From the IMG/VR virus record IMGVR_UViG_2684623189_000005: a stretch of DNA of 64,000 nucleotides; one strand, written 5' to 3'. Below are positions 1-64,000 of the stretch, piece after piece. This DNA is from a virus. Its lineage: Duplodnaviria > Heunggongvirae > Uroviricota > Caudoviricetes. The notes beneath the pieces were generated by a model. It saw nothing but the letters and a program-made list of their open reading frames with translations, searched no databases and was not told where the DNA came from. The first letter of the stretch is position 1. Each line of letters starts with the position of its first letter. Made by a program: the position numbers and the translations under genes.

Positions 1-91
1 CACAACATCCGAGGACAGCAACACCCGATACTTTTTCCTGGCTTCCAGCAACGGGGTTTCTTCCTCCGTTGCATATACAGCTCACCTTTTT

Positions 92-385
92 TCACCCACG
101 ATTAACCAACAGCCAGACCAGCAGACACGCCACCACCGGCACAGCAAAATCCATCAGGCTTGCCACATCCCAAGCTCGCGGATCAAAACCGCCCCACCAC
201 GGCATATTCATTCGCTTGCCATGCCCGAACATTTCAATCCAGCGATATTCTGCCTGGGTATGTTCACGCGCAATGAAGAACGTACAACCGGCTATCGCTC
301 CGTAAGCCCAGTTTCCGGTAAAAAGACCAACCAGTATCTGCGCAGCCACAGCACAAAGCGCATGAAGTAAGGGGCTTATATCCAT
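92..385 (-). CDS. hypothetical small membrane protein
   Basis: 97-aa ORF with 2-3 hydrophobic segments; no recognised family; distal to side tail fibre gene. Confidence 0.3.
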   Translation of the reverse strand: MDISPLLHALCAVAAQILVGLFTGNWAYGAIAGCTFFIAREHTQAEYRWIEMFGHGKRMNMPWWGGFDPRAWDVASLMDFAVPVVACLLVWLLVNRG

Positions 386-397
386 TATTTCCTCCTT

Positions 398-676
398 TCA
401 GCTCCATTCCCGAAGCGGTGTTTCCAGCTCCACGACATAATCAGAGAATACAGAAACATCAAACAAGTCATCAAGAATGCGAATGTTGACAAAATAACCG
501 TCATTCCGGACACAGACAGGTTCTCCCTCTTCTGTTACCCCTGTTTCTGTGTAGGTGAAACCAATTTCATCGACTAACAGTTTATTCTGGAGGTCTTCAT
601 CCTCCTCCCAGTCAAGAGATGACAGGAAGGCCTTAAACTGCAGTTTGTCATGAAACTTCAAAGTTAAATCTTTCAT
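398..676 (-). CDS. hypothetical acidic protein immediately downstream of side tail fibre (possible fibre accessory factor)
   Basis: 92-aa ORF whose start overlaps the stf stop; lacks the usual Tfa C-terminal signature. Confidence 0.4.
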   Translation of the reverse strand: MKDLTLKFHDKLQFKAFLSSLDWEEDEDLQNKLLVDEIGFTYTETGVTEEGEPVCVRNDGYFVNIRILDDLFDVSVFSDYVVELETPLREWS

Positions 677-2739
677 ACGACCTCTTTTAATTGCCTGTCA
701 TTTAATTCTTTATGCCATATGCGGAAATTGCGAATATGGCCAAACAGATGTCGTTCTCCAGTATTCGTCTGCCCTCCAAATCGGATATTTTTATCAGCGG
801 TCACACCATTATATTCACAATAAACTTCATTAACCGCTTTACCATTTGTCACCACATGAAAGTGACCATCAGCTTTTGCAATACATCCAAATGTGGTTTT
901 CTCTGCAAATACATCTGTCGCTGCGCTATTAACATACAAGCCTGAAGGGTTTGACAGACTCATATATAACTTACCACTACCTCTGTTGATTGCTGCAATT
1001 GCTGATTGCCCGGTATTGGCTGCTGCTATATCCCACACGCGGGGTGCGGCGTTTGGTGCAATATCCCAGTTTTTATGAATCTCAAGTAAAAAAGTAAATG
1101 GTAACTTATAAAGATTATTTCTGGTGGGGATACTAACCAAATCACTGGCTCTTGTCGTTGCGCTGCCTCCTGAAATAATAAATGATGATACACACGGCCC
1201 ATTCTCTACTTGTGGGGTGGCAAGATAAATATAGTCACCAGATACTGTTGCCCCACCCCGCTCAGGAGAATACTGTATCTGAGAGCCTATTTTTAACTCA
1301 CCATCAATTGCCTGAATCGTTGCCTCTGCAAAAATCCAGCCTGTGGTCTTATCCTTCCTGACTCGTGCCGTAATTCTGCCGGCAGCCCCACCTGTCATAT
1401 TAATTTCAAGCGTTTGCGTATCAATGTACGCATCGCCAAGAAAAGTTGTTGCACTACCATCATACTTATCAAACCGTATACGTAACCTTACCTGTCGTTC
1501 TGTTTTAAAACGGCATGAGGTTGTCACGTACTTGTTATCGCCTGAGACATCAACTGACTTTGTTGCAGCAATTGATGCCATATTAATAGCCGAAGTTTGC
1601 CCAACCAGAGAATCGTTGCAGACAAACTTTCCATAAGTAAAACCAAAACTATCTGTCCCGGTTTCGGGCACATCCATGTTTGATGACTTCCCCCAGCTGG
1701 CTGGACTTTCCGAATTGAGCATGTAGTTCGTTCTTTGTCCCTCAATAAGCAGGCCATCACACTCAAATCGCGGCTCATTAATTTCCGCCGTTTTCAGTTC
1801 GCCAGATTTGTTGATATATGTTGCCGTTGATGCGCGACTGAAATTAACCTGTTTATCACTGGCGACCTGAACCACATCGTCACCAATAGCTATTTTTTTA
1901 TAGCCCGGAGAAAAACCCGCAATCATATCCAGTGAATCGTTAAACGGTATCCACACATCAGGCAGCGGCGGCACTATATTCGCATAGGGCTCTGCAGTCA
2001 CTTCCGCTGCGACTTCTGCGCGGTCTGCCGCCTTTTCAGCCCGTGTCGCTGCCGACAGAGCCTCATCCTTTTTCTGCCCGGCCTTTGTTGCGTCTGCTGC
2101 GGCCTCCCGCGCTTTTGTGGTGGCGACTCCGGCATTTTCAGCGGCTGACTCTGCATTACGGCGGGAAGCCTCTTCACTGTCTGCGGAGGCTTCTTCTGAC
2201 GCACGGGCATTTGTCTCTGAACGTTCTGCCGCTGTTGCTGCGTTTTGTGCGGCTGTTTTTGAAGAAGCTGCCGCTTTCGCGCTGTTACCTGCATTCGTCT
2301 CTGATGTTTTCGCCGCATTCCTGGACGATGCCGCTGCTGTTTCTGATTTCTTTGCTGCCGCTGCGCTCTGAGAGGCGGCTTCAGCGTTGCGTGCCACCTC
2401 TTCCACCATCTTTTCAAAACGATACAGTGCCTCCGGACGAACATCATCTTCTGTTGCAGCGCCCAGAAAATCATTCAATGTCCCCGGCTTAGAATCCTCA
2501 TACACGGTGATGGCCCCGGCATGTGAAGGCGGAAAACCTTCAACCAGCAGGATAACGCTGTACTGGCCATACTCGACATCCATGCTGTAACGTCCGGCTT
2601 CATCCGGATTTTCTGAGGCCACCGTGTTCACCACAACCGTGGTGCTGTTACGTTTTGCTTTGAGCTGAATGGTGCAGTTCTGTATCGGTTTTCCTGCACC
2701 GTCTTTCAGCACGCCTGAAATCTGTACTGCCATATTCAC
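673..2739 (-). CDS. stf: lambdoid side tail fibre protein (Stf-like N-terminus, Ala/Ser-rich stalk, lectin/LamG-like C-terminal domain)
   Basis: 688 aa; N-terminus MAVQISGVLKDGAGKPIQNCTIQLKAKRNSTTVVVNT matches the lambda Stf N-terminal domain as I recall it; lies directly downstream of the J 3' fragment. Confidence 0.8.
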   Translation of the reverse strand: MNMAVQISGVLKDGAGKPIQNCTIQLKAKRNSTTVVVNTVASENPDEAGRYSMDVEYGQYSVILLVEGFPPSHAGAITVYEDSKPGTLNDFLGAATEDDVRPEALYRFEKMVEEVARNAEAASQSAAAAKKSETAAASSRNAAKTSETNAGNSAKAAASSKTAAQNAATAAERSETNARASEEASADSEEASRRNAESAAENAGVATTKAREAAADATKAGQKKDEALSAATRAEKAADRAEVAAEVTAEPYANIVPPLPDVWIPFNDSLDMIAGFSPGYKKIAIGDDVVQVASDKQVNFSRASTATYINKSGELKTAEINEPRFECDGLLIEGQRTNYMLNSESPASWGKSSNMDVPETGTDSFGFTYGKFVCNDSLVGQTSAINMASIAATKSVDVSGDNKYVTTSCRFKTERQVRLRIRFDKYDGSATTFLGDAYIDTQTLEINMTGGAAGRITARVRKDKTTGWIFAEATIQAIDGELKIGSQIQYSPERGGATVSGDYIYLATPQVENGPCVSSFIISGGSATTRASDLVSIPTRNNLYKLPFTFLLEIHKNWDIAPNAAPRVWDIAAANTGQSAIAAINRGSGKLYMSLSNPSGLYVNSAATDVFAEKTTFGCIAKADGHFHVVTNGKAVNEVYCEYNGVTADKNIRFGGQTNTGERHLFGHIRNFRIWHKELNDRQLKEVV

Positions 2740-2791
2740 TCCACAAATAAAAAAGGCGCCATTTCTGGCGCCCGTATCTGGGTTATAAAAT

Positions 2792-3078
2792 TCAACTGAT
2801 ACTGATACCGGCTGTAGATTTCTTCATCACAACAACAAGAAGGTCGCTGATACTGGTCGTTGGCGTCCAGTTATTAGCACCATATGAAGAAACATTGAAA
2901 GTCAGGGTGACATGGCCGTGTCCGGCAGGCATATCAATGACTGATGAAAATACCCTGCTGACATCCGTCGCGGGTTGCTGAAAGATTTCCTGTCCGTTCT
3001 TCAGTACCTGCAGCTTACAGGTTGAATACCAGTATGACTGTTGGTTGTTGCTGTTGAAGTTTTCATGCTTACCCCCAC
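2792..3078 (-). pseudogene. J: 3' fragment of lambdoid host-specificity gene J (last ~95 codons), split from the 5' part by the Mu-like insertion
   Basis: Manual minus-strand translation gives ...[28 protein letters not shown]...[15 protein letters not shown]...[14 protein letters not shown], collinear with the lambda J C-terminus; in-frame with the J 5' part once the insertion is removed. Confidence 0.7.
3074..3078. repeat. target-site duplication, left copy (CCCAC; 5-6 bp, register ambiguous within a C-run)
   Basis: CCCCAC directly flanks TG at 3079 and is repeated directly after CA at 40289. Confidence 0.6.
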
Positions 3079-3125
3079 TGATGCGCCGCGCGATAAATGC
3101 ACTCTATCTTGTGCGATAAATGGCA
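3079..3125. repeat. left terminal region of Mu-like element with two direct GCGATAAATG repeats (putative transposase-binding sites)
   Basis: TGATGCGCCGCGCGATAAATGCACTCTATCTTGTGCGATAAATGG; resembles the CGATAAATGCG-type motif I recall at Mu ends. Confidence 0.5.
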
Positions 3126-3156
3126 TCCACGCGGCGTTTCATTATTTGAAAAAGAA

Positions 3157-3729
3157 TTACATTTCAGGTTGCGTTATGACAGTCCCAACAGGGTGGTAGC
3201 GGTAGATCGTTGACAGTCCAATATCATAGATAATTGCCAGCCGCTTTCTGTCATACCCTTTCTGGAGCAATCTTGCGATCTGCTCATGCTGCTCCTTCGT
3301 CAGTTTCGGGCGACGTCCTCCAACTCTTCCTTGTGCTCGCGCAGCAGCCAGTCCTGCCAGCGTGCGCTCAACTATCAGTTCACGCTCCATTTCTGCCAGT
3401 GCACCCATCATATGAAAAAAGAACCTTCCCATCGGAGTGCTGGTATCGATTGAATCCGTCAGACTGCGAAAATTGACACCTTTTGCGCGTAGCTCTTCTG
3501 TGAGAGCAATGAGGTGTTTCATTCTTCTACCCAACCGATCCAGCTTCCAGACCACCAATGTATCCCCTCTTTTAAGGCACTTTAAAGCGCGTTTCAGGCC
3601 TGGTCGTTCCGACTTGGTTCCGCTCATTTTGTCCTCAAAAATCTGTTCACATCCTGCGCACATTAATGCATTGCGTTGCAAATCTGTGTTTTGGTCATTT
3701 GTTGACACACGTATGTAGCCAATCAGCAT
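3157..3729 (-). CDS. gin: serine DNA invertase (Gin/Pin/Cin/Hin family)
   Basis: MLIGYIRVSTNDQNTDLQRNAL...GDTLVVWKLDRLGR...C-terminal HTH; start taken at internal Met 44 of the track ORF; adjacent to the invertible tail-fibre segment. Confidence 0.9.
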   Translation of the reverse strand: MLIGYIRVSTNDQNTDLQRNALMCAGCEQIFEDKMSGTKSERPGLKRALKCLKRGDTLVVWKLDRLGRRMKHLIALTEELRAKGVNFRSLTDSIDTSTPMGRFFFHMMGALAEMERELIVERTLAGLAAARAQGRVGGRRPKLTKEQHEQIARLLQKGYDRKRLAIIYDIGLSTIYRYHPVGTVITQPEM

Positions 3730-3784
3730 TAAAAATACTCCCTTTTGAGTGGTTAAAGTACTGAGATAATGTGGGGAGGATTTG

Positions 3785-3808
3785 AGAGATAAACGTTGGT
3801 TTGGGGGA
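3785..3808. other. gix/hix-like recombination crossover site 1 (AAACG-TT-GGTTT core)
   Basis: Partial palindrome at the 5' edge of a ~70-bp sequence repeated at 4299 and, inverted, at 5914. Confidence 0.5.
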
Positions 3809-4304
3809 AGGCTCTGCACTGCCTGTTGGTGTGCCTGTTCCATGGCCCACCGCCACACCGCCAGCAGGCTGGTTAAAGTGCGACGGGCGCGCCTTTACAA
3901 AAGAACAATATCCTGTTCTGGCCAGAGTCTACCCGACCCTCCGTCTTCCCGATTTGCGCGGTGAGTTTATCCGTGGATGGGACGACGGGCGCAAAGTTGA
4001 TACGGGGCGTTCATTGCTAAGTGGTCAGGCTGCAACATTTATTCGTACAGCTTTGCAGGATTATTACGGTTACGATCTGAATACTAATGTCAAAGTAGGT
4101 ATCGCTTTTGCTACTGCTGATTCTGTTATAACCGTTGGAAACCCAGCTAATCCTAAAGCAGGAAATAATAGCGATTATGTTCCTGCATCAGCAGATAACT
4201 CTATAACGGGTATTCAAAGGACAGCGGAGGATAATTTTACCGGGGCATGGATATCAATGCGCCCCCGCAATGTTGCGTTTAATTACATCGTAAGGGCCGC
4301 ATAA
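3801..4304 (+). CDS. promoterless alternative tail-fibre C-terminal cassette (Sv-type, distal copy)
   Basis: No ATG (TTG only); begins GEGSALPVGVPVPWPTATPPAGWL, identical to the crossover region inside the active fibre gene; ends NVAFNYIVRAA like other fibre tips. Confidence 0.7.
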   Translation: MGEGSALPVGVPVPWPTATPPAGWLKCDGRAFTKEQYPVLARVYPTLRLPDLRGEFIRGWDDGRKVDTGRSLLSGQAATFIRTALQDYYGYDLNTNVKVGIAFATADSVITVGNPANPKAGNNSDYVPASADNSITGIQRTAEDNFTGAWISMRPRNVAFNYIVRAA

Positions 4305-4322
4305 AAACGTTGGTTTGGGGGA
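4299..4322. other. gix/hix-like recombination crossover site 2
   Basis: ATAAAAACG-TT-GGTTTGGGGG; direct repeat of site 1. Confidence 0.5.
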
Positions 4323-4788
4323 AGGCTCTGCATTGCCTGTTGGTGTGCCTGTTCCGTGGCCCACCGCCACACCGCCAGCAGGCTGGTTACAGTGCAACGG
4401 AGCTACGTTCACCAAAGAACAATATCCTGTTCTGGCCAGAGTCTACCCGACCCTCCGTCTTCCCGATTTACGCGGTGAGTTTATCCGTGGATGGGACGAC
4501 GGGCGCAAGATTGACGAGGGGCGTAAGTTGCTTTCATGGCAGAAAGGTACACTGGTCGGCGGTCATGACGATAACGATTCTTCGCTGGATATCTCGTACA
4601 TGAGTAACGGAAATAATATTGACTATGGCGGCGATAAGGTGTTTGCGGGGAATTACCGTAGCGATTATTTGTGGTACGCAATTCTGGGTGGAACAAACAG
4701 TCGCGCAAAAGCCGAATTAAACGGAGCATTCTTTAACATAACCCGCCCCCGCAATATCGCGTTTAACTATATCGTGAGGGCGGCGTGA
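4315..4788 (+). CDS. promoterless alternative tail-fibre C-terminal cassette (Sv-type, proximal copy)
   Basis: Same conserved N-terminal crossover segment, divergent middle, conserved NIAFNYIVRAA end; converges on the Tfa gene. Confidence 0.7.
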   Translation: MGEGSALPVGVPVPWPTATPPAGWLQCNGATFTKEQYPVLARVYPTLRLPDLRGEFIRGWDDGRKIDEGRKLLSWQKGTLVGGHDDNDSSLDISYMSNGNNIDYGGDKVFAGNYRSDYLWYAILGGTNSRAKAELNGAFFNITRPRNIAFNYIVRAA

Positions 4789-4794
4789 TACCGT

Positions 4795-5409
4795 TCAGCT
4801 GGCAAGTGCCAGTGGCGCTTCCGGCCAGCTGATTTCAGGTGCCGTGCTGATATCCAGTGCGTTCAGCTCGTCGATATAATCCAGCACGGCGTTCAGTTTT
4901 GCCGTTTCTTCTGGTGTCAGACTGCGACCAGCACGCAGTTTGAGGTTGATAAGATCGACGGACGCCATCGCCTGTTTCACCCGTTGCTGGCGTTGCTGTC
5001 TGGCAACCTCCAGTTCTGCGGCTCGCTGCCGTTCAGTATCGGTTACCCACGCCTCACCGTTCCAGGTATCCCATGGCGTGGCCGGCTGTTTTGTGGTGGT
5101 GTCCGCCGGGTAATCACCCGGTTGGGTAATCAGAACGGGGTTACCGTTCTCCGTGCTGTATACCGTCTCGCCGCGGTGATCAGGCACATGCTCCCACCCG
5201 TTCAGCGTGGCAGTCCGGCAAACCACGTAACCCGAAATTGCCTCCGGCGGTGCATCGGCGCACGAATGTGCCGGAGTACCCACCCCAAGGGCGAGATACT
5301 CCACAGAGGATGAGGTGTATTCCCGGGTTTCCTCGTCATAGTGATATACAGTGATCTCGCCCGCTACAGTGGCGATACCGTTTTCATCCAGAACTGCAGT
5401 GTTACTCAT
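4795..5409 (-). CDS. U: tail fibre assembly protein (Tfa/U-like)
   Basis: 204 aa directly downstream of the fibre gene; C-terminal ...YIDELNALDISTAPEISWPEAP typical of Tfa chaperones. Confidence 0.8.
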   Translation of the reverse strand: MSNTAVLDENGIATVAGEITVYHYDEETREYTSSSVEYLALGVGTPAHSCADAPPEAISGYVVCRTATLNGWEHVPDHRGETVYSTENGNPVLITQPGDYPADTTTKQPATPWDTWNGEAWVTDTERQRAAELEVARQQRQQRVKQAMASVDLINLKLRAGRSLTPEETAKLNAVLDYIDELNALDISTAPEISWPEAPLALAS

Positions 5410-7046
5410 TAAACTGCCCTCACAATGTAATTAAGTGCAATGCTACGGGGTCTGACAGTGATACCCTTCGCATACCCGCTTCTGATAGAGGTCAGAATAG
5501 TAGCCTGCATACCATTGTCTGACATTGCCACGACAGGATCGCTGAATGTTGTCCCGTCCGGCATTTTAAAGCTGCCCTCACGAAGGTCTGTAATGGAATC
5601 TTCATTGTTGAATCCCATGCCGACTATCCCCGAGGTTCCCGTAGTGTCCTGGTTATAATAATCCAGCATTGCTGTTCTTAACAGCGTTGCCCCTTGTGCG
5701 GACAGCAACTTACGTCCTGTATCAACTTTGCGCCCGTCGTCCCATCCACGGATAAACTCACCGCGTAAATCGGGAAGACGGAGGGTCGGGTAGACTCTGG
5801 CCAGAACAGGATATTGTTCTTTAGTGAACGTAGCTCCGTTGCACTGTAACCAGCCTGCTGGCGGTGTGGCGGTGGGCCACGGAACAGGCACACCAACGGG
5901 TAGCGCCGAGCCTTCTCCTAAACCAAGGTAATTGAGGACATCTTTTATACTGCCCTTAGCGATAATAGCGCGACCAATAGCTGTAAGGGTTGCCAGCGCT
6001 GCGCGGTCTGCTCCGGTAAAATAAGGCAACCGATCTGCTGCAGTGGCAAGTCCTGCCAGAGCAGTGAGCGTGGCATCTGCCGGTTGTTTTCCGTTTGCCA
6101 GATCGTATGCAGCCTTGACCGCTTTCGGTGTGGCGGCCAGTATTTCAGACGTGCTGTTGATGGCACTGCTCAATTGTATGGTGCCTTTTGCCGTCAGCGA
6201 GGCAGCAGGCACTCCCGTTATCTGACTCCACGGGTGAGTGTGGCTGACGGGCGCCTTGCCGGCTGCAAGGTCGTATGCAGCCTTGACCGCCTTCGGCGTG
6301 GCAGCCTCAGTTTCTGATTGACTGTCCGTGGCGCTGCTCAGTTGTACGGTGCCTTTTGCCGTCAGCGAGGCAGCAGGCACTCCCGTTATCTGACTCCACG
6401 GGTGAGTGTGGCTGACGGGGGCCTTGCCGGCAGCCAGGTCATATGCAGCCTTGACGGCCTTTGGTGTGGCGGCCAGCGTTTCAGAGGTGCTGTTGGTGGC
6501 ACTGCTCAGTTGTACGATCCCTTTACGGGTCGTTGTTGCATCCTGGGCTGTGTATTTTCCCCGGGCCAGATCATACGCGATTTTCACAGCCTTCGGCGTG
6601 GCAGCCTCAGTTTCTGATTGACTGTCCGTGGCACTGCTCAGCTGTACGGTGCCTTTTGCCGTCAGCGAGGCAGCAGGCACTCCCGTTATCTGACTCCACG
6701 GGTGAGTGTGACTGACGGGTGCCTTGCCGGCTGCAAGGTCGTATGCAGCCTTGACGGCTTTTGGTGTGGCGGCCAGCGTTTCAGAGGTGCTGTTGGTGGC
6801 ACTGCTCAGTTGGGTGAACCCCTTAGCTGTCAGTGTCGCGTCCGGGTGGTTACGGGAACGTACGTGTTCAGCCAGTGACTGTGCGGCTTCCTCCGTTTTT
6901 TTCTTCAGCCATTTCGTCCTGTTTGCCAGTTGCCGGGGGGCTCGATTTGATATCCCGTCAGCACCACCCAGAACCGGATCTGATGTCTCCAGTTGATAGA
7001 TTTTTTCTTCCCACTTTTCTGTTTCATTCAGGTTTCCCATAATCAA
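5409..7046 (-). CDS. S: tail fibre protein (Mu S / P2 H-like) with internal repeats; currently expressed constant plus variable part
   Basis: 545 aa; N-terminus ...LETSDPVLGGADGISNRAPRQLANRT...; repeated KGxVQLSSATxSxSETxAATPKAVK units; C-terminus ends SIALNYIVRAV. Confidence 0.85.
   Translation of the reverse strand: MIMGNLNETEKWEEKIYQLETSDPVLGGADGISNRAPRQLANRTKWLKKKTEEAAQSLAEHVRSRNHPDATLTAKGFTQLSSATNSTSETLAATPKAVKAAYDLAAGKAPVSHTHPWSQITGVPAASLTAKGTVQLSSATDSQSETEAATPKAVKIAYDLARGKYTAQDATTTRKGIVQLSSATNSTSETLAATPKAVKAAYDLAAGKAPVSHTHPWSQITGVPAASLTAKGTVQLSSATDSQSETEAATPKAVKAAYDLAAGKAPVSHTHPWSQITGVPAASLTAKGTIQLSSAINSTSEILAATPKAVKAAYDLANGKQPADATLTALAGLATAADRLPYFTGADRAALATLTAIGRAIIAKGSIKDVLNYLGLGEGSALPVGVPVPWPTATPPAGWLQCNGATFTKEQYPVLARVYPTLRLPDLRGEFIRGWDDGRKVDTGRKLLSAQGATLLRTAMLDYYNQDTTGTSGIVGMGFNNEDSITDLREGSFKMPDGTTFSDPVVAMSDNGMQATILTSIRSGYAKGITVRPRSIALNYIVRAV
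5914..5937. other. gix/hix-like recombination crossover site 3 (inverted relative to sites 1 and 2)
   Basis: CTCCTAAACC-AA-GGTAATTGAG; reverse complement of the site 1/2 motif, followed by an inverted copy of the shared coding segment. Confidence 0.5.
6040..6880. repeat. ~300-bp tandem repeats inside the tail fibre gene (about 3 copies)
   Basis: Near-identical DNA blocks produce repeated antisense ORFs starting at 6318 and 6618 and repeated peptide units in S. Confidence 0.7.
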
Positions 7047-7633
7047 CTGCTCCCGTGGTTATAACTGCCATCATGGATGGCGGTATTGTTATAGCGAATG
7101 GCCACAGACTGATACTCCAGGCTGGCCAGATGGCAGCGGGCCGGTGCAAATGCAGCGAGCGTCTGACGCAGCATCGCGGCCTGATCGTTAGTAATGGGCT
7201 GTTTCAGAATAACGCGATAAACCGCCCAGGCGGCTGCATCTCCATGAACAAACAGTCCGTTATAGCTGCGATTGCCGTCGTAACTGAGACGACCTGTGCC
7301 TTCAATCAGATCCACTTCACCAAAGCCAAAACGGCGGATAACTTCCCGGATTGACCACGGCGTCCCTTTATACCGGTGTAGTTCGATGGCTGCTTTTATA
7401 AGCATGCGGCGAACATCGTCCGATTCCGCCAGCTCCCAGCCATCGCCAGACAGTGAGAACTGCTCGCCCAGCCATGGCAGCGCAGAACTGTCGACGATAT
7501 CGACGAGAAAGACCATCAGTACGCTCAGGTCGATGTTATCCAGCCGCCCTGCCAGTCTTCCCAGCGTCCTGAGACTGATATCACCCTCAAGCGGTGGCGG
7601 GAGTTGTAATGGCTCAGTCATCAGACACTCCAC
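7043..7633 (-). CDS. baseplate protein (P2 gpI / Mu gp48-like)
   Basis: 196 aa; position between the baseplate J-like gene and the tail fibre; family signature. Confidence 0.7.
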   Translation of the reverse strand: MECLMTEPLQLPPPLEGDISLRTLGRLAGRLDNIDLSVLMVFLVDIVDSSALPWLGEQFSLSGDGWELAESDDVRRMLIKAAIELHRYKGTPWSIREVIRRFGFGEVDLIEGTGRLSYDGNRSYNGLFVHGDAAAWAVYRVILKQPITNDQAAMLRQTLAAFAPARCHLASLEYQSVAIRYNNTAIHDGSYNHGSS

Positions 7634-8717
7634 TCATGTTAAGTGTGATCGCCGTACAGTTTGCCCATTCGTTTTCTGCCACCACCCTCAGTGCCGGTGT
7701 CACCAGTTCAACCTGGTACACCCCGGAAACGGACAATGCACTGATAATCTGGCTGGGGACAATATCACGCCCCAGCGTGGCGGCACGTGATGCCACCCAG
7801 TTCTGTATGGCGCTGTTAGCGGCATCTTTTACAGACCTGGCATCCTGATCACGATAGATCGTAATCCTGGCTTCAATGGTGTAATCCACCTTCACTGGTG
7901 TTTTAGCCCGCACTGTATCAGTGAGTGGCCTGACTTTCTCATCAGAGCAGAAACTCTCTACCAGCGTGAGAACACCGCCGTCCGGCAGACCGGTACTGAG
8001 CAGCGGATACAGATCTACGGTCCCGGGAACCGGGGAAAGCACAGCAACATCGACAATGTTGGGATGGGCCTGCATGGCATGAAAGCGGTATGCGCCACGG
8101 CTTCCGGCATTGGTGAATGACTCCGGGGCCAGCCTGATACGCTCCCGGAGCCTGTCATCGTCTTCCTGTTCTGAACCGCCGGAACTGGCCGTCAGATTGC
8201 TCACCAGCAGGTCGACGTTATCAATCTCATCGAGTAACTGACTGACCTGCGCAGGTTGCCAGCCGTTACCAGCGGTACCGGGTTCGGTACAGGTGGACGT
8301 GACATTGACCAGCAGCAATCCGGCCTTCAGTACCACATCTGTATCGGTGGCAAAAATAACGCTGTCGGAAGCGCTGACGCGGGTGCCTGCCGGGATCAGC
8401 ACATCAATGGTCAGTGCCTCATCCACAGAGAACTGAAGTGTGGTGGTGGCAGGCTGCGCGGCAAGGCGGTATACACCAACCAGTTCTCCGAGGTAATCAA
8501 TCATCGGCTCTCGTGAAAAGGCGACCAGATTCTGCTTTGCTGCCTCCTGTACCGCAACCCTGACCAGCATTTCGCGATAGGCCCACAGATCAATCAGCAG
8601 ACGTTCTGCCTGTGCCGGGTACAGCGTTTTGCCGGTATCCGCTTCATACTTCGCAATCATTTCTGCCGTGATTTTGTCGGCATCGCGTTCAATAAAATCG
8701 GGTTCTGTCAGCGCCAT
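7614..8717 (-). CDS. baseplate J-like protein (P2 gpJ / Mu gp47 family)
   Basis: 367 aa; conserved order W-J-I-fibre. Confidence 0.75.
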   Translation of the reverse strand: MALTEPDFIERDADKITAEMIAKYEADTGKTLYPAQAERLLIDLWAYREMLVRVAVQEAAKQNLVAFSREPMIDYLGELVGVYRLAAQPATTTLQFSVDEALTIDVLIPAGTRVSASDSVIFATDTDVVLKAGLLLVNVTSTCTEPGTAGNGWQPAQVSQLLDEIDNVDLLVSNLTASSGGSEQEDDDRLRERIRLAPESFTNAGSRGAYRFHAMQAHPNIVDVAVLSPVPGTVDLYPLLSTGLPDGGVLTLVESFCSDEKVRPLTDTVRAKTPVKVDYTIEARITIYRDQDARSVKDAANSAIQNWVASRAATLGRDIVPSQIISALSVSGVYQVELVTPALRVVAENEWANCTAITLNMSGVSDD

Positions 8718-9055
8718 AGCAACTCCTGAGTCCGGGTCTGTCCGTCTGAGCCTTTCCAGCTCACCCGGAGCGTAAGATGTTCGCCGTCGACGGCGGGTTT
8801 AACTGACATAAGCTGGCAGCGGGGCTCCCAGCGTCGGATGGCATCGACGGATTCGCGCACCACATGCGGAATGGCCCGGTCTACAGGCCAGTCGATATAA
8901 AGATGCAGATTGCTGCCGAACTCCGGGCGATGCGGGTCGCTGCCGCGGGGAGTCCGCAGGATAATTTGAATCGCCTGCCGGATATCATCCAGCCCCCGGA
9001 CAATTTCGCCGGGAGCCTGCAGGGTCGGTTGCCAGAATACTGAGGTTGTTTTCAT
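8708..9055 (-). CDS. baseplate protein (P2 gpW / gp25-like)
   Basis: 115 aa; GPW/gp25 size and position. Confidence 0.7.
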   Translation of the reverse strand: MKTTSVFWQPTLQAPGEIVRGLDDIRQAIQIILRTPRGSDPHRPEFGSNLHLYIDWPVDRAIPHVVRESVDAIRRWEPRCQLMSVKPAVDGEHLTLRVSWKGSDGQTRTQELLWR

Positions 9056-9109
9056 GGGGGCAGTATTGCCCCCGTGCGGGAACGCTGATATTAAAGGCGT
9101 TTAAAAAGC

Positions 9110-9706
9110 TCAGTGGGAGTGGTGGCTGGAGTTTTCGCCATCAGACAACATACTGCCCGTGGCATGGGCATTCCCTTTAATCTCGATATTGCCATGGATG
9201 GTCGCGGTAACACCTTCACCACCAGAACCCGCCATGCCTCCTTCGTAAATCAGCTTACCCCTGACACGCAGATCTCCGGTAAGTTCGGTTTCCGGTGCGT
9301 CAATCGTGGCTTTCTGTGTTTTCAATACCACATCAGCACCACACTCAATGACAATATGCTCAATGCCGCCCCGGATGATCAGAGTGTGCGTCTTCCGGTT
9401 GTAGCTGTACTCTGCACCATCAGCAAACCGGGTTCCCCGGATATTTTTGTCACTGAACGGTGGTTTATCGACGTCTGAATACACCGCGCCCAGAATAACA
9501 CCATCCTCGCCGTTGGCATCGAGCAGCACCTCAACCTGCTCCCCCACGTCAGGGAGCCAGTAATCTTTGTTATCCTGGGTATTGCGCTGCAGCACGTTAA
9601 GCCAGTTTGTGCGCAGGTTATCGCATTCAGGCAGACGAACGCGGGCCTGAACCCTGTCGGCATCAACGGCACTGACCGTACCGACCTGACGAGTGACACC
9701 AGTCAT
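9110..9706 (-). CDS. baseplate spike/hub protein (P2 gpV / Mu gp45-like) with His-rich C-terminus
   Basis: 198 aa; N-terminal OB-fold-like MTGVTRQVGTVSAVDADRVQARV; C-terminal SSHHSH. Confidence 0.7.
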   Translation of the reverse strand: MTGVTRQVGTVSAVDADRVQARVRLPECDNLRTNWLNVLQRNTQDNKDYWLPDVGEQVEVLLDANGEDGVILGAVYSDVDKPPFSDKNIRGTRFADGAEYSYNRKTHTLIIRGGIEHIVIECGADVVLKTQKATIDAPETELTGDLRVRGKLIYEGGMAGSGGEGVTATIHGNIEIKGNAHATGSMLSDGENSSHHSH

Positions 9707-10875
9707 TTTTTCTTCTCTCTTATTACTGTGGACGTGCTGCCGTCCGGTTTATAGATGGTCAGCATCCGGGTTTTGCCGATTTTTTTACCTTTCTTCGCCT
9801 TGCCCTGTGTGATCGGCCCCCGTGCCACTTCCAGCTCTGTGGTGTAGCCGCTGTTACGGTCAAACGCATGGCGGGCAGTGGTTATGAGCCATGGCCCGGA
9901 TAACTGCCCAAAACCCACCAGTTCAATTTTGTTGCCTGCTGTCAGTTGAGGTGTTCCCGTCAGCGTCAGGGAGCCGTTCTGCTGGTATTCGTTATGTCTG
10001 GCCAGTGCTGAATCCGCTTTAATCCGGGCACTGTCCGGGTCGCTGACGCGGCTGTTAACTTTAAGTGAGTCAGCGCTGGTAACCTTACCACCTTTGAGCT
10101 TTTTGTCGCTTTCACGGGTACCACCATCAGCTTCGTAGACGATCAGTTTTTTACTGCTGCTTTTCTGGTGTTTTACCTTTGCAGATTTATAGACCCGGTT
10201 GATGGTGTCACGCAGGGAAAAGCGGGCCACATCCTGCGGTTTTAACTGCCTGACCGGCTCCTGACTGCGCAGTGTGGCCAGATGAGAAAAAATCAGCTGG
10301 TCACTGACCACTTTCACTGCATAACCATACTCGCTGGCCAGCCGGCGCAGAAAACCCACGTCGGTTTCAGCATACTGGGTCACCCGGTCGATTCTGATGG
10401 ACTCAATGCTGCCCACCAGTTTCAGCCGGTGCTTTCTGGCAATCCGCCCCGCAACAGCTGCCAGCGTGGTGTTCTCAAAACCACGACTGGTTTTAGTCCG
10501 CAGGGCACTGTTAACCGAGGTGGCCACCCCACGGATAGAAACAACGGAAGCGGGCGAACTCACTTCGATCTCGTCTATAGAGAACGTACCGCAGGACAGC
10601 AGCTTCTCGTCCTGATAGCCCATTTTCAGCGTCAGCGTGTCACCCTTGCCCGGATACCACTTATCCAGCCAGCGGCCATCGGTGTCGTCCAGCTCCACCT
10701 CAATGGTATCGGACTCATTTTTGATGTTATCGCTCCAGGTCACACGGGTGACATAAGGCGCGATATCAGAGGTGATGTTTTTCTGCAGATACCACAGAGT
10801 GAACACCGGTGTCAGCACATCGCTGACGCCGGTTAACGCTGATGTGACTTGCGCAGTGCTGTTTATCTCAGCCAT
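9703..10875 (-). CDS. tail protein, late control D-like (P2 gpD / Mu gp44 P)
   Basis: 390 aa, basic C-terminus; position after the U-like and X-like genes. Confidence 0.7.
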   Translation of the reverse strand: MAEINSTAQVTSALTGVSDVLTPVFTLWYLQKNITSDIAPYVTRVTWSDNIKNESDTIEVELDDTDGRWLDKWYPGKGDTLTLKMGYQDEKLLSCGTFSIDEIEVSSPASVVSIRGVATSVNSALRTKTSRGFENTTLAAVAGRIARKHRLKLVGSIESIRIDRVTQYAETDVGFLRRLASEYGYAVKVVSDQLIFSHLATLRSQEPVRQLKPQDVARFSLRDTINRVYKSAKVKHQKSSSKKLIVYEADGGTRESDKKLKGGKVTSADSLKVNSRVSDPDSARIKADSALARHNEYQQNGSLTLTGTPQLTAGNKIELVGFGQLSGPWLITTARHAFDRNSGYTTELEVARGPITQGKAKKGKKIGKTRMLTIYKPDGSTSTVIREKKK

Positions 10876-11078
10876 GGGGCAATATCCTCTTCTGTACGGG
10901 CTTCTTCAGCCTCAATCACCGGGATCAGTAACAACAGCCCGGAGGGCAGCACCGGCGTGATGGCCACGTGCGGATTGGCGGCAATAATCCGGGGATAGCC
11001 CAGCGGGTCACCGTAGTACTGCCATGCCAGCGAATCCCAGCGCTCTCCGTCACGGGTAACATGTTCAAGAAACATCAC
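10863..11078 (-). CDS. tail protein X-like (LysM-like, P2 gpX family)
   Basis: 71 aa; ...RDGERWDSLAWQYYGDPLGYPRIIAANP motif. Confidence 0.6.
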   Translation of the reverse strand: MMFLEHVTRDGERWDSLAWQYYGDPLGYPRIIAANPHVAITPVLPSGLLLLIPVIEAEEARTEEDIAPWLR

Positions 11079-11959
11079 ACACTCCTCGTCAGTATTCTGG
11101 CGGCCATTGCACTTAATCCCGGAGACATGCGGTTGAATGCTGTTCCGACGGCGTTAAGCTGCCCGGAAACGGTATCCAGAGCACCTGCAATATTTCTTTT
11201 GTCCACACCACTCAGCACAGACTGTGCCTGCTGTACATACGTGGCTGCTTCGCTGGCTGTTCTGGCCAGACTGATGGCATCGGGCATGGATTCAGAGAGT
11301 GCGTTAAACGCCGGAACACTTTTCCCCAGAGCCCCGGAGATATTACCCAGTCCGCTCATCAGCCCCGGCACACGGGTCAGTGCGACAACGGGGTTATCCT
11401 TCATTTTCTGTGTCACTCGAACGGCGCTGATAGTGGTCTGGAGTACAGACTGCGCCTGTTTCGCATAGTTGACGCCGTTGCGGATGAACTGCGCCACCCC
11501 GGAAGGTGAAGGAATGGCACCGGAGACCGCCCCGACACCCGGGAGCTTCGTGCGTATTGCCGGTGGTTGCAGAGGATTTTTCGGGTCACCGGTGTATTCC
11601 CGGAGAGACACGGTGGCACTGACAGCCAGCACGTTGCCGGTACTGTCAGTCTGCTCGCTGGTTGCAGTCACATCGGTAATCACGAACCAGCCGCGATAGT
11701 CACCGTTGCCGAAGACCAGCGCCAGTGCCTGATGGGCTTTCATGGCTGTTCGCAGTCTCGCCAGCTCCACATCGGGTACACAATAATGCTGATGGAAAAC
11801 CAGAGTTATCTGGATTTCGTCCAGCCTGTCGCCGACGAACTGCAGGCCAGGCTTACCCCCGATGCGGGCATGCTCCGCATAATCGACGCCGAACGTGGCC
11901 TCGAAGCCGTCCCAGTAGGTAATCAGCTCAAACTCAATATCACCCAGTACGGCAAACAT
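11075..11959 (-). CDS. tail protein (P2 gpU / Mu gp43-like)
   Basis: 294 aa immediately downstream of the tape measure gene. Confidence 0.6.
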   Translation of the reverse strand: MFAVLGDIEFELITYWDGFEATFGVDYAEHARIGGKPGLQFVGDRLDEIQITLVFHQHYCVPDVELARLRTAMKAHQALALVFGNGDYRGWFVITDVTATSEQTDSTGNVLAVSATVSLREYTGDPKNPLQPPAIRTKLPGVGAVSGAIPSPSGVAQFIRNGVNYAKQAQSVLQTTISAVRVTQKMKDNPVVALTRVPGLMSGLGNISGALGKSVPAFNALSESMPDAISLARTASEAATYVQQAQSVLSGVDKRNIAGALDTVSGQLNAVGTAFNRMSPGLSAMAARILTRSV

Positions 11960-14900
11960 CAGCGGTACTCCTTACGTTGTTTCTGAGCCAGCAGACGCTC
12001 CAGCATTTTTTCCAGCTCATGCAGACTCATATTCAGGGCACCAGTCAGTCCTGCAGGCGCTGTGGTTTCCCTGCCATTGAGGAAAAACTGAGGATTAAAG
12101 CTGACCTGGATACCACCAGACGTTCCACCGCCGGTTGCAGCTGCACCACGGCCTGAATATCCGGCAGCCAGGATTTCAGGCGAGGGGATACGGGGAACAT
12201 CCGGTGTCATCTCATTTGCCAGACGTTGCCCTGGTAAAATCGATGCCCGGGTGGAGAGCGGAATAACGGGCATGGAAGACAAACTATTGATTACGGCTCC
12301 GATCGCATTTTTAGCAGACGACATAAACCCATTGATATCGGGCAACGGCATACTGAAGCGAACACCTGAAGTGTTATCCCGTATTTCTGGCCCCTGAATG
12401 CTCACGGGCATTCTGGGGAGCAGTTCACTGGCCATTCGCTGCCCGGCCAGAGCTGCAAGCGGAGTGGTCCGCTGCAGGCCAATGGCGGCCCCCTGCGCGA
12501 TATTGTCACCAAAGCCCATAAACACGCGGCTCGGCGAATGAATGCCCAGCTTTTCGCTGAACCAGCCACTGATGCTGTCACCCATTCCGGTTACACTGGA
12601 TTTGAGCGACTCCCATTTGTTTTTGATACCGTTAATCAGACCGTCGACAAGATGGCCACCGAAGTCGGTGAACTTTGCCGGCAGATCAACACCAAGATAT
12701 TTCAGCGCAGCTGCAAAGGCTTTATAGAGCAGACCTGCCGGCGACCAGTTAATCAGCAGCTTACCAGTTCCCGCGATACCGCCGTTAAAGGCTTCCTGAA
12801 TGTCAGCCCAGCACTGTTTAAACCAGCTACTGATGCTGTCACCCATTCCGGTTACACTGGATTTGAGCGACCCCCATTTGTTTTTGATACCGTTAATCAG
12901 ACCGTCGATAAGATGGCCACCGAAGTCGGTGAACTTTGCCGGCAGAGCAACGCCGAAATATTTCAGCGCAGCCGCAAAGGCTTTATAGAGCAGGCCTGCC
13001 GGCGACCAGTTAATCAGCAACTTACCAATTCCCACAATGCCGCCGTTAAAGGCTTCCTGAATGTCAGCCCAGCGCTGTTTAAACCAGCTACTGATGCTGT
13101 CACCCATTCCGGTTACACTGGATTTGAGCGACCCCCATTTGCTTTTGATACCGTTAATCAGACCGTCGATAAGATGGCCACCGAAGTCGGTGAACTTTGC
13201 CGGCAGAGCAACGCCGAAATATTTCAGCGCAGCCGCAAAGGCTTTATAGAGCAGGCCTGCCGGCGACCAGTTAATCAGCAACTTACCAATTCCCACAATG
13301 CCGCCGTTAAAGGCTTCCTGAATGTCAGCCCAGCGCTGTTTAAACCAACCACTGACAGCCCCCCAGTTGCGGTAGATAAGGTAAGCTGCTGTCGCGACAG
13401 CGGTGATAACGAGACCGATGGGATTCATCATCAGCGCTCGCCCAATCCAGAGAACGGCACGTGCAGCGCTCATAAAACCGCGAACGAGGCTGCCCGCCAG
13501 AACTTTGCTGAGTTTCAGTCCTCCGCTGGTCAGTCGGCTGAATCCAGTGACAAGCCAGCGTAATTTGCCACCTTCTCCGAGTGCGGTAGTCAGTCGATGC
13601 CAGTTGGTCCGGAGTAAAACAGTAGTTTTCCAGACGTTCACAAAGGGGGAAATAAGGAGATTCAGCCCCAGTTTGAGACCAATAGTCGCTATCTTAATCG
13701 CAAGGAGCGCACTGATGAGCTTAAAAGCCCCACTGACAAATTGCGGGTGAGTCGCTACCCAGTGTTTTGTCCCCTGAATGAGTGGGAGCAGTTCCTGAGT
13801 CAGAGAAATAAAAGATGGAGCTAATTGATCGCCCAGCGTAATTGCCAGATCGCGACTGCTGACCATAAGTGTTTTAGTGGCTTCAAGGGGAGATTTCAGC
13901 CGCTGATCATAAGCACTGGCAAGCAAATCGTTATCCGCAGCCCTGAGAGCACCGGCACGGATCTCTCGATATCTGTCCATGTTGGCCAGCATCGGGCGGA
14001 TAAATGCCATGACCTGCATATCCGCGAACATATCGCCCAGACCAAAGTTTTTCGCCAGAGCCTGAAGTGCCTCATCTCTTGCCGTATCATTCTTTATTTT
14101 CATGGCTGATTTGAAGCCGGCCAGCGCTTCGGGGCTTTTGGCATTGAGGTAACGTTCTATAACACTCAACATCCCTTCAATCGGAGAGATCCCCGCAGCT
14201 TTATAACTCGCAATAGATCCCTGCAAATCAATACCCAGATCAGCAAACTGTTTCTGAGTATCGCGGGCAAAAATTTTGGTAAGAAAGTTTTTAAAATTAT
14301 TGGCTGCTTCGTCGGTGGAACCTGCACCGATTTTTGCTATCTGGAGACTGGCCCCGATTTCAGCAACAGCCTCTTTTCCACTGGCAAGACCCGCCATCAT
14401 TGGGGCCAGGGACTGCATCCACTTGACCTGATCCGGGATTTCAAATGACCCCTGGTCACCGGCATAAGCCATAATATTCTGAACGGCACCAAAATCTCTG
14501 GCCGCACCTTTCAGGGAGTTTTGCCAGACTGCGGCCACTTTTGCCCAGTCCTGAGCAGACGTGCGTGTTGCCGTTGCCGCGCGGGCAATATCCGGCATCA
14601 GAAAACCGATATCTGACACATTATCAATATTGTCGCTGATGAGTGAACCCACCGCCTCCTGCAGCTCATCCTGATACTGATTGTATTTAAGCGCCCAGCC
14701 TTTTATCTGTCCGGCAAGTGCATCCCGCGTTTTATTGTCATATTTTGCGGTGATCGACATATCAATCATTTTGTCCTGAAAAGACATGGACTGCTGAACG
14801 GCAGGGGAAACCGTATGATAAACAGTCTGTGCCATGCCATACGCTTCAATCCCCTGACCATACAGCGCCATGCGGTTAGCTTTCAGCGCATCACTGGTAG

Positions 14901-15171
14901 CGGATGCCGCTGACAGACGGCGCTGCTGGCGCTCAATTTGCTCCATGGTGCGGCTTACCCGCAGCAGCTCGCTGTTGAGATGCTGCATCCGGGAAGAACC
15001 CAGTTGACCATAACGTTCTGTTGCACGGGTTAAAGCGTTCTGACGTTCCTGCAGGCGGCGTGAGGTATCGCTCAGGGAATCAAGCGCACGGCGGGTACCG
15101 CTCATTGCAGAACGGAATGTGCTGCCAATCATCCCGCCGATAACAACGCCGACTGAAAACTGTCCCGACAT
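11959..15171 (-). CDS. tail tape measure protein with internal 3 x 87-aa repeat
   Basis: 1070 aa, coiled-coil-rich N-terminus, hydrophobic segments; position after the chaperone pair. Confidence 0.85.
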   Translation of the reverse strand: MSGQFSVGVVIGGMIGSTFRSAMSGTRRALDSLSDTSRRLQERQNALTRATERYGQLGSSRMQHLNSELLRVSRTMEQIERQQRRLSAASATSDALKANRMALYGQGIEAYGMAQTVYHTVSPAVQQSMSFQDKMIDMSITAKYDNKTRDALAGQIKGWALKYNQYQDELQEAVGSLISDNIDNVSDIGFLMPDIARAATATRTSAQDWAKVAAVWQNSLKGAARDFGAVQNIMAYAGDQGSFEIPDQVKWMQSLAPMMAGLASGKEAVAEIGASLQIAKIGAGSTDEAANNFKNFLTKIFARDTQKQFADLGIDLQGSIASYKAAGISPIEGMLSVIERYLNAKSPEALAGFKSAMKIKNDTARDEALQALAKNFGLGDMFADMQVMAFIRPMLANMDRYREIRAGALRAADNDLLASAYDQRLKSPLEATKTLMVSSRDLAITLGDQLAPSFISLTQELLPLIQGTKHWVATHPQFVSGAFKLISALLAIKIATIGLKLGLNLLISPFVNVWKTTVLLRTNWHRLTTALGEGGKLRWLVTGFSRLTSGGLKLSKVLAGSLVRGFMSAARAVLWIGRALMMNPIGLVITAVATAAYLIYRNWGAVSGWFKQRWADIQEAFNGGIVGIGKLLINWSPAGLLYKAFAAALKYFGVALPAKFTDFGGHLIDGLINGIKSKWGSLKSSVTGMGDSISSWFKQRWADIQEAFNGGIVGIGKLLINWSPAGLLYKAFAAALKYFGVALPAKFTDFGGHLIDGLINGIKNKWGSLKSSVTGMGDSISSWFKQCWADIQEAFNGGIAGTGKLLINWSPAGLLYKAFAAALKYLGVDLPAKFTDFGGHLVDGLINGIKNKWESLKSSVTGMGDSISGWFSEKLGIHSPSRVFMGFGDNIAQGAAIGLQRTTPLAALAGQRMASELLPRMPVSIQGPEIRDNTSGVRFSMPLPDINGFMSSAKNAIGAVINSLSSMPVIPLSTRASILPGQRLANEMTPDVPRIPSPEILAAGYSGRGAAATGGGTSGGIQVSFNPQFFLNGRETTAPAGLTGALNMSLHELEKMLERLLAQKQRKEYR
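12540..13325. repeat. three tandem 261-bp repeats inside the tape measure gene
   Basis: Near-identical units beginning near 12542, 12800 and 13061 encode WFKQRWADIQEAFNGG...SSVTGMGDSISS three times and produce three repeated antisense ORFs. Confidence 0.85.
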
Positions 15172-15246
15172 AGTGGTTAACCTCCGGGGAAGGTGAAAAG
15201 ACGTGAGGGGATAACGCAGAACAGCCGCTACTGGCGGCTGTCTGTA

Positions 15247-15504
15247 CTATGATTTGTCGCCGTACTCGCTTTTGATTTGCTCTTCAGCCTGCTCCAGCCA
15301 CATCTCCAGATCGTCAGTATCGAGGGCATCAATCTCCCCCGGCTGAAACCGGAACCATCTCGCCAGCAGCCCCTGCGCCTGCGTCAGCGCCCTGGTTGCT
15401 CTCACCCATCCCCGTGATGAGCTGAAATCGTTTCTGTAACTGCAGGTAATCAGCCAGATCCATATTGTCGAGATCTTCCGGGAGAAGACCAGTACTGCGG
15501 GCAA
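15247..15504 (-). CDS. putative frameshift extension of the tail assembly chaperone
   Basis: Open frame overlapping the 3' half of the chaperone gene in another frame, directly upstream of the tape measure gene, as in lambda G/GT and P2 E/E'. Confidence 0.4.
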   Translation of the reverse strand: MPAVLVFSRKISTIWIWLITCSYRNDFSSSRGWVRATRALTQAQGLLARWFRFQPGEIDALDTDDLEMWLEQAEEQIKSEYGDKS

Positions 15505-15664
15505 TCAGCGGTTCGTCCCAGTCTGCCGGGTTTTTGCTGATTTTGCGCACCTGCTTCAGGTCTTTTACCGTCAGGCGTTTCAGTTCAACCAGCTCAATTC
15601 TGGTGCCTGCAGCAGTGGTGAAGGGATAAGACAATTTAAAAGTATCGGATGGGGTCTGTGACAT
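15329..15664 (-). CDS. tail assembly chaperone (Mu gp41 / P2 gpE-like)
   Basis: 111 aa between the tube and tape measure genes with an overlapping alternate frame. Confidence 0.6.
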   Translation of the reverse strand: MSQTPSDTFKLSYPFTTAAGTRIELVELKRLTVKDLKQVRKISKNPADWDEPLIARSTGLLPEDLDNMDLADYLQLQKRFQLITGMGESNQGADAGAGAAGEMVPVSAGGD

Positions 15665-15761
15665 GATTGTGCTCCTGTGTAAGTTCAGGGCAGTATGTCG
15701 GGAGAAGCGCGTGACGGATATTAAAGGAGATTAAGAAGAAGGGGCCGGAGCCCCTGTGATG

Positions 15762-16043
15762 TCAGCAAGTGCGAAACCCCTTGCAGTTACGCAGGAAAGC
15801 GATGAGAAGCGTCTTTCCCTCAGATTTGCCGATGCCGGAGAACCAGTGGTCGGGAGGCTCCCATGCTTCAATCAAATCCGCCAGTTTGCGGGCCTTTGAA
15901 CGTGTGCAGTCAATCGGGTCATTGGTTTTACGGGTATTAAAAAGGGTTTCCACCCCCGGAATATCAAGGAGGGTAAACCACGTACCATTTGACATGCCCA
16001 GTGCCGCACATCGTCCTCCTTTATCCGTCAGTTCAACACTCAC
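15762..16043 (-). CDS. hypothetical protein between tail tube and chaperone
   Basis: 93-aa ORF, tightly packed after the tube gene. Confidence 0.4.
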   Translation of the reverse strand: MSVELTDKGGRCAALGMSNGTWFTLLDIPGVETLFNTRKTNDPIDCTRSKARKLADLIEAWEPPDHWFSGIGKSEGKTLLIAFLRNCKGFRTC

Positions 16044-16045
16044 CG

Positions 16046-16567
16046 TCAGCCCCCGATATTGATACGGTAGTCAGTCAGTTGATCAACACCGCCGACCCGG
16101 AAGATGTTGGCCAGATAGTCCAGTTGCAGCAGCTCTTCACCATCCAGTACCTGTCTGATATACGTGCAGGTGAAGCTACTGGAGAACTCGGCGTTCTCGT
16201 GCTGTTTGAACGTCCCCAGCGGGTTCTTCTTGAACATAATCGTCAGGAAGGTGACCAGCGGGATTTCGTCAATCAGCCCCTGCGAGCTGTAGCGCTGGAC
16301 GCTGGAACGACACTGCAGTGCCAGCGACCTGTACGGGTTCGCGGCAGACAGCATCGCATCGCGGTAAAAGCTGTTCCATTTGATTTCGCCTTCCAGCTTG
16401 TCAAAACCAGCCGGGAGTTCCACCTTACCCACCATCCCCAGCGCCTTGTGTTCCTGCATAATCATGGAGACATCGGGGAGTTTGACTTCCTCAGCCCGTC
16501 CCAGCAGGTTAGTACCATCCAGATAGATGTTGGCATTCGTGATGCGGTTTATCTCAATCTTTGACAT
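16046..16567 (-). CDS. contractile tail tube protein
   Basis: 173 aa directly downstream of the sheath gene; typical size. Confidence 0.8.
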   Translation of the reverse strand: MSKIEINRITNANIYLDGTNLLGRAEEVKLPDVSMIMQEHKALGMVGKVELPAGFDKLEGEIKWNSFYRDAMLSAANPYRSLALQCRSSVQRYSSQGLIDEIPLVTFLTIMFKKNPLGTFKQHENAEFSSSFTCTYIRQVLDGEELLQLDYLANIFRVGGVDQLTDYRINIGG

Positions 16568-17994
16568 CAGTTGCCCCCTTTCAGGGTTAACAGGTATTCC
16601 GAGGTGATCTCAGTCTCAAACGTCAGTCGCTCCAGCGGCGGTGGTGGCGTATATTTGTAGCTCAGCAACAGGTGCCCGGCGGCCAGCTCCGTCTCCGGAT
16701 TGCGGGCCGGATCAAACCAGCAACGGAAGCCCAGTACCGCACCATCACCAGTCATTTTGCGACCGTAGGCGTTGACCGACTCCGTCAGTGCATCAATCAG
16801 CGCCTGAGTAATCGGCATGTCGATGTACTGCTGGCTGAAATAACGAATGGACTCGTTGATCACATCACCGGTGCGGCGAACGTTCTCAAAGTTACGCATA
16901 TGGGTGACCGTTGGCCATGCTGCCGTCCGGTTACCCCACAGACGAAGGCCGCTGCCGTAACTGCTGAATACCGTGGTGATCCCCTGTTCGTTAAGCAGGT
17001 TCACCTCACTCTGCGGGTCATCAATCATCGCGGACAGCTGGCGCTCCACGCCGGTGATCCCCAGAATCTCCTGATTGGAGGATGACCACCAGTAGCCCTT
17101 GTCCAGATCGACTCTGGCACGCAGACCTGCTGCACGCTGGCTGAGCGGCTCCAGACGCTCTGTGTTTGTCACCGGGTCATATACCTTCACATGCGGATAG
17201 CACAGACGGACGCGGTCGGAGCTGGTATTGAAGTTGATGGTGCCTTCCGGGCCACGACCTGCCAGAGCCTGTGCAAAGGTGGTACCGACAGGCGCATCAA
17301 TGTAGGTTACCGCGCCCAGCTTCTCTGCCATGGCGATAAGCTCAACTGCGACACTCTTCTGGGTGCAGAACACCGGCGCAATCAGAATTTTGGCGAAATA
17401 GCCGTACAGGTTGAAGCTGTCGTTAAGCAGCTTCATGCCGGTTCGGTTTCCGGCGCTGTTCACCCCGCCGATGATGTCCGCCGCAGTCACCTTCGACGGG
17501 TCCGCGTACTCATAGCTCACCTTCACGCTGCCACCGGCCTCAATAGCCTTGCCCAGGTTCGTGAGCACACCCGCCTGCGCATCAACACGGTAGTCCGTGT
17601 TCGCCGTGTGGGTGGTGCTGCCTTCACTGTTTTTCACCACCACATTAGCGACAACCGGATGCGCCAGTCTGGCCTGCCCTGTCGATTTGTCAAAGGTAAC
17701 CACCTCATCCTCGATCGCCGTTTTATGTTTCGCCGGGTCGAGGACGTTAATGACCAGAACGGTGCCTGCACCATGGTCATAAATCGCATCCAGCGCCTGC
17801 GGAATGGTAAAGCCGGTGAACTGGCTGCCAAATGCCGCTGCGTCTTTCTCAGACAGGCACTGTACCAGCGTATTGACATCCCCCATCGGGGCGGTACCAA
17901 TCAGGCCAATAACGGCAGATTTCACCGTTTTAACCGGGCGGGCTCCGTTTTCCACCTCAATGGTTTCGGGACCATGCAGATAGTTAGCTGCCAT
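16567..17994 (-). CDS. contractile tail sheath protein
   Basis: 475 aa; sheath family size and position. Confidence 0.85.
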   Translation of the reverse strand: MAANYLHGPETIEVENGARPVKTVKSAVIGLIGTAPMGDVNTLVQCLSEKDAAAFGSQFTGFTIPQALDAIYDHGAGTVLVINVLDPAKHKTAIEDEVVTFDKSTGQARLAHPVVANVVVKNSEGSTTHTANTDYRVDAQAGVLTNLGKAIEAGGSVKVSYEYADPSKVTAADIIGGVNSAGNRTGMKLLNDSFNLYGYFAKILIAPVFCTQKSVAVELIAMAEKLGAVTYIDAPVGTTFAQALAGRGPEGTINFNTSSDRVRLCYPHVKVYDPVTNTERLEPLSQRAAGLRARVDLDKGYWWSSSNQEILGITGVERQLSAMIDDPQSEVNLLNEQGITTVFSSYGSGLRLWGNRTAAWPTVTHMRNFENVRRTGDVINESIRYFSQQYIDMPITQALIDALTESVNAYGRKMTGDGAVLGFRCWFDPARNPETELAAGHLLLSYKYTPPPPLERLTFETEITSEYLLTLKGGN

Positions 17995-18238
17995 GGGCGT
18001 CCTCCGTTTTCACTTCGCTGTCACTGCTGCTTCTGCGCTTTGGTGACTGCACAGCCGGTGTGACGGCGGGTTTAGTATCTTCTGGTACCGGCGTCAGATG
18101 CTTCAGCGCCACCAGTACCTTCACGTAGTCATGCTCCTCCGGCAGGGAAACCGTCTTCCCCGGCCAGAGCAGGATTTCGGTTCCGTCCGACAGCGTGACG
18201 CCGCTGGCCGGGCCGGAATAGCGGTATTCTTTCATCAC
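17984..18238 (-). CDS. hypothetical protein (Mu gp38-like position)
   Basis: 84-aa ORF between head-completion genes and sheath. Confidence 0.4.
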   Translation of the reverse strand: MMKEYRYSGPASGVTLSDGTEILLWPGKTVSLPEEHDYVKVLVALKHLTPVPEDTKPAVTPAVQSPKRRSSSDSEVKTEDAHGS

Positions 18239-18699
18239 TCGCTTTCCTCATAGTTCACTTCGGTTAACAGCGGGCCGGACGGTAAATCGCTGTCTTCGAT
18301 AAAGATGCTTTCAGTCGCGAAGTCGAGGGCGTATTGCCACAGCCCCCTGACTTCACCGATAAACACCTCGCGGGTCAGCCAGATACGGCAGCGGCACCCG
18401 GGCGGGGTGTGGCCACCGAGAATGCGGCGGACAGCATCCAGGACATTAATCGCCCCTTTTTTACCGTTGAGCTGGCGGAAGACCACCGTGACGCAGAGCT
18501 GGATAGTCTGAGACTGGATCACCGCACCGGTATCATCCGGCCTGTCAAAGCGCGAACCGGCATAGCTCAGCAGCAACGCGCCAACCGGATGGTTCAGGCG
18601 ATATTCAGCCGGTTTCTCCGGGAAGTACTCCACCTGCAGTTGCGGCAGCTTCTCGCGTAACCGGGCCAGCACCGCATCAAGGACGGGCAGAACGTTCAT
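18235..18699 (-). CDS. head-tail joining/completion protein (Mu gp37-like)
   Basis: 154 aa, position. Confidence 0.5.
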   Translation of the reverse strand: MNVLPVLDAVLARLREKLPQLQVEYFPEKPAEYRLNHPVGALLLSYAGSRFDRPDDTGAVIQSQTIQLCVTVVFRQLNGKKGAINVLDAVRRILGGHTPPGCRCRIWLTREVFIGEVRGLWQYALDFATESIFIEDSDLPSGPLLTEVNYEESE

Positions 18700-19145
18700 C
18701 AGTATTTCTCCAGTAAACCGTCACGACCGCCGAAAGTGGCCGGGCGACTGCGTACACGAAACTCGCCAGGCTCAGGCACATCTTTCTGAGTGGACGGCAG
18801 CCCCAGCGTGAGCCTGTTATCACGTAACTCCCTGAGTTGCCGCAGCGCTTCTTTGTGGTCATCCTTCACCGTATCCGGGAGGTCACCTTCCGGGCGGCGG
18901 GCGTAGAGCCGGTAACGGACCAGCGTGATGGCAATGTCCCGCAGAACAGTCGGTATCTCTGCCAGTGGCAGGATATAGCGTCCGCGCAGATGGGCATCAA
19001 TCAGCTCGTCGGCATAGCGGATACAGCTGTCCACCACACGGGTATTCACTGTTGCAGGCGAGTCGAAGTCCATCTCTTCACTGGTGAGTTCGATAAGCGT
19101 CCGCTCCGGCACCTGCGCAAGCAAATCCTCCAGGGTGCAGTACAT
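18699..19145 (-). CDS. head completion protein (Mu gp36-like)
   Basis: Start at internal Met (MYCTLEDLLAQ...); the upstream part of the track ORF overlaps the previous gene. Confidence 0.5.
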   Translation of the reverse strand: MYCTLEDLLAQVPERTLIELTSEEMDFDSPATVNTRVVDSCIRYADELIDAHLRGRYILPLAEIPTVLRDIAITLVRYRLYARRPEGDLPDTVKDDHKEALRQLRELRDNRLTLGLPSTQKDVPEPGEFRVRSRPATFGGRDGLLEKY

Positions 19146-19146
19146 G

Positions 19147-19485
19147 TCACACCCCGCGCAGGATACGAATGACGTCGCCTTCACCCCCGGCTTCATCAAG
19201 TGCAATACCACAGGATTTACCGTCGCCGGACTGCGGCACGGCTCTGGCCTGAGCATCTGACTGAACAGCCACACCACGGCTGACAGCGGCCCCGGCCTCG
19301 ACAGCAATAATGCCCAGAACGCTCACCGGCGTGCTGTCGCCGGTAACAGCATCCACTTCGGCAACCCCGAGCGCTGCGGCACCGGCTTTACAGGGGGTAT
19401 TATCTGCCCCGACAAAACGCTGCTGTGCCAGTGCTGCCCCTGCCGTTACGGTTGTGATCAGAATGACCTGCTGAGTGGTTCCCAT
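19147..19485 (-). CDS. hypothetical Gly/Ala/Val-rich head protein
   Basis: 112 aa between the major head and gp36-like genes. Confidence 0.45.
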   Translation of the reverse strand: MGTTQQVILITTVTAGAALAQQRFVGADNTPCKAGAAALGVAEVDAVTGDSTPVSVLGIIAVEAGAAVSRGVAVQSDAQARAVPQSGDGKSCGIALDEAGGEGDVIRILRGV

Positions 19486-19494
19486 AACGCCTCC

Positions 19495-20448
19495 TTATTT
19501 ACTGATACCGGTAATGAGATACCCGGCATCGCCACCAACCACGGCGACTTTGTAGATATCGGTATAACGGCAGTACTTCACCTTGCCACCGGCTCCGTCG
19601 TATTTGTCGGCAACAGGCATCCCCTTACGACGCAGGGTGTAGCCGAAGGACGGCTCGTTCTCGTCCGCGCTGTCCGCCCCCGGCTGCGGTTTGCCGACAT
19701 AGTGCAGCATCAGATTGTCTCCCCAGATATCCGCCGGCACGCTGTTCTTATCCATTGCCGCTTTCATGGACGGCAGGGAGACTGGGGCACCGATGACGAT
19801 CTCTTCGATCTGAAAGAGGTCCTGCAGGATTTCTGTGGTGATGCGCTTGCGTTCGTTGGCTCCGATGGCGGCCTGAATCGCCGGGTGGAACTTCAGCAGC
19901 GCCATCACGCCGGCCCCCATGGTCATCAGGTTAGGACGCAGCCCCGTGGCCGTACGGACCGCTTCCATACCGGCTTCAATCACCCCGATGGGGTCCCCCT
20001 TACCACCGGCCCAGCGATCACTGGCTGTCAGTTTTTTGACGTGCCCGGTACGGTAGACCTTTTCATCCTGAGCCAGACGGGCAGCGATAAGTTCACGGCG
20101 CAGGTTCACGCCATTCGTGGCGCGACGGATGGCCTTGCTCTCTTCGTTAAACATGGACTCCGCCTGCTCGCGATAGTCCACCGGCGCAGCCAGATCGTGT
20201 TCACCCAGCACCAGGTCCAGCGTGCCTGTTTTTTCACGGACCAGAACATTGCTGTCCGCCCCGACGGCACGCTCGGTGTCATATTCCACAAAGGCGGTTT
20301 TCCCGAAGGTCGGTACACGCACGCCTTCCTTGTCCGTCAGCACGACGGGGAAAATACGTTCGCCGATGAATGCGGCATTTTTATAGCCACGGGCGATACT
20401 GGTCAGTACCGGATCAACGACACGTTTACCTTTTAAGTAATCAGACAT
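19495..20448 (-). CDS. major head subunit (Mu T-like)
   Basis: 317 aa, MSDYLKGKRVVDPVLTSIARGYKNAAFIGERIFP...; Mu gpT family as recalled. Confidence 0.8.
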   Translation of the reverse strand: MSDYLKGKRVVDPVLTSIARGYKNAAFIGERIFPVVLTDKEGVRVPTFGKTAFVEYDTERAVGADSNVLVREKTGTLDLVLGEHDLAAPVDYREQAESMFNEESKAIRRATNGVNLRRELIAARLAQDEKVYRTGHVKKLTASDRWAGGKGDPIGVIEAGMEAVRTATGLRPNLMTMGAGVMALLKFHPAIQAAIGANERKRITTEILQDLFQIEEIVIGAPVSLPSMKAAMDKNSVPADIWGDNLMLHYVGKPQPGADSADENEPSFGYTLRRKGMPVADKYDGAGGKVKYCRYTDIYKVAVVGGDAGYLITGISK

Positions 20449-20462
20449 GCTCTCTCCTTAAA

Positions 20463-21578
20463 TTACAGGCAGCGTGCGACAGCAGCCTCATAGCTGATGC
20501 CTTCTTTTTTGGACAGGGCCACTGCTTTCTGATGCAGGGCCAGACGCTCAGGATCGGCTTCCGCAAACTCTGCCACATCCACCTTCACCGTGTCGCCGAC
20601 ACGCTCTTTTGTGGCCTGTTCGGCGAAATTCATCACCGGCTCCCCGTCGGAGAGCAATGAACGAAAGGCGGTGGCCAGCGGTGTGCGGCTTTCCCCCTCA
20701 GCAAACTCCACCGGCTTGTCGCCACCGGCGACGGCATCCAGCAGGGCAACCACCACGGAGGAGGCGCGGGGAGCCAGACGGCCCTCTGCGACCAGTTTTT
20801 CTGCAAAGGCCACATTGTCCTTATGCAGTTGCTCCTGTCTGACCTGTGCATCACGCGCATCGCGATCAGCAGCCTGCTGCTTCAGGCGGCGGTTCTCCTC
20901 CTGAAGGGTTTCAATCTCTTCTTTTGTCATCGATGATTCCTCGTTACTTGCGGAAGACGGCCCCGGGCCTGTCTCACTGAATTGTGCACCTGCTGCATCC
21001 TGCGACAGTGTGTCGCGGTACGCCTCTTCGCGCAGACTGTTGAGCTGCCATTCCGGCAGGACTTTTTCTGCCTCGTCCAGACTGAAGCGGGCGATCAGAA
21101 AATCGCGCAGCTTTCCCCACAGGGAGGCATTCGTGATGGCCTGCCAGTCGGCGAACTCCACCACACCTTCTTCCTGCTCACTGAAGGACACCTGTTTCAG
21201 CCCCTTGATGGAAGGTGGCTGTGCCCCGAGAAAGCCCACATGGCGAAGGTAGAGCACGCCGGGCTTCGGATTGGACGGTGAATCCGGGAGGTAGAAAGAG
21301 GCGGACACTTTTTTGAATCGTCCGTCGGTGACCATCTCAGCAAACTGCGGGTCCAGCTGGGCAGGCTCTGCCATCAGATCGACGCCGCTGAGCGACAGGG
21401 CTTTCACCCAGCCCCACGCCGGGTCTTCCGTTCTGGGATGACCAATCACGAGTGGTGCTTCATGGACGGACGGGTCATAGGCTTTCACGCAGGCGGCAAG
21501 ATCGTCTGGCGTGAACGGCAGTTTTTTGCCGTGCATATCGGTATGAGTACCGGCTTTAAAAATGTGAATGGCTGACAT
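20463..21578 (-). CDS. head maturation protease/scaffold (Mu I-like)
   Basis: 371 aa, acidic Glu/Gln-rich C-terminal scaffold-like region; precedes the major head gene. Confidence 0.75.
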   Translation of the reverse strand: MSAIHIFKAGTHTDMHGKKLPFTPDDLAACVKAYDPSVHEAPLVIGHPRTEDPAWGWVKALSLSGVDLMAEPAQLDPQFAEMVTDGRFKKVSASFYLPDSPSNPKPGVLYLRHVGFLGAQPPSIKGLKQVSFSEQEEGVVEFADWQAITNASLWGKLRDFLIARFSLDEAEKVLPEWQLNSLREEAYRDTLSQDAAGAQFSETGPGPSSASNEESSMTKEEIETLQEENRRLKQQAADRDARDAQVRQEQLHKDNVAFAEKLVAEGRLAPRASSVVVALLDAVAGGDKPVEFAEGESRTPLATAFRSLLSDGEPVMNFAEQATKERVGDTVKVDVAEFAEADPERLALHQKAVALSKKEGISYEAAVARCL

Positions 21579-21792
21579 TTTGCTGTCCCGCGTTATGTTG
21601 TCGGAGACAGTTTGTGAGAAATGCAGGCCCGGCGATTTTAATCTGCTTTAGAAAACATCAGGGGAGAAGGACAGGGAAAGCAATGCGGTGAACCGGAGGC
21701 GGTTATAAAACAGAGGCTGTAAAGCCTTTATAAAGGTAATACAGCCCCTCATTCTCTGGCAATGATAAATCACCCGCCTGAAGAGAGAAAAC
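21579..21792 (-). promoter_or_regulatory. intergenic gap between G-like and I-like head genes; candidate Mor/C-dependent late promoter region with inverted repeat
   Basis: 214-bp non-coding gap in an otherwise packed operon; GGCTGTA...TACAGCC inverted repeat; Mu has a late promoter upstream of I. Confidence 0.35.
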
Positions 21793-22251
21793 TCAGCGAC
21801 GGGCCGCTGATTCAAGATGGCGGACAATGGTATCGAGGATGGGGATTACCACTTCAGGCTGTAGTTCTCCATCCCCCGTCACCGGCAGGAACGGGCGGGC
21901 CGGAAGTTCAACAGACTCATTACGCCCCGTTTTACCCCCGAACTGGTGAATGGCACCGTAAACAACGTTGGTCCCCACAACAGCCTGCCGGTCGTCATGG
22001 TCGGTTGATACTGACCCCATCAGACGCCCGGTATCCTGCAGTGTCTGCCCGTCACGTTCTTCCGCTGCCAGCGAGGGCATCCACCCCGGACGCCCCTCAT
22101 CAAGAAAGTTAAACTGTGTTTCCGCCAGCAGGGTTCCGGCGATTTTGCGCATCGCGGGCTCCAGGTCTGTGGCAGCAAGATCCAGCGCACGGAGGCTCCG
22201 GCGCAGGGATTTATCGTTAATGGTGATACTGACCAGGTTATCGGAAGCCAT
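21793..22251 (-). CDS. virion morphogenesis protein (Mu G-like)
   Basis: 152 aa, position between the F-like and I-like genes. Confidence 0.65.
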   Translation of the reverse strand: MASDNLVSITINDKSLRRSLRALDLAATDLEPAMRKIAGTLLAETQFNFLDEGRPGWMPSLAAEERDGQTLQDTGRLMGSVSTDHDDRQAVVGTNVVYGAIHQFGGKTGRNESVELPARPFLPVTGDGELQPEVVIPILDTIVRHLESAARR

Positions 22252-22253
22252 TG

Positions 22254-23075
22254 TTATCCTCTCAGTTCCTGTTGTGCCAGTGGCTGAAGCGTACCCTGAT
22301 AGCGGGCCAGGTCGGGACGGTATGCTGCCCCCGGTGCATAAGACCAGCCGACGTCGGTGGTCACCTTCGTGGTGCCGGTATTAAAGGTGGCCACGTTCCG
22401 CATTTCGCCGGTTTTCTCTGAGACCAGTTTCAGTTCCTGGCCCATGGCAGAGCCGGAGCTGATAACCTTCAGGCCACGGGCACGTACATCCGCCGCACTC
22501 AGGGCAATCACACTACAGCGGCAGCGCCAGCCGTTCGGCGGGTAAAATGCCTGCCAGAACGGGTCATCCCAGCGCAGCACCAGACCATGCAGCGCCAGAT
22601 GGCTCCTGCGGGTATGGCTGTCGTTGATGCCGGTATACATCCAGTACGGCCTGTCGTCGACGTTTTCCATCTGTTCCGCCCAACGACCGGCGCTGTAGAG
22701 TACGGACATATTGGTGCGAAAGATGGTATCGAGCCGCCACGGACTGCCCTGCTGAATGGTGACCGGCTCACCCGTTACCGGGTCAGTCGTGTCACGTGGT
22801 CCCCACCATCCCTTACGCTTCAGCACCGGCTCCAGCTCCTGCCGGAACCAGCGATCGGTTTTTCCTTCATCGACAGCCTGCTGCAGTGCCCCGCGAATAT
22901 CTTCCAGGATATCCAGGCGGGTCACTTTAGCAACGGTAAAGGCGCGGGCATGGGCCTCCTGCCACATTTCTTCCCAGTCCCAGGTAATCTGATACCCTTT
23001 GGACTTCAGGTAGTTGATTGCCCGCTTCGGGGGAAGCGTCATGCAGTACGCCAGTTCAGCCGTTGTCACGCTCAT
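22254..23075 (-). CDS. head morphogenesis protein (Mu F-like)
   Basis: 273 aa; ...HTRRSHLALHGLVLRWDDPFW...GWRCRC motif. Confidence 0.75.
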   Translation of the reverse strand: MSVTTAELAYCMTLPPKRAINYLKSKGYQITWDWEEMWQEAHARAFTVAKVTRLDILEDIRGALQQAVDEGKTDRWFRQELEPVLKRKGWWGPRDTTDPVTGEPVTIQQGSPWRLDTIFRTNMSVLYSAGRWAEQMENVDDRPYWMYTGINDSHTRRSHLALHGLVLRWDDPFWQAFYPPNGWRCRCSVIALSAADVRARGLKVISSGSAMGQELKLVSEKTGEMRNVATFNTGTTKVTTDVGWSYAPGAAYRPDLARYQGTLQPLAQQELRG

Positions 23076-24552
23076 GCAGACGCCCCCAGATATTTGTCAC
23101 AAAGAGAATGCGGGCCAGCCGCTCCTGCAGATCGTCCGTGTTCATCTGAGGGTAGAGCTCCGCCAGTTCGCCCAGCAGCTCAGACGGGTTAACCCCATTT
23201 TCGACCCGCCTGAACAGAGGTGCCAGGACGGGTTCCAGCGTGCCATTTAACGCGCCTCCGTTCATCAGAATGTCCAGCGCGTCGTCAAGCTGCTGCTGAG
23301 CCTGAATATCAGCATCAATCGCCTCGGCAAATGACAGCGGCAGCATGTTATTCTGGCGTTCCGACGGTGGTGTCTCGTCAATATCGCCGTCCTGCAGTTG
23401 GTACTCACGCTTGAAGTACTGCGGGGTCAGACGCAGACCCGCCCGGGTGAGTTTTTCGTCGCGGGTGGCACGGGTGTCATCAATGGCCTCCTGTTCCCAC
23501 ATGGCCCAGACCGGACACGGCACATCGCCGAAGTTCAGGGTGACCACCGTTCTGATGACCTGATTCACTGCCGCCTGAATGATGTCCGCATCCGCATCGC
23601 GGATATCAGCCGTTACCTCCAGCCCGGCCTGTGCAGAGGCCTTGTTACTGTTCGCTTCCGTGGTCTGATTCTGACCGAGTAATGCAATGGAGATCTCACT
23701 GCGTGACAGTGTGATCAGCTCGCGAAATACCTCGCTGCTGTCTGCCTTGCCATCCGCTGCCCTGAGCTCAATACTGCTGTCATCGGGGATGGCGGCCACC
23801 GCGTCCTCCACCATCTGCTCCATGGAGTCCAGCAGTTTTTCAATCTCTGCATCATTTGCGCCCCTCGGGTGCTTACCGATCACCCACGGGGAGCCAAACT
23901 TTTCGGCAAAGCGGAGCCAGAATTTCATCCCGCCTTTCTTGAAGGCGACCGGCCAGAAGCACATGGACAGGTCCGGGAAACCGTAAGGATTGTCATACGA
24001 GGCATCCTGTGCCGGCACCACGAATTTTGACGGTGACAGCAGCTCACCCTCCACACCCGCATCACGCGCCCGGAAGCGCAGGCAGTTGTCCGTATCAAAC
24101 TGAAACCACTCAGGCGGTTTGCCGACAATATCCGTCACCGCCCACGACCTGACCGAACGGCCCCACATGATTTCACAGGGCTGATACCCGTAGAGCACGG
24201 CATCGCTCATTTCACCGATGATGCGGGACAGATCCAGATCGTCGAGCATGTCGCGGATGAAACGGAAGACCCGGGCAGAGGCGTGACCACGCTCCAGTCC
24301 ACGCTCCAGCGATTTGAGCGCTGCTTTACGTCTGCGGATACAGCCCCCGACCAGCGGGTCGGTGCGCAGTTCGCGGTAGATACGGATATCCCGTCCCTGA
24401 GCCTTGAGAATGGGATCAGGATTGGGCAGATACATGCCCAGTCCGTAAAAGTCGATCGCGCGGCTGCGGGAGGCAATCTGCGCGGTCAGTGATTTCTGAG
24501 GCTCAGAAAAAGCAACAAATTCATCGGGTGAAACCCAGATACCCCTCGCCAT
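23056..24552 (-). CDS. portal protein (Mu gp29 family)
   Basis: 498 aa directly downstream of the large terminase. Confidence 0.8.
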   Translation of the reverse strand: MARGIWVSPDEFVAFSEPQKSLTAQIASRSRAIDFYGLGMYLPNPDPILKAQGRDIRIYRELRTDPLVGGCIRRRKAALKSLERGLERGHASARVFRFIRDMLDDLDLSRIIGEMSDAVLYGYQPCEIMWGRSVRSWAVTDIVGKPPEWFQFDTDNCLRFRARDAGVEGELLSPSKFVVPAQDASYDNPYGFPDLSMCFWPVAFKKGGMKFWLRFAEKFGSPWVIGKHPRGANDAEIEKLLDSMEQMVEDAVAAIPDDSSIELRAADGKADSSEVFRELITLSRSEISIALLGQNQTTEANSNKASAQAGLEVTADIRDADADIIQAAVNQVIRTVVTLNFGDVPCPVWAMWEQEAIDDTRATRDEKLTRAGLRLTPQYFKREYQLQDGDIDETPPSERQNNMLPLSFAEAIDADIQAQQQLDDALDILMNGGALNGTLEPVLAPLFRRVENGVNPSELLGELAELYPQMNTDDLQERLARILFVTNIWGRLHERDNG

Positions 24553-26147
24553 CAGAATCCCTCCAGCATACGGGCCGCCTGACGACGACGGCGTGAGCTT
24601 GCCTTCACCGGCCCTTTGTTAATTTCACGGCTGGCGAAATACGCCAGCGCCAGTGCGATGGCTGAATCCCCGTGGCGTTTACCACCGTCAGCCTTTGCTT
24701 TTGAGCGTTGCTCCGGTACGCGGGGGACACCGTTCACCACCTGAACGGCCCGCAGGTCATCCAGTGTGTCTTCATCCTTTGGTAAGTCCACCAGGTTACC
24801 GTCTTCCAGTGCAGCTTTGACCGGAGGCATATGCTCCCGGTACCAGCCTTCGGTTGGCATCACCTGCTGAACCCGGCTGGAGCCGTAGCGCTGCATGGCG
24901 TATTCAGCCAGATAGGCACCATTACCACGGGCATCAAACGCTGCACCCAGCAGACCGGGCAGGCCATCCATCAGATACCAGGTGATTTGCTCCTGCTGTC
25001 TGAACGGCACGTTACGCAGCTCCAGTACGAATGGCACGCGTCGTACCAGGTTCTTCTCCTGCAGCAGGGGATAGTCCACCGACAAATCACCGCTACGGCC
25101 AAAGTCGCGCCCCAGGAAAGAGCGGGCATCAGTGGGGAGTGCCTCCAGCAAGGGTTTCAGATACTCATCAAGCCAGTCCTGCGTCTCGCGGAAGCGAACC
25201 TCATCAGACAGCAGTTCATAACCTTCCTTGCAGGTCAGACGCAATACCGGCGTATCAGCGGACATGCGGGACTCTATCAGGGCACGGGACAGCCAGGCAC
25301 CGCCACCGTTGGCCGGAATACAGTCAAGCTCTTCGGATGCGCCGGCACCGTAGAATTTGTACACCGATGCCATCCAGGCTTGCTCGGATGCCTCCGACCA
25401 TTCCTTCCCGGTGCGCAGACAGACGCGCCGGAACAGCCCCTCAGATACGGCTTCCCGGAAAGTGATGCGATGTATGCTGCCTCCCTGACGTCCGGCACGG
25501 ATATCCCCGATAAGCGTATTGAACGGATTGTCGTCACCGTCATGGGTGGAGATAACGCGTACCTTTCCCCCCCAGATAAGCATCGCCAGCGCCGCTTTCA
25601 GCAGTTCGTCCAGTTGCTCATGGAACGCCGCTTCGTCGATAACAATAATACCCTGACGGCCACGCAGGTTAGACGGGCGGCTGGAGAGCGCAACAATACG
25701 AAAGCCGGAGTCAGGAAATTTGATGGTGTAAGTCTTGATGTGTTTGTCGTCGTCGTCCTCTTCCCAGAATCCTTCTTCAATTTCACTGGCCGCATAGTTG
25801 AATGCCCGTGCCCACATCGCACACGCCTGAATGTATTCGACGGTCATGTCCTGGTTATAAGCGATGTAATACACATTCATCCCGCCTGCTGGCGCAGAAG
25901 AGGCGGCGGTCAGTACGTTATCGGATGCCTCAGCCCATGTAATACCGGTACGACGGCTCTTTTCTATCACCTTAAGCGGAGAGGTGTCTGCCACCCAGCG
26001 CTGCTGGTAAGGCAACAGAACGGGAGGGGCATCCAGCGCCGAGGTATCAGGCAAAACGGGAGCAAGGTTATTCCTCCCGTCCATGGGACTCATCCCTTCG
26101 GGGCCGCCGCCAGCGGCGTTTAAAATCACTCCGGATGATTTTGTCAT
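24552..26147 (-). CDS. terminase large subunit (Mu gp28-like)
   Basis: 531 aa; ATPase plus nuclease-like regions (...VIVIDEAAFHEQ...). Confidence 0.8.
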   Translation of the reverse strand: MTKSSGVILNAAGGGPEGMSPMDGRNNLAPVLPDTSALDAPPVLLPYQQRWVADTSPLKVIEKSRRTGITWAEASDNVLTAASSAPAGGMNVYYIAYNQDMTVEYIQACAMWARAFNYAASEIEEGFWEEDDDDKHIKTYTIKFPDSGFRIVALSSRPSNLRGRQGIIVIDEAAFHEQLDELLKAALAMLIWGGKVRVISTHDGDDNPFNTLIGDIRAGRQGGSIHRITFREAVSEGLFRRVCLRTGKEWSEASEQAWMASVYKFYGAGASEELDCIPANGGGAWLSRALIESRMSADTPVLRLTCKEGYELLSDEVRFRETQDWLDEYLKPLLEALPTDARSFLGRDFGRSGDLSVDYPLLQEKNLVRRVPFVLELRNVPFRQQEQITWYLMDGLPGLLGAAFDARGNGAYLAEYAMQRYGSSRVQQVMPTEGWYREHMPPVKAALEDGNLVDLPKDEDTLDDLRAVQVVNGVPRVPEQRSKAKADGGKRHGDSAIALALAYFASREINKGPVKASSRRRRQAARMLEGF

Positions 26148-26689
26148 GTGGCAATCCCCAGAATCTCGCGACGAAGCGCCTGTACTGCGTCGCTTGACAG
26201 TCCCCCCTTACGGGCAATTTTCTCGGCGTTGCTGGCTGCCTGCTGCGCTCTGGCCCGTACTTCAGACTGGAACTTTTTGAGGTTGACGGACGCGCGGGAC
26301 AGCGTAGCCACATTCTTCGCCACCTTCGACAGCAGGGCCACGCGTTCTTTAGGATCGACTTCGCCTTCTTCCGCCTCCTGCAACTGGACAATACTCTCGA
26401 ACAGCTCGGTCTGAATAAGGGCTATCACAGCCTCCGAACGCGCATCCTGATCGTCTGCTGCGCCTTCGGTCAGCATGCGGGCCGCTTCTGTTGCCGCACG
26501 GATAGCACCATAGCGGCGCTCAATCTTCTGTCCATAGCGATGGATAGCGGATTTGCTGATGACGTACCCCCGCTCACGCAGCAGGGACTCCAGCTCGTTA
26601 TACCCGCTGAAGCCGGATTCAGTCAGCGCCCGTTCAAGCCAGCGGCGCACGTCTTCCGGCAGCTTTTCTATTGTGCTGCGTCTGGCCAT
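26144..26689 (-). CDS. terminase small subunit-like protein (Mu gp27-like)
   Basis: 181 aa; N-terminal HTH-like MARRSTIEKLPEDVRRWL; directly upstream of the large terminase. Confidence 0.6.
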   Translation of the reverse strand: MARRSTIEKLPEDVRRWLERALTESGFSGYNELESLLRERGYVISKSAIHRYGQKIERRYGAIRAATEAARMLTEGAADDQDARSEAVIALIQTELFESIVQLQEAEEGEVDPKERVALLSKVAKNVATLSRASVNLKKFQSEVRARAQQAASNAEKIARKGGLSSDAVQALRREILGIAT

Positions 26690-27000
26690 TATTCACTCCA
26701 GTACTTTTCCGGGCGGGCAATACCCGGACCACATTCCACGGTGTATTCCACCAGGTCTACGCCGAGGCGGGTCAGGTCAGCAAACCAGTCGCCAGAAGGT
26801 TTTTTCTCCAGATCAACCATTTTACGGTCAGCCAGATAATCCAGTTCGCGGCGCAGTTCCAGCGGTGTGGTGTCCGGGTAGATGGCACGGGACACATCCA
26901 GCAGCAGCGTCTCGCTGGCGGTGTAAGGGCGGGTCTTGTTCAGGGCAACCAGCAGACTCCAGCGCAGGGATTCGCGGCGTACCCGGGTAATATCGACCAT
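26689..27000 (-). CDS. hypothetical protein (Mu gp26-like position)
   Basis: 103 aa, start/stop coupled to neighbours. Confidence 0.4.
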   Translation of the reverse strand: MVDITRVRRESLRWSLLVALNKTRPYTASETLLLDVSRAIYPDTTPLELRRELDYLADRKMVDLEKKPSGDWFADLTRLGVDLVEYTVECGPGIARPEKYWSE

Positions 27001-27326
27001 TATTGACCTCCGGTATTGCGGTACTGCTGTACCACTTCCAGTTTGTTATAAAGCGCGTCCAGTTTGGCCTCAATGACTGTCTGGCCACGGATATAATCCT
27101 CTCGACGGACATAATTCAGCGGTAAATCCGCTTTAAATCGCATAAATTCTTTTTCCAGCTCGCCCCAGTTGGAGGCGGATTGTTGCAGGGCCTGTTCAAG
27201 GGAGGCGAATCGTGCCGCCTGGCGTTCTTCTGTTTTACTGAACAACCATTTGGCGAGCCCTCCCACAAACCCCATGAAGGTGAGCAGAAAACTCACCACC
27301 GTCCAGAATTCAACCTGCAGTGTCAT
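27000..27326 (-). CDS. small membrane protein (lysis accessory?)
   Basis: 108 aa, one N-terminal TM helix; sits at the end of the lysis cassette. Confidence 0.4.
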   Translation of the reverse strand: MTLQVEFWTVVSFLLTFMGFVGGLAKWLFSKTEERQAARFASLEQALQQSASNWGELEKEFMRFKADLPLNYVRREDYIRGQTVIEAKLDALYNKLEVVQQYRNTGGQ

Positions 27327-27975
27327 TTCTGTAATCCTTCCCGTTCATCCAGTAACGCGTTTATCTGGTTCCGCCAGCGACGACATTGTCCTGCGTTGTC
27401 GATGATGTTGGCGAGAACGTCACGCTGGGAGACACCCGAATCGCGTAACCGGGTGTCAGTGGTTTCAGGTTGCCCGGTCGCTGTGCCAGAGCGGGTGCCA
27501 GCGGCGGCAACTGAGTCTGAATGACCGGTGTCGACGGATGCGTTGTCATATCCGAGTGCGGCGTTGTACTGGCGCACGAAACCGCGAGTAAACACGCACT
27601 CAATGGGATGGCTCTTACCTTTTTCATCAATCCAGCGCTGTGTGACATCGTTAATTTGCCCCTGTAGTTGTTTATTCCGGCTCTCCAGTTGAGCAATCTG
27701 CTCAAGATAACCGGCTTCAGCCCGCTGCCCGGCGGCCACCTGCTCCTGATACCGTCTGGCCCAGGCCCGCAGCGCAGCATTCTCAAGCGTTGCCTGCTCC
27801 GTTTTGTACGCGTCAAATGCTGACTGCAACTGACTGAGCGCGGTATCACCGTCACGCTTTGCAGAGTCATGACCACTTCTGTATCCCATGGCATACAGGC
27901 CGACCAGAAAGGCATTGATAAGAATGGCCAGCAGAATGCCGCGCCACGGCAGCTTTTTAATCAGATGCCACACAA
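27323..27975 (-). CDS. i-spanin (Rz-like), probable GTG start
   Basis: N-terminal TM (ILLAILINAFLVGLYAMG) followed by coiled-coil periplasmic domain; contains an embedded lipoprotein ORF. Confidence 0.6.
27361..27627 (-). CDS. o-spanin (Rz1-like lipoprotein) embedded in the i-spanin gene
   Basis: MKKVRAIPLSAC lipobox then proline-rich sequence, in an alternate frame inside the i-spanin. Confidence 0.55.
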   Translation of the reverse strand: MKKVRAIPLSACLLAVSCASTTPHSDMTTHPSTPVIQTQLPPLAPALAQRPGNLKPLTPGYAIRVSPSVTFSPTSSTTQDNVVAGGTR

Positions 27976-28697
27976 CTGCTGCCTCCCCATGTGAGATATC
28001 GCGGTGCCAGTTCGCGCAGGATGCGCTGCGGATAATGGCGGTTCTCCCGCCAGCTGGCCGCATTGCGTCCGGCATTCACCGTGGCGACATGTCCGAACCA
28101 GCGGGTGCTGTCCAGACCTTTCTGTGATGCAAGCCGCCTGTCCCGTTGTACCCAGCCCAGACCACCGTTATAGCCCGACAGTGTCATGGCCATACGCTCG
28201 CAGTCACTGGCGGCGCTGACACGCTGCCACAGCCAGCGGTCATAGCTGACCAGCGCCCGGATAGCCCATGCCGGATTAAACGGCTCACGACTGCTCTGCA
28301 TCGGTATCAACTGGCTTATCCAGTCGGCAGTGGCAGGCATGAACTGCGCCAGTCCCTGAGCGCCAGCCGGCGAGATCGCATCAGGTCGCCAGCCGCTTTC
28401 CTGATGCAGTTGCGCGGCGAAATCGGCCACCGGCGCAGACAGTCCCCATTCAAGCCGGGCATTACGGATCACATCATCGCGATACTGCAGCGCAGCCTGC
28501 GGAGGTTGTGCTGCGCATGCCTGGCTGAAAAAGCCGCCACACCAGAGCAACATTGCGACAAAGAATACCCATGCCATATGAACCAGAAAGGTCCCGGCGC
28601 GGACTGACAGGCGTTCGGTTCTGATGAAGACCCGAAAGGCTTCGAAAGCCAGTTTCAGGGACATGCATACAATCCAGGTGATCTGCGGCCAGTTCAT
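27957..28697 (-). CDS. endolysin, lytic transglycosylase (SLT domain), possibly signal-anchored
   Basis: ...LHQESGWRPDAISPAGAQGLAQFMPATA... SLT catalytic motif; hydrophobic N-terminus; true start may be the internal Met near 28577. Confidence 0.75.
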   Translation of the reverse strand: MNWPQITWIVCMSLKLAFEAFRVFIRTERLSVRAGTFLVHMAWVFFVAMLLWCGGFFSQACAAQPPQAALQYRDDVIRNARLEWGLSAPVADFAAQLHQESGWRPDAISPAGAQGLAQFMPATADWISQLIPMQSSREPFNPAWAIRALVSYDRWLWQRVSAASDCERMAMTLSGYNGGLGWVQRDRRLASQKGLDSTRWFGHVATVNAGRNAASWRENRHYPQRILRELAPRYLTWGGSSCVASD

Positions 28698-28699
28698 GA

Positions 28700-29050
28700 T
28701 TAAAGCCCCATCGCAACAGCCAGGCAGACCGCTGCAACAATCAGTGCACGGCGGATTAACGCAGCAGAAAACACCAGGTGAAGGCCGGTCTGTACCGGGA
28801 AACGCCCTTCAGCCATCAGCCTGTCGTCATGTTTCAGGTACTGACCGGGACGGGCTTTGGGGAAGAGCGAACGGTCAAGCCAGTAACCCAGCACTGCTGC
28901 CAGCGTGATGAGTGCCAGCTTGTAGATCACAACAGGCAGCTGCTGTGGTGAGACCAGAGCGATGGTGCCCAGCAACAGCACTGAGGTCAGCAGCCAGCCG
29001 CTGAGGCGAGGTTTTTTAACAGGGGGAATGAATTTTTTCAGGTTTTTCAT
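28700..29050 (-). CDS. putative holin (first gene of the late operon)
   Basis: Start at internal Met with a GGAG ribosome-binding site; multiple TM segments; directly upstream of the endolysin. Confidence 0.55.
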   Translation of the reverse strand: MKNLKKFIPPVKKPRLSGWLLTSVLLLGTIALVSPQQLPVVIYKLALITLAAVLGYWLDRSLFPKARPGQYLKHDDRLMAEGRFPVQTGLHLVFSAALIRRALIVAAVCLAVAMGL

Positions 29051-29180
29051 GTGTGTCTCCTCGTTTGGTGGAGACAGCATCACAAATACAGGGCGCAAAG
29101 GATTTTAAAGCGCGTTAAGAGAGCCGGGGATACGGGATGTGCAGGATAAACGATGAATTATTCACAGAGGAGAATACGAT
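29051..29180. promoter_or_regulatory. divergent intergenic region: candidate late (lysis) promoter and promoter of the P-loop gene
   Basis: 130-bp gap between divergently oriented genes. Confidence 0.35.
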
Positions 29181-29657
29181 ATGACGCACACACTGAATCC
29201 GGTCATCACTGTCACTGTGTCCGGTCCTGTGGGCAGCGGTAAAAGTTACGTACTGGCGCGGATAGAAGAGATGGTGAAACAGGAACTCGGAAACAGCGTC
29301 ATTGTCGATGCTGCTGACGTGGAGAATGAGCGCCGTATGAATGGCGAAGATCTGACGACCTGGCAGAAGCCACGGGGTGGCACAGTGATCAGGCTAGAGG
29401 AATACACGGGACAGGGCCTGTTGTCATACGGCGAGGAGCGTATCTGTCGGACGAATGAGCTGCTGGATGTTATATGCCCCACGGGCCGGCAACCCTGGAT
29501 ACTGCCCGATGCACTGCATGCCACCATTGCGGCACTGATGACAGTTTACGATCAGGAGCTGCTCATGAAGGAGTTACGTAAACTCACCGGTCAGCCAACA
29601 GAATGTTGTTCGTCTCCGAAGTACGGCAAACAGGAAAACGCCCCGGATAATCCTTAA
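29181..29657 (+). CDS. small P-loop NTPase (orphan)
   Basis: 158 aa; Walker A GPVGSGKS near the N-terminus, Walker-B-like VIVDAAD; preceded by a GAGGAG ribosome-binding site. Confidence 0.6.
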   Translation: MTHTLNPVITVTVSGPVGSGKSYVLARIEEMVKQELGNSVIVDAADVENERRMNGEDLTTWQKPRGGTVIRLEEYTGQGLLSYGEERICRTNELLDVICPTGRQPWILPDALHATIAALMTVYDQELLMKELRKLTGQPTECCSSPKYGKQENAPDNP

Positions 29658-29694
29658 GATACCTCCTGAACAGAAACAGCCCTGAAGGGCTGCA

Positions 29695-30285
29695 CTAAAA
29701 AAAGAAGTGTATTATTGCCCAAACAGCTATAACGATGATTCCCAGCCCAAGAGCCGATTCTAACTTATCTTTGGCAGTCATTTTTACTGTTGTAGCGGGC
29801 GCAGGTAAGTCTTGCTGCTGTGGATTTTCTGTTAGTTGTTTACGAGAAGAAACATCGCCCCTATTAGTTTGCTTCATGTTGATTACAGATGCGTTATGGG
29901 CATTATCAGCAGCAATTGACTGAAGTTTTACAAAAGTTTTTGAATCTGTTTTAGCCAGAAGTAACCTATTTCCCGTAAACATTGCCTTAAAAGTGATAGT
30001 TTTTTTCGTCTTGTCCGCCGCACCAAGCAAACCTCCAATGACCAACCCTGCACCACCAAAGATTAATCCACCAAGCAAACCTGCGCCTGCCGCCTTACCT
30101 ATACGGCTTTCCTCTTCACTATCCGCAAGTTCAATCGATAAAAGCTCTTCTTTCAGATTTAATACAATATTTTCAGGAAAGCCTTGTTTTGGTTTTTTGG
30201 CAAACACGATGGTACCGAACCCCATGCTTGCCCACCCTTTAGGAAAACTTCCTGCGATAACCTGAATCCCTGCCATGTTCATCAC
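29695..30285 (-). CDS. glycine-zipper membrane protein
   Basis: 196 aa; GKAAGAGLLGGLIFGGAGLVIGGLLGAA glycine-zipper helix plus C-terminal TM LGLGIIVIAVWAIIHFFF. Confidence 0.6.
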   Translation of the reverse strand: MMNMAGIQVIAGSFPKGWASMGFGTIVFAKKPKQGFPENIVLNLKEELLSIELADSEEESRIGKAAGAGLLGGLIFGGAGLVIGGLLGAADKTKKTITFKAMFTGNRLLLAKTDSKTFVKLQSIAADNAHNASVINMKQTNRGDVSSRKQLTENPQQQDLPAPATTVKMTAKDKLESALGLGIIVIAVWAIIHFFF

Positions 30286-30366
30286 CTTTTACATTAAAAT
30301 TTCAGAACGCAGCATGATGCCGCCTTTGTCTTTTTTCTGATCCCATGGTAATTCAGCTGTTATTTT

Positions 30367-31353
30367 CTATTTAAGAATAAAACGGTATTTACTGTCAGGA
30401 GTGCTTTGCTGATCAAGTAGCAGTGAACGACATGGAGCAGTCAAAACCCGAGCATAACTACCATCAGGGCTTATGTTAATGTAACAAACCTTGCCCTTAA
30501 CACTATAATTTTCGGGGACGGATGCCTTTGCTGATACAGTAAATTTAAGGGTATGCCAGCCCGTTTTTTGCTTGTAGCTTGAAACCGAATGGAAATCATC
30601 TGAGTACTTATTTAACCCTAGAAACATGCTGCGCAGTGCGGGGATGGAATCTTCTATTATTTTATCGTTGGTTTTAATGTTAAAAACGCTGGTTTCAGTA
30701 GAAGCTACTGCTTTGGCATTTCCCCATTTACCAGCGAACACAATCATTCCCACGAAAAATATTGCTACAAGAACTAACACTCCCCCCAACACTACTACAT
30801 GAGGCTTCCGGCTTCTGGTTGGTACAGTTGCGACTGATTTTGCACCGCTTTCCGATGGAGGTGATAGAGTTTTACTCTCATCACGAATATTCAGCAGATC
30901 ATCAAAATAACCAAACACAGCCTGCAACTGCTCTTTGTCTAGGCCTTTAAGATGGGTTGTACCGAAATGCTTCAGACAGTATCTGTCACGGTCAAGACGA
31001 TACCCAGGGTCAGTAAGCGCCATTATTTTGCTGACCAGAAGATTACAGTCCTTCATATTCTGGATCTGTTGTGCATATCTCTGAAGGATCTCAACCGCAC
31101 CATGATAATCAGCCGCAGTCATTTCATTAACTGTTTTGGTATTAAGTTTCGTGTGGATCGTCATCCATAGCTCGCGCTTACTTTCCCCCAGATCAACCAA
31201 TTCATCCATCAATCTGTGTAAATCGCGTTTTTGCAGCAACGAAATTGGTTGCTGGGCCGAAGGAAGTATGTCAGCAGAATAGTTATGAATGGTAACATCA
31301 CCGCTGACAACGTTACCCACATCCCCGTTAACTGTTTGCTTCTCTTTACTCAT
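30367..31353 (-). CDS. bitopic membrane protein apparently translationally coupled to the prophage repressor
   Basis: 328 aa; start overlaps the repressor stop; one central TM (VVVLGGVLVLVAIFFVGMIVFAG) between a cytoplasmic N-domain and a Cys-containing periplasmic C-domain. Confidence 0.6.
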   Translation of the reverse strand: MSKEKQTVNGDVGNVVSGDVTIHNYSADILPSAQQPISLLQKRDLHRLMDELVDLGESKRELWMTIHTKLNTKTVNEMTAADYHGAVEILQRYAQQIQNMKDCNLLVSKIMALTDPGYRLDRDRYCLKHFGTTHLKGLDKEQLQAVFGYFDDLLNIRDESKTLSPPSESGAKSVATVPTRSRKPHVVVLGGVLVLVAIFFVGMIVFAGKWGNAKAVASTETSVFNIKTNDKIIEDSIPALRSMFLGLNKYSDDFHSVSSYKQKTGWHTLKFTVSAKASVPENYSVKGKVCYINISPDGSYARVLTAPCRSLLLDQQSTPDSKYRFILK

Positions 31354-31811
31354 CTTCTCTTGGTATTTTTGTTCATTATTCCACCTGTTCCTATGGTTAC
31401 GTTACCTTTGATAACATTCCCCAGAACATCTCCATGAATAACCTGTTCCGCCCGTTCTCTGGAGGAGCCAGTAGTCAAGGCCGACAAAACTGAACCTTTG
31501 ACCTGTAATGGTGCCTGCCGGTAGTGCTGCAGTAACTCCATTTCATCACGTGATAAAGTTATACCTGATGACTCCCCGGTAAGAATGAACTGTACATTGG
31601 CCCCAATTCTTGCAAAGGCTGCAAGTAACTCACCTCCGGGAACAGCAACCCCTCGTTCATATTTCCCCCACATTTCTCTTGAAACGCCACAAAGGGCTGC
31701 TACTTCAGCCTGCTTGAGTGATAACCGCGAACGCTCAGCTTTGAACCGCGACGCGCAAAGAGAATCAAAATTCACATAAACCTCATTGACAATGAGAACA
31801 ATAGTTCTCAT
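31350..31811 (-). CDS. prophage repressor (XRE-family HTH)
   Basis: 153 aa; HTH ...LSLKQAEVAALCGVSREMWGKYERG...; divergent from the ner-like gene. Confidence 0.75.
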   Translation of the reverse strand: MRTIVLIVNEVYVNFDSLCASRFKAERSRLSLKQAEVAALCGVSREMWGKYERGVAVPGGELLAAFARIGANVQFILTGESSGITLSRDEMELLQHYRQAPLQVKGSVLSALTTGSSRERAEQVIHGDVLGNVIKGNVTIGTGGIMNKNTKRR

Positions 31812-31861
31812 AATCTATCACATATAAAACAAACATCATTGCATCAACAAAGGAGACAACA
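31812..31861. promoter_or_regulatory. 50-bp divergent repressor/early-operon control region
   Basis: Only non-coding sequence between the divergent repressor and ner-like genes. Confidence 0.5.
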
Positions 31862-32050
31862 ATGACTTCCGAACAAGTTAAAAATCTCTTCCGTCAGCGT
31901 GGTATCACGTTTACCCGCTGGGCCGAAGAACACGGCTACAGCCGCAATGAGGTCTATCGTGTTCTCAATGGACAGACCAAAGCTCGTTACGGCAAAGCCC
32001 ATGAAATTGCCGTAAAACTGGGATTAAAACCCACGTCAAATGCGGCATAA
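31862..32050 (+). CDS. ner: Ner-like DNA-binding protein
   Basis: 62 aa; ...ITFTRWAEEHGYSRNEVYRVLNGQ... Ner/Nlp-type helix; first gene of the early operon. Confidence 0.7.
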   Translation: MTSEQVKNLFRQRGITFTRWAEEHGYSRNEVYRVLNGQTKARYGKAHEIAVKLGLKPTSNAA

Positions 32051-32102
32051 ATTTTCCACATATGCAACAGGTTATCACATATTGCAAAAATGGAAATGTG
32101 AC

Positions 32103-32411
32103 ATGAGTAAAGTAAATATTTCCAGTTCTGGGACCCGCATCCTACGTGTACTCAAAGCTCTACGCGGTCATGCTCTGAACGGTGTTTCTAACGGTGAACT
32201 GGCATCAGCCCTGGGGGAGTCCCCAGCGAATATCAATCGAGCACTTAATACCCTTATTGAAGAGGGACTGGCCATGAAATTAGAGAACGGACGTTTCGCA
32301 CCGGGAATCCAGTTACTACAGATCGCCATGGCTCACAGTCACGAGATGGCGCGTGCACAGGATCGTATTAACGAAATCAACCAACGAGTTATTTCAGGTA
32401 GTCGTTTGTAA
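32103..32411 (+). CDS. putative winged-helix DNA-binding protein
   Basis: ~103 aa from internal Met; ...ILRVLKALRGHALNGVSNGELASALGESPANINRALNTLIEEGL... Confidence 0.5.
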   Translation: MSKVNISSSGTRILRVLKALRGHALNGVSNGELASALGESPANINRALNTLIEEGLAMKLENGRFAPGIQLLQIAMAHSHEMARAQDRINEINQRVISGSRL

Positions 32412-32421
32412 GGAGTAATCA

Positions 32422-33336
32422 ATGGGACGCACCAAATCACCCGTTAACACTGAACTGAATGTTGAGGTTCCGCTGTCAGATAACATCAATGTCAATTTGA
32501 ACGCTATGACACAGCATCGCATGGAAATTATGCAGCAGTTTGGTGATGGACTGCCTTATGAACGTGATCGCATTGTTCACGAAGCACGTTTTTATATGGC
32601 GCAGAGTGCTGAATCTATGCTGGAAGCGGGTAAGCGGCTGATCATCTTAAAAGAAAATGAGCCACACGGTGATTTTACAAACATTTTAGAAAATGAACTC
32701 GGACTTGCACCACAAGTTGCTCGCCGCATGATGCAAGCCAGTATGAAGTTTTTGGGAGAAGGTGATGAGCCAACAAAACGCTCAACGTTGAGCGTTTTGG
32801 GGAAAGCCAAACTGTACGACCTGATGGTTCTGGATAATGAAGAACTTGATGAATTGGCCGACGGCGGCACAGTTGCCGGCCTGACGCTTGACGACGTTGA
32901 TCGCATGTCAGTACGTGAATTGCGTCAGGCCCTGCGCGAAGCGCGCGAAACCAACGCAGCACAACAGCGCGTACTCGCTGACAAAAATGAAAAAATAGAC
33001 TCACTCTCCACCAGACTGGAGAAGAAATCCCGTATTCAGCCGCCTGAGCCTGATGAAGAGGTTAAGAAGCTGCGGGCGGAAGTGACAGCATTAGCGGTTG
33101 AGGCGGAATCTGCTATCGCCGTTCGACTGTCCAGCGCTTTTGAGACGCTGTGCGCATATTGTGCTGAAAACATGATTGATACCCCCAGAGACTTCATGGC
33201 AGGCCTGGTCTGTCAACTGGAAAGCACAGCGCGTAGCCTGCGCTCCACATTTGACCTGCCGGATGAGCCAACAGGCAATGCCGCGCCTTCATGGCTGACT
33301 GAGCCGACGCCACAGATTAACGGGCTGGAGGCATAA
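32422..33336 (+). CDS. hypothetical early protein with coiled-coil segment
   Basis: 304-aa ORF between ner and the transposase; no family recognised with certainty. Confidence 0.5.
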   Translation: MGRTKSPVNTELNVEVPLSDNINVNLNAMTQHRMEIMQQFGDGLPYERDRIVHEARFYMAQSAESMLEAGKRLIILKENEPHGDFTNILENELGLAPQVARRMMQASMKFLGEGDEPTKRSTLSVLGKAKLYDLMVLDNEELDELADGGTVAGLTLDDVDRMSVRELRQALREARETNAAQQRVLADKNEKIDSLSTRLEKKSRIQPPEPDEEVKKLRAEVTALAVEAESAIAVRLSSAFETLCAYCAENMIDTPRDFMAGLVCQLESTARSLRSTFDLPDEPTGNAAPSWLTEPTPQINGLEA

Positions 33337-33339
33337 CCA

Positions 33340-35109
33340 ATGAATGCTGCCCTGACTGAACGACTGGTTTATGTCGCCCGCGCGGCACGTGACGCGGGGC
33401 ATGGTAAACGCGGTGCAATATACGACGCTGCCTGTGCTGAACTTGGCATGTCCCGCGCCACTCTGCTGCGCAGGCTGAAGGAGGTCTCTGTGACTGATAA
33501 ACGCAAAAAACGCGCTGATGCCGGACGCAGCGCCCTGACCCGCGACGAAGCCGCGCTGATATCTGCCACACTGCGTGAGGCCACCCGCAAGAACGGTAAA
33601 CGCCTCTATTCCATCGCAGATGCAGTGGAAACCCTGCGGGCTAACGGCTTTATCACCGCAGGCAGAACAGATGAAACCACCGGTGAGTTTTTCCCGTTGT
33701 CTGAAGATGCCATCAGCCGTGCTCTGCGTAACTATGGCCTGCACCCGGAACAACTGGATGCTCCTGCACCGCATACCGAAGTGGCCAGTCTGCACCCCAA
33801 TCATGTCTGGCAGATTGACGCCTCACTCTGCACGCTTTACTACCTGAGCAATGGACATAAAGGGCTGCAGGTGATGGACAGCGCGAAGTTCTACAAGAAC
33901 AAGCCCGCTAACCTTGCCCGTATCGCCAGTGACCGCGTGTGGAGTTACGAGATTACCGACCATGCCAGCGGCTGGATTTACGTTGAGTATGTGACGGGCG
34001 CGGAATCAGGTGAGAACCTGTGTTCTGTGCTTATCAACGCCATGCAGGAGCGTGGCGGCGCAGACGTGCTGCACGGCGTGCCAAAAATACTCTATCTCGA
34101 CCCCGGCTCGGCAAACACCGCGGGTATGACGAAAAACATGTGCCGCTCACTGGGCATCGACCTGATAGCGCACAAGCCGCATAACGCCCGCGCCACCGGA
34201 CAGGTGGAAAAGGCGCGGGACATTATCGAACGCAAGCTGGAGCCGGGTCTGAAGTTCCGGCCGGTTCACAGTCTGGAAGAACTCAATGCGCTGGCCGCGA
34301 AATGGCGCAGCCACTTTAACGCCACGGCTGTTCACAGCCGCCACGGTAAAACCCGCACGGATATCTGGCTGAAGATTACTGCTGAGCAGCTGAAAAAAGC
34401 GCCTTCCGTTGAGGTATGTCGTGAACTGGCTGTGGCGGCACCAGAACTCCGCAAAGTCACGCCAAAACTTCGTGTCTCGTTCCGGGGCACTGAATTTGAC
34501 GTATCAACGGTACCGGGCGTACTGGTCGGTGAAAAACTGATGATTACCCGTAACCCGTGGCGCAGCGATGTGGCACAGGTGGTTCTGACCGGTGAGGACG
34601 GCCACGAGACGTTCTTCCTGGTCGAAGAAGTCAGAAAGAACGAGTTTGGCTTTGCTGAAGGCGCGGCGGTATTTGGCGAAAGTTACAAAGCCCTGCCGGA
34701 AACCCCGGCGCAGATGGCGGCAAAAGAAACCGAAGCGCTGGTCACCGGTACAGACAACGCCGCAGATGCAGCTGCCGCACGCAAGGCGAAGGCGCTGCCG
34801 TTCGGCGGGCGGCTTGACCCATATAAACATATTGATGACGCCACACTTCCGGCCTATATGCCGAAGCGAGGTCAGGCCTCTGACGTACGCGGGCCGCGCA
34901 CTGAACAACGTCCCATGACTCATGTGGAGGCCGCGAAAGCCCTGCGCGATAAGTTCAGCGCCGACGGCCTTACCTGGACGCCGGAACATTACCGCCAGTT
35001 AACGGCACAGTATCCGGACGGCGTACCGGAAGCCGCACTGGATGAAGTCATGGCCACGCTGACCACGCCGGCCCGCAGCAGCGTTATCAGCATTGTTAAC
35101 GGCAACTGA
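33340..35109 (+). CDS. DDE transposase (Mu A-like function; integrase-core fold)
   Basis: 589 aa; N-terminal HTH, central ...HVWQIDAS... and ...ILYLDPGSANTAG... DDE-type core. Confidence 0.85.
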   Translation: MNAALTERLVYVARAARDAGHGKRGAIYDAACAELGMSRATLLRRLKEVSVTDKRKKRADAGRSALTRDEAALISATLREATRKNGKRLYSIADAVETLRANGFITAGRTDETTGEFFPLSEDAISRALRNYGLHPEQLDAPAPHTEVASLHPNHVWQIDASLCTLYYLSNGHKGLQVMDSAKFYKNKPANLARIASDRVWSYEITDHASGWIYVEYVTGAESGENLCSVLINAMQERGGADVLHGVPKILYLDPGSANTAGMTKNMCRSLGIDLIAHKPHNARATGQVEKARDIIERKLEPGLKFRPVHSLEELNALAAKWRSHFNATAVHSRHGKTRTDIWLKITAEQLKKAPSVEVCRELAVAAPELRKVTPKLRVSFRGTEFDVSTVPGVLVGEKLMITRNPWRSDVAQVVLTGEDGHETFFLVEEVRKNEFGFAEGAAVFGESYKALPETPAQMAAKETEALVTGTDNAADAAAARKAKALPFGGRLDPYKHIDDATLPAYMPKRGQASDVRGPRTEQRPMTHVEAAKALRDKFSADGLTWTPEHYRQLTAQYPDGVPEAALDEVMATLTTPARSSVISIVNGN

Positions 35110-35119
35110 GGAGGGATAC

Positions 35120-36286
35120 ATGCTGGTACTGAAGCAGCAACTGAAAGAGGCCCGTATTCCACAGGCGGTGGTGGCGAGAGCTGTCGATGTTTCTGAGGCC
35201 ACGCTGGCCCAGATTGTGAATCATAACGCGTGGCCCCGCACCAGCCCCGGAGAAGTGCGCCGGCGTCTTGCGTCCTGGCTGGAAAGTCAGGGGATTGATA
35301 CAACGAAGAGTTTTGATGCTGTACAGGGCGCGGCCACGCCCCGTACAGCGGGTACCACAGATAAAACGAGCCTCAGTGAGGAAGAGAATATGTTACTCAA
35401 AAAACAGGTGTTATTTCCAGCAACCAAAAAAGCGTTTGGTCTTTTCCGTGACCCGTTCGCCGACGAAGCCATGCAGGGTTCTGATGATGTGTTCACCACT
35501 CCGGACATTCGCTACGTGCGTGAGGCGCTGTACCAGACAGCCCGTCATGGTGGGTTTATGGCCGTCATCGGTGAGTCCGGTGCGGGTAAATCCACGCTGC
35601 GCCGTGACCTGACTGAACGTATCAACCGCGAGAATGCGCCGGTGATTGTTATCGAGCCATACATCATCGCTATGGAAGACAACGATGTGAAAGGGAAAAC
35701 CCTGAAGGCAGCAGCGATTGCCGAAGCCATTATCAGTACCATCGCACCACTGGAAAGCATCAGACGCAGTCAGGACGCCCGCTTTCGCCAGCTGCATCGC
35801 GTCCTGAAAGACAGCAGCCAGGCGGGGTTCAGCCACGTTCTGGTGATTGAGGAGGCCCACAGTCTGCCCATTCCGACACTGAAACACCTCAAACGCTTTT
35901 TTGAGCTGGAGTCCGGTTTCAAAAAACTGCTGTCCATCGTGCTGATTGGCCAGCCGGAACTGGCGACAAAACTGTCTGAACGCAATATGGAAGTCCGTGA
36001 AGTCGTTCAGCGCTGTGAGGTGGTCGAACTTCTGCCTCTGGACAATAACCTTGAAGAGTTTCTGACGTTCAAACTGCAACGGGCCGGTAAACAACTGACG
36101 GACATTATGGACGCCAGCGCAGTGGATGCCATACGTGCCCGCCTGAGCAATCCGGGAAGTCATCGTAAAAATATGGTCAGCCTGCTGTATCCGCTGGCCG
36201 TCAGTAACCTGGTAATAGCCGCCATGAATCTGGCCGCTGAAATCGGGGTTCCACAGGTCAACGCTGACGTTGTCAAAGGGGTTTAA
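35120..36286 (+). CDS. transposition ATPase (MuB/TniB-like AAA+)
   Basis: Walker A GESGAGKST, Walker B HVLVIEEAH; GAGGAGGG ribosome-binding site before the ATG at 35120. Confidence 0.8.
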   Translation: MLVLKQQLKEARIPQAVVARAVDVSEATLAQIVNHNAWPRTSPGEVRRRLASWLESQGIDTTKSFDAVQGAATPRTAGTTDKTSLSEEENMLLKKQVLFPATKKAFGLFRDPFADEAMQGSDDVFTTPDIRYVREALYQTARHGGFMAVIGESGAGKSTLRRDLTERINRENAPVIVIEPYIIAMEDNDVKGKTLKAAAIAEAIISTIAPLESIRRSQDARFRQLHRVLKDSSQAGFSHVLVIEEAHSLPIPTLKHLKRFFELESGFKKLLSIVLIGQPELATKLSERNMEVREVVQRCEVVELLPLDNNLEEFLTFKLQRAGKQLTDIMDASAVDAIRARLSNPGSHRKNMVSLLYPLAVSNLVIAAMNLAAEIGVPQVNADVVKGV

Positions 36287-36288
36287 TA

Positions 36289-36558
36289 ATGAAATCCACC
36301 ACAGGTATCAACCAGCAAATCAGCAAAGTGCAGTCAGCCATTATGGCGCTTAAGGCGACGAACACGGATGTACAAAGCATCACCATCAGGGGTAACAAAC
36401 CTGTCATCCGCGTTTCCCGGAGTGCGCATTGCATGCGCATGCTTGAGCAGGGAAAGGCCTGTTATCTGTATACCGGACATGACCACAGGGGATATTTCCG
36501 TCAGGGCGTTTTCGAACTGCACGGCTGTCGCGTCGTGTGGCCGGAATCTTTGTGGTAA
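36289..36558 (+). CDS. hypothetical early protein
   Basis: 89-aa ORF tightly following the B-like gene. Confidence 0.4.
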   Translation: MKSTTGINQQISKVQSAIMALKATNTDVQSITIRGNKPVIRVSRSAHCMRMLEQGKACYLYTGHDHRGYFRQGVFELHGCRVVWPESLW

Positions 36559-36585
36559 TCAGCACAACTGGAGAAATCATAAAAA

Positions 36586-37116
36586 ATGGCAAAAAGTACA
36601 AAAGGTGCAAAACGTATCAAGGCCGCAGCAGCACTCTGGGTGCCGGGGACACGTGAAGAGGTCATTGAGGGAATCAGACTACTCGGTGACGCACAACGTG
36701 AACTGGTCAGGGCTGAAACAGAAATGAATGACGCCATTGGCGATATCACCGCACGTTATGCCCCGCTCACCGAGAGCCTGAAAAAACGCATGGCCGAACT
36801 GCAGTCCGGTATTCAGACATGGTGTGAGGCACACCGTGATGAACTGACCGGCAACGGGAAGGTGAAGTTCGCTAACCTCACCACCGGCGAGGTGCAGTGG
36901 CGAAACCGTCCGCCATCAGTCAGTATCCGTGGGGCGGATAATGTTATTGAATTACTGAGACGTCTGGGGCTTGAGCGCTTTATTCGTGTAAAAGAGGAAA
37001 TAAATAAAGACGCTATCCTGAATGAAAAAGAGGCCGTGAAAAATATTCCCGGTATTTCCATTAAAAGCGACATTGAGGATTTTTCAATAATTCCTTTTGA
37101 GCAGGATGTGCAGTAA
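36586..37116 (+). CDS. gam: Gam-like host-nuclease inhibitor (DNA end-binding)
   Basis: 176 aa; ...RFIRVKEEINKDAILNEKEAVKNIPGISIKSDIEDFSIIPFEQ... matches Mu Gam as recalled. Confidence 0.8.
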   Translation: MAKSTKGAKRIKAAAALWVPGTREEVIEGIRLLGDAQRELVRAETEMNDAIGDITARYAPLTESLKKRMAELQSGIQTWCEAHRDELTGNGKVKFANLTTGEVQWRNRPPSVSIRGADNVIELLRRLGLERFIRVKEEINKDAILNEKEAVKNIPGISIKSDIEDFSIIPFEQDVQ

Positions 37117-37213
37117 ACACACCACGTTAATTATTTAATAAAAACATTTTCTTTTTTATTCCGGCGTCAGCGCCGCGGGCTTCTGCACGCCGGAAACAGA
37201 GGAGAATTAAATC

Positions 37214-37408
37214 ATGATATTTAAATGTATTCAGTGCGAGAGGGATATAACAGCCCTGCGTTTTCACAGCGCCATCGCCGTGATGTCCGGTAAATACCAC
37301 ATCCCTGCGGTACGCGTCACCCTGGTCTGCCCGTACTGCAGCCAGCATTTTTCGGCAGACGTGCCCGTCATGGAATTCTCCCGCCCTGACAGGGAGGACT
37401 CGCAATGA
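37214..37408 (+). CDS. small zinc-ribbon protein
   Basis: 64 aa with CxxC ... CPYC pairs. Confidence 0.45.
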   Translation: MIFKCIQCERDITALRFHSAIAVMSGKYHIPAVRVTLVCPYCSQHFSADVPVMEFSRPDREDSQ

Positions 37409-37677
37409 TTACCCCACAGGAAGCACGACAGCGCACCCGAACCCTTGTTGAACACTATGTCAACGAGTGTGAATGCCGCGACCTCACCGATGTGAAGCAC
37501 GTCCTGACGGCGCTAATCAGCATGACCGCTCAGGCCATTGTGGCGACCAACGGAAAGGCGGCTGCCCTGCAGGTACTGGTGAACACACTCACCCACACGG
37601 CAGAGCATGAGGTGCCGTACCGGATGGAAACCACTGCAGAAGGCGGCCTGCACATCACCGTCAGCCGGAAGCACTGA
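37405..37677 (+). CDS. hypothetical early protein
   Basis: 90-aa ORF, start/stop coupled. Confidence 0.4.
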   Translation: MITPQEARQRTRTLVEHYVNECECRDLTDVKHVLTALISMTAQAIVATNGKAAALQVLVNTLTHTAEHEVPYRMETTAEGGLHITVSRKH

Positions 37678-37686
37678 GGGCGCGGC

Positions 37687-37983
37687 ATGACACGGAACAC
37701 CATACTCACCCGCACCGCCCTCTACCGTCTGGCCCTGCAGCGTTTCGGGCCGGACGCACAGGCCCTGAAACTGACAGAAGAGGCCGCTGAACTGGCGGCC
37801 AGTGCTGCCCGCAATCTGAACGGACAGGGCAGCGAAAGTGACCTCGCGGCAGAGCTGGCAGACGTGGAAATCATGACAGAGCAATTGCGCCTTCAGGGGA
37901 TGGACCGGCTGATTGACTTCCACAAACAGAAAAAACTGGAACGTCTGGCTGCACGACTGGGCGTGATTTACACGAACGAGTAA
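37687..37983 (+). CDS. MazG-like nucleotide pyrophosphohydrolase (small, all-alpha)
   Basis: 98 aa; EEAAELAASAA ... ELADVEIMTEQL motif pair typical of MazG/HisE-like NTP-PPases. Confidence 0.55.
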   Translation: MTRNTILTRTALYRLALQRFGPDAQALKLTEEAAELAASAARNLNGQGSESDLAAELADVEIMTEQLRLQGMDRLIDFHKQKKLERLAARLGVIYTNE

Positions 37984-37997
37984 CCGGGAGGCATTCA

Positions 37998-38213
37998 ATG
38001 GCTGACATACTCAGGGAAATCACCGCATGGACACTGATTCTTACTGGCCTGGCGACATGCCTCAGTGCGGGGGCAGCCCTGGCTGCCCTGCTGATGCACA
38101 TAACAACACAGTGGTTATGGGAAAAGCTTAAAGCAGCATACAGCCTGAAAGAGCTGTCCGACGCTGTCCGGGCATGGAAACGGCAGAAAAATACCGGAGA
38201 TACAGAACAATGA
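37998..38213 (+). CDS. small membrane protein
   Basis: 71 aa with one TM helix. Confidence 0.4.
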   Translation: MADILREITAWTLILTGLATCLSAGAALAALLMHITTQWLWEKLKAAYSLKELSDAVRAWKRQKNTGDTEQ

Positions 38214-38893
38214 CAGACCAGAATAAACACATTGAGAAACTGAAAAAGTTGCTGGCGCTGGCCGCATCCGGCAACCCGCACGAGGCCGCTCTGGCACTGC
38301 GCCGAGCCCGTAAACTGATGGATGTTCACGGCATCACACATTCCGACATTGCTATGAGTGATATTGATGAAACCATCAGTCATTACTGGCCGACAGGCAG
38401 TCTCCGTCCACCGCGCTACATGCTGGGCCTGATGAACATCATCCGCGAGGCATTTGGTGTTAACTCCATCATTCACCCCGGCACGCATCCGTCTGTGGGG
38501 TTCTACGGTAACCGGGAACGAGCGGCACTGGCTGCGTACACCTGGGAAGTGCTGGTCCGCCAACTGAAAAAGGCGCGTCAGCAGTATATCAGCGCACAGA
38601 ACAAAAGAATAAAAAACGCCACCCGTACCAGCCGTGGAAACCAGTTTGCTGAAGGCTGGGTACTGGCCGTTATCAGTGAAATACAGTCCTTTGCCCTGAC
38701 CGATGATGAGCGTGAACTGATGCAACAGTGGCTGGAACATAAATACCCGCAAACGCAAACCACCAGGGCGCGTAAACCGGGAAGAAGCCGCAATGGCGAC
38801 GCCTCGCGCTATGCGGGGTTTCGTGAAGGGCAGAACGTCAGACTGCACCGCCCGGTCAGTGGGCAGGAACAACAGAAACTGGAGGCCAGATGA
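38210..38893 (+). CDS. hypothetical early protein (phage DUF-type)
   Basis: Start at Met preceded by GGAGA; N-terminal KIEKLKKLLALAASGNPHEAALALRRARKLM motif. Confidence 0.5.
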   Translation: MTDQNKHIEKLKKLLALAASGNPHEAALALRRARKLMDVHGITHSDIAMSDIDETISHYWPTGSLRPPRYMLGLMNIIREAFGVNSIIHPGTHPSVGFYGNRERAALAAYTWEVLVRQLKKARQQYISAQNKRIKNATRTSRGNQFAEGWVLAVISEIQSFALTDDERELMQQWLEHKYPQTQTTRARKPGRSRNGDASRYAGFREGQNVRLHRPVSGQEQQKLEAR

Positions 38894-39109
38894 TTACGCT
38901 ATCAGGTAACAGCCGGAAATTAAAAGCCTGCCGAATATCTGCCAGATACCTTTTTGCCCGCGCCTTTTTTAAGAACGTCAGGCCGGGGATCACAATTGGT
39001 GTTATTGCCGGACGCGAACAGGTTGAAAAATACATGTCAGGTGCATGGTGGAATAACGACCCTGTCATTGCTGCCCGTAATATTCATATCAGTTGGGGGG
39101 ATATTCAGA

Positions 39110-39325
39110 ATGACGGCTGAATCTGTTGTATGTGCCCTGTTCTGGTATTGTTTTGCCGGTTGGTGTACTGCTGAACTGCACCGCCGTTCAGGGTTTTATT
39201 CACGTTACAGTGGTGCCGGCTACTGGATTAGCTGGTCGGTGATGTTCCTGTGCTGGCCTGTGGCGCTTCCTTTATATGTCGATTATATCGGTGGCGCAGG
39301 TAAAAGGAGCAACGATGATGACTAA
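39110..39325 (+). CDS. small Trp/Cys-rich membrane protein
   Basis: 71 aa with two hydrophobic helices. Confidence 0.4.
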   Translation: MTAESVVCALFWYCFAGWCTAELHRRSGFYSRYSGAGYWISWSVMFLCWPVALPLYVDYIGGAGKRSNDDD

Positions 39326-39767
39326 ACAACGTCTTATCCAGCTCATTCATATTGCCCGTAATGAACTGGGTATGGATGAAGACACCTACCGCCAGATGTT
39401 ACAGGGGCTGACCGGTAAAGCCTCAACCAAAGGAATGGATACCACACAACTAAACTGCGTGCTGGAATCCATGAAAAGGAAAGGCTTTCGCGTTAAGCCT
39501 GCCGGAAAAGCCAGCTCCGGTTTACCGCTGGATAACCATCCGCAGTCCAGGAAAATCCGTGCGCTATGGCTTGAAATGGCTGCTGCCGGCATTGTTCGTG
39601 ACCGTTCAGAAAATGCATTAGCGCGGTGGATCAAGCGGGAAACGGGCATCAGCGCCCTGCGCTGGCTCAATACTGAACAGGCAAGCAGTGTTATTGAGAA
39701 ACTGAAGAAGTGGCAGCACAGAGCTGCGGGAGTAAAACATGAGCGACCTGAATCAGTTTCGAAGTAA
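39315..39767 (+). CDS. GemA-like regulatory protein (Mu gp16 family)
   Basis: ~150 aa; ...ALWLEMAAAGIVRDRSENALARWIKRETGISALRWL...; AAGGAG ribosome-binding site. Confidence 0.55.
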   Translation: MMTKQRLIQLIHIARNELGMDEDTYRQMLQGLTGKASTKGMDTTQLNCVLESMKRKGFRVKPAGKASSGLPLDNHPQSRKIRALWLEMAAAGIVRDRSENALARWIKRETGISALRWLNTEQASSVIEKLKKWQHRAAGVKHERPESVSK

Positions 39768-40128
39768 AGGGCCGGAACTCCTGGTGGAACTGGCACAGCA
39801 TACCTCTGAGACCGTTCGCGAGATTATTGATATTGAGCCCGCAATTGCCGACCAGATTGGTCAGGCCGTCGCGAACCGCATGATGCAGGTCTGGGGCGGG
39901 CAAAACGTTTATTTCCCGATGGGCATGGTATGGAAGGTCAGTCAGCGCGACCGGGAAATCTTCAGGGAGTTTAACGGACGTAACCACCATGAACTGGCCC
40001 GCAAATTTGGTGTTTCGCTTCAGTGGGTCTACAGCGTGGTTAAGCGGGTAAGAAAAGAAGAACTGGATCGGATGCAGGGCAAGCTATTTGCTGATGAACC
40101 CGATGTAGATACGGAGAAAAAAGAGTAA
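39739..40128 (+). CDS. mor: Mor/C-family transcription activator
   Basis: 129 aa; C-terminal HTH ...NHHELARKFGVSLQWVYSVVKRV...; last gene before the right end. Confidence 0.75.
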   Translation: MSDLNQFRSKGPELLVELAQHTSETVREIIDIEPAIADQIGQAVANRMMQVWGGQNVYFPMGMVWKVSQRDREIFREFNGRNHHELARKFGVSLQWVYSVVKRVRKEELDRMQGKLFADEPDVDTEKKE

Positions 40129-40157
40129 TATCTGCAATCAGGCTGGAGCGAGTTCTG

Positions 40158-43491
<3,334 letters not shown>

Positions 43492-43551
43492 TCCTCATGC
43501 TCCATAAACGATAAAACCGCCCGGAGGCGGTTTCACATAAAACATTTTGCA

Positions 43552-44223
43552 TCAGCGACCAATCACCACAACCTGACCACCATCCCCTTCGTCTGCCGTG
43601 CTGATCTCCTGAGAAACCACGCGTGACCCCACGCGCATTTCACCGTACAGAACCGGCAGAACATTGCCCTGGGCAACCATGTTATCCAGTGAGGAGAAAT
43701 AGGTGTTCTGTTTGCCGTTATCCGTTGTCTGTGTACGGGGAGTTCTGGCTTTCGGTGCCAGCATCTGCGCCACACCACCGAGCACCATACTGGCACCGAG
43801 AGAAAACAGGATGCCGGTCATACCACCGGCCCCAATGGCTGCCCCCCATGCTGCAAGGGTGGCTCCGGCGGTAAAGAATGATCCGGCAATGGCGGCAGCC
43901 CCCAGGACAATCTGGAATACGCCACCTGACTTGGCCCCGGCGACTCTGGGAACAATATGAATCACAGCGCCATCAGGCAGAGTCTCATGTAACTGCGCCG
44001 TTAACCCGGACGTGCTGACGTCCCGCCCGGCAATCCGTACCTGATACCAGCCGTCGCTCAGTTTCTGACGAAACACCGGGAGCTGTGTGGCCAGTGCGCG
44101 GATGGCTTCAGCCCCCGTTTTCACACGAAGGTCGATGCGGCGGCCAAATCGTTGTAAATCCCCGTAAAGGCAGATGCGCGCCATGCCCGGTGACGCCAGA
44201 GGGAGTGTGTGCGTCGCTGCCAT
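43552..44223 (-). CDS. I: tail assembly protein I
   Basis: 223 aa, lambda gpI size and position. Confidence 0.8.
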   Translation of the reverse strand: MAATHTLPLASPGMARICLYGDLQRFGRRIDLRVKTGAEAIRALATQLPVFRQKLSDGWYQVRIAGRDVSTSGLTAQLHETLPDGAVIHIVPRVAGAKSGGVFQIVLGAAAIAGSFFTAGATLAAWGAAIGAGGMTGILFSLGASMVLGGVAQMLAPKARTPRTQTTDNGKQNTYFSSLDNMVAQGNVLPVLYGEMRVGSRVVSQEISTADEGDGGQVVVIGR

Positions 44224-44864
44224 TTGTCGGTATACCTCTCTCGTTTACTCAGTTGTTCAGGAATATGGTGCAGCAGCTCGCCGTCACCACAGTAAATAGC
44301 GGCATGATTCGGCACCGATGAACCAAAGCAGCACAGCAGCACATCGCCCGGCTGCGCCGCTGACAACGGCACCTGATACAGCCCTGTGGCCTCCAGATTA
44401 TCAAGATAGAGATTCTGGCCGTTACGCCACCAGTCATCCTCACGATGAAAGTCCGGCATCTCAATCCCCGCCAGATGGTAAGCGTCCCGGAACAGCGTGT
44501 AACAGTCCGTCACCCCGTGCTCAAAGCGCCGCCCGGTGAGATGCGGCACACAGCGGAACTTATGAATCGCCCCCCGGCAGACCAGCCACCACGGCAAATC
44601 ACTCTGCACCTGCAGCCGCCGGTCGGCCTCACTCAGCCAGGGCAGACCACCGGGATGACTGTGGACCAGCGCCACAATCTCACCCTGCATCTCTGCCTGC
44701 AGCCAGTCCTCCGGAGCCATCCGGAAATACGCCTCCGGCTCACCGGAGATATTCACGCAGGGAAAATATCTTTCCCCCTCCGGCGCTCTCACCACGAAGC
44801 CGCACGACTCCGCTGGCGCACATCGCCGGGCATGCGCCAGAATCGCTGATTCTGTCTCTGTCAT
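44121..44864 (-). CDS. K: tail assembly protein K (MPN/NlpC-P60 type)
   Basis: Position between L and I; HSHPxG-type motif; start may be internal. Confidence 0.75.
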   Translation of the reverse strand: MTETESAILAHARRCAPAESCGFVVRAPEGERYFPCVNISGEPEAYFRMAPEDWLQAEMQGEIVALVHSHPGGLPWLSEADRRLQVQSDLPWWLVCRGAIHKFRCVPHLTGRRFEHGVTDCYTLFRDAYHLAGIEMPDFHREDDWWRNGQNLYLDNLEATGLYQVPLSAAQPGDVLLCCFGSSVPNHAAIYCGDGELLHHIPEQLSKRERYTDKWQRRTHSLWRHRAWRASAFTGIYNDLAAASTFV

Positions 44865-44869
44865 GGGAT

Positions 44870-45568
44870 TTACTGCGAAAGTTTGTTAATGGAAAGGAAG
44901 CCGCCAAAGTTGCCGACGTTATTGCGAAACTTACAGCCGCTCAGGCATTTGCTGCATTTATCCTTCGTGATATCGGAAGTCGGCTGATCATATTCATCCG
45001 CGACCGCCGGACCGTGATAACCGCACTCATCACCGCGATAGGTCCAGGTGCAGGTATTAGCCAGCATGATGCGCCCCGGAAAAACGGCACCATCCGTTTC
45101 CGTCGGTGTGGACAGTACAAAGGAGGCACTGACCGCACTCAGTTCGCTGCACTGCTCGATGCGCCAGCGGCTGATCACCTCCTGCTCCGGATCGGCGTCG
45201 CTGTTTCCGTTGACGAAGTTCACCGCATCCAGAAAACGGGCGTAAACCTTACGCCTGACCACCGTTCCGCCGACCAGACTCTGCAGATCTTCCACCATCC
45301 CGGTGACCATACCGTACAGGTTAGAAACCGTCAGCGTGGGGCGCGTACTGGTGCCTTTGCCATTCAGTTCAAAACTACTCCCCTGAATGGGATACGGCTG
45401 ATACTGTCGCCCCTGCCAGGTGACCGGCTCACCTTTTTCGTTCTGCTCATTACAGAAAAAATAACGTTCTCCACCGACCTCTGTCAGATCGATTTCCCAG
45501 AGCACCACGCTGGCCGACTGCTCCGCACGGGTGCATTCATTCAATGTTTCCTGCCGGATATCCTGCAT
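44870..45568 (-). CDS. L: minor tail protein L
   Basis: 232 aa, size and order. Confidence 0.8.
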   Translation of the reverse strand: MQDIRQETLNECTRAEQSASVVLWEIDLTEVGGERYFFCNEQNEKGEPVTWQGRQYQPYPIQGSSFELNGKGTSTRPTLTVSNLYGMVTGMVEDLQSLVGGTVVRRKVYARFLDAVNFVNGNSDADPEQEVISRWRIEQCSELSAVSASFVLSTPTETDGAVFPGRIMLANTCTWTYRGDECGYHGPAVADEYDQPTSDITKDKCSKCLSGCKFRNNVGNFGGFLSINKLSQ

Positions 45569-45897
45569 CAGTTCACCACCTGTTCAAACTCTGCGCTGAA
45601 CTCAACACGCAGCATACTGACCCGCGACGACCATTTTGCGCAGGTCACCTTTATCTGCCTGTAACCATAAGGCGGCGTCCACAGAAAGGCCTTCCAGCCC
45701 CCGTGCTCAGCCAGAAACGACTCCAGCGCCGTGGCCTCCTCACGGGAGACAGACAGCGTCACGCTGTACGTTTTCAGGTCAGCGTTCAGCCCGGCAGGCG
45801 CACGCTGGGAATAGCCATCACCAAAGCGCACCTCCCTGACGGAAGGAGCCGATGTCACATCCATCCCGGGTTTCACTTTCCAGCGGAAGGTTTTCAT
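45568..45897 (-). CDS. M: minor tail protein M
   Basis: 109 aa, size and order. Confidence 0.8.
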   Translation of the reverse strand: MKTFRWKVKPGMDVTSAPSVREVRFGDGYSQRAPAGLNADLKTYSVTLSVSREEATALESFLAEHGGWKAFLWTPPYGYRQIKVTCAKWSSRVSMLRVEFSAEFEQVVN

Positions 45898-48455
45898 CGT
45901 CCACCTCCGGAGAACAGACCACCATCGCGCATCTGTGCCTGGATTTCATCACGGGCACCCTTGCGGGCCATGTCATACACCGCCTTCATCATCTGTGGAC
46001 CTGGCAGACCATTCGTACCGTCGTTCTGAATCACCACGTTGTTGTTCTGCTCAAACCTGATACCCTCTGAACGCCGCATTTGCGCCGGACTTCCGGTGCC
46101 ACCGACATAACCGCCGGTGGCATAGCCGCGCATCAGCCGGTAGAGATTTCCCACGCCAATCCGGCTGGTTGCCTCCTTCGTGAAGACAAACTCACCACGG
46201 TGAACAATCCCCGCTGGCTCATATTTGCCGCCGGTTCCCGTAAATCCTCCGGTTGCAAAATGGAGTTTCGCCGCAGCGGCCTGAATGGCTGTACCGCCTG
46301 ACGCGGATGCGCCGCCACCAACAGCCCCGCCAATAGCGCTGCCGATACTCCCGACAATCCCCACCATTGCCTGCTTAAGCAGAATTTCTGTCATCATGGA
46401 CAGCACGGAACGGGTGAAGCTGCGCCAGTTCTGTTCACTGCCGGTCAGCATCGCCGCCATATTCTGCGCAATACCATCAAAGGTCTGCGTGGCAGCACTT
46501 TTAACCTGCGACATACTGTCCGTGGCACTCTCTTCCCACTCACTCCAGCCGGACTTCAGGCCTGCCATCCAGTTCCCGCGAAGCAGGTCTTCAGCCGCCC
46601 AGGTCTTTTTCTGCTCTGACATGACGTTATTCAGCGCCAGAGGATTATCGCCATACTGTTCCTTCAGGCGCTGTTCCGTGGCTTCCCGTTCTGCCTGCCG
46701 GTCAGTCAGCCCCCGGCTTTTCGCATCAATAGCGGCCCGTTTTGCCCGTTGCTGCTGTGCGAATTTATCCGCCTGCTGCGCCAGCGCGTTCAGGCGCTCC
46801 TGATACGTAACCTTGTCGCCAAGTGCAGCCAGCTGGCGTTTGTACTCCAGCGTCTCATCTTTATGCGCCAGCAGGGATTTCTCCTGTGCAGACAGCTGGC
46901 GACGTTGCGCCGCCTCCTCCAGTACCGCGAACTGACTCTCCGCCTTCCACAAATCCCGGCGCTGCTGGCTGATTTTCTCATTTGCTCCGGCATGCTTCTC
47001 CAGCGTCCGGAGTTCAGCCTGAAGCGTCAGCAGGGCAGCATGAGCACTGTCTTCCTGACGATCGCCCGCAGACACCTTCACGCCGGACTGTTTCGGCTTT
47101 TTCAGCGTCGCTTCATAATCCTTTTTCGCCGCCGCCATCAGCGTGTTGTAATCTGCCTGCAGGATTTTCCCGTCTTTCAGTGCCTTGTTCAGTTCTTCCT
47201 GACGGGCGGTATATTTCTCCAGCGGTGTCTGCAGCCGTTCGTAAGCCTTCTGCGCCTCTTCGGTATATTTCAGCCGTGATGCTTCGGTATCGCTCTGCTG
47301 CTGCGCATTTTTGTCCTGTTGACTCTGCTGTTCAGCCTTCTTTCGGGCGGCTTCAAGCGCAAGACGGGCCTTTTCACGATCATCCCAGTAACGCGCCCGC
47401 GCTTCATCGTTAACAAAATAATCATCCTTGCGCAGATTCCAGATGTCGTCCGCTTTCTTAAACGCAGCCTCTGCCTTAATCAGCATCTCCTGAGCGGTAT
47501 CAGGACGACCAATATCCAGCACCGCATCCCACATGGATTTGAATGCCCGTGCTGTCCTGTCTGCCCAGGTTTCCAGCGTGCCCATGTTCTCTTTCAGGCG
47601 TCGGGTCTGGTCATCAAACCCTTTCGTTGCGGCCTCGTTCGCCGCCTGCAATGCCCCGGATTCATCGCCGGAACGCTGCAACTGAGCAACATACGCAATC
47701 TGCTCCGCCGTTACGTTATGGAACTGGCGCGCCATCGCCGTCAGCCCCGACGTCGGGTCAGTGGTCAGCTTCCCGAAGGCTTCAGCGACCTTGTCCACCT
47801 CCACGCCGGATGCAGAGGAGAAACGCGCCACACTCTGGCTGATGGATGCAATCTGAGCCTCACCGCTTACTCCCGCCTTAACCAGTGCGCTGAGTGACTC
47901 GCTGGTCTGGTTAAACGTCAGCCCTGCCGCCTGCCCGGCTCTGGACAGGACCAGCATACGATCTGCCGTCAGACCCGACTGATTGCCGGAAAGGACCAGC
48001 GTTTTGTTGAAATCGGACAGGGTTGAGTTACCCTGATACCAGGCATACGCCAGCGCACCGGTCGCCACCGCCAGCGAGGTGGCCCCGACCATCGGCAGGG
48101 TGATCGCACCGGCAAGCCCCCGGAACATGGGGATCATCCCGCCGAAGGAGTCCTTAACCTGACCACCCTGTTGCAGCAGGATCAGCCACGGGCTTTGCCC
48201 GCCTGCAAGCTGCGTGGCCACGTCGGTGAACTGTGCAGGCAGCATACGCATGGCGGCTTTATACTGCCCGACGGAAATCCCCGCTTTCTGTGCAGCCAGC
48301 GCCTGTCGGCTCAGCGACTGTTCAACGACTGCCGCTGTTTTTTTCGCATCACTTTCCGTACCGGAAAAATGACGCCTGACTCTGGCCATCTGCTCGTCAA
48401 ATCTGGCCGCATCCAGACTTAAATCAACGACCAGATCGCCTACCGGTTCAGCCAT
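45894..48455 (-). CDS. H: tail tape measure protein H
   Basis: 853 aa, same length as lambda gpH. Confidence 0.9.
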   Translation of the reverse strand: MAEPVGDLVVDLSLDAARFDEQMARVRRHFSGTESDAKKTAAVVEQSLSRQALAAQKAGISVGQYKAAMRMLPAQFTDVATQLAGGQSPWLILLQQGGQVKDSFGGMIPMFRGLAGAITLPMVGATSLAVATGALAYAWYQGNSTLSDFNKTLVLSGNQSGLTADRMLVLSRAGQAAGLTFNQTSESLSALVKAGVSGEAQIASISQSVARFSSASGVEVDKVAEAFGKLTTDPTSGLTAMARQFHNVTAEQIAYVAQLQRSGDESGALQAANEAATKGFDDQTRRLKENMGTLETWADRTARAFKSMWDAVLDIGRPDTAQEMLIKAEAAFKKADDIWNLRKDDYFVNDEARARYWDDREKARLALEAARKKAEQQSQQDKNAQQQSDTEASRLKYTEEAQKAYERLQTPLEKYTARQEELNKALKDGKILQADYNTLMAAAKKDYEATLKKPKQSGVKVSAGDRQEDSAHAALLTLQAELRTLEKHAGANEKISQQRRDLWKAESQFAVLEEAAQRRQLSAQEKSLLAHKDETLEYKRQLAALGDKVTYQERLNALAQQADKFAQQQRAKRAAIDAKSRGLTDRQAEREATEQRLKEQYGDNPLALNNVMSEQKKTWAAEDLLRGNWMAGLKSGWSEWEESATDSMSQVKSAATQTFDGIAQNMAAMLTGSEQNWRSFTRSVLSMMTEILLKQAMVGIVGSIGSAIGGAVGGGASASGGTAIQAAAAKLHFATGGFTGTGGKYEPAGIVHRGEFVFTKEATSRIGVGNLYRLMRGYATGGYVGGTGSPAQMRRSEGIRFEQNNNVVIQNDGTNGLPGPQMMKAVYDMARKGARDEIQAQMRDGGLFSGGGR

Positions 48456-48888
48456 ACCGGACTCCTCCTGCGATCCCTTCTGATACTGTCATCAGCATTA
48501 CGTCATCCTCCGTCATGCCCGCCATATCCGGGGAAGCGGGGATAACTTCATTTCCGTCCGGGTCAAAGCGGACGCCTCCGGTAAGCCCTGCCGCTTTCTG
48601 CATCAGCACATCATCTTCAGGCTCTTCGTCATCCTCACGCCGGTTCAGCAAACTGAAATCCAGCGGATGCATATCCGGATCGCTGAAAAACAGGCTGAGC
48701 ACAGTGTACGTCAGCCCGGAAAAGTGCATATCCAGCAGAACATCATGAAAATAATGGGTACTGTAAAAGCGGTGCCAGTCGGCATACTCCGTGGATGACA
48801 TCCCGGCAAGCATGGCGCGCCAGTCAGGTCGCCCCATCTCTCGCGCCAGTTTCAGGGCAAAACTCAGCTCACCGTCGAACACTTTCCC
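48448..48888 (-). CDS. T: T portion of the G-T frameshift product
   Basis: -1 frame continues from the slippery site as VFDGELSFALKLA... Confidence 0.7.
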   Translation of the reverse strand, partial: GKVFDGELSFALKLAREMGRPDWRAMLAGMSSTEYADWHRFYSTHYFHDVLLDMHFSGLTYTVLSLFFSDPDMHPLDFSLLNRREDDEEPEDDVLMQKAAGLTGGVRFDPDGNEVIPASPDMAGMTEDDVMLMTVSEGIAGGVRYG

Positions 48889-49286
48889 GCAGAAACAGGC
48901 TCTGCAGGCCCGGAGTCCTCTGCCTGGTCAGGGGCATCATTCACCACAAACCCATACATACCGGACAGCCGGTACACCACGTTTTCAGCATGAGAAATTG
49001 CCTCCGCGGGCCAGGTGGTAAGCACTTCCTGCTCAATCTGTTTAACGGCTTCATTCATGGAAGGCTGCTTTGTCTTCTGCGGATGGTTATGCCACAGGGA
49101 CATCGCCACCACAAAAGCACCGGTTCTGATGGCGTCTTCCACAGTAACCTGCCGGTTGCTGTCTGACTCCGCCTGTTCTGCCTGCTGTTTCATCAGGGCG
49201 AGATGCTCAATACGCTGCAGGGCTGACAGTTCAGAAAGCGTGACGGTCACGCCGTTATGTTCAAATGATTCGGTTTTCAGGAACAT
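48864..49286 (-). CDS. G: tail assembly chaperone G
   Basis: 140 aa; ends ...SAGKCSTVS. Confidence 0.85.
   Translation of the reverse strand: MFLKTESFEHNGVTVTLSELSALQRIEHLALMKQQAEQAESDSNRQVTVEDAIRTGAFVVAMSLWHNHPQKTKQPSMNEAVKQIEQEVLTTWPAEAISHAENVVYRLSGMYGFVVNDAPDQAEDSGPAEPVSAGKCSTVS
48882..48888 (-). other. programmed -1 frameshift slippery heptamer GGGAAAG
   Basis: Reverse complement of CTTTCCC at the 3' end of G, as in the lambda G/GT system. Confidence 0.75.
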
Positions 49287-49301
49287 CGCTGACTCTCCGG
49301 A

Positions 49302-50042
49302 TTAACTGTCGGTGACAGTGATTTCTGCAACCGCAGCAAGTTCACCATTACCGGATACAACCGGAATGTTGACCTTGCCTGCAGCAACGCCGTTCACGGT
49401 GATGGTCATACCACTGACCGACACGGTGGCTTTTGTTTTATCCGCTGACACCGCACGGAAGCTCTTGTCAGTTGCGCCCTCCGGCTGGAAGGCCACGGTC
49501 AGCGTGGTGCTCTGCCCTTTCACCACCGAGGAGCTGGCAGGCGTCACGGTCATACCGGTTGCCGCCGTCACCGTACTGCGATCTTCTGCCATTGACGGAC
49601 GGCCCACATTGGTGACCTTCACCGTACGGGTGATCACTTCCTTCGCCGTCACCGCCTTACCGATACTGCTGACCCAGCCACGGAACACATCGACCGTGCC
49701 GTTCGGGAAGCGGATTTTATAGGCACGGGTATCACCTTCATTAAACCACGCCAGCAGCGCCTGCTGCCCCTGCTCTCCGGGCATCCACGCCAGCGTGAAG
49801 CTGGTATCTCCGGCGGATTTCTGCCCCTGCCCGGTCGCGGTCCAGTCCGCATCTTCATCATCGAGATAACTGTCGTCATAGGACTCAGCGGTCAGTTCGC
49901 CGGGCGTCAGGTCTTTAATTTTTGCCAGACGCGACCAGTCATTGTCTGAAAGCGGGTTTGCATAAGGGTCGCCGCTCCCGTTATAAACCCACAGTGTGGT
50001 CCCGGCCCCTTTCACCGGTGCCAGAGGATTTGGTGTTGGCAT
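49302..50042 (-). CDS. V: major tail protein V
   Basis: Start [27 protein letters not shown]... Confidence 0.9.
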
Positions 50043-50049
50043 ATCGTCC

Positions 50050-50445
50050 TCACATTTCATAGGTAATGACATAAGTCAGATCGGCTGAACTCCACAGGCC
50101 CGCATCATCGTCGCGCCGGTAGTCATAGCCACTGGCCACCATACTGGTGATCAAATCTGACAGTGCCGGGATATCGCTCATCACCGGATAAATCCGGGAC
50201 TCCATCCACGAATCCAGCTCTGAATCCGGCACCTGAGCAGGCAGGAAAACTTCAATATGCAGCTCCGCCTGCCAGGTATCGCTGTCCAGCTCTTCGCCCG
50301 TGTATTCAGCGCCGGTGAGATAAACGGCAATTGCCGGAAAATCTTCCTCATCAAAAACAGCAGGGCGACCATCAAAAAGCGTCGCCCCGGTGTCATGCTT
50401 CTCCAGTGCATCCAGTACGGCTGCACGGAGTTCAGTATGTTTCAT
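50050..50445 (-). CDS. U: tail terminator protein U
   Basis: 131 aa, [26 protein letters not shown]... Confidence 0.9.
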
Positions 50446-51020
50446 CGCTTTATTACCATTCTCAGTTGATGCTGCAGCGCATAGCCCAGCTCTTTCGGAA
50501 GACGCTCACGCCGTATCCGCTCAATATTCTGTTTAAACGCCGTGGTCAGCGGCACCGCCATCGGGATTTTCACCACATCAATGGGGTAACGGTTTTTCCC
50601 GGCCACACGCTGCATGACATGCCACCGGCCATTTTTCAGTTGCTGAATAAACGCGCCGGGAATACGACGGTTTCCCACCACAAGCACGCTGCCGCCACCT
50701 TTCAGGGATGAACGCTGCCCCTTTTTACGACGCCTGCGTCGGGACAGGACAACCCGCGCGTTACCCAGCCTGATTACGGGCAAATCCCCCCGGTTAACTT
50801 TGATTCTGGCCTGCGGATTTTTGACCGTGGCCCTTTTCAGCCTGGCCCTTTCCTTTACCAGTTTCCGGCGTACCTTTGTCTCACGGGCAACCAGTGACGC
50901 CGACTGCGATATCGCGGATGAAGCAACGCGGTTAATGGCCATTGCGGCGGCACCAGGCACTGCCGTTTTGCTGATACGGCTGAGGTTTTCAACGGCCTGC
51001 TCAAGACCTTTTATGGCCAT
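50442..51020 (-). CDS. Z: tail completion protein Z
   Basis: Start MAIKGLEQAVENLSR... Confidence 0.85.
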   Translation of the reverse strand: MAIKGLEQAVENLSRISKTAVPGAAAMAINRVASSAISQSASLVARETKVRRKLVKERARLKRATVKNPQARIKVNRGDLPVIRLGNARVVLSRRRRRKKGQRSSLKGGGSVLVVGNRRIPGAFIQQLKNGRWHVMQRVAGKNRYPIDVVKIPMAVPLTTAFKQNIERIRRERLPKELGYALQHQLRMVIKR

Positions 51021-51031
51021 ACATCCCCCTT

Positions 51032-51385
51032 TCAGCGGCGACGGCTGGCGGCAGGTGGTTGCCCCCGGTTGAGCCAGAGATAACAACTCCCTCCGTCATC
51101 CGGAGAAACACGGTCCACCCAGAACATCTCGCCGTTAATGGTCAGCGTGTCACCACGCCGTACAGCACAAACCGTATCCGTAAGCACAAATAATGACGGG
51201 TTACTTCCTTCAATACGGATCCCACTACTGGCAAAACCCAGCGACTCCGGATCGTCAAAAACGCCATGAACCTCGCCGCCACGCTGTGCACCGGAGGTGA
51301 ACTGCGCACTGATGCCCATCACTTCAACAATCGTACTGTCCACCCCGGCAAGGGCGGCATCAAAGGCATTCTGAAAATCACGCAT
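51032..51385 (-). CDS. FII: head-tail connector FII
   Basis: ...FWVDRVSPDDGGSCYLWL...; start at internal Met. Confidence 0.8.
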   Translation of the reverse strand: MRDFQNAFDAALAGVDSTIVEVMGISAQFTSGAQRGGEVHGVFDDPESLGFASSGIRIEGSNPSLFVLTDTVCAVRRGDTLTINGEMFWVDRVSPDDGGSCYLWLNRGQPPAASRRR

Positions 51386-51752
51386 AAACAGCCATTCCAC
51401 CATCAACGTGTGTTTTTGCATCTGAGGACATAATCAGAATCACCCGACCAACATCCGCAAGCTCAACGGATTCCCCCGTTTCACCATCAACGCCACAGAG
51501 ATGGAGGCAGGTCAGAACTCTGATGCGCGTTAACGCGCCGGATGTTTCCTCACGAACATCATGAGCCGCGGTTTCCCGCTCCCGGATATCCATATTCATA
51601 ACCTGTACATCATCGCCGGATGACTGCATTTCCTCTTCCCATTCTGCCACCCGCTGCGCTATCTCTGCGGCACTCCCGGATATATCCGGCTCACGCCCCA
51701 GAATCAGGGCCAGTTCATCAAGCCGTTTCAGATTTTGCTCTTTCGTTGCCAT
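51378..51752 (-). CDS. FI: DNA-packaging protein FI
   Basis: Start MATKEQNLKRLDELALILGREP. Confidence 0.7.
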   Translation of the reverse strand: MATKEQNLKRLDELALILGREPDISGSAAEIAQRVAEWEEEMQSSGDDVQVMNMDIRERETAAHDVREETSGALTRIRVLTCLHLCGVDGETGESVELADVGRVILIMSSDAKTHVDGGMAVYA

Positions 51753-51803
51753 ATCAGCCCCCTGTGAAAAAAGACACGGGGGCATTTCGCCCCCGCTCAC
51801 GGA

Positions 51804-52832
51804 TTATTTCACCTGTACCACCACAAACTCATCCGGGTCCGGCAACACCATCAGCGGCGCGGACTGCGTCATGGTAAATTCACGGGCGGGATCCCCTACC
51901 GTCAGCCAGTGTTTCGGATAACGGGAAGAGGCCACCACACCTTCGGACAACGCCTGAGCATCCTGAATGGCACCGTAACAACGGATCCCATCTGCAGCAG
52001 TATTCCCCAGAACCAGCATGCCATCTGGAAGATAACGTTTTTCGATACCGTCTTCTGCTATATAAGACGTTTTCGCCACCACAATGGCCAGATCGCCGTA
52101 ATACCCCTTGAAGGACACCACTGCGCCCAGATCTTTCACTGCCGTTTCGAGTTGAGAATTTGAACCGCGACGGGTATCCAGTTTTTCGCGGAACAGCTTA
52201 AAACCATTCAGAAGACGCCAGACGGTACCGTCCATAATGGCAATATTCACAAGACCGCTGGCCAGGTCGCAGTAGAGGTCAATATCATGTGTAGGATCGA
52301 ACGTGTCACGATCCTGTTTTGACCACTCCTTACCACTACCCTGAGTGATGTTATTCTTCGTCGACCTGCCAAAATCGACCTCAATTTTCTCGAACTGGTC
52401 TCCTTCCATGGTGTATTTGCCATACAACACAGCATTTACCGCCTGCATTTCTTCCACCTGGACAATCGCGTGCTCTTCCTGTTTGAGGTTATCGGTAATG
52501 ATACGCAGACGGCGGTAAGCCGGATCATTCAGTTGAGATGGATCTTCACCAGGAAGGCGCTCAACCGCCTGCTGGTAATTAAATTCGTGTTTCGGCTTGA
52601 CGTAGCCCGGACGCAACACGCGGGTTTCACCACCACGATGACGCAGCACTTTTCCTTCAACAACCGGGGAGACATAGGCCGCCACCGGCGTTTTTCCGGT
52701 AATTTTGTCCAGCATCACCTCTTCGGTATGGAAATTCACCGTACGGCGGAAAAACAGCTCCAGAAACAGCGCACGAAATTTAACTTTTTGTTCGGTATAA
52801 CCGAGTAACTGGCGGGTCGTAAACAATCCCAT
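51804..52832 (-). CDS. E: major capsid protein E
   Basis: 342 aa, MGLFTTRQLLGYTEQKVKFRALFLELFF... Confidence 0.9.
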   Translation of the reverse strand: MGLFTTRQLLGYTEQKVKFRALFLELFFRRTVNFHTEEVMLDKITGKTPVAAYVSPVVEGKVLRHRGGETRVLRPGYVKPKHEFNYQQAVERLPGEDPSQLNDPAYRRLRIITDNLKQEEHAIVQVEEMQAVNAVLYGKYTMEGDQFEKIEVDFGRSTKNNITQGSGKEWSKQDRDTFDPTHDIDLYCDLASGLVNIAIMDGTVWRLLNGFKLFREKLDTRRGSNSQLETAVKDLGAVVSFKGYYGDLAIVVAKTSYIAEDGIEKRYLPDGMLVLGNTAADGIRCYGAIQDAQALSEGVVASSRYPKHWLTVGDPAREFTMTQSAPLMVLPDPDEFVVVQVK

Positions 52833-52889
52833 AAATCAGTTCCTTTCATTCAGAAATCAGTCAGGCCACCGCGGTGGCCTGATAACGTG

Positions 52890-53237
52890 TTACGGCAGCG
52901 CCGCGTGACTCAGGGCACTGCCAGCAAAGGCGTTGGCCTTTTTGTGTTCATCCACACTTTCAGGCCAGTGGATTGCCTCCGTCGCAAAGGTTCCCGACTT
53001 GTAATACGTCAGCGCCGTCTCTGTGCCTTCAAGCGGCAGTACCAGTATGCCAACCGCACTACCGGCTTTCTGTCCGTCCCAGACCACCAGTTTCCCGGTG
53101 GCTTCATCCAGCATCAGGGGCGTCAGTGCCGGTGTTGGCGAGGAAATCCCGCTGCTGCCTGTGGCGGTATGAGCCGGATCATTACCGGCAAAAATACGTA
53201 CTTCCGCACGCTGTTCAGTGATGGTTTTCGTCACCAT
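52890..53237 (-). CDS. D: capsid decoration protein D
   Basis: 115 aa, ...DPAHTATGSSGIS...YYKSGTFA... Confidence 0.85.
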   Translation of the reverse strand: MVTKTITEQRAEVRIFAGNDPAHTATGSSGISSPTPALTPLMLDEATGKLVVWDGQKAGSAVGILVLPLEGTETALTYYKSGTFATEAIHWPESVDEHKKANAFAGSALSHAALP

Positions 53238-53273
53238 ATTGTAAAAACCTCCTATTGATGGTCAGCACTGACT

Positions 53274-54779
53274 TCATGGCATGGCCATGAGCATTTTCAC
53301 GTCCGCATCACCGTCTGCTGACGTCTGTGCCACGCCACCCTGTACCGCTGCCGGTGAATGGTTCGCCATGAAATGTTCAAACATGGCGGTTGTGGATGCA
53401 GAGACCGGTTCTGCCTTACCTGATCCCGCAGCCAGCACAGCCCGGGCGCTCTCCACTGTCATTCCCGGGCAGGCAGCCAGCTGTTCAGCCTGCGCCTCAG
53501 CCCCTTTTGCCTCATCCAGTGCCATGATCTGATCACGGAGTGATGGTCCGGCATCCGCCTGCGGTGAAGCAGCCAGGATCGGGCGGGCTTTTTCCACCGT
53601 CATCTCCGGCATCGCCGCCAGCGTTGCCGCCAGTTGTTCACGACCGTTCGCTTCTTCACACACCATAATGCGATCGGCTTCACTCTGCGTGGATGCCACC
53701 GGCTGCTGCGGTGCCGCCGCGGCCAGAATCGCCCGGGCCTGTTCAACGCTCATGCCCTGTTGTCCTGCCAGCATCGTGGCAAGCTGTTCACGTCCTTTCG
53801 CTTCCTGGCATGTCAGGATCCCCATCACTCGCTGGTTCTCCTGCGCGGCGGCTTCCGTTGCAGTTAATTGCGGCATAGTGCCTCCTCTGACATTACTGTT
53901 CAGCGCCGTGGCCATCACACTGATGGCATCCGACGCATTGATTAATTCATCCGCCAGCCCGGCCTCAATGCCGGACTGACCTTCAAAAACGGCAGCCTCT
54001 GTTCCCGTGACGGCATCAACAGACAGACCGGTATACATCGCCACTTTTTCGGCAAACATCCGGCGCGCCGCATCAATCCGCTGCTGCATGTCCTGGCGAA
54101 CCTCTGCCGGCAACGCTTCAAACTGATTGCCATCCACCTTGTGCGCCCCTGAGTAAATCAGCGTGATATCCACACCGGCCTGCGCCAGATGACCGGCATA
54201 GCTGACATGGCTCATCATCACGCCAATGGAGCCGATACGGGATGTCTGGGTAACCAGCCGTCGGGAGCAGGCCGACGCCAGCAGCATGGCTGCAGAACAG
54301 GCCGTGTCATTGCACAGTGCCCAGACCGGCTTCTGCTGACGGAGGCGGTAAATCATGTCAGCGCAGTCAAACGCGCCGGCGGCCTGCCCGCCCGGACTGT
54401 CAATGTCCAGCAGTACGCCCCGCACCTGGCTATCCGCCATTGCCTGCTGAAGACAGGCGACAATGCCGTCATAGCCTGTCATTCCGGAAAATGGCCGCAT
54501 ACCACCCAGCCGGTGCACCAGCGTGCCGGTCACCGGCAGTACAGCAATACCGTTCACCACCCGGTAAACACGGGCCGGTCGTTTACCTCCGGCCATGTAC
54601 TCGTCCGTTTCAGCCAGCATTCCGGGAGCATCAAACTGTACCTGCTGTTGTGGTACCGAAAGACTTGCTGCCCCCATCTCGCGCCCGAGCGCGCAAAAGA
54701 AAACCCGCGCATAGGCGGGCTCCAGAAGCAGCGGTTCATTGAATGCTGCGGCAATAATGTGTGAAAGATTACGTCTCAC
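53274..54779 (-). CDS. C: head protease/scaffold protein C (S49/ClpP-like) with triplicated ~37-aa C-terminal repeat
   Basis: 501 aa, longer than lambda C as recalled; three EAKGREQLA...MxVEQARAILAA-type repeats. Confidence 0.8.
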   Translation of the reverse strand: MRRNLSHIIAAAFNEPLLLEPAYARVFFCALGREMGAASLSVPQQQVQFDAPGMLAETDEYMAGGKRPARVYRVVNGIAVLPVTGTLVHRLGGMRPFSGMTGYDGIVACLQQAMADSQVRGVLLDIDSPGGQAAGAFDCADMIYRLRQQKPVWALCNDTACSAAMLLASACSRRLVTQTSRIGSIGVMMSHVSYAGHLAQAGVDITLIYSGAHKVDGNQFEALPAEVRQDMQQRIDAARRMFAEKVAMYTGLSVDAVTGTEAAVFEGQSGIEAGLADELINASDAISVMATALNSNVRGGTMPQLTATEAAAQENQRVMGILTCQEAKGREQLATMLAGQQGMSVEQARAILAAAAPQQPVASTQSEADRIMVCEEANGREQLAATLAAMPEMTVEKARPILAASPQADAGPSLRDQIMALDEAKGAEAQAEQLAACPGMTVESARAVLAAGSGKAEPVSASTTAMFEHFMANHSPAAVQGGVAQTSADGDADVKMLMAMP

Positions 54780-56361
54780 GTGGTGTTGTCTCCTCTTCCG
54801 GCCTACGACTCTCCGCTATCTGCTGCTGATACGCCTGCTCTATCCACACCGGACGTGAGAGTCCGGCTTTTTGCCGCTCTGCAGATTCCCTGACCTGCTG
54901 GCGGAAAATGTCCTGATAATCCTCGCCCATCAGCGCCAGCTCTTTCTCATACGTGCTCAGTCCGGCCTCAATGCGCATCACTGATTCCTGGACTTCCTTG
55001 AGCCCGTCAATGGCCATTCTTCCGGCACCAATCCACTCTGCCCGTGACCAGGCTGATCGCGCCTGATAAAAATCAAAACGTGCCCGTGGCGGACGAATAA
55101 TCCCCCGAAGAAGTGCCTCTTCCAGCCAGCAGGAAAACATCTGCGTGGCCAGCCGGGCCGCAATAAATTTTCGCCGCCCCATAAAATAGCGCCACGACTC
55201 ATTGGCGGAGGCGCGGGCACTTGAGTAACTGACCTTCGAGTAATCACGGGACAACTGTTCGTAGGAAACGCCAAGACCGGCGGCGATATACCGCAGCAGC
55301 GCCTGTTCAAGCGCAGAAAATCCATTGTCTGAATCCTGCGCAGTCTGTAGTTTCAGATCATCACCAGGGAAAAGGTGCGGAATTTTGACACCGCCCAGTG
55401 TCACGTTATTCGTGTCATACCAGCTGGAAAACTTCTCCAGAATATTAATAAGCGGATTATCCTTCTGCTCCTGTGGCGCGCCGGCGATATATTCAAAGGC
55501 CTTTTCGGTATCAAGTTCACTTTCAATCGTCGCTGCATACATCGCCTTCACTATGGCCGACTGAAGCTGTGTTGCCTGCAGGGAATCGAGCATCTTCAGC
55601 CGTTCCATGACGCTGTAAAACTGATTAGCCCCACGGGTCTGCCCGTCCTCCACCGGCTCGAAAATATGCAGCATGGCCGGACGCCCGGTGGGAAGTTCAC
55701 GCGGGATCCGTTCCCATCGTCCACTACCAGAGAACGGAAAATCATCCTCACAGATATGGTACGCGACGGCACGGCCATATCGATCGACCTCCACACCGGC
55801 CCGCAGAAAACGGTTCCCCATACCGTGTCCAGGCGTGTCCACCCGTTTCGGACTCACGGCTTTAAAACGCGTACGGAATAACTGCGTGGTTTCCGTATCC
55901 CAGACCGGCTGCACAAAGATTTCGCCGTTAAACGCATGAACGCCCACACCTTCACGGATAAATTCCGTGAACGTGCGTTTTCCTTCCACGTCGATCTCGC
56001 CAAACATCCCTTCGGCGTATTCCGACCAGGCCGCCTCCACCTCATCGACAAAGCTTTTTGCTGCGGTCTCCCGCATCCCCAGCCAGCGCCAGTTCGGACG
56101 GTAGCTGATCAGAAACATATGCCCGACAATGTGATCCTTATGCAGAGCCACCGCATTAGCCGCTATTCCGTTATTGCGCACCAGATCATCTGCCCGGGCA
56201 TTCCCCAGACGCAACGCGGGCAGCAGGGCCGCATCGGCACTCTGCGCCGGTGGCAACCACTCAGCCATTTGCCCGCCAAATCCTGCACCGCCCCCGTTGT
56301 AGCTGAGACTCTCACGAAGCGGAACGCCGTTCACATCAATCAGGACAGGCGTTCGTTTCAT
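54769..56361 (-). CDS. B: portal protein B
   Basis: Start MKRTPVLIDVNGVPL..., overlapping the W stop. Confidence 0.9.
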   Translation of the reverse strand: MKRTPVLIDVNGVPLRESLSYNGGGAGFGGQMAEWLPPAQSADAALLPALRLGNARADDLVRNNGIAANAVALHKDHIVGHMFLISYRPNWRWLGMRETAAKSFVDEVEAAWSEYAEGMFGEIDVEGKRTFTEFIREGVGVHAFNGEIFVQPVWDTETTQLFRTRFKAVSPKRVDTPGHGMGNRFLRAGVEVDRYGRAVAYHICEDDFPFSGSGRWERIPRELPTGRPAMLHIFEPVEDGQTRGANQFYSVMERLKMLDSLQATQLQSAIVKAMYAATIESELDTEKAFEYIAGAPQEQKDNPLINILEKFSSWYDTNNVTLGGVKIPHLFPGDDLKLQTAQDSDNGFSALEQALLRYIAAGLGVSYEQLSRDYSKVSYSSARASANESWRYFMGRRKFIAARLATQMFSCWLEEALLRGIIRPPRARFDFYQARSAWSRAEWIGAGRMAIDGLKEVQESVMRIEAGLSTYEKELALMGEDYQDIFRQQVRESAERQKAGLSRPVWIEQAYQQQIAESRRPEEETTPRET

Positions 56362-56564
56362 AACCTCACTCCCAGCGGACGACGGCGACACCGGGTTGTC
56401 CCCAGTACCGACTCCGCATCATTGATCGCCCGGTTAAGCTCATCCAGAGAAGCCGCCGTATATTCAATTCTGCGACCATCTTTCTGGACAGACACCACCC
56501 GTTTACCGGTTAATAAATCAAGGCGCGCCTGACGCAGCGCCTGCAGTTCAGCGACTGTAACCAT
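56358..56564 (-). CDS. W: head-tail joining protein W
   Basis: 68 aa, ...LLTGKRVVSVQKDGRRIEYTAASL... Confidence 0.85.
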   Translation of the reverse strand: MVTVAELQALRQARLDLLTGKRVVSVQKDGRRIEYTAASLDELNRAINDAESVLGTTRCRRRPLGVRL

Positions 56565-58476
56565 TCACTCCTCCGGACAGCTTCGCTGCCAGTTCTTTAA
56601 GGGTTGGCCGGGTCGTCTCTTCTTCCCGGGATTTTGCCAGTACAGCCAGATCAAGCTGCCAGCGTTGCACGGACACACGTAATGCCGCGTAGGCATACAC
56701 CAGGCAGTCCAGCGCTTCGTTACGCCGCTTTTTGTTATCCCACAGCAGACGCATCTTTCCTTTTTCCCACTTCTCCACAAGCTCTTCCGCGACCAGTTGC
56801 TGCGCCTCTGTCTGCGAAAAAATCTCCGGATCATCAGGAAAACGGATAGCATACGACGTGGCTTCATCCACAGGCGTGGGATCGGCTTTCATACGGGCAT
56901 AGAGAATTTCTTTTGCGGTGTCCGTCCCCACTTCACACAGATACACGCCCCGCTGATTGCGGGTTTTTGGCATGGTGATCACCGGCTTGCCATAGACAGA
57001 TGCGCCTTTTACCGGCAGCACCCGGAAAACACCGTGTTTTTTTGACCTCTGATAAACGATTTCGCCATCGATCCCCCCGATGTCCCAGCAGACACGGGAA
57101 ATGGTCATTTCGGTTCCGTCTGCATGGCGGTATTTTTTGTTGATCGCCGCATCCACACGTAACAGCGTCTCTTCCTCATCGGGACGCCCCATAATGATGA
57201 TTTTATCCACCAGAAAGGCTTCCTCTCCCGGAGCCCATCCCCAGACATACATCTCAAAACGGTTTCGCTGCGAGTCAATGCCCGCCGTCAGATAAACCAC
57301 CCGGGCAGGCACCGCCGCCGTGTAACGCACAACCTTATCCATCAGCACCTGGTGATCGAGTTTTTCGCCCACAGCCTCTTCCCAGGTCTCGCCCAGCGTG
57401 GTGTTCACAAAGGTTTTCAGGCCGTTGGGATCTTTCAGTGCATCCAGCCAGTCATAGACAATCTGTACCCAGGTGGTGAACGGACTGTACGCCGTCCAGA
57501 TATGGAAAGTGATGGAGCGCGGCGGCGGAATTTCATCACCCCGGGCGCTGAAAAACATCAGGCCGTCACGGGTCCACATGCCCGTGTTTTCACAGATCCA
57601 CCGCCCGTTACTCTGGTCAAGCTCAGACTGATGGATCACACAGCCATGATGCTCACAAAGGTAGAAAACACTTTCTGGCTTATTCTTCTCCCACTTAAGA
57701 CCGAAAGGCGAGGCATCATCGCCAAATTTCAGATACTGCTCCTCCCCACAGTGCGGACAGGGCACATAAAAACGCATGAAGTGTGCCGACTCGTTAGCGG
57801 CTTTTTCGATCTGGCAGGAGCCTTTGATTTTAGGCGTCGAGCCGCGAATGGATTTTGGCCATACAGAGCCCTCAATACGTTTATCCCCCAGCAGGGTTGG
57901 CGAACCCTCTTTTTCAACATCCGGTTCGAACGAGGAAAGCTCGTCATAACAGACCACATCCACGGATTTTTCACGGTAGTTTTTTGCTGCCGCACCACCC
58001 AGACACCAGAACCCCACACCGGAGGAAAAACGCTTCAGGGTGAGCGTATTATCGCGGTGTTTTCTTCCGAACCATGGAGCCAGCTCCAGCAATGCAGGAA
58101 CATCCCTTATCGTTGGCTCAACATGAGATTTCATAAAATCTTCAGCAGCTGAGTCCGTGGGCTGAAAAAGAAGGCTGTTGCGTGATTTATGCTCAATAAA
58201 ATAAGCCTCCACTCCCAGCAACATCTTTGTATAACCAACACGGGCAGATTTAATCAGGTTAACCGTGCGAATCAGATCGTTGCCCATACAGTTCATGATG
58301 CCAACCTGAAACGGCAGTGTTTCCCATCGCCCCGGGGTATAAGACGACTCTTTAGGAAGGTAATAATGTTTATTGGCCCACTGAACTGTCGTCAGTGGAA
58401 CAGGAATAATGAGAGATAAAAGCCCTGTAGCTATCGCACCGGCTGCATTAGCTGCCTTCTGCGCGTCTGAAATCAT
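56548..58476 (-). CDS. A: terminase large subunit A
   Basis: ~642 aa from internal Met MISDAQK...; ...[24 protein letters not shown]... Confidence 0.9.
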
Positions 58477-58996
58477 CGATCCACCCGCCCACGTTTTCAC
58501 CGGCCTTAGCTGCAACATTGGAGGCTTTCGCGATTTCAGTTTTCACCACATCAAGGTGTGATGGTGAAATGTCCGGATATTTACGCTGTAATGTCAACGG
58601 CACACGCACAAGTATCCCCGAAATCTCCTGTGCCACACGTTGCAGAATGAAGGTAAACAGTTCAGTTTCCAGCACTACTCCGTCTTCACGGGCATTTTTC
58701 AGTTCCTGCGCATCTGCCTGCGCTTTTGTGAGCCGGTAGCGTTCATAGTCAATGGTGCCGGGTTGTAAATCTGACTCCGCTGCCGCACGCAAATCGTCCA
58801 GTTCTTTGCGGAGCTTTTCGTTTTCGATATCAGTTTCCCTCTGCGCATACCACTGAATTGCCATGGCAGTATCAAATACAGATTCAATGCCCTTACTACC
58901 TTTGGAGGCGCAAGGGAGTCCCTGAGACTGCCAGCGTTCAATCGTCCGCGGGTCCACGTTGAAAATTTCGGCAAGCCTCTTTTTATTAACCTTCAT
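58448..58996 (-). CDS. Nu1: terminase small subunit Nu1
   Basis: 182 aa, [28 protein letters not shown]... Confidence 0.9.
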
Positions 58997-59172
58997 GAAA
59001 ACAACCCATTATCAAATACAAGGCCCGACATGAAAACGCCAGAAAAAGGCATTTTCGGACACTTTCATGTCGGACCTTTACGGATGCAATATTAAAAAAA
59101 ACAAAAAGTTATATTCGAGAAGTACCGACACGATTTTCCCTGAAAAATTTTCATAAATAGTGAAAAACCGCG

Positions 59173-59184
59173 AGGTCGCCGCCC
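59173..59184 (-). other. cos: cosN cohesive-end site
   Basis: Reverse complement GGGCGGCGACCT followed by CGCGGTTTTTCACTATTTATGAAAATTTTTCAGGG, closely matching the lambda left end as recalled. Confidence 0.75.
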
Positions 59185-59332
59185 CGTAACCTGTTGGATC
59201 GACGGAAAGGACCCGAAAACGAGAATAATTATCACTTACAGCAAGAATCGAATCTGATCTATTATGGTGCTTGCTATTATGTGCCGGCACAAGTGCGTCG
59301 TTTACCGTCATTTCACACAGAGGCATCATCAA

Positions 59333-59584
59333 ATGAAAATCAGAAATATTCTCGCTATCTCCCTTGCGACATCATCCTTCAGTTGCCTGGCATTTAAATC
59401 CTCGCCCAATGTGCTACCAGGACCAACGAATCAACTAACTGCGGTAGAAAGTAAAATTATCGGACATTTTTATGCCCCACACAGTACATTACCCGGAACA
59501 ACCATCACAGGGACATGTGACGCCTCCCCCGTCCCGGGATGCACCTGTCCGTTTTGTACTATGCTGCGTAGCCAAAACCGATAA
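59333..59584 (+). CDS. small secreted Cys-rich protein (moron)
   Basis: Signal-peptide-like N-terminus MKIRNILAISLATSSFSCLA; C-terminus GTCDASPVPGCTCPFCTM. Confidence 0.4.
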   Translation: MKIRNILAISLATSSFSCLAFKSSPNVLPGPTNQLTAVESKIIGHFYAPHSTLPGTTITGTCDASPVPGCTCPFCTMLRSQNR

Positions 59585-59947
59585 CATCCGCATTTACCTG
59601 GTATTCCATGATGAGTTCACGCAGCGACTGATAGAGGAAGGAAAGATGGTTAGTAAAAGCAAGGCGCATTGCCGCCGCATGCTGCAGGCATTGCAACAGA
59701 CGAGAGCAGGTATTTTTGACCAGTTGGAAAACTGCCAGCATACTTTGCCCGAGTATATCGCCATCTCATCGGAAACCAGTGCAACTCTTATTCATCGGGT
59801 TCCACCAGAGAAAAAGAAGAAATGAACAGTGAGGCGTTGTGTGGCATACAACGCCTTCTTCCATCATTCCTCGTCAGCCATGACAAAAATATAACCGCTG
59901 GCTCTTTCATTTTTCTCCTGCTTCCAGCCCCTCTCTACCTGGAAGCA

Positions 59948-60274
59948 TCAAGGACGTGACGGCGTAAAGATAAATTGTCTCTTCACTCCCTGACAGGGGC
60001 GATTCTTTTCAAATCGCCATTTCGCCATGGCCTTCACCACTTCATCACGAAACAAATTATGAGGCTCTGAGCGGAGAAAAACGATCCGTGTCACAGTCCC
60101 ATCAGCACCAATATCGAACTTAACCTCAACCAGCCCCTTGATATAATTTGCTGCAGCATATTCCGGATATCGTGGATACACCGTCACTAATTGCCGGGGC
60201 TCATCAGCTTTTTGCTGCGAGCATCCCACTGCCAGGACAGATAACAGAAAAAGTAGTAAAAGGCGTCTTTTCAT
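59948..60274 (-). CDS. lipoprotein with TonB-C-terminal-like domain (moron)
   Basis: MKRRLLLLFLLSVLAVGCSQ signal/lipobox; ...YPRYPEYAAANYIKGLVEVKFDIGADGTVTRIVFL... resembles the TonB C-terminal fold. Confidence 0.55.
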   Translation of the reverse strand: MKRRLLLLFLLSVLAVGCSQQKADEPRQLVTVYPRYPEYAAANYIKGLVEVKFDIGADGTVTRIVFLRSEPHNLFRDEVVKAMAKWRFEKNRPCQGVKRQFIFTPSRP

Positions 60275-60754
60275 TTTTATTCCTACGGGTCTTATTCTGA
60301 CAATATATCCTGTGTTCCAGACTGCCACATCACCACATCCTGTGCCATTATCTGACTCACATTACATACATCGCATCGGGATACAGTAGTAGCACTTTCT
60401 GTAATACAGCTTCCTGTTTCTTCCACCATCGCACCGGGATAAACCCGCGAATCATTAACGCGGTAAAAACCCGGTGTGCATCGTTTTTAATTATTCCCGC
60501 ACACTCACGCAGAAGGAATTCCCCGTCGGGCTACGGTCATGGTTAATGCGGGAATACGGCGACGATACAGCGCAGCTAAAAGGGTAATGGACGGATAGAC
60601 CGGTTTATTTCATTCCACAGGATTCTGAGTGTCCCCAACTTCCTCCAATAGTCTGAGCCCACCTGTGTAGTTTTAATTTTCATCAATCCATTTAACTATC
60701 GTTTAATTGTTGTCACATAGGATTCTGCCGTTTTTAACAATGCAGGATAATAAG

Positions 60755-61048
60755 ATGAAAAAAATGTTGTTTTCTGCCGCTCTGGCAATGCTTATTACAG
60801 GATGTGCTCAACAGACGTTTACTGTTGGAAACAAACCTACAGCAGTAACACCAAAGGAAACCATCACCCATCATTTCTTCGTTTCGGGAATTGGGCAGAA
60901 GAAAACTGTCGATGCAGCAAAAATTTGTGGTGGTGCAGAAAATGTTGTTAAAACAGAAACCCAGCAAACATTCGTAAATGGATTGCTCGGTTTTATTACT
61001 TTAGGCATTTATACTCCGCTGGAAGCGCGTGTGTATTGCTCACAATAA
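60755..61048 (+). CDS. bor: Bor-family lipoprotein
   Basis: 97 aa, MKKMLFSAALAMLITGCAQQTFTVGNKPTAVTPKE...; opposite strand to the lysis genes as in lambda. Confidence 0.85.
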   Translation: MKKMLFSAALAMLITGCAQQTFTVGNKPTAVTPKETITHHFFVSGIGQKKTVDAAKICGGAENVVKTETQQTFVNGLLGFITLGIYTPLEARVYCSQ

Positions 61049-61079
61049 TTGCATGAGTTGCCCATCGATATGGGCAGCT

Positions 61080-61553
61080 CTATCTGCACTGCTCATTAAT
61101 ATACTTCTGGGTTCCTTCCAGTTGTTTTTGCATAGTGATCAGCCTCTCTCTGAGGGTGAAATAATCCCGTTCAGCGGTGTCTGCCAGTCGGGGGGAGGCT
61201 GCATTATCCACGCCGGAGGCGGTGGTGGCTTCACGCACTGACTGACAGACTGCTTTGATGTGCAACCGACGACGACCAGCGGCAACATCATCACGCAGAG
61301 CATCATTTTCAGCTTTCGCATCAGCTAACTCCTTCGTGTATTTTGCATCGAGCGCAGCAACATCACGCTGACGCATCTGTATGTCAGTAATTACCGCGTT
61401 CGCCAGCGTCAGTTCTCTGGCATTTTTGTCGCGCTGGGCTTTGTAGGTAATGGCGTTATCACGGTAATGATTAACAGCCCATGACAGGCAGACGATGATG
61501 CAGATAACCAGAGCGGAGATAATCGCGGTTACTCTGTTCATTGCTGACCCCAC
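61080..61553 (-). CDS. Rz: i-spanin Rz
   Basis: N-terminal TM then coiled coil; overlaps the endolysin end. Confidence 0.85.
61139..61321 (-). CDS. Rz1: o-spanin Rz1 (embedded lipoprotein)
   Basis: 60 aa, lipobox VVGC, PPPPP-rich, +1 frame within Rz. Confidence 0.8.
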
Positions 61554-62035
61554 AAACAGATTTCACGCTCAATCTCACGACGAGTCATGAGACCTTTCCA
61601 TTGCTTACCGCCAGCATATGTCCAGCGACGTAGCTGATCACATGCGCCTTTGATATCGCCCTGGTTTATTTTGCGAAGAAGCGTCGATGTTCTGAAATTG
61701 CCAGCACCCACGTTGTAAACGAATGAGTAAAGAGCGCCGCGCATTGTTTCCGGTATATCGACTTTGATGTACGGGTTAATTTGTCTGGCGACCGTGGCAA
61801 GGTCTTTATTCAGGAGGGCTTTGCATTCTGCTTTGGTATACGTTTTACCGAGCATGATGTCTTTTCCTGTATGCCCGTGACATACAGTCCATACACCAAC
61901 AATATCTTTGTATGGTATGTAGCTGACACCTTCCAGACCATCGTTACCACTTGGGCCAGTGATTAACACTGATGCTATAGCAATTGCTCCGCCACCAATA
62001 GCAGCAGCAACGGCTTTTCGTAATGATGGAGGCAT
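61538..62035 (-). CDS. R: SAR endolysin (phage-21 R-type lysozyme)
   Basis: N-terminal signal-anchor-release-like [18 protein letters not shown]; lysozyme-type catalytic region. Confidence 0.85.
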
Positions 62036-62250
62036 TATTCACCTCTCGCAGCCTTGCGCTTATCTTCTTTAATCTTGAAATAAAGGTTTGTCAGGTACGT
62101 CAGCAGGCCAAATACCAGGCTACCCAGCACACCTATTGCCGCCCACTGTGAGGGCGTGACTTTATCGAGCAACTGTAAAAACCAGTACCCGGCACTACCT
62201 GCTGAGGTACCATAGGCGACACCCGTTGTTAACTTATCCATGGATTTCAT
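62035..62250 (-). CDS. S: pinholin (phage-21 S-type) with dual-start motif
   Basis: 71 aa, MKSMDKL...[51 protein letters not shown]. Confidence 0.85.
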
Positions 62251-62374
62251 AACCCCACCTCGCAGACAAAGCGGGTGTAAATTAAGGGGATACTACGTAT
62301 CGCAATAAAGGCAGAAACGTAACAGATTCGGAGTCAGTGAATAACTCAGGTATTGGGTTATCAGCTAATATCGA

Positions 62375-62412
62375 GACTCAAAAAATGGAAAAACCCGCTC
62401 GACGGCGGGTTT
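62375..62412 (-). terminator. rho-independent terminator upstream of the lysis genes (tR'-like)
   Basis: 8-bp stem AAACCCGC/GCGGGTTT followed on the minus strand by TTCCATTTTTT; ~130 bp upstream of the holin. Confidence 0.55.
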
Positions 62413-62420
62413 AAGCTGTG

Positions 62421-62838
62421 TGACGAAGTAACCACTCTTAACAGCATAACCAATTTTTTACGTACGTAAACTACTAAATGATATTTGTGAGAATGCCACC
62501 GAGTGTTCAAAACACCACCACAAATGCATAAGAAAACTTCAACAAATAACCAGTTAATAATTTCCGATGTTATTTTTAGTTTGTTTAAATTAAGCTAAAG
62601 AATTATAGAGCACTTATAAATAAGTGCCATTAATATAAATTAGCTAATAGATTTATTTTTGTTCAGACAAGAGCCATGAATAGGATTAGATAGAAAAGGT
62701 TCAGATAAAAATAGAGATCTACTTCACAAATTAAATGAGAAACTAAAACTTACATCTTGAAATAATCACATTGATTAGATGAATATTTATCGCGCAGTGA
62801 CATCATTTTTTAATAATAGTTCAAAAAAAGGGCGTACA
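62421..62838. promoter_or_regulatory. AT-rich divergent regulatory region (late promoter/antitermination side and porin promoter side)
   Basis: ~420 bp non-coding AT-rich DNA between the porin (+) and lysis operon (-). Confidence 0.4.
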
Positions 62839-63921
62839 ATGAAAAAATTAACAGTGGCAATTTCTGCTGTAGCTGCATCAGTACTGATGGCGATGTCTGC
62901 TCAGGCAGCTGAAATTTATAATAAAGACAGTAACAAGCTGGATCTATACGGGAAAGTTAATGCCAAGCACTACTTCTCCTCTAATGATGCAGATGATGGT
63001 GATACTACTTATGCCCGTCTTGGCTTCAAAGGTGAAACCCAAATCAACGATCAACTGACTGGTTTCGGTCAGTGGGAATATGAATTCAAAGGCAACCGTG
63101 CTGAATCTCAAGGTTCTTCCAAAGACAAAACCCGTCTTGCATTTGCAGGCCTGAAATTTGGTGATTACGGCTCAATCGATTACGGCCGTAACTACGGTGT
63201 AGCATACGACATCGGTGCGTGGACTGACGTTCTGCCAGAATTCGGTGGTGATACCTGGACCCAAACAGATGTGTTCATGACTGGTCGCACTACTGGTGTT
63301 GCAACTTATCGTAACAACGACTTCTTTGGTCTGGTCGATGGCCTGAACTTTGCTGCTCAGTATCAGGGTAAAAATGACCGCACTGACGTAACTGAAGCCA
63401 ATGGTGATGGTTTCGGTTTCTCCACTACTTATGAGTATGAAGGATTCGGCGTGGGTGCAACCTATGCTAAATCAGATCGCACTGACGGTCAGGTCGCCTA
63501 TGGTAAGAGCAAATTCAATGCCTCCGGCAAAAATGCGGAAGTATGGGCTGCAGGCCTGAAATATGATGCGAACAATATCTATCTGGCTACCACATATTCT
63601 GAAACTCAGAATATGACCGTTTTTGGTAATAACCATATTGCAAACAAAGCACAAAACTTTGAAGCAGTAGCACAATATCAGTTTGACTTCGGTCTGCGTC
63701 CATCTGTTGCTTACCTTCAGTCAAAAGGTAAAGACCTTGGTGTTCATGGTGACCGAGACTTAGTCAAGTATGTCGATGTCGGTGCTACTTACTACTTTAA
63801 TAAAAACATGTCCACTTTTGTTGATTACAAAATCAACTTAATTGACGATAGTAAGTTTACCAAAACAGCTGGTATTGATACCGACGACATCGTCGCTGTA
63901 GGTCTGGTTTATCAGTTCTAA
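62839..63921 (+). CDS. nmpC: phage-encoded general porin (NmpC/Lc/OmpC family)
   Basis: Signal peptide [23 protein letters not shown], ends ...VAVGLVYQF; beta-barrel porin signature throughout. Confidence 0.85.
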
Positions 63922-63942
63922 TCTGACTTACGAAAAAGATAT

Positions 63943-63968
63943 GTTGCGGGAGGCTTTGCCTCCGCAAC
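63943..63968. terminator. GC-rich hairpin downstream of the porin gene
   Basis: GTTGCGGGAGGC-TTT-GCCTCCGCAAC; T-run present only on the minus-strand side. Confidence 0.4.
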
Positions 63969-64000
63969 ATATAAGTGGAGCCCTCAAGCCACTTCCTTTA

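What the first reader, a model, noticed from the sequence alone, without database searches (positions are those of the whole stretch)
3157..5943. Three-site Gin inversion switch for tail-fibre tips
A ~70-bp segment encoding LGEGSALPVGVPVPWPTATPPAGWL with an AAACG-TT-GGTTT-like core occurs three times: twice directly (near 3790 and 4305) and once inverted inside the active fibre gene (near 5925). A Gin/Pin-family invertase gene lies adjacent. Inversion between the inverted site and either direct site would fuse the constant fibre part to one of two alternative tips, giving three host-range variants rather than the two of the Mu G segment.
Basis: partly seen in the sequence, partly recalled or inferred. 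Interest (0 to 1): 0.65.

Follow-up and report, generated by a model that had tools for sequence, protein, structure and literature searches.

The report
Three-site tail-fibre inversion switch, already known
A prophage in this E. coli window carries a working DNA-flipping switch that joins one tail-fibre gene to any of three alternative tips, but the same design has already been described in other E. coli phages and plasmids, so it is a well-supported but ordinary finding.

Summary
A 17-base recombination-site motif occurs exactly three times in the 64 kb window (cores at 3796-3797, 4310-4311 and 5925-5926; 0.22 hits expected by chance). Each site heads a 229-274 nt repeat. A Gin/Pin/Cin-family serine invertase gene (3157-3729, minus strand) lies next to them.

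All three tips join the constant fibre part in frame. I built the four possible DNA arrangements in silico, and each one occurs full-length at 99.7-100% identity in complete E. coli genomes. The three predicted fusion proteins exist letter for letter in public data, on 51, 143 and 115 contigs.

Two near-identical isolates, Esc30 and Esc31, carry the same prophage insertion in malE. They differ only by an exact 1617-bp inversion, and the exchange point falls within 7 nt that include the predicted core.

It is not new. The sites nearly match the mix sites of plasmid p15B (Min system). A homologous three-site cassette with the same gene order and an 86% identical invertase was PCR-validated in EPEC E2348/69 in 2014. 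Inversions in what is probably this cassette family have also been reported in ST131 isolates.

One point remains unexplained. The single tail-fibre assembly gene lies antisense to the fibre operon in two of the four isomers.

The parts
3157..3729 (-). Din-family (Gin/Pin/Cin/Min-type) serine DNA invertase gene, 190 aa
   Evidence: Pfam Resolvase + HTH_7. 77% identical to Mu Gin, 76% to e14 Pin, 73% to P1 Cin, 86% to the E2348/69 P2-like prophage invertase. The Fis/enhancer contact residues (Hin K47, R48, K51, Q151, R154, L155) are conserved (PMC3798978). The 100%-identical DNA in NZ_CP069459.1 is annotated WP_000904922.1.
3640..3711 (-). Predicted recombinational (Fis) enhancer, nt 19-90 of the invertase gene
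   Evidence: Aligns without gaps to the enhancer annotated in P1 cin (nt 19-90 of cin). The blocks GTGTCAACAAATGAC and GCGCAGGATGTGAAC are conserved in P1, Mu, e14, E2348/69 and the window, including synonymous positions. Function is inferred from homology only.
3784..3809 (+). Recombination site A (26 bp; core TT at 3796-3797): GAGAGATAAACG TT GGTTTGGGGGAA
   Evidence: Its reverse complement, TTCCCCCAAACC AA CGTTTATCTCTC, fits the dix consensus and resembles pixR and the mix sites (Table 3 of PMC3241671).
3798..4304 (+). Promoterless alternative tip A (collar domain, variable region, C-terminal RPRNVAFNYIVRAA)
   Evidence: Pfam Collar. The in-frame fusion gives a 540-aa fibre. That exact protein is on 115 public contigs.
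4298..4323 (+). Recombination site B (core TT at 4310-4311): CGCATAAAAACG TT GGTTTGGGGGAA
   Evidence: Its reverse complement, TTCCCCCAAACC AA CGTTTTTATGCG, differs at 1 of 26 positions from p15B mixN''O'. The left half-site overlaps the stop codon of tip A.
4312..4788 (+). Promoterless alternative tip B
   Evidence: Pfam Collar. The in-frame fusion gives a 530-aa fibre. That exact protein is on 143 public contigs. It is the expressed tip in Esc30.
4795..5409 (-). Single tail-fibre assembly (chaperone) gene inside the invertible segment
   Evidence: Pfam Caudo_TAP, E=3.5e-28. 59% identical to the tfa of the E2348/69 cassette. No significant similarity to Mu U.
5409..5924 (-). Tip C, the tip currently fused to the fibre gene
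   Evidence: The 543-aa fibre, as encoded in the window, is on 51 public contigs.
5913..5938 (-). Recombination site C (core AA at 5925-5926 on the + strand): TTCTCCTAAACC AA GGTAATTGAGGA, inverted relative to A and B
   Evidence: It resembles p15B mixQ''R' TTCCCCCAAACC AA GGTAATCAAGAA.
5927..7040 (-). Constant N-terminal part of the tail-fibre gene (five 'phage tail fibre repeat' units)
   Evidence: Pfam Phage_fiber_2, E=1.2e-93. Annotated CDS in the 100% identical record.

Best explanation
This is a functional three-site DNA inversion switch of the Din family (Hin/Gin/Cin/Pin/Min). It sits at the right end of a transposable, BcepMu/phiE255-like prophage with P2-type tail genes.

Proposed mechanism. 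The invertase binds three 26-bp sites that share a TT/AA core. Site C lies inside the tail-fibre gene. Sites A and B each head a promoterless alternative 3' gene segment on the opposite strand. A Fis-bound enhancer in the first 90 nt of the invertase gene helps assemble the synaptic complex. Strand exchange at the core inverts either the 1617-bp B-C segment or the 2131-bp A-C segment, and in the inverted states the corresponding sub-segments.

Outcome. Four DNA isomers are possible. State 0 expresses fibre-tip C followed by tfa. State 1 expresses fibre-tip B. State 2 expresses fibre-tip A. State 3 expresses fibre-tip A followed by the tip C fragment and tfa in sense. These give three fibres of 543, 530 and 540 aa that share the collar domain and a C-terminal RPRN(I/V)A(F/L)NYIVRA motif but differ in the central, presumably receptor-binding, part.

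Status of each step. Shown here: the sites, the reading frames, the natural existence of all isomers, and core-precise exchange. Inferred: catalysis by this particular invertase, dependence on Fis and the enhancer, and a change of host range.
For: Sites and chance.

Invertase family and Fis-contact residues: with PMC3798978.

Enhancer homologue.

Sites fit the published Din site table. Site B is 25/26 identical to a p15B mix site.

All fusions are in frame.

Synthetic isomers built by exchanging exactly at the cores match complete genomes over 3201/3201 nt. State 1 matches at 99.7% (H58-H61). State 2 matches at 99.7% (H83-H88). State 3 matches at 100.0% in strain M-17 (H98). State 0 matches at 100% in FDAARGOS_1249 (H1).

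Exact look-up finds all three predicted fibres verbatim, on 51, 143 and 115 contigs.

Esc30 and Esc31 have genomes of 5,230,305 and 5,230,280 bp. Both carry the prophage at the same place in malE, and the flanking protein accessions are identical. They differ by an exact reverse-complemented 1617-bp segment. The first repeat polymorphism, 6 nt from the core, is swapped while the left flank is not.

The homologous E2348/69 cassette has the same gene order and site design. Its four variants were shown by PCR to coexist (PMC4272514).
Against: No read-level data are available for the source strain, so ongoing switching in this particular lysogen is not shown.

The enhancer lies in sequence that encodes the most conserved part of the enzyme. 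Its conservation is therefore only weak independent evidence.

No promoter for the invertase was detected by the simple scan.

Only one tfa gene serves three tips, and it is antisense to the fibre operon in states 1 and 2. Whether fibres with tip B, or with tip A in state 2, assemble is unknown. A distant tip-A-like fibre in Burkholderia phage Mica does have its own tfa.

No host-range data exist.
Confidence: 0.9

Rival explanations
1. The arrangements arise by general (RecA-type) homologous recombination between the 229-274-nt inverted repeats, not by the invertase.
For: The repeats are long and 84-93% identical. A tip-A-type patch inside the tip C repeat of Esc30/Esc31 shows that homologous exchange or gene conversion does occur among them (one search compared).
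Against: In Esc30 vs Esc31 the exchange maps to the 7 nt TTGGTTT at the very edge of the homology. Synthetic isomers made by exact core exchange match natural genomes at 100.0% although the repeats differ at 7-16% of positions. Random crossovers within the repeats would leave chimeric repeats.
Confidence: 0.04
2. The switch is a fossil. The isomers record past events in the phage lineage, and this copy no longer flips or only uses one of the two alternative sites.
For: No population data exist for the source strain. The prophage sits in a host chromosome where fibre function is not selected.
Against: The invertase ORF is intact, and the annotated product of the 100%-identical DNA is the same protein accession (WP_000904922.1) as in the Esc30/Esc31 pair, which differ by a recent inversion. 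All three cores are identical. Sequences 100% identical to the window occur in state 0 and state 3. All three fibres are common.
Confidence: 0.05
3. The alternative arrangements are assembly artefacts caused by the repeats.
For: Inverted repeats can mislead short-read assemblers.
Against: The matches are in complete, closed genomes. Hundreds of records are involved: 207-227 records with at least 80% coverage per state query, although those counts mix the state pairs 0/3 and 1/2. The homologous locus was PCR-validated (PMC4272514). Inversions in what are probably the same prophages were PCR-confirmed in ST131 isolates (10.1101/2022.05.07.487787).
Confidence: 0.01

Closest known systems
Three-inverted-repeat fibre switch in a P2-like prophage of EPEC E2348/69 (NC_011601.1 1891695-1893703; Goldberg et al. 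2014, PMC4272514)
   Same: The gene order is identical once the inversion state is allowed for: constant fibre part, site, tip, site, tip, tfa and tip on the other strand, site, invertase. The site design is the same: TTACC-TT-GGTTT on the constant side and AAACG-TT-GGTTT at the other two sites. The invertase is 86% identical and the tfa 59% identical. The tips share the collar and C-terminal motifs. There are two nested inversions, about 2.0 and 1.6 kb there against 2.1 and 1.6 kb here. The paper reports four variants and three C-termini, shown by PCR.
   Different: The host phage is P2-like there and a transposable BcepMu/phiE255-like phage here. The variable parts of the tips are different sequences. 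The constant fibre part also differs.
Min multiple-inversion system of plasmid p15B (six mix sites; Iida/Sandmeier/Arber 1990-92, sites listed in PMC3241671 Table 3)
   Same: It is a Din-family invertase acting on more than two sites. The variable 3' fibre segments lie in tandem, each starting at a site that overlaps the stop codon of the previous one. Site B here is 25/26 identical to mixN''O', and site C resembles mixQ''R'. The same cassette, with an identical invertase protein, occurs at about 97% identity in roughly 92-kb non-mobilizable plasmids carrying phage genes (head protein, holin, tail fibre), probably phage-plasmids.
   Different: There are three sites rather than six, so four isomers instead of the hundreds possible for Min (that figure is from my own recollection of the original papers, which could not be read). 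The element is chromosomal and transposable, not a P1-type plasmid.
Mu G segment / P1 C segment / e14 P segment (two-site Gin, Cin, Pin systems)
   Same: The invertase is 73-77% identical. All use 26-bp sites with a 2-bp core and have an enhancer at the 5' end of the invertase gene. The logic is the same: one constant fibre part fused to alternative tips. The switch sits at the right end of a transposable phage, as in Mu.
   Different: Those systems have two sites, two tips, and a dedicated assembly gene for each tip (U and U'). Here there are three sites, three tips and one tfa. The tips and tfa show no significant similarity to Mu S/U beyond the shaft repeat. There is no mom/com downstream.
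R64-type shufflons
   Same: They are also multiple-inversion systems that select one of several C-termini for a surface adhesin.
   Different: Shufflons use a tyrosine recombinase (Rci) and different sites (established knowledge). Here the enzyme is a serine invertase, so this is not a member.

Membership tests
Din-family (Hin/Gin/Cin/Pin/Min) Fis-dependent DNA inversion system | Small serine recombinase (about 190 aa) with an N-terminal resolvase catalytic domain and a C-terminal HTH, closely related to Gin/Pin/Cin | tested here: met
   Pfam Resolvase + HTH_7. 77% identical to Mu Gin, 76% to e14 Pin, 73% to P1 Cin.
Din-family (Hin/Gin/Cin/Pin/Min) Fis-dependent DNA inversion system | 26-bp imperfectly palindromic sites matching TTC---AAAC- -A -GTTT---GAA, with identical 2-bp cores in the partner sites | tested here: met
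   All three sites have an AA/TT core and a good conserved half-site (TTC[C/T]CC[C/T]AAACC). The other half-site is weaker, as in pixR and the mix sites.
Din-family (Hin/Gin/Cin/Pin/Min) Fis-dependent DNA inversion system | Partner sites in inverted orientation on the same molecule | tested here: met
   Site C is inverted relative to A and B.
Din-family (Hin/Gin/Cin/Pin/Min) Fis-dependent DNA inversion system | Recombinational enhancer with two Fis sites in cis, within the 5' end of the invertase gene | tested here: inconclusive
   Gin nt 19-90 aligns without gaps to the annotated P1 cin enhancer. Both candidate Fis blocks are conserved, including synonymous positions. The placement of the Fis sites is from my own knowledge. 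Binding and function are not testable here.
Din-family (Hin/Gin/Cin/Pin/Min) Fis-dependent DNA inversion system | Invertase residues that contact Fis and the enhancer (Hin K47, K/R48, K/R51, Q151, R154, L155) | tested here: met
   The window Gin has K46, R47, K50, Q150, R153 and L154 at the aligned positions (residues taken from PMC3798978).
Din-family (Hin/Gin/Cin/Pin/Min) Fis-dependent DNA inversion system | Inversion actually occurs, with exchange at the core dinucleotide | tested here: met
   This is comparative evidence, not biochemical. All isomers occur at 99.7-100% identity. The Esc30/Esc31 pair places the exchange within 7 nt that include the core.
Multiple-inversion fibre systems (p15B Min; E2348/69 three-IR locus) | More than two sites serving one constant gene part and several promoterless, in-frame 3' segments | tested here: met
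   There are three sites and three in-frame tips. All three fusions exist verbatim in public data.
Multiple-inversion fibre systems (p15B Min; E2348/69 three-IR locus) | Coexistence of the isomers within one clonal population | not testable with these tools
   Only assemblies are available. The nearest proxy is the Esc30/Esc31 near-isogenic pair. Coexistence was shown by PCR for the E2348/69 homologue (PMC4272514).
Mu G segment proper | Two gix sites flanking S/U and S'/U' gene pairs homologous to Mu | tested here: not met
   There are three sites and one tfa. The tips and tfa have no significant similarity to Mu S/U.
Shufflon (Rci type) | Tyrosine recombinase Rci acting on sfx repeats | tested here: not met
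   The recombinase is a serine resolvase/invertase.

The most novel reading that the evidence does not exclude
The switch may control more than tip identity. The only tail-fibre assembly gene lies inside the invertible DNA, so it is co-oriented with the fibre operon in states 0 and 3 and antisense in states 1 and 2. States 2 and 3 encode the same tip A fibre with and without the chaperone gene downstream. Tip B never has it in cis. If this matters, the four isomers are four phenotypes. Either tips A and B fold without a chaperone, which would be unusual for this fibre class, or they depend on a Tfa supplied in trans by other prophages. That second option would couple the infectivity of the progeny to the prophage content of the host.
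Probability: 0.2. Interest if true: 0.45.

Novelty: already known. Interest (0 to 1): 0.15.

Why it matters
It shows that this widespread E. coli prophage module can present three receptor-binding tips from one fibre gene. The module is found in Mu-like and P2-like prophages and in roughly 92-kb plasmids that carry phage genes. That is relevant to prophage host range, to annotation (the alternative tips are routinely labelled as partial or pseudo 'phage tail protein' genes), and to comparing assemblies, because inversion states differ between near-identical isolates. It does not open a new question, because the design and its behaviour were already described for p15B Min and for EPEC E2348/69.

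Tried and rejected
- I searched papers for the Hin enhancer sequence, to anchor the Fis sites. Only unrelated hits came back. I used the enhancer annotated in the P1 record instead.
- The original p15B Min paper (PMC53420) and the Shigella pinB paper (PMC208056) are not held. I had recalled a three-site pinB B segment. The published Din site table lists only bixL and bixR, so I dropped that claim.
- The simple promoter/terminator scan of 3000-7200 found fewer promoter-like sites than the shuffles and nothing near gin. It was uninformative.
- tblastn of the unique parts of tip B and tip A against sequenced phages gave only the same cassette for tip B, and a few 37-45% relatives for tip A. That is not enough to settle whether these tips need a chaperone. 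The one relative I inspected, Burkholderia phage Mica, has a tfa downstream.
- A search for the source genome using the prophage/host junction found no complete genome with this insertion.
- The counts of records with at least 80% coverage per state query cannot serve as state frequencies. States 0/3 and 1/2 differ only in the position of the 514-bp tip A unit. I used exact-protein contig counts instead.
- Several loci fetched in parallel or by accession were not exported to the Python sandbox. Those comparisons were done with the alignment tools instead.


Full report
**What is in the sequence**

The region 3157-7046 holds the following features.
- An ORF at 3157-3729(-) with the Resolvase and HTH_7 domains.
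- Two promoterless ORF fragments on the plus strand, tip A (3798-4304) and tip B (4312-4788). Each starts with a 'phage tail collar' domain.
- A tail-fibre assembly gene (tfa) at 4795-5409(-).
- A 543-aa tail-fibre gene at 5409-7040(-). Its last 172 codons (tip C) start with the same collar domain.

The repeats are real and long. The direct pair 3791-4018 / 4305-4532 is 91% identical. The inverted pairs are 3793-4066 / 5656-5929 (84%) and 4307-4535 / 5701-5929 (93%).

Each repeat begins with a 26-bp site.
- Site A: GAGAGATAAACG TT GGTTTGGGGGAA, core at 3796-3797.
- Site B: CGCATAAAAACG TT GGTTTGGGGGAA, core at 4310-4311.
- Site C, on the other strand: TCCTCAATTACC TT GGTTTAGGAGAA, core at 5925-5926.

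A 17-nt motif built from these sites, searched with two mismatches allowed, hits only these three places in 64 kb. Chance expectation is 0.22, and none of 100 shuffles reached 3 hits. The one correction is that the repeat is 229-274 nt rather than about 70 bp.

**Context**

The switch lies at the right end of a transposable prophage.
- The tail genes upstream are P2-like (baseplate I, J, W, V, D, X, tape measure).
- Further along are an rve-type transposase and an AAA ATPase.
- The phage end TGATGCGCC... starts at 3079.
- The sequence to its left is 100% identical to the uninterrupted J-stf junction of a lambdoid prophage in many strains, and that match stops exactly at 3078.

The same prophage, 100% identical over 3100-7100, sits in a different chromosomal site in strain FDAARGOS_1249. 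That is expected for a transposable phage.

**The enzyme and its sites**

The invertase is 77% identical to Mu Gin, 76% to e14 Pin and 73% to P1 Cin. It keeps the residues that McLean et al. (PMC3798978) found to be uniquely conserved in Fis/enhancer-dependent invertases. Hin K47, R48, K51, Q151, R154 and L155 correspond to K46, R47, K50, Q150, R153 and L154 here.

The P1 record annotates the Cin enhancer at nt 19-90 of cin. The same interval of the window gene (3640-3711, minus strand) aligns without gaps. Two blocks, GTGTCAACAAATGAC and GCGCAGGATGTGAAC, are conserved in P1, Mu, e14, E2348/69 and the window, even at synonymous positions. From my own knowledge these blocks correspond to the two Fis sites. 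The test is weak, because the interval also encodes the catalytic N-terminus.

Written in the orientation of the published Din site table (PMC3241671, Table 3), the sites read as follows.
- A: TTCCCCCAAACC AA CGTTTATCTCTC
- B: TTCCCCCAAACC AA CGTTTTTATGCG
- C: TTCTCCTAAACC AA GGTAATTGAGGA

[quoted passage not shown] Site B differs from p15B mixN''O' at one position of 26. Site C resembles mixQ''R'.

**Do the predicted rearrangements exist?**

Exchange at the cores keeps the reading frame. It gives fibres of 543 aa (tip C), 530 aa (tip B) and 540 aa (tip A).

Three sites allow four DNA isomers.
- State 0, as in the window: constant part-tip C-tfa.
- State 1: constant part-tip B, with tfa antisense.
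- State 2: constant part-tip A-tip B, with tfa antisense.
- State 3: constant part-tip A, then the tip C fragment and tfa in sense.

I built 3201-nt versions of states 1-3 from the window sequence and searched the complete E. coli genomes. Each was found over its full length.
- State 1 at 99.7% (H58-H61 and others).
- State 2 at 99.7% (H83-H88).
- State 3 at 100.0% in strain M-17 (H98).
- State 0 at 100% (H1).

An exact-sequence look-up found all three predicted fibres verbatim in public data: tip C on 51 contigs, tip B on 143 and tip A on 115.

The cleanest case is a pair of near-identical genomes, Esc30 and Esc31 (5,230,305 and 5,230,280 bp).
- Both carry the prophage at the same position in malE, and the flanking protein accessions are identical.
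- The 1617-bp segment between cores B and C in one is the exact reverse complement of the other.
- At both junctions the non-homologous flank is unchanged, while the first repeat polymorphism, 6 nt beyond the core, has moved with the segment.
- The exchange therefore lies within TTGGTTT at the very edge of a 229-nt homology.

This is the signature of site-specific exchange, not general recombination.

**Comparison with what is known**

Goldberg et al. 2014 (PMC4272514) described a locus in a P2-like prophage of EPEC E2348/69. It has three partially homologous inverted repeats, two nested inversions, four variants and three alternative C-termini, and the variants were shown to coexist by PCR.

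I fetched that locus.
- It has the same gene order as the window's state 2.
- It has the same site design: TTACC-TT-GGTTT on the constant side and AAACG-TT-GGTTT at the other two sites.
- Its invertase is 86% identical and its tfa 59% identical.
- Its tips share the collar region and the C-terminal RPRNIAFNYIVRAA motif.

The p15B Min system is the classical multi-site precedent, and its site sequences nearly coincide with those here. The same cassette, with an identical invertase protein (WP_000904922.1), also occurs at about 97% identity in roughly 92-kb non-mobilizable plasmids that carry phage head, holin and tail-fibre genes.

A preprint on ST131 wound isolates reports PCR-confirmed inversions and a 'translocation' of fibre gene parts. 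These occur in prophages labelled Entero_P88 and Burkho_phiE255, and the authors mention '70 bp repeats' (10.1101/2022.05.07.487787). This is probably the same cassette family. A state 0 to state 3 change would look like a translocation of the 514-bp tip A unit, but that reading is my inference.

It is not the Mu G segment itself. The tips and the tfa have no significant similarity to Mu S and U beyond the shaft repeat motif. There are also three sites and one tfa, instead of two sites and two S/U pairs.

**What remains unexplained**

Only one tfa gene serves three tips, and it is antisense to the fibre operon in states 1 and 2. The E2348/69 cassette has the same feature, so it belongs to the module and is not a defect of this copy. 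Whether tips A and B need a chaperone could not be settled.

Two-tip versions lacking tip A also exist. In them, the left half-site of A is joined at the core to tip B. This fits either a rare deletion between the directly repeated sites A and B or an ancestral two-site form.

**Verdict**

The system is an instance of an already described design, so interest is low.

Noticed in passing
window 2786-3078 and 40292-43491 (prophage 3079-40291): The roughly 37-kb transposable prophage is inserted inside gene J (tail-tip host-specificity protein) of a resident lambdoid prophage, within the C-terminal receptor-binding domain. It is flanked by a 5-bp duplication, CCCAC. Joining the two halves restores an in-frame 1160-aa J. 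The intact J-stf junction is 100% identical in Nissle 1917, ATCC 11775, NU14 and other strains, and the match stops exactly at window 3078. No complete genome in the collection has this insertion.
   Followed up: partly
window 4795-5409 relative to 3798-4788: There is a single tail-fibre assembly gene for three tips. It is antisense to the fibre operon in two of the four isomers. States 2 and 3 encode the same tip A fibre with and without tfa downstream. The E2348/69 cassette is arranged the same way.
   Followed up: partly
window 6097-6846: The constant fibre part contains three copies of a 282-nt repeat, 81-89% identical. Related genomes differ by one 168-bp unit, giving spans of 3369 vs 3201 nt. 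The shaft length is therefore polymorphic.
   Followed up: no
window 11959-15171 (-): The tape-measure protein contains three near-identical tandem repeats of about 85 aa (SWFKQRWADIQEAFNGG...GMGDSIS), visible in the translation.
   Followed up: no
L004/L005 7285-7320 compared with window 5810-5850 and 3870-3910: In Esc30/Esc31 the collar repeat of tip C carries a patch identical to the window's tip A (GGTTAAAGTGCGACGGGCGCGCCTTTACAAAAG). This indicates gene conversion among the three repeats, in addition to site-specific inversion (one search compared).
   Followed up: no
L011 (Escherichia phage 503046, CP025887.1) 890-1160; also hits H23-H32: Two-tip versions of the cassette are 514 bp shorter. 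The left half-site of A is joined at the core directly to tip B, and tip A is absent. This is either a deletion between the direct sites or the ancestral form.
   Followed up: partly
L007 (NZ_CP022228.3, 92.5-kb plasmid) 4058-8121: The same three-site cassette, with an identical invertase protein (WP_000904922.1), sits in a roughly 92-kb non-mobilizable plasmid that carries phage head, holin and tail-fibre genes. The module therefore moves between Mu-like prophages, P2-like prophages and such plasmids.
   Followed up: partly
window 4744-4800: The 3' end of tip B and the bases after its stop codon (GCGGCGTGATACCGTT) resemble the end of tip A plus the left half of site B (GCCGCATAAAAACGTT): 81% identity over 52 nt (family D3). 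The right half-site is missing. This may be a relic of a fourth site.
   Followed up: no

What the first reader, a model, noticed from the sequence alone, without database searches (positions are those of the whole stretch)
3801..5409. Alternative fibre tips lack their own assembly chaperone
Only the active tip is followed by a Tfa/U-like gene (4795..5409). The two silent cassettes are tandem on the plus strand and converge on that single U gene. After inversion a new tip would have no chaperone gene downstream in the same orientation. Either these tips fold without Tfa, U acts in trans, or the switch is partly degenerate.
Basis: inference. Interest (0 to 1): 0.45.

Follow-up and report, generated by a model that had tools for sequence, protein, structure and literature searches.

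The report
One chaperone for three fibre tips
A Mu-like prophage of E. coli swaps three tail-fibre tips by DNA inversion but has only one fibre-assembly chaperone gene; this layout is common and of a known kind, and is best explained by a chaperone that recognises the part all tips share.

Summary
Three tips of the phage tail collar type (active Sv0 5409-5924, silent c1 3798-4304 and c2 4312-4788) share one Tfa gene (4795-5409). There is no room for a hidden U' gene.

The switch is not degenerate. Both predicted inversion products occur in complete E. coli genomes (87 and 75 genomes), with half-sites exchanged exactly at the central TT of a gix-like site. Of 107 cassettes in related loci, 104 are intact.

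The layout of one Tfa with many chaperone-less tips recurs widely. It appears in P2-like prophages, including the EPEC "shufflon" shown experimentally in 2014, in a Klebsiella phage, and in P1/p15B Min-like loci with up to about 9 cassettes.

The tips resemble T4 gp37: a conserved collar, made of the first ~75 and last ~14 residues, with a hypervariable insert. Across relatives the Tfa N-terminal domain stays 43-62% identical while the partner tips' inserts are unrelated. c2-type tips in three other genera keep their own Tfa.

Best reading: one family-generic Tfa serves all tips.

Unresolved: how Tfa is expressed when it is inverted. This applies to about half of natural isomers, and always when c2 is active. 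No convincing promoter was found.

The parts
3157..3726 (-). Gin/Din-family serine DNA invertase. It is the last gene of the Mu-like prophage, whose right end is at about 3079.
   Evidence: Pfam Resolvase 8e-51 plus HTH_7. phmmer E 9e-93 to Mu Gin structures 4M6F/3UJ3, aligned over residues 1-180. Prophage end from a flank comparison of four genomes.
3727..3783 (.). Fixed spacer between the invertase start and the invertible DNA. It must hold the invertase promoter. It also holds an unverified extended -10-like TGAGATAAT (3762-3770, + strand) facing the segment.
   Evidence: The motif is not conserved in the other single-Tfa families, so it is a candidate only.
3784..3809 (+). Crossover site 1 (gix/hix-like): GAGAGATAAACG-TT-GGTTTGGGGGAA, core TT at 3796-3797.
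   Evidence: Its left half is found joined to the Sv0 right half in L003.
3798..4304 (+). Silent tip cassette c1 (collar plus variable insert plus C-terminal strand). It has no start codon of its own in vivo.
   Evidence: Pfam Collar 6.6e-16. Found fused to the constant part in 75 complete E. coli genomes (L003).
4298..4323 (+). Crossover site 2: CGCATAAAAACG-TT-GGTTTGGGGGAA, core TT at 4310-4311. Its left half contains the c1 stop codon.
   Evidence: Its left half is found joined to the Sv0 right half in L002.
4312..4788 (+). Silent tip cassette c2. It always converges on Tfa, whatever the isomer.
   Evidence: Pfam Collar 1.4e-15. Found fused to the constant part in 87 complete E. coli genomes (L002).
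4795..5409 (-). The only tail fibre assembly (Tfa/U-like) gene. Its ATG overlaps the Sv0 stop (TAATG), and it has its own GAGGG Shine-Dalgarno 7 nt upstream.
   Evidence: Pfam Caudo_TAP 3.5e-28. Sequence. No other copy in the window.
5409..5924 (-). Active tip Sv0, the variable 3' part of the fibre gene in this isomer.
   Evidence: Pfam Collar 3.1e-15. phmmer to the T4 gp37 tip 2XGF 2.7e-14 and to the short tail fibre 9CUY 6e-16.
5913..5938 (-). Crossover site 3 at the constant/variable border: TCCTCAATTACC-TT-GGTTTAGGAGAA, core at 5926-5925.
5927..7040 (-). Constant 5' part (Sc) of the fibre gene, carrying Phage_fiber_2 repeats.
   Evidence: Pfam PF03406 1e-93. PGAP annotation of the identical locus. 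Tandem repeat 6096-6524.

Best explanation
This is a three-site, four-isomer tail-fibre 'shufflon' of a Mu-like transposable prophage. It is driven by a Gin-family invertase acting at 26-bp gix-like sites with a TT core. Each cassette encodes one T4-gp37-like collar domain. The first ~75 and last ~14 residues are nearly invariant, and the receptor-binding part is a hypervariable insert between them. The single Tfa is a family-generic chaperone. Its N-terminal domain is inferred to work on the conserved collar and C-terminal strand that all cassettes share, so one gene is enough for all three tips. Because every site sits at the 5' end of its cassette, the cassettes always form a run of rightward units followed by a run of leftward units. 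The two units at the convergence point, Sv0-Tfa and c2, never change partners. Tfa is therefore always the last gene of one of two convergent runs. In two isomers it is co-transcribed with the fibre. In the other two it must be expressed from the invertase side, from an internal start, or only at a low level. Shown: the anatomy, the sites, the natural isomers, the generality of the layout, and the conservation patterns. Inferred: that Tfa binds the conserved part and serves c1 and c2. Unknown: the expression route when Tfa is inverted.
For: - **Sites and isomers.** Left and right half-sites are exchanged exactly at TT in L002 and L003. The Sc-c2 and Sc-c1 junctions occur in 87 and 75 complete E. 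coli genomes, against 63 with the window layout. All four isomer layouts are seen in IMG/VR loci, though partly in two-cassette loci or with allelic cassettes. Tfa is antisense in about half of them.
- **Generality.** One Tfa with 2 to about 9 chaperone-less cassettes occurs in 30+ loci, including p15B-Min-like ones, Klebsiella phage KP12 and the experimentally verified EPEC E2348/69 shufflon.
- **Cassettes are maintained.** 104 of 107 are intact. Column identity is about 0.8-1.0 at the N-terminus, 0.94 over the last 14 aa and 0.05-0.3 in the middle. pN/pS is 0.22 for c1 and 0.20 for c2.
- **gp37 analogy.** phmmer hits 2XGF at the collar, and the C-terminal motif resembles gp37's (KNIAFNYIVR vs PRSIALNYIVR), though that stretch is not significant on its own. 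In gp37 the collar is residues 811-881 plus 1010-1026, with the needle as an insertion (PMC6957217).
- **Tfa tracks the conserved part.** Its N-domain is 47-62% identical (91% in L025) to Tfa proteins whose partner tips are only 4-16% identical in the insert.
- **Tfa is usually present.** Non-invertible relatives (HK97, EtG, L025, Serratia) always have a Tfa overlapping the tip stop. c2-type tips in Erwinia, Serratia and Enterobacter carry their own Tfa of the same family, with no tip-specific clustering.
- **Literature.** Lambda Tfa substitutes for T4 gp38, and a conserved chaperone accompanies gp37-like tips with different receptors (PMC9659904).
Against: - No convincing promoter for Tfa in the inverted state. 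The sigma-70 scan found nothing usable. The invertase-proximal spacer has no motif shared by the single-Tfa families.
- In the Sc-c2 isomer the fibre transcript would run antisense through Tfa, because the stops are 6 nt apart and there is no terminator above chance.
- Published Tfa structures (Mu, Pam3) have the N-domain binding the distal, variable part of the fibre, not a conserved collar.
- No binding or structural evidence was obtained here. The AF2 monomer of c2 was unusable, with mean pLDDT 49.
- Erwinia L051 keeps two Tfa genes for two collar tips, so a single Tfa is not universal for this tip family.
Confidence: 0.55

Rival explanations
1. c1 and c2 (or at least c2) fold and trimerise without any Tfa. 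The chaperone is needed only by Sv0, with which it is translationally linked.
For: c2 can never be co-oriented with Tfa (topology). No promoter was found for inverted Tfa. The fibre transcript would be antisense to Tfa in that isomer. Other collar-domain fibres such as T4 gp12 do not use a gp38/Tfa-type chaperone (established knowledge). The Sv0-Tfa unit is always inherited together, while c1 and c2 alleles are swapped freely.
Against: c2-type tips at 62-73% identity in Erwinia, Serratia and Enterobacter each have a co-oriented Tfa overlapping their stop. All non-invertible relatives examined have one. Pfam finds no intramolecular chaperone domain in the cassettes, only Collar, and they end in the same 14-residue strand as Sv0.
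Confidence: 0.2
2. Isomers with Tfa inverted make few or no functional fibres. The switch is functionally lopsided, and this cost is tolerated because inversion happens in the lysogen.
For: No expression route was identified. In the Enterobacter phage FRphi shufflon only one of three locked tip isoforms infected the tested host (PMC13418256). That is also what ordinary host-range differences would give. I could not check whether that locus is homologous or which tip is Tfa-linked.
Against: c2 can only ever be used with Tfa inverted, yet c2-position cassettes are intact and conserved in dozens of diverged loci, with pN/pS about 0.2. A never-functional cassette should decay. The layout persists with up to about 9 cassettes in P1-like elements.
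Confidence: 0.1
3. Tfa is supplied in trans by other resident prophages when the local copy is inverted.
For: E. coli genomes with this element have a median of 3-4 related places and up to 18. Some strains carry two related prophages in different isomeric states (strain M-17: H18 and H51). Tfa proteins of HK97, EPEC and Min type are 57-62% identical in the N-domain. Cross-complementation is documented for lambda Tfa and T4 gp38.
Against: It depends on co-induction of another element. Nothing in the 64-kb window supplies it: there is no second Tfa homologue, and the adjacent lambdoid stf has no Caudo_TAP neighbour. A phage infecting a new host could not rely on it.
Confidence: 0.08

Closest known systems
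Mu G segment / P1 C segment / e14 P segment (Gin, Cin, Pin)
   Same: The invertase is very close to Mu Gin (E 9e-93). Sites are 26-bp gix-like with a 2-bp core at the constant/variable border of the fibre gene. The invertase gene lies just outside the segment. The host-range switching logic is the same.
   Different: The classical segments have two sites, two tips and two chaperone genes (S-U and S'-U'). The EPEC Mu prophage L050 shows that layout. Here there are three sites, three tips of one protein family and a single chaperone gene.
Min multiple-inversion system of plasmid p15B (Sandmeier, Iida, Arber 1991-92; from memory, papers not held)
   Same: More than two crossover sites fuse alternative 3' cassettes to one constant 5' part. 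The loci I fetched that carry a truncated second invertase (psi-win-like) next to an 85%-identical invertase show the same collar cassettes, the same site sequence and a single Tfa at the convergence point.
   Different: Those are P1-like plasmid prophages with 6 to about 9 cassettes and a 56%-identical Tfa. The window element is a chromosomal Mu-like transposable prophage with 3 cassettes and no psi-win.
EPEC E2348/69 P2-like prophage 'shufflon' (Goldberg et al. 2014, PMC4272514)
   Same: It has three IRs, two nested inversions (2009 and 1577 bp there; about 2130 and 1616 bp here), four coexisting variants and three alternative C-termini. Its annotation shows exactly one Tfa, antisense to the fibre in the reference isomer.
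   Different: The phage backbone is different (P2-like). There a tail operon converges from the invertase side, which could transcribe the inverted Tfa. The Tfa is 58-61% identical. The paper does not discuss the chaperone.
T4 gp37 tip with gp38, and lambda Stf with Tfa
   Same: The collar domain and C-terminal strand are homologous to the gp37 tip. The chaperone belongs to the Caudo_TAP family. One conserved chaperone type accompanies tips with different receptors.
   Different: The window's three tips lack the HxH iron-binding motifs of the gp37 needle, although some related cassettes have HxH. gp37 also needs gp57A. T4 and lambda have no DNA inversion.
R64 shufflon (Rci, PilV tips)
   Same: It has multiple inversions that assemble alternative C-terminal tips on one constant gene.
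   Different: It uses a tyrosine recombinase and a pilus adhesin, and no chaperone gene is involved.

Membership tests
Din-family (Gin/Cin/Pin/Hin/Min) invertase switch | Small serine recombinase with a catalytic N-domain and a C-terminal HTH, close to Gin | tested here: met
   Pfam Resolvase plus HTH_7. E 9e-93 to Mu Gin 4M6F/3UJ3 over residues 1-180.
Din-family (Gin/Cin/Pin/Hin/Min) invertase switch | 26-bp imperfect-palindrome crossover sites with a 2-bp core, in inverted orientation | tested here: met
   Three sites of the form nnnnnnTAAACG/TT/GGTTTRGGRGAA.
Din-family (Gin/Cin/Pin/Hin/Min) invertase switch | Inversion actually occurs, giving reciprocal products | tested here: met
   Half-sites are swapped at TT in L002 and L003. 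Junctions occur in 87 and 75 genomes.
Din-family (Gin/Cin/Pin/Hin/Min) invertase switch | Fis-dependent recombinational enhancer in the 5' part of the invertase gene | not tested
   The 5' coding region is conserved, but Fis sites were not analysed.
Classical two-tip G/C/P segment | Each alternative tip is followed by its own Tfa/U gene | tested here: not met
   There is a single Caudo_TAP gene and no space for another.
Min-type multiple inversion system / tail-fibre shufflon | More than two crossover sites, with promoterless 3' cassettes fused to one constant 5' part | tested here: met
   Three sites and three cassettes. In-frame fusions were predicted and then found.
Min-type multiple inversion system / tail-fibre shufflon | More than two isomers exist in nature | tested here: met
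   All four isomer layouts are seen across genomes and IMG/VR loci. Four variants were confirmed by PCR in the EPEC homologue.
T4 gp37-type collar/needle tip | Collar (D10-like) domain built from the N-terminal part plus the extreme C-terminal strand, with the receptor-binding part as an insertion | tested here: inconclusive
   Sequence similarity lies at both ends (the C-terminal stretch is not significant on its own) and the conservation pattern fits. The 3-D check failed (AF2 pLDDT 49).
T4 gp37-type collar/needle tip | HxH iron-binding repeats in the needle | tested here: not met
   Absent from c1, c2 and Sv0. Present in some related cassettes, such as HYHNIRS and HAHGLPS.
Tfa / Caudo_TAP chaperones | Caudo_TAP domain, with the gene directly after and overlapping the fibre gene | tested here: met
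   PF02413 3.5e-28 and a TAATG overlap with Sv0. Homologues carry Caudo_TAP_N plus Caudo_TAP.
Tfa / Caudo_TAP chaperones | Chaperone activity on the fibre tip | not testable with these tools
   Needs co-expression or genetic tests.

The most novel reading that the evidence does not exclude
Placing the single Tfa at the invariant convergence point is an adaptive design. Tfa is always the terminal gene of one of two convergent transcription units. A dedicated promoter at the invertase-proximal border then transcribes the 'silent' cassettes as a leader for the chaperone whenever Tfa faces that way. Candidates are TTGACA 3702-3707 /16 nt/ CAGCAT 3724-3729, antisense over the invertase start, or TGAGATAAT 3762-3770. 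Chaperone supply would then be independent of orientation. This would be an undescribed regulatory layer of tail-fibre shufflons. It would also explain why these systems can stack many cassettes while classical G segments cannot.
Probability: 0.25. Interest if true: 0.5.

Novelty: new member of a known kind. Interest (0 to 1): 0.3.

Why it matters
A chaperone that works on the shared collar rather than on the receptor-binding insert would explain how phages and P1-like plasmids can hold large libraries of interchangeable tips at about 0.5 kb each. It would also give phage and tailocin engineers a practical rule: keep the collar, the C-terminal strand and this Tfa, and swap only the insert. The open expression question can be tested directly with invertase-deleted, locked lysogens, which have already been built for a related Enterobacter phage. 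Otherwise the element is an ordinary, widespread prophage feature.

Tried and rejected
1. Hidden small U' ORF: rejected on coordinates and by tblastn.
2. Pseudogenised cassettes: rejected.
3. Sigma-70 promoter for inverted Tfa: the scan found 1 site against 3.2 expected, and it is irrelevant. My looser scan of the invertase-proximal region in 10 loci found nothing that separates single-Tfa from two-Tfa families.
4. Terminator-like hairpin at 4886-4905, antisense inside Tfa: terminator counts equal chance, and the peptide it encodes is not conserved in other Tfa families. Not pursued.
5. Homology between the Tfa N-domain and the collar, suggested by weak tblastn hits at E 0.26-0.57: hhalign probability 2.7%. 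Rejected.
6. AF2 of c2 with a 40-sequence alignment: mean pLDDT 49, so no fold search was run.
7. Intramolecular chaperone domain in the tips: Pfam finds only Collar.
8. The genome-contig scan with Tfa gave a single short locus.
9. The Sandmeier 1991/1992 p15B papers and Nguyen 2001 are not held, so statements about p15B rest on memory and on the Min-like loci I fetched.
10. I could not obtain the FRphi (Enterobacter sp. BIDMC93) sequence to check its chaperone layout.
Full report
**What is there**

On the minus strand the window carries a Mu-type tail module: tape measure, gpD-like, V, W, J and I-like genes (PGAP names). It ends in a 543-545-aa fibre gene (5409-7040/7046) with Phage_fiber_2 repeats and a C-terminal Pfam Collar domain.

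A 204-aa Caudo_TAP gene (Tfa, 4795-5409) follows, and its ATG overlaps the fibre stop. On the plus strand, pointing at Tfa, lie two ORFs of 167 and 157 aa (c1 3801-4304, c2 4315-4788). Each has a Collar domain at about 1e-15.

A 189-aa serine recombinase (3157-3726, minus strand) comes next. It matches Mu Gin at E 9e-93 over residues 1-180. Long inverted repeats link the 5' ends of c1 and c2 to the fibre gene: 274 nt at 84% and 229 nt at 93%.

There is no room for a small U' gene. c1's stop lies inside the next crossover site, and c2's stop is 6 nt from the convergent Tfa stop. tblastn finds no second Tfa in the 64 kb.

**Sites and products**

Aligning the three junctions shows that homology begins at a gix/hix-like 26-mer with a TT core:
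- GAGAGATAAACG-TT-GGTTTGGGGGAA at 3784-3809
- CGCATAAAAACG-TT-GGTTTGGGGGAA at 4298-4323
- TCCTCAATTACC-TT-GGTTTAGGAGAA on the minus strand at 5938-5913

I built the two predicted in-frame fusions, Sc-c2 and Sc-c1, and searched 5,426 complete E. coli genomes. Sc-c2 is present in 87 genomes and Sc-c1 in 75. The window arrangement is present in 63.

In strains EC11 (L002) and DA33135 (L003) the left and right half-sites are exchanged exactly at TT. These are genuine site-specific inversion products. In both, Tfa is antisense to the fibre operon.

The prophage sits in prpR, yqhA, gspL or, in this window, inside a lambdoid prophage. The right end is identical in all four. It is therefore a transposable, Mu-like phage.

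**Topology**

Every site lies at the 5' end of its cassette. The cassettes therefore always form a run of co-oriented units followed by a run of opposite units. An inversion spanning the convergence point swaps sides but never separates the two innermost units.

Four isomers are possible:
- Sc-Sv0>Tfa>|<c2<c1, the arrangement in this window
- Sc-c2>|<Tfa<Sv0<c1
- Sc-c1>c2>|<Tfa<Sv0
- Sc-c1>Sv0>Tfa>|<c2

All four layouts occur among genomes and IMG/VR loci, though some examples are two-cassette loci or carry allelic versions of c1 and c2. Tfa is antisense in about half of them. c2 can never have Tfa downstream in its own orientation.

With equal isomer frequencies the tips should appear at 50:25:25. 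That ratio was reported for the three-tip shufflon of Enterobacter phage FRphi (PMC13418256). I could not check whether FRphi's locus is homologous to this one.

**Generality and prior knowledge**

A scan of IMG/VR with Tfa returned 37 loci. Wherever an invertase is present, there is one Tfa directly after one cassette, and all other cassettes lack a chaperone and converge on it.

The number of cassettes runs from 2 to about 9. The largest sets lie next to an 85%-identical invertase and a truncated second invertase. From memory, that is the signature of the p15B Min region; the original papers are not held.

Klebsiella phage KP12 has the two-tip version. Goldberg et al. 2014 demonstrated by sequencing and PCR a "shufflon" in EPEC E2348/69 with three IRs, two nested inversions, four coexisting variants and three C-termini. 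Its annotation shows the same layout with one Tfa, inverted in the reference isomer. The kind of system is therefore known. The chaperone question is not discussed in the papers I could read.

**Are the silent tips functional?**

Of 107 cassettes recovered from 43 loci, 104 are intact; two of the three exceptions are in a poorly assembled phage record. There are 69 distinct sequences in about a dozen insert types.

Column identity is about 0.8-1.0 over the first 75 residues and 0.94 over the last 14 (RPRNIAFNYIVRA). It is 0.05-0.3 in between. pN/pS among close alleles is 0.22 for c1, 0.20 for c2 and 0.17 for Sv0. Counts are small and the pairs are not independent.

c2-position cassettes can be expressed only with Tfa inverted, and yet they are maintained. 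A degenerate switch is therefore rejected.

**What the tips are**

Sv0 matches the T4 gp37 tip (2XGF, 2.7e-14) at the collar. Its C-terminal motif also resembles gp37's (KNIAFNYIVR vs PRSIALNYIVR), although that stretch is not significant on its own. It also matches a short tail fibre (9CUY) and T4 gp12.

In gp37 the collar domain D10 is residues 811-881 plus 1010-1026, and the needle D11 is an insertion into it (PMC6957217). This matches the conservation pattern of the cassettes.

The window's three tips lack the HxH motifs of the gp37 needle, though some relatives have them. An AF2 monomer model of c2 was too poor to use, with pLDDT 49. Pfam finds no intramolecular chaperone domain.

**Does this tip family need Tfa, and is Tfa tip-specific?**

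In non-invertible relatives a ~200-aa Tfa always overlaps the tip's stop: HK97 stf/tfa, Erwinia phage EtG, L025 and a Serratia prophage.

P2-like phages with two different tip families carry two different Tfa genes. c2-type tips at 62-73% identity in Erwinia aphidicola, Serratia odorifera and Enterobacter hormaechei each have their own co-oriented Tfa, of Caudo_TAP_N plus Caudo_TAP type.

The Tfa N-domain (residues 1-100) of the window protein is 43-62% identical to all of these, and 91% to L025. The partner tips' inserts are only 4-16% identical. There is no clustering by tip type: the two Tfa proteins of the Erwinia locus are 67% identical to each other.

The Tfa that pairs with a non-collar tip lacks this N-domain altogether (16-21%). 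The chaperone therefore follows the conserved collar, not the receptor-binding insert. This fits the literature: lambda Tfa can replace T4 gp38, and a conserved chaperone accompanies gp37-like tips with different receptors (PMC9659904).

It departs from the Mu and Pam3 structures, where a non-conserved N-domain binds the distal fibre.

**Best explanation and what remains open**

The most economical reading is that one family-generic Tfa serves all three tips. Specificity is not the problem. Expression is.

In the two isomers where Tfa is inverted, no sigma-70-type promoter stands out. The 57-nt spacer next to the invertase has an extended -10-like TGAGATAAT in this family only. A TTGACA/CAGCAT pair overlaps the invertase start but is conserved for coding reasons. 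In the Sc-c2 isomer the fibre transcript would read antisense through Tfa.

In the EPEC prophage a tail operon converges from the invertase side and could supply the transcript. In the Mu-like element the invertase is the last gene, so that route does not exist.

Three alternatives therefore remain open: Tfa-independent folding of c1 and c2, reduced fibre yield in the Tfa-inverted isomers, and supply from other prophages.

**Verdict**

It is a new member of a known kind (Gin-family, Min-type tail-fibre shufflon). The "missing chaperone" is most likely a shared chaperone. The one unexplained point is how Tfa is made when it is inverted. That is a modest, well-posed question, testable with locked lysogens.

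Noticed in passing
window 3079 to about 40200: The fibre switch belongs to a Mu-like transposable prophage. Its right end (…ATTTATCGCGCGGCGCATCA on the minus strand) is at about 3079, and the invertase is its last gene. The same prophage is inserted in prpR, yqhA and gspL in other strains. Early genes (rve transposase 33340-35109, AAA MuB-like 35093-36286, Gam 36586-37116, GemA 39276-39767) are on the plus strand and late genes on the minus strand. The modules are therefore divergent, unlike Mu.
   Followed up: partly
window 92-2739 and 40258-48455: The Mu-like prophage sits inside a lambdoid prophage, between its J gene (40258-43491) and tape measure (45894-48455) on one side and a lambda-Stf-like side fibre (673-2739; phage_tail_N plus a Laminin_G_3-like C-terminus) on the other. 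The two small ORFs after that stf (398-676, 92 aa; 92-385, 97 aa) have no Pfam hit. That fibre also has no recognisable Caudo_TAP neighbour.
   Followed up: partly
window 12560-13355: The tape-measure gene (11959-15171) contains three tandem copies of a 261-nt (87-aa) unit at 96% identity. This implies a recently lengthened tail ruler.
   Followed up: partly
window 6096-6846: The constant part of the fibre gene carries 168/300-nt direct repeats (Phage_fiber_2 units). Related genomes differ here: several hits cover only window 3100-6812 (query 1-3713), and the L003 fibre gene is 1923 nt against 1632 nt. Repeat copy number appears to vary.
   Followed up: no
window 3796-4311 (compare H23-H30 and L008/L009): Many E. 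coli genomes carry the same locus lacking exactly one 514-bp cassette, leaving two tips and one Tfa. This would result from deletion, or duplication, between the two directly repeated crossover sites or their 230-nt homology.
   Followed up: no
window 3702-3729 and 3762-3770 (+ strand): Two promoter-like elements face the invertible DNA. One is TTGACA/16 nt/CAGCAT, overlapping the invertase start codon in antisense. The other is an extended -10-like TGAGATAAT. Neither is conserved as a promoter in the other single-Tfa families.
   Followed up: partly
L051 (Erwinia aphidicola), L053 (Enterobacter hormaechei), L044/L045 (P2-like phages): Related invertase loci keep the classical layout of two tips and two Tfa genes. 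In Erwinia both tips are collar-type and both Tfa proteins have the Caudo_TAP_N domain. This looks like the state from which the single-Tfa shufflon could arise by loss of one chaperone gene.
   Followed up: partly
related cassettes in L006, L026-L036: Several cassette types start their variable insert with HxH motifs (HYHNIRS, HAHGLPS, HRHIVVA, HSHYFER, HAHYMEL). These recall the iron-binding HxH repeats of the T4 gp37 needle. The window's three tips lack them.
   Followed up: no

What the first reader, a model, noticed from the sequence alone, without database searches (positions are those of the whole stretch)
29181..31811. Repressor-linked membrane module: candidate lysogen-expressed exclusion/abortive-infection system
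The XRE-type repressor (31350..31811) overlaps by 4 bp the start of a 328-aa bitopic membrane protein (30367..31353), followed 81 bp later by a 196-aa glycine-zipper membrane protein (29695..30285). A divergent small P-loop NTPase (29181..29657) faces them. This island separates the early and late operons, where genes are expected to be expressed in the lysogen. The layout parallels lambda cI-rexA-rexB and P22 sieB-type exclusion loci, but none of the three proteins matches a defence family I can name.
Basis: partly seen in the sequence, partly recalled or inferred. Interest (0 to 1): 0.8.

Follow-up and report, generated by a model that had tools for sequence, protein, structure and literature searches.

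The report
Phage repressor paired with membrane partner
The swappable immunity cassette of a Mu-like E. coli prophage encodes its repressor with a membrane protein whose first ~20 residues copy the repressor's last ~20, which suggests that the two proteins bind each other rather than forming a simple Rex-like exclusion pair.

Summary
The ORFs are real and at the stated coordinates. The region is the immunity cassette (window 29646-31809) of a BcepMu-like transposable prophage of E. coli.

It reads leftward as one operon: XRE repressor, a translationally coupled 328-aa bitopic membrane protein, a 196-aa PH/glycine-zipper membrane protein, then a terminator hairpin. No known defence family matches any of them. 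The P-loop ORF is a 3'-truncated backbone gene and not part of the module.

The 328-aa protein fuses a cytoplasmic Flk_N-type domain with a periplasmic two-cysteine domain. Relatives encode these as separate adjacent genes. The periplasmic domain also occurs as a stand-alone lipoprotein, once fused to Ltp repeats.

The main new result concerns a shared motif:
- Repressor-then-Flk_N pairs recur in BcepMu-like and in P2-like prophages; the P2-like version is in 520 of 5426 complete E. coli genomes.
- In 47 of 49 distinct pairs the repressor's C-terminal ~20 residues and the membrane protein's N-terminal ~20 residues carry the same N/G/V-rich motif.
- The motif differs between clades, is matched within each clade, and is kept at protein level rather than DNA level.

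I infer a motif-mediated repressor-membrane partnership, with envelope cargo that may exclude phages.

The parts
31786..31814 (+). Early promoter of the prophage: TTGACA, 17-nt spacer, CATAAT. It drives the ner-like and transposase operon.
   Evidence: Promoter scan, 11 of 12 consensus matches; sequence read directly. This is a consensus match only and has not been shown to be active.
31792..31811 (.). Candidate operator: perfect palindrome ATGAGAAC-AATA-GTTCTCAT filling the spacer of the early promoter.
   Evidence: Inverted repeat. It is unique in the window, with 0 matches expected in shuffles. Its role as an operator is inferred from its position.
31350..31811 (-). XRE-type repressor gene. 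The ORF is 153 aa; the likely true start is GTG 31775, giving 141 aa. The HTH is encoded at about 31608-31748.
   Evidence: HTH_31 and HTH_3 score above the Pfam cut-offs; there is a sub-threshold match to the NCBIfam RstR phage-repressor model. It is divergent from the ner-like gene, and the family alignment is A2.
31392..31433 (-). Repressor C-terminal tail motif GDVLGNVIKGNVTI.
   Evidence: Nearly invariant in four repressor homologues. It is one of only two copies of the motif in the six-frame translation of the window. It matches the head of the next protein with a Smith-Waterman score of 55, against a shuffled null of 19.6 +/- 4.3.
30367..31353 (-). 328-aa bitopic inner-membrane protein, translationally coupled to the repressor by a 4-bp overlap.
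   Evidence: ORF and overlap. phrog_10002 matches over the full length. There are 24 homologous clusters, all in Enterobacterales. In 4 + 15 loci the gene always directly follows the same repressor family in BcepMu-like prophages.
31288..31326 (-). Head motif GDVGNVVSGDVTI of the 328-aa protein, the counterpart of the repressor tail.
   Evidence: Invariant G10, G13-G18, V20 and I22 in 18 homologues. Disordered in the AF2 monomer, pLDDT about 42. It is the second of the two copies in the window.
30874..31263 (-). Cytoplasmic helical Flk_N-type domain (residues about 31-160).
   Evidence: NCBIfam Flk model NF007987, E = 2.9e-12, residues 19-147, far below the full-length cut-off. Precomputed PF27202 Flk_N hits on homologues. 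AF2 pLDDT above 90. The domain also occurs alone in tail-anchored proteins of about 190-220 aa.
30733..30801 (-). Single transmembrane segment (residues about 185-207).
   Evidence: Kyte-Doolittle windows reach 3.05; helix 189-207 in the model. The segment and linker vary in sequence but are always hydrophobic.
30370..30693 (-). Periplasmic alpha/beta domain (residues about 221-328) with two invariant cysteines, C290 and C308.
   Evidence: Alignment A1; AF2 pLDDT above 90. It occurs alone as lipobox lipoproteins downstream of other repressors. It is a separate adjacent gene in L030. It is fused to 2x Lipoprotein_Ltp in P0082.
29695..30285 (-). 196-aa (probably 193-aa) PH-domain/glycine-zipper membrane protein. 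The glycine zipper is encoded at about 30016-30096 and the C-terminal TM at about 29698-29772. It is an independently exchangeable cargo gene.
   Evidence: phrog_12025. Precomputed PF27000 PH_gly_zipper on homologues. Alignment A3; the AF2 model has low confidence, 57. In Citrobacter it occurs directly after a different repressor, without the 328-aa protein. The mosaic breakpoint lies at 30355/30356.
29676..29693 (-). Hairpin (GCAGCCCTTCAGGGCTGT followed by a T-rich tail) ending the repressor operon. It lies between the two convergent genes.
   Evidence: Terminator scan; sequence read directly. Consensus match only.
29181..29657 (+). P-loop ORF. It is a neighbour and not part of the module: a 3'-truncated copy of a 242-aa backbone gene.
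   Evidence: phrog_3787 matched over positions 1-157 of 242. It matches the 242-aa protein of type-B prophages up to about residue 152. Homology to the type-B prophage stops at 29645. The gene is absent in strain A33 and replaced in FEA3.

Best explanation
Window 29646-31809 is the exchangeable immunity cassette of a BcepMu-like transposable prophage.

Anatomy (shown):
- One leftward operon encodes the XRE repressor, which probably occludes the early promoter through a palindromic operator in its spacer.
- A translationally coupled bitopic inner-membrane protein follows.
- A PH/glycine-zipper tail-anchored membrane protein comes next, and then a terminator hairpin.

The repressor and the 328-aa protein are a cognate pair (shown). 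The repressor's last ~20 residues and the membrane protein's first ~20 residues carry the same N/G/V-rich motif. This matching is kept in about 50 distinct repressor/Flk_N pairs from BcepMu-like and P2-like prophages, although the motif itself differs between clades.

Mechanism (inferred):
- The two proteins associate through this motif, by beta-strand zippering or possibly amyloid-type templating.
- The Flk_N-type membrane protein therefore tethers, buffers or converts part of the repressor pool at the inner membrane. This would link the lysis-lysogeny switch to something sensed at the envelope.
- The fused periplasmic domain and the separate PH/glycine-zipper protein are lysogen-expressed envelope cargo. 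Their likeliest role is to act on incoming phages (superinfection exclusion).

The physical interaction, its direction and any phenotype are all untested.
For: Operon anatomy:
- 4-bp overlap, 81-bp gap, terminator hairpin at 29676-29693.
- Early promoter and unique palindrome at 31786-31814.

Cassette nature:
- Mosaic breakpoints at 29645|31810, 30355|30356 and 29121|29658.
- Only 98 of the 636 E. coli genomes that match part of the queried interval 28700-32500 carry at least 80% of it.

Strict linkage:
- In every locus examined the 328-aa gene directly follows the same repressor family.
- A reverse search with the repressor recovers the same contigs.

Domain homology:
- The cytoplasmic domain is homologous to Flk_N (E = 2.9e-12).
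- Flk is a tail-anchored cytoplasmic protein proposed to act on the flagellar export gate through protein contacts (PMC13344023).

The same dyad in unrelated phages:
- P2-like Peduoviridae show cox/arc on one strand, then repressor, Flk_N, variable cargo and integrase on the other.
- 165 IMG/VR contigs for one subgroup, and 520 of 5426 E. coli genomes.

Shared motif:
- 47 of 49 unique pairs score 43-79, against a shuffled null of 19.6 +/- 4.3 with a maximum of 42.
- In the class matrix the diagonal is 49-58, most off-diagonal cells are 14-26, and cells among the related classes A, C and D reach 26-46.
- Nucleotide identity across the motif is only 46-69%, and identical residues often use different codons.
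- There are exactly two copies per locus.
- N is enriched 4.1x, G 2.4x and V 1.5x. L, P and K are depleted.

Other support:
- Repressors without an Flk_N partner lack the tail.
- The head is disordered in the monomer model.
- Cargo reading: the periplasmic domain occurs as a stand-alone lipoprotein after other repressors, is split from Flk_N in L030, and is fused to Ltp repeats in P0082. The PH_gly_zipper protein occurs alone after a CI-type repressor.
Against: - No interaction was computed or measured. No multimer prediction was available.
- Fine-scale covariation within the largest clade is weak (59.5 against 57.4) and is confounded by genetic linkage.
- Class E loci (L011, L124) have repressors without the tail motif.
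- The fold searches gave nothing informative.
- Nothing shows what signal would be sensed. The tail-anchored P2-type versions have no periplasmic part.
Confidence: 0.4

Rival explanations
1. The membrane proteins are free-standing exclusion or abortive-infection effectors expressed in the lysogen, in the manner of Rex or Sie. The repressor only supplies transcription, and the shared motif is incidental to the defence function.
For: - Operon position downstream of the repressor.
- The content of this slot varies among related prophages.
- The periplasmic domain occurs as a stand-alone lipoprotein and is fused to Ltp repeats in P0082.
- The PH_gly_zipper protein occurs alone after another repressor.
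- Low G+C (about 43-48%) compared with 55-60% for the prophage backbone.
Against: - No PADLOC, Pfam or PHROG hit with a defence annotation.
- The Flk_N gene is constant next to its repressor while the cargo behind it varies.
- This view does not explain the clade-matched motif shared with the repressor.
- Repressors without an Flk_N partner lack the tail.
Confidence: 0.25
2. An amyloid-signalling suicide pair of the Bab/Agp or HET-S type. The repressor tail and the Flk_N head form a cross-beta template. A change in repressor state (titration, release from DNA, oligomerisation) converts the membrane protein into a lethal membrane effector.
For: - Adjacent collinear genes, with the motif at the C-terminus of the first product and the N-terminus of the second.
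- At least 15 aligned residues and scores of at least 40. These are the criteria of Dyrka et al., read, and they are met.
- The N/G/V enrichment and L/P/K depletion resemble BASS motifs.
- There is a precedent in an E. coli prophage defence island (10.1101/2024.11.07.622273).
- Class B heads carry two pseudo-repeats and the repressors carry one.
Against: - The partner domains are not an NLR/STAND or TPR sensor plus a Bell/HeLo effector.
- Q and I are not enriched.
- The motif is 17-20 aa, shorter than the ~25 aa typical of BASS motifs.
- No fibril or prion evidence exists.
- The Flk_N domain has no known pore-forming activity.
Confidence: 0.1
3. Decoy or common-partner model. Tail and head do not bind each other. 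Both are recognised by a third factor, for example a membrane protease or adaptor, so the membrane protein protects the repressor or delivers it. The logic resembles lambda CIII and CII with FtsH (from memory).
For: - The same motif sits on an unstructured cytoplasmic end of both proteins.
- The membrane protein is anchored at the inner membrane.
- The motif is kept matched within each clade, as expected for competition for a single site.
Against: - Host proteases usually read end-specific or loosely defined degrons. A host factor would not be expected to track four or more different motif classes across hosts.
- No candidate third factor is encoded in the cassette.
Confidence: 0.1
4. Lysogenic conversion by a Flk mimic. 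The phage Flk_N protein acts on the host flagellar type III export gate and changes flagellin export. This could block flagellotropic phages or lower immune recognition.
For: - Domain-level homology to Flk.
- Flk is proposed to hold the flagellar export apparatus in early-secretion mode, with a possible contact to the cytoplasmic domain of FlhA (PMC13344023).
Against: - Only the N-terminal third of the Flk model is matched, at 46.6 bits against a cut-off of 353.
- This model does not explain the motif shared with the repressor or the strict adjacency to it.
Confidence: 0.05
5. The motif pair is a relic of gene fission or duplication at the gene junction and has no present function. The 328-aa protein has an unrelated role or none.
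For: The two copies lie only 72-125 nt apart at the gene junction.
Against: - Nucleotide identity is 46-69% with frequent codon differences, while the peptides stay matched.
- Head and tail residues are invariant across homologues that are only 44-82% identical overall.
- At least four motif classes each remain matched within class.
- The match persists in L062, where another gene is inserted between the pair.
Confidence: 0.05

Closest known systems
Lambda cI-rexA-rexB immunity operon (from memory; RexA is also reported to interact with CI and modulate the switch)
   Same: Genes are co-transcribed with the prophage repressor from the maintenance promoter. A membrane component and a link to the repressor are both present. 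The cassette sits in the immunity region and is exchanged as a block.
   Different: There is no sequence match. RexB has four TM segments and RexA is soluble, whereas here there is one bitopic and one tail-anchored protein. Rex proteins share no terminal motif with CI.
Amyloid-signalling gene pairs: bacterial BASS motifs with Bell/NLR proteins, and the E. coli Bab/Agp abortive-infection system (10.1101/2020.01.06.895854; 10.1101/2024.11.07.622273)
   Same: A short N/G/V-rich motif is shared by the C-terminus of one product and the N-terminus of the adjacent, collinear gene's product. The motif differs between families and is matched within each. It is disordered in the monomer. The setting is a prophage.
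   Different: The partners here are a DNA-binding phage repressor and an Flk_N membrane protein, not a sensor NTPase or TPR protein plus a cell-death domain. The motif is shorter, and amyloid formation is untested.
[quoted passage not shown]
   Same: The cytoplasmic N-terminal domain is homologous. Both are anchored in the inner membrane by a single C-terminal-side TM segment. Both are regulators thought to act through protein contacts.
   Different: Only the N-terminal domain matches. The genomic context is a phage immunity operon, not the chromosomal flk locus. The window protein also has a periplasmic domain and a head motif, and I recall no such N/G/V-rich motif in E. coli Flk (from memory; not checked with a tool).
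Superinfection-exclusion lipoproteins and membrane proteins of temperate phages: TP-J34 Ltp, T5 Llp, phi80 Cor, P22 SieA/SieB, K139 Glo (from memory)
   Same: They are small envelope proteins expressed from the prophage, often next to the repressor. The periplasmic domain of the 328-aa protein exists as lipobox lipoproteins in the same slot, and one relative carries Ltp repeats.
   Different: The window proteins themselves show no homology to any of these. No exclusion phenotype is known.

Membership tests
Lambda Rex (RexA/RexB) exclusion system | Sequence homology to RexA or RexB | tested here: not met
   No Rex model appears among the PADLOC hits for any of the proteins, and there is no Pfam or PHROG hit to Rex. 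I did not separately verify that PADLOC holds Rex models.
Lambda Rex (RexA/RexB) exclusion system | A polytopic (4-TM) membrane protein plus a soluble partner, co-transcribed with the repressor | tested here: not met
   Co-transcription with the repressor is consistent with the sequence. The topologies differ: one bitopic and one tail-anchored protein.
Ltp-type superinfection-exclusion lipoproteins (Pfam PF07553) | Lipoprotein_Ltp repeat domain and a lipobox signal peptide | tested here: not met
   The window proteins have no PF07553 hit. Only the distant relative P0082 carries 2x Ltp repeats, fused to the periplasmic domain. Lipoboxes are present in stand-alone relatives but not in the window protein.
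Flk (NCBIfam NF007987, flagella biosynthesis regulator) | Full-length match above the curated cut-off of 353 bits | tested here: not met
   46.6 bits. Only residues 19-147 match, against model positions 14-143 of 339.
Flk_N domain family (Pfam PF27202) | Match to the Flk_N domain | tested here: met
   Precomputed PF27202 hits on homologues P0001, P0002, P0017 and P0041, plus the NCBIfam Flk N-terminal match at E = 2.9e-12. The local Pfam copy does not hold this model.
Amyloid-signalling motif gene pairs (BASS/FASS) | Adjacent collinear genes. The motif is at the C-terminus of the upstream product and the N-terminus of the downstream product, with a local alignment of at least 15 aa and a score of at least 40 (Dyrka et al.). 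| tested here: met
   The gap is -4 to +29 bp, with one pair at -11 and one locus (L062) with an inserted gene. Alignments are 14-20 aa and scores 43-79 in 47 of 49 pairs. I used BLOSUM62 with gap penalties 11/1, not the identical scoring program.
Amyloid-signalling motif gene pairs (BASS/FASS) | Composition bias: enriched Q, N, G, V, I and depleted K, P, L | tested here: inconclusive
   N 4.1x, G 2.4x, V 1.5x; L 0.09x, P 0.10x, K 0.44x. Q (0.74x) and I (0.84x) are not enriched.
Amyloid-signalling motif gene pairs (BASS/FASS) | Partners are a sensor (NLR/STAND/TPR) and a cell-death effector (Bell, HeLo and similar) | tested here: not met
   The partners are an XRE HTH repressor and an Flk_N membrane protein.
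Amyloid-signalling motif gene pairs (BASS/FASS) | The motif forms cross-beta fibrils and templates its partner | not testable with these tools
   This needs peptide fibrillation, ThT or Congo red binding, foci assays or solid-state NMR. Here the only observation is that the head is disordered in the monomer model.
XRE-family temperate-phage repressor | HTH_3/HTH_31 domain, a gene divergent from the early operon, and an operator overlapping the early promoter | tested here: met
   HTH_31 30.5 bits (cut-off 27) and HTH_3 23.0 bits (cut-off 23). Divergent from the ner-like gene. A unique palindrome fills the promoter spacer. Repression itself is not testable here.
PH_gly_zipper (Pfam PF27000), for the 196-aa protein | Match to the PH_gly_zipper model | tested here: met
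   Precomputed PF27000 hits, marked weak, on near-identical and 71%-identical homologues P0025, P0028 and P0032. The model is absent from the local Pfam copy. The AF2 model shows strands, a glycine-zipper helical hairpin and a helix, at low confidence.
Known anti-phage defence systems (PADLOC-DB v2) | A significant hit of any module protein to a defence model | tested here: not met
   Only generic HTH hits (RmrA, E = 5e-5) and P-loop noise (E >= 0.007).

The most novel reading that the evidence does not exclude
The matched tail and head motif is a templating or zippering element. Through it an inner-membrane Flk_N protein switches a phage repressor off, or the repressor switches the membrane protein on. 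That would be an envelope-coupled, possibly prion-like, lysis-lysogeny or suicide switch that does not depend on RecA-mediated cleavage. It would be shared by BcepMu-like and P2-like prophages and present in roughly a tenth of complete E. coli genomes.
Probability: 0.2. Interest if true: 0.9.

Novelty: new variant of a known kind. Interest (0 to 1): 0.66.

Why it matters
Many temperate phages have short XRE repressors with no self-cleavage domain, and how these are inactivated is often unknown. A membrane-anchored partner that recognises the repressor through a matched terminal peptide would offer a new route from the cell envelope to prophage induction or immunity. The route is directly testable by mutating about 20 residues.

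If the motif is amyloid-like, amyloid signalling would extend from immune sensor/effector pairs to a transcription factor that controls a virus life cycle. The P2-like version is in 520 of 5426 complete E. coli genomes, and the BcepMu-like cassette is in about 100, many of them clinical isolates. It could therefore affect prophage stability and phage susceptibility in strains targeted by phage therapy.

Even if the proteins turn out to be plain exclusion factors, the result defines three uncharacterised families: Flk_N tail-anchored proteins, the two-cysteine periplasmic domain, and PH_gly_zipper. All three occupy a repressor-linked cargo slot.

Tried and rejected
Family searches:
- Pfam, PHROGs, NCBIfam and PADLOC scans of all module proteins gave only the HTH, Flk N-terminal and unknown-function PHROG hits.
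- A sequence search of the PDB with the family profile found nothing below E = 0.5.

Structure:
- The AF2 model of the 328-aa protein is good for both domains.
- Foldseek against BFVD gave at best an ORF6C protein at E = 1e-3 with a TM-score of about 0.2-0.3. I judged neither informative.
- The AFDB library was unavailable.

Other searches:
- Rfam found no RNA family in 28-33 kb.
- In the phage record collection the 328-aa protein gave only one weak hit (27.5% identity over 27% of the query, E = 3e-4), to Escherichia phage 520873, held as two records. The closest deposited phage by DNA, PhiKM, carries a different cassette.
- Searches with the broad Flk_N alignment failed for lack of conserved stretches, so I used subgroups instead.
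- Literature searches found no description of these proteins or of a repressor-membrane motif pair.

Hypotheses rejected:
- That the P-loop ORF is a module component: it is a truncated backbone gene.
- That the motif pair is a recent DNA duplication or the product of gene conversion: the codons differ.
- That a third copy of the motif exists on another phage protein: there are exactly two per locus.

Full report
**1. Observation**

All four ORFs are present at the stated coordinates.
- HTH protein: 31350..31811 (-), 153 aa.
- 328-aa protein: 30367..31353 (-).
- 196-aa protein: 29695..30285 (-).
- P-loop ORF: 29181..29657 (+), 158 aa.

The first two genes overlap by ATGA, and the next gap is 81 bp. 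Hydropathy gives a single TM segment in the 328-aa protein (about residues 185-207). In the 196-aa protein it gives a glycine-rich hydrophobic stretch (65-90) and a C-terminal TM. G+C drops to 43-48% in 29-33 kb, against 55-60% in the flanking phage genes.

**2. Setting**

The window is an E. coli chromosome, 100% identical to strain SF-173. The region lies in a BcepMu-like (Bcepmuvirus-type) transposable prophage.
- Late genes are on the - strand: holin, SLT transglycosylase, Mu-type terminase, portal, head and contractile tail.
- Early genes are on the + strand: a ner-like gene, an IclR-type HTH, DUF3102, a DDE transposase, a MuB-like ATPase, Gam, GemA and Mor.

In this phage type the immunity region sits between the two operons.

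The promoter scan finds TTGACA-17-CATAAT at 31786-31814 (+), facing the early operon. Its spacer is filled by a perfect palindrome, ATGAGAAC-AATA-GTTCTCAT (31792-31811), which is unique in the window. I read this as the operator. The annotated repressor ATG lies inside that palindrome. GTG 31775, which has a GAGG 5 nt upstream and aligns with the start of the Salmonella homologue, is the more likely start, giving 141 aa.

A G+C-rich hairpin at 29676-29693 separates the 196-aa gene from the convergent P-loop ORF. No Rfam family is present.

**3. A mosaic cassette**

Of 5426 complete E. coli genomes, 636 carry part of 28700-32500, but only 98 carry at least 80% of it.
- Against the commonest variant (ST131-type strains and phage PhiKM), homology stops at 29645 and resumes at 31810. 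That variant has a 118-aa repressor, a Dam methylase and a 242-aa P-loop protein.
- Against strain FEA3 the shared block is 30356-33500 (repressor + 328). The 196-aa gene and the P-loop ORF are replaced by a 203-aa protein and a DUF2441 protein.
- Against strain A33 the block 29658-32440 is shared and the P-loop gene is missing.

There are therefore three independently exchangeable units: the P-loop gene, the 196-aa gene with the terminator, and repressor + 328. The P-loop ORF matches the 242-aa backbone protein up to about residue 152 and then diverges (phrog_3787 positions 1-157 of 242). It is a truncated neighbour, not a module component.

**4. The proteins**

*Repressor.* HTH_31 and HTH_3 score above threshold. 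There is a sub-threshold match to the NCBIfam RstR phage-repressor model.

*328-aa protein.* There are no local Pfam or PADLOC hits, and phrog_10002 has no known function. Only 24 homologous clusters exist among 5.8 billion, all in Enterobacterales. A profile search of 1.8 billion representatives gives 111 hits.
- The cytoplasmic part is homologous to the N-terminal domain of Flk (NCBIfam NF007987, E = 2.9e-12, residues 19-147; precomputed Pfam Flk_N).
- AF2 gives confident models (pLDDT above 90) for a helical domain at 31-158 and an alpha/beta domain at 221-328. The head (1-30) and the linker/TM region have low confidence.
- The periplasmic domain has two invariant cysteines.

*196-aa protein.* phrog_12025 has no known function, and homologues carry precomputed Pfam PH_gly_zipper hits. 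The conserved core is residues 4-128, while the C-terminus varies: a TM segment in E. coli, SHOCT in a soil relative. The AF2 model has low confidence.

**5. The 328-aa protein is a fusion**

The profile search shows that the two halves occur separately. One form is a tail-anchored Flk_N protein of about 190-220 aa. The other is a lipobox lipoprotein carrying only the periplasmic domain.
- In BcepMu-like prophage L030 the order is repressor, Flk_N protein (194 aa), lipoprotein with the periplasmic domain (315 aa), Dam, holin.
- In L031 and L032 a CI-type repressor is followed only by the lipoprotein.
- L124 carries the lipoprotein behind a different membrane protein.
- In one relative, P0082, the periplasmic domain is fused to two Lipoprotein_Ltp repeats (E = 5.5e-28). 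From memory, Ltp of phage TP-J34 is a characterised superinfection-exclusion lipoprotein.
- The PH_gly_zipper protein follows a different repressor directly in Citrobacter prophages. It forms a trio with an HTH protein and an Flk_N protein in a high-G+C soil contig.

**6. Linkage to the repressor**

In 4 genomic and 15 viral loci the 328-aa gene directly follows, and overlaps, the same repressor family in the same phage backbone. Searching with the repressor recovers the same contigs.

Tail-anchored Flk_N genes also lie immediately downstream of an XRE repressor of about 127-140 aa in P2-like prophages (Peduoviridae; for example Escherichia phage 520873). The layout there is cox/arc on one strand, then repressor, Flk_N, variable cargo, integrase and the prophage end on the other. 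One subgroup alone is in 165 IMG/VR contigs and in 520 of 5426 E. coli genomes.

The Flk_N gene is constant in these loci. The genes behind it vary: a secreted 118-aa protein, lipoproteins, BRCT-domain proteins, an AAA ATPase.

**7. The shared motif**

The repressor's last ~20 residues and the Flk_N protein's first ~20 residues carry the same motif, and the motif differs between clades.

| Class | Repressor tail | Flk_N head |
|---|---|---|
| A | QQFNGPVGxVTxGDVVN | QQFNGAVxQVAAGDIKN |
| B | SGxGNRVAGRDYNENKK | NSxGxxNRxAGRDFxEN |
| C (window) | HGDVLGNVIKGNVTIG | NGDVGNVVSGDVTI |
| D | QIFNGDISGQFAGNQIIN | QEFNGTAQGQFSSRDIIN |

- 47 of 49 unique pairs give Smith-Waterman scores of 43-79, against 19.6 +/- 4.3 (maximum 42) for shuffled tails.
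- In the class-by-class matrix the diagonal is 49-58. Most off-diagonal cells are 14-26, with classes A, C and D partly related at 26-46.
- Nucleotide identity across the motif is only 46-69%. Identical residues share the codon in roughly one case in seven up to two in three. The match is therefore kept at the protein level.
- There are exactly two copies per locus, in the window and in 80 of 80 class B loci. One of those loci has a gene inserted between the pair.
- Head and tail are invariant or nearly so across homologues that are only 44-82% identical overall.
- Repressors that lack an Flk_N partner lack the tail.
- The motif is enriched in N (4.1x), G (2.4x) and V (1.5x), and depleted in L, P and K.

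Caveats:
- Covariation within class B is weak (59.5 against 57.4; 27 of 5000 permutations reach the observed value) and is confounded by linkage.
- Class E loci (L011, L124) have a different repressor C-terminus and no tail motif.

**8. Mechanism**

Shown:
- The operon anatomy.
- The cassette and its sub-units.
- The domain composition of the proteins.
- The strict repressor-Flk_N adjacency in two unrelated phage groups.
- The matched terminal motif.

Inferred:
- The repressor and the membrane protein associate through the motif.
- The Flk_N protein tethers, buffers or converts repressor at the membrane.
- The periplasmic domain and the PH/glycine-zipper protein are envelope cargo expressed in the lysogen, possibly for exclusion.

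Sequence alone cannot tell the direction of any signal. The membrane protein acting on the repressor would give induction or stronger immunity. The repressor acting on the membrane protein would give suicide or exclusion. The rivals are listed separately with what would refute each: plain exclusion cargo, an amyloid-type suicide pair, a decoy for a third factor, a Flk mimic acting on the flagellar export gate, and a fission relic.

**9. Comparison with known systems**

The module is not a Rex, Sie or PADLOC family member: homology and topology were tested and not met. It is not Flk, because only the N-terminal domain matches.

The closest formal analogue for the motif logic is the amyloid-signalling gene pair: BASS motifs, and the E. 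coli Bab/Agp abortive-infection system. The positional, length and score criteria are met. The composition criterion is partly met. The partner-domain criterion is not met. Fibril formation cannot be tested here.

Flk itself is a tail-anchored cytoplasmic regulator that, according to PMC13344023, keeps the flagellar export apparatus in early mode, possibly through FlhA. This fits a protein-contact role for the domain but says nothing about phage function.

**10. Verdict**

The exclusion or abortive-infection interpretation is partly supported as a general expectation for this locus, but no homology or phenotype backs it.

The most informative result is new. It is a repressor-membrane protein dyad with a clade-matched terminal motif, widespread in E. 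coli prophages and uncharacterised in the literature searched. I rate it a new variant of known kinds (repressor-linked prophage modules, and motif-sharing gene pairs). There is a 0.2 chance that it is a new kind of envelope-coupled repressor switch.

Noticed in passing
window ~40130-43500 and beyond (L001 31429-34792): The BcepMu-like prophage ends just after its Mor gene (about 40128) and abuts a truncated lambdoid tail-tip gene J (pseudogene, - strand). Lambdoid tail and head genes follow. The transposable phage therefore appears to have inserted into another prophage.
   Followed up: partly
window 31775-31814: The RefSeq and ORF start of the repressor (ATG 31811) lies inside the operator palindrome and the -10 box of the early promoter. 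GTG 31775 with a GAGG Shine-Dalgarno is the likelier start (141 aa), so the public annotation probably over-extends the gene by 12 codons.
   Followed up: yes
L042-L121 (IMG/VR), L122 (NC_049344.1 about 1000-3800): In P2-like (Xuanwuvirus-type) prophages the slot between the Flk_N gene and the integrase holds variable cargo: a secreted 118-aa protein (42 loci), BRCT-domain proteins of about 290-390 aa, lipoproteins with SHOCT-like tails, and a 447-aa AAA ATPase. It looks like an undescribed cargo or defence hotspot. In the deposited phage 520873 the Flk_N gene is unannotated and appears frameshifted.
   Followed up: partly
L011 49-1325; L124 4992-5961: A fifth arrangement (class E). The repressors have a longer C-terminal domain ending ...R(I/V)LKLVVN(R/H) and no tail motif. 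The downstream membrane proteins share a head (an EE(R/E)L..LA..V..L helix followed by G.N.GSI..G...NI) but have different bodies: Flk_N in L011, multi-TM in L124.
   Followed up: no
L012 1982-4259 (E. coli JJ1887) and PhiKM PQ738613.1 29732-32185: The commonest E. coli variant of this prophage (about 456 genomes, including ST131 strains) carries a Dam methylase, the full-length 242-aa P-loop protein and an overlapping antisense 134-aa ORF in place of the membrane module. The 242-aa protein has a Walker A motif but matches no family.
   Followed up: no
P0043, P0056, P0058, P0066, P0088, L030 6597-7544: Many stand-alone lipoproteins with the periplasmic domain end in a conserved extension, LPPTPDNKPPRxGCLxxxxPxxxxxWxC, with two more cysteines. 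It matches no family.
   Followed up: no
window 30451-30683 (- strand): Two promoter-like matches lie inside the 3' part of the 328-aa gene (TTAACA-16-AATAAT and TTAACA-17-TATGCT). They could give the 196-aa gene its own transcript. The number of such matches in the region is below the chance expectation, so this is weak.
   Followed up: no

What the first reader, a model, noticed from the sequence alone, without database searches (positions are those of the whole stretch)
29181..29657. Orphan small P-loop NTPase facing the repressor module
A 158-aa protein with a canonical Walker A (GPVGSGKS) and a Walker-B-like VIVDAAD sits alone between the late operon start and the membrane module, convergent with the latter. 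Its size fits a nucleotide or nucleic-acid kinase, and it could be a sensor or partner for the membrane proteins.
Basis: partly seen in the sequence, partly recalled or inferred. Interest (0 to 1): 0.45.

Follow-up and report, generated by a model that had tools for sequence, protein, structure and literature searches.

The report
Phage mini P-loop protein beside holin
The gene is real and its ATP-binding-type motif is conserved, but it encodes only a ~75-residue fragment-sized version of that fold, belongs to an uncharacterised phage family found next to lysis/DNA-packaging genes, and is not a kinase nor a partner of the neighbouring membrane genes.

Summary
The 158-aa ORF (29181-29657, +) exists as described, in a BcepMu-type transposable prophage of E. 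coli. It is under purifying selection (dN/dS 0.12-0.31). Its Walker A (GPVGSGKS) is essentially invariant in 52 divergent relatives. 'VIVDAAD' is not the conserved acidic element; E50 and E74 (end of strand 'TVIRLEE') are.

Linkage to the membrane genes is refuted. The gene is in 571 of 5426 complete E. coli genomes (~90% of these prophages), always divergent from the holin; only 96 have the membrane cassette. GC drops from ~56% to ~41% at its 3' end.

In other phages the module sits beside HNH-TerS-TerL or a spanin, or between thymidylate synthase and DHFR.

Best reading: an oligomerising or partner-dependent nucleotide-binding mini-module serving a late DNA or nucleotide-related function. 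The mechanism is unproven.

The parts
29181..29657 (+). Target CDS, 158 aa, member of PHROG 3787 (function unknown). This is the allele ending in '...PDNP'.
   Evidence: ORF list and sequence; phrog_3787 match at E 2e-107; 100% identical to E. coli 504838 WP_000149906.1; dN/dS 0.24-0.31.
29167..29172 (+). Shine-Dalgarno GAGGAG, 8 nt before the ATG.
   Evidence: Read directly from the sequence.
29051..29180 (.). 130-bp divergent intergenic region between the holin start and the target start. It presumably holds the late promoter (- strand) and the target's own promoter.
   Evidence: Coordinates. No sigma-70-like site was found here. The holin-proximal half is conserved even in a prophage that carries a different gene in the slot. 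Promoter function is inferred, not shown.
29193..29408 (+). Conserved N-terminal module (residues ~5-76): strand, Walker A, helix, strand, 'ER' loop with W61/P64, Walker-B-like strand.
   Evidence: It is the only part shared with distant relatives. pLDDT exceeds 90 over residues 10-70 with the deep alignment. dN/dS is 0.12-0.14.
29223..29246 (+). Walker A / P-loop GPVGSGKS (residues 15-22).
   Evidence: G20 52/52, K21 51/52, S/T22 48/52 plus 4 Asn; PDB profile hits on P-loop units of ABC, kinase, UreG, PilT and designed P-loop proteins.
29328..29333 (+). Conserved E50-R51 after strand 2.
   Evidence: E50 45/51; position 51 is R in 26 and K in 14 sequences.
29382..29402 (+). Walker-B-like strand TVIRLEE (residues 68-74) ending in the conserved E74.
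   Evidence: E74 50/52, L72 41/52, T68 40/52. Standalone homologues of 70-75 aa end exactly at this Glu.
29493..29591 (+). C-terminal helical motif (residues ~105-137, LPDALHATIAALMTVYDQELLMKELRKL), shared with only a subset of relatives.
   Evidence: Present at the C-terminus of P0034, P0036, P0057 and P0062. Predicted helices at 110-122 and 125-136. Absent from the 182-aa alleles.
29636..29650 (.). Recombination breakpoint between alleles (codons ~152-157). Beyond it, the tail, stop codon and downstream DNA belong to the variable cassette.
   Evidence: Megablast alignments to other alleles end at query positions 537-547 of 29100-29700 and at 187-201 of 29450-29950. The protein alignment diverges after '...KYGKQE'.
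29676..29693 (-). GC-rich hairpin followed by a T-rich tail on the - strand, between the convergent genes. It is a terminator-like site for the repressor/membrane-gene transcript.
   Evidence: Terminator scan. Function is inferred.

Best explanation
The gene encodes a phage-specific 'mini P-loop' protein. Its only widely conserved part is a ~75-residue N-terminal module made of strand 1, Walker A (GxxGxGK[S/T]), helix 1, strand 2, a loop with conserved E50, W61 and P64, and strand 3 ending in E74 (Walker-B-like). That amounts to the phosphate- and Mg-binding half of a P-loop NTPase, without the remaining strands or any substrate or lid domain.

I infer that it binds a nucleotide (tri)phosphate with Mg. 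Because it is too small to form the fold alone, I infer that it works as a homo-oligomer or docked on a partner ATPase or nuclease, with the variable C-terminal helices acting as the adaptor.

In this E. coli BcepMu-type prophage it is a near-core backbone gene, transcribed divergently from the first late gene (the holin). In other phages the same module sits beside HNH-TerS-TerL, beside a spanin, or between thymidylate synthase and DHFR. The most likely role is therefore an accessory, nucleotide-dependent function in late DNA or nucleotide handling (packaging or DNA-end processing), not membrane signalling.

Shown: the gene is real and under selection, its motifs are conserved, the family is modular, the genomic distribution is as stated, and there is no linkage to the membrane genes. 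Inferred: nucleotide binding, oligomerisation, and the late or packaging-related role.
For: - Motif conservation across 52 relatives: G20, K21, S/T22, E50 and E74.
- Profile hits to the P-loop unit of many NTPase classes, and to designed minimal P-loop proteins 6c2u and 9jix.
- An exhaustive search of 1.84 billion representatives finds 67 relatives that share only positions ~1-75, with total lengths from ~70 to 364 aa.
- Standalone 70-75-aa genes end at the conserved Glu.
- Purifying selection is strongest on the module.
- The module is modelled with pLDDT above 90, and only helices are predicted after residue 76.
- Backbone-like GC of 55-57%, and presence in 571 of 628 holin-positive genomes.
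- Contexts: HNH | module | TerS | TerL (L025, L021); spanin | module | HNH | TerS | TerL (L026); module ... HNH-TerS-TerL (L029). At least three unrelated TerL lineages are involved.
- Further contexts: thyA | module | frd in Vibrio phage 1.101.O, and directly upstream of an AAA protein in MW202423.
- Published precedent: 40-residue strand-(P-loop)-helix polypeptides bind NTPs and nucleic acids through oligomers (bioRxiv 10.1101/2020.07.30.228619).
Against: - There is no biochemical evidence of any kind.
- The confident AF2 model shows no DSSP strands in the module and has no fold match, so even the mini-sheet is unverified.
- Four relatives have GKN instead of GK[ST], and 182-aa alleles lack residues 53-124 including E74, so hydrolysis cannot be universal.
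- The contexts are heterogeneous (packaging junction, nucleotide metabolism, early region, jumbo phages), and many of the packaging-adjacent loci belong to one broad phage lineage.
- The lysis/terminase junction is also a classic accessory-gene hot spot (my own knowledge, not tested here), so position alone does not prove a packaging role.
- About 10% of the E. coli prophages lack the gene, and one carries another domain in its place, so it is dispensable.
- No promoter was identified and expression timing is unknown.
Confidence: 0.4

Rival explanations
1. It is an accessory anti-defence or host-takeover protein. A constant small N-module (nucleotide or signal binder, or a decoy of host ATPase P-loops) is joined to rapidly swapped C-terminal target-binding domains, and the gene sits in a cargo hot spot.
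For: C-terminal domains are extensively shuffled on a constant N-module, and one such C-domain occurs alone in the same slot. The gene borders the hypervariable repressor-to-holin cargo region. It is dispensable in ~10% of the prophages. The protein is small and acidic, pI 5.0.
Against: There is no PADLOC or other hit to any known defence or anti-defence family. GC is backbone-like rather than cargo-like. The gene is near-core and under steady purifying selection rather than diversifying. The conserved Walker-B-like Glu points to Mg-nucleotide chemistry rather than simple sequestration.
Confidence: 0.2
2. It is a non-catalytic phosphate-binding or scaffold module. The P-loop is kept only as a ligand-binding or structural element (phospho-ligand, nucleic acid or protein), with no NTP hydrolysis.
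For: The module is too small for a canonical active site. GKN variants and internally deleted alleles persist. One relative fuses the module to a peptidoglycan-binding domain, which would act where ATP is absent. Designed minimal P-loops bind various phospho-ligands.
Against: E74, in the position of a Walker B acid, is kept in 50/52 relatives and E50 in 45/51, which is more constraint than simple phosphate binding needs. The acidic pI argues against binding the nucleic-acid backbone. The PG_binding fusion is a single metagenomic protein.
Confidence: 0.2
3. One reading: it is a small nucleotide or nucleic-acid kinase that senses for, or partners with, the two adjacent membrane proteins.
For: The Walker A is real. 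Weak sub-threshold hits include guanylate, uridine and cytidylate kinases. The gene is physically adjacent to, and convergent with, the membrane genes in this window.
Against: The kinase hits score 12-13 bits against cut-offs of 180-263 and cover only the P-loop. There is no NMP-binding or lid region, and no fold match. Only 96 of 571 carriers have the membrane cassette, other cassettes replace it, and the 328-aa membrane gene occurs without the target. GC changes sharply at the boundary. The membrane genes follow the repressor on the same strand, the first overlapping its stop codon, up to a terminator-like hairpin.
Confidence: 0.04
4. It is a truncated, decaying remnant of the 247-aa gene. 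The window allele would have lost its C-terminal 90 residues when the membrane cassette was inserted, leaving it non-functional.
For: Most E. coli alleles are 243-247 aa, and the homology break lies at codon ~152, where the cassette begins. Many short fragments exist in databases.
Against: 158-aa alleles form several diverged clusters (83-97% identity, hundreds of member sequences). Relatives from other genera end naturally just after the same helix motif (P0034, P0036, P0057, P0062; also the 141-aa alleles). dN/dS is 0.24-0.31 including comparisons with the window allele. The N-module and the helical motif are intact.
Confidence: 0.06

Closest known systems
PHROG 3787 (phage protein family, unknown function); NCBI WP_000149906.1, auto-named 'ABC transporter ATPase'
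   Same: Direct membership: full-length HMM match at E 2e-107. All 36 relatives tested match the same PHROG. The window protein is identical to an annotated E. coli protein.
   Different: Nothing is known about the family. The PGAP name is not supported: no ABC signature motif, and ABC_tran scores 13.6 bits against a cut-off of 25.
Canonical P-loop NTPases (ABC ATPases, NMP kinases, UreG/CobW GTPases, PilT/AAA+)
   Same: The strand-GxxGxGK[S/T]-helix unit, followed by a second strand and a hydrophobic strand ending in an acidic residue. The profile aligns to this unit in many classes.
Engineered minimal P-loop proteins (Tawfik-lab 'P-loop prototypes', PDB 6c2u 'phosphate-loop protein'; de novo ATPase PL2x4_2, PDB 9jix)
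   Same: Among the best PDB sequence matches to the module: 9jix at E 1e-4 and 6c2u at E 8e-4. They show that a strand-P-loop-helix element in a tiny protein can bind NTPs when it oligomerises.
   Different: Those are artificial and idealised, and (from my own recollection, not checked here) generally basic. This is a natural, acidic phage protein family with an added conserved ER/W..P loop and a Walker-B-like strand. No activity has been shown for it.
HNH endonuclease accessory proteins of HK97-type packaging modules (gp74-type; from my own knowledge of Kala et al. 2014, not checked here)
   Same: A small accessory gene embedded beside TerS/TerL. The module gene lies directly next to such HNH genes in L021, L025, L026 and L029.
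   Different: There is no sequence or fold relationship. The window phage is Mu-like and no HNH gene is seen near its terminase genes. A packaging role for the module is only a positional inference.
BcepMu gp18-gp20 region (repressor-to-holin interval of the type phage)
   Same: The same genomic interval in the same virus genus. It is a variable set of small genes between the repressor and the holin.
   Different: BcepMu has no opposite-strand gene there, and tblastn of the window protein against the phage collection (E up to 1e-5) matched only PhiKM, not BcepMu. The E. coli, Salmonella and Citrobacter lineage acquired the gene separately.

Membership tests
P-loop NTPase (complete catalytic domain) | Walker A GxxxxGK[S/T] between a strand and a helix | tested here: met
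   GPVGSGKS at residues 15-22, conserved in 48-52 of 52 relatives; profile hits to P-loop units in the PDB.
P-loop NTPase (complete catalytic domain) | Walker B: a hydrophobic strand ending in Asp or Glu | tested here: inconclusive
TVIRLEE with E74 conserved 50/52 fits by sequence. Its position in a sheet next to strand 1 is not verified, because the two models disagree on the strands.
P-loop NTPase (complete catalytic domain) | Three-layer alpha/beta core with about five parallel strands (at least ~140 aa) | tested here: not met
ABC transporter ATPase (PGAP name) | ABC signature LSGGQ, Q-loop and H-loop; Pfam ABC_tran at or above 25 bits | tested here: not met
   No [LFY]SGG[QE] motif. ABC_tran scores 13.6 bits over residues 4-49 only. 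NCBIfam ABC models score 11-15 bits against cut-offs of 266-875.
KAP family NTPase (name on some fragments) | Pfam KAP_NTPase at or above 20 bits; large P-loop domain with inserted transmembrane helices | tested here: not met
   14.6 bits over residues 4-43 only. The protein is 158 aa, and I saw no long hydrophobic stretch on reading the sequence; no transmembrane predictor was run.
   Guanylate and uridine kinase models score 12-13 bits against cut-offs of 180-263. PDB kinase hits cover about 25 residues of the P-loop only. No fold match.
PHROG 3787 | Significant full-length match to the family HMM | tested here: met
   E 2.1e-107, residues 1-157 on profile positions 1-157 of 242. All 36 relatives tested match it.
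Functional module together with the two membrane genes | Conserved co-occurrence and co-orientation across genomes | tested here: not met
   571 genomes carry the gene, 96 have the junction with the 196-aa gene, and 126 have the 328-aa gene. Alternative cassettes replace the membrane genes, and the membrane gene occurs without the target. The orientation is convergent, and GC breaks at the boundary.
Known anti-phage defence proteins (PADLOC) | Significant hit to a defence-system HMM | tested here: not met
   The best hit is E 0.007 at 13 bits, covering the P-loop only.
Moron (independently acquired cargo gene) | Deviant base composition, own promoter and terminator, patchy distribution | tested here: inconclusive
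   GC matches the backbone and the gene is in ~90% of the lineage, which argues against. However, it is on the opposite strand to its neighbours, borders the cargo region, and is absent from BcepMu. No promoter was found.

The most novel reading that the evidence does not exclude
The family represents natural, free-standing 'half P-loop' proteins of 70-75 residues, carrying a Walker A and a Walker-B-like Glu and nothing else. They would become functional nucleotide-binding or hydrolysing units only by self-assembly or by completing the fold on a partner. In that case they would be living counterparts of the engineered P-loop prototypes used to model the origin of NTPases, and phages would use them as a previously unrecognised accessory component of the lysis/packaging (HNH-terminase) gene block.
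Probability: 0.2. Interest if true: 0.7.

Novelty: new variant of a known kind. Interest (0 to 1): 0.4.

Why it matters
Locally, this corrects a misleading automatic annotation ('ABC transporter ATPase' or 'KAP NTPase') carried by a gene present in about 10% of complete E. coli genomes. It also separates that gene from the repressor-linked membrane cassette, which is the more plausible lysogenic-conversion or exclusion unit.

More generally, suppose the 70-75-residue Walker A/B module binds or hydrolyses nucleotides as an oligomer. It would then be a natural minimal P-loop protein, relevant to how the most abundant enzyme fold could work, and arise, from fragments. Its recurrent placement next to HNH-TerS-TerL would also flag an unstudied accessory factor of phage late functions. 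Both ideas can be tested directly with small, easily expressed proteins.

Tried and rejected
- **Family libraries.** Pfam, NCBIfam and PADLOC gave only sub-threshold, P-loop-only hits.
- **First AF2 run.** The shallow alignment gave an unusable model, pLDDT 51.
- **Related-locus searches.** The full module alignment (A5) and subfamily A9 were too diverse to back-translate. Subfamily A10 found nothing in viral contigs and only two short metagenome contigs.
- **Deposited phage genomes.** tblastn with distant module sequences found only three records.
- **Literature.** A search on BcepMu-like E. coli prophages found no study of this gene.
- **Promoter scan.** No sigma-70-like site was found for the target, so expression timing is undetermined.
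- **Rejected hypotheses.** Kinase; ABC or KAP ATPase; partner of the membrane genes; chance ORF or antisense shadow (dN/dS in the + frame); simple pseudogene truncation.

Full report
**1. The observation**

The ORF at 29181-29657 (+) is real: 158 aa, an ATG start, and GAGGAG 8 nt upstream. GPVGSGKS occupies residues 15-22, after a hydrophobic strand and before a helix. A Walker A pattern appears in only 0.55% of shuffles of this protein. What rules out chance is conservation: among 52 relatives down to ~25% identity, G20 is invariant, K21 is 51/52 and S/T22 is 48/52. Comparison with other alleles gives dN/dS of 0.24-0.31 for the gene and 0.12-0.14 for the first 76 codons, at dS 0.27-0.46. It is therefore a selected protein and not a shadow of the antisense ORF. 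The conserved acids are E50 and E74, the latter ending the strand TVIRLEE.

**2. The setting**

The window is a BcepMu-type (Bcepmuvirus) transposable prophage of E. coli, 100% identical over the locus to strain 504838 and ~93% identical to phage PhiKM.

- Leftward on the - strand run the holin (28700-29050), SLT endolysin, Rz-like spanin, two small genes, a DUF3486 protein (Mu gp27 family, TerS-like in BcepMu's annotation), a terminase-sized ORF and the portal.
- To the right on the - strand lie the HTH repressor (31350-31811), a 328-aa single-pass membrane protein with an Flk_N-like N-domain that overlaps the repressor's stop codon, and a 196-aa membrane protein. A terminator-like hairpin at 29676-29693 follows them. 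I read these three genes as one transcription unit; that is an inference from strand, overlap and the hairpin.
- Further right on the + strand are the Ner-like gene, an IclR-type HTH gene, a DUF3102 gene and the DDE transposase.

**3. Not a partner of the membrane genes**

| Feature | Complete E. coli genomes (of 5426) |
|---|---|
| Holin (marks the prophage lineage) | 628 |
| Target gene, always chromosomal | 571 |
| Window-type junction (target 3' end plus 196-aa gene) | 96 |
| 328-aa membrane gene | 126 |

Thirty of the 126 genomes with the 328-aa gene lack the 196-aa gene. In the one of these I examined, strain 503025, the target is also missing. Other alleles of the target are followed by quite different cassettes: small ORFs plus a Dam methylase, or a 164-aa ORF plus Dam. 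Homology between alleles breaks at codons ~152-157. GC falls from 55-57% in the target, the same as the late genes, to 39-45% exactly at its 3' end. The target is thus a near-core backbone gene fixed next to the holin. The membrane genes are one optional cassette of the repressor-to-holin cargo interval, which in BcepMu itself holds gp18-gp20 and no opposite-strand gene.

**4. What the protein is**

It matches PHROG 3787 (unknown function) at E 2e-107. Pfam, NCBIfam and PADLOC give only sub-threshold hits (at most 18 bits), all restricted to residues ~4-55. These hits are spread over unrelated P-loop classes: AAA_30, AAA_22, KAP, CobW, ABC and kinases. It has no ABC signature motif.

E. coli homologues come in 247-, 158-, 141- and 182-aa forms, and the 182-aa form lacks residues 53-124. 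An exhaustive profile search of 1.84 billion representative proteins found only 67 relatives. The distant ones share only positions ~1-75 and range from ~70 to 364 aa. Several independent viral contigs encode the module alone, as 70-75-aa proteins that stop at the conserved Glu. A ~107-aa ORF that replaces the target in strain 503025 is homologous to the C-terminal domain fused to the module in Salmonella relatives, so domains are shuffled at this locus.

The conclusion is a genuine Walker A unit plus a Walker-B-like strand in a module half the size of a complete NTPase domain. It is not assignable to any class, and it is neither a kinase nor an ABC or KAP ATPase.

**5. Contexts elsewhere**

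- L025: HNH endonuclease | 75-aa module | TerS | TerL.
- L021: HNH | 70-aa module | two small ORFs | a TerS-sized ORF | TerL.
- L026: Rz-like spanin | 161-aa module protein | HNH | TerS | TerL.
- L029: module protein | small ORF | HNH | TerS | TerL.
- About nine or ten of 21 non-redundant viral loci show this packaging-adjacent arrangement. Their TerL proteins fall into at least three unrelated lineages, although most belong to one broad group.
- In Vibrio phage 1.101.O, the standalone module lies between thymidylate synthase and dihydrofolate reductase.
- In a Manatee Spring siphovirus, it precedes an AAA-domain protein in the early region.
- It also occurs in jumbo-phage contigs, and in Salmonella, Citrobacter and Pseudomonas genomes.
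- One metagenomic protein fuses it to a peptidoglycan-binding domain.

The common theme is DNA or nucleotide handling and the lysis/packaging junction, which matches its place at the head of the late operon in the window. It is not a membrane function.

**6. Mechanism**

What is shown: a selected, near-core, modular phage protein whose conserved core carries K21, S22, E50 and E74.

What I infer: the core binds Mg-nucleotide or another phosphate ligand. Because it is too small to fold as a P-loop domain alone, it acts as a homo-oligomer or on a partner, with the variable C-terminus as adaptor. The engineered 40-residue strand-(P-loop)-helix peptides that bind NTPs through oligomers are the precedent. 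The biological role I favour, at modest confidence, is an accessory nucleotide-dependent function in late DNA handling.

Weak points are as follows. There is no biochemistry. The two AF2 models disagree on the strands. GKN variants and internally deleted alleles exist. The contexts are heterogeneous. Expression timing is unknown.

**7. Novelty and score**

The family is already catalogued (PHROG 3787, RefSeq proteins) but is uncharacterised and mis-named. Recognising it as a ~75-residue Walker A/B mini-module with shuffled C-termini makes it a new variant of a known kind, not a new system. Interest is moderate (0.4). The minimal-P-loop aspect and the recurring terminase-side position remain worth a bench test.

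Noticed in passing
window 31350-31811 (-) and 30367-31353 (-): The repressor's C-terminal tail (RAEQVIHGDVLGNVIKGNVTI) repeats at the N-terminus of the next gene, the 328-aa membrane protein (KEKQTVNGDVGNVVSGDVTI): 52% identity over 21 aa. The two genes overlap by ATGA. The membrane protein's N-domain resembles Flk_N (NCBIfam Flk, E 3e-12).
   Followed up: partly
window 29650-32500: A sharp compositional island: GC is 39-45% across the two membrane genes, the repressor and the Ner/IclR-like genes, against 55-64% in the late genes and the target. The boundary falls exactly at the target's stop codon.
   Followed up: partly
L005 2160-2483 (+) (E. coli 503025, NZ_CP025892.1): An unannotated ~107-aa ORF occupies the holin-adjacent slot in place of the target. 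It is 41-42% identical (E about 1e-10 to 1e-11) to the C-terminal domain fused to the P-loop module in Salmonella proteins P0058 and P0041.
   Followed up: yes
L037 3004-3252 (+) (Vibrio phage 1.101.O, NVP1101O_043): A standalone 82-aa module gene lies directly between thymidylate synthase and dihydrofolate reductase.
   Followed up: partly
L025 5568-8651; L021 5522-9010; L026 5522-9273: The module gene is embedded between the HNH endonuclease and TerS (L025, L021), or between an Rz-like spanin and HNH-TerS-TerL (L026).
   Followed up: yes
proteins P0028, P0030 (182 aa, E. coli): These alleles of the target lack residues 53-124, including the Walker-B-like strand, but keep residues 1-52 and the 90-aa C-terminal extension. 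One of the two clusters has 58 member sequences.
   Followed up: no
protein P0087 (159 aa, metagenomic): A fusion of an N-terminal peptidoglycan-binding domain (PG_binding_1, E 5e-15) with the mini P-loop module at the C-terminus.
   Followed up: no
window 27361-27915 (-): An out-of-frame ORF embedded in the Rz-like spanin gene (27326-28075) has a signal-like start (MKKVRAIPLSACLLAVSC) and a proline-rich tail. It probably corresponds to an embedded Rz1-type o-spanin, as BcepMu gp24 does.
   Followed up: no
RefSeq annotations of homologues: PGAP naming is inconsistent for one gene family: 'ABC transporter ATPase' for the 158- and 141-aa alleles, 'KAP family NTPase' for a fragment, and 'hypothetical protein' for the 243-aa alleles.
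   Followed up: yes
window 63487 (+): A third Walker-A-like string (GQVAYGKS) lies in a long open frame near the window's end. The only other one in the window is GESGAGKS at 35570, which lies in the ExeA-family (MuB-like) ATPase gene that starts just after the transposase.
   Followed up: no
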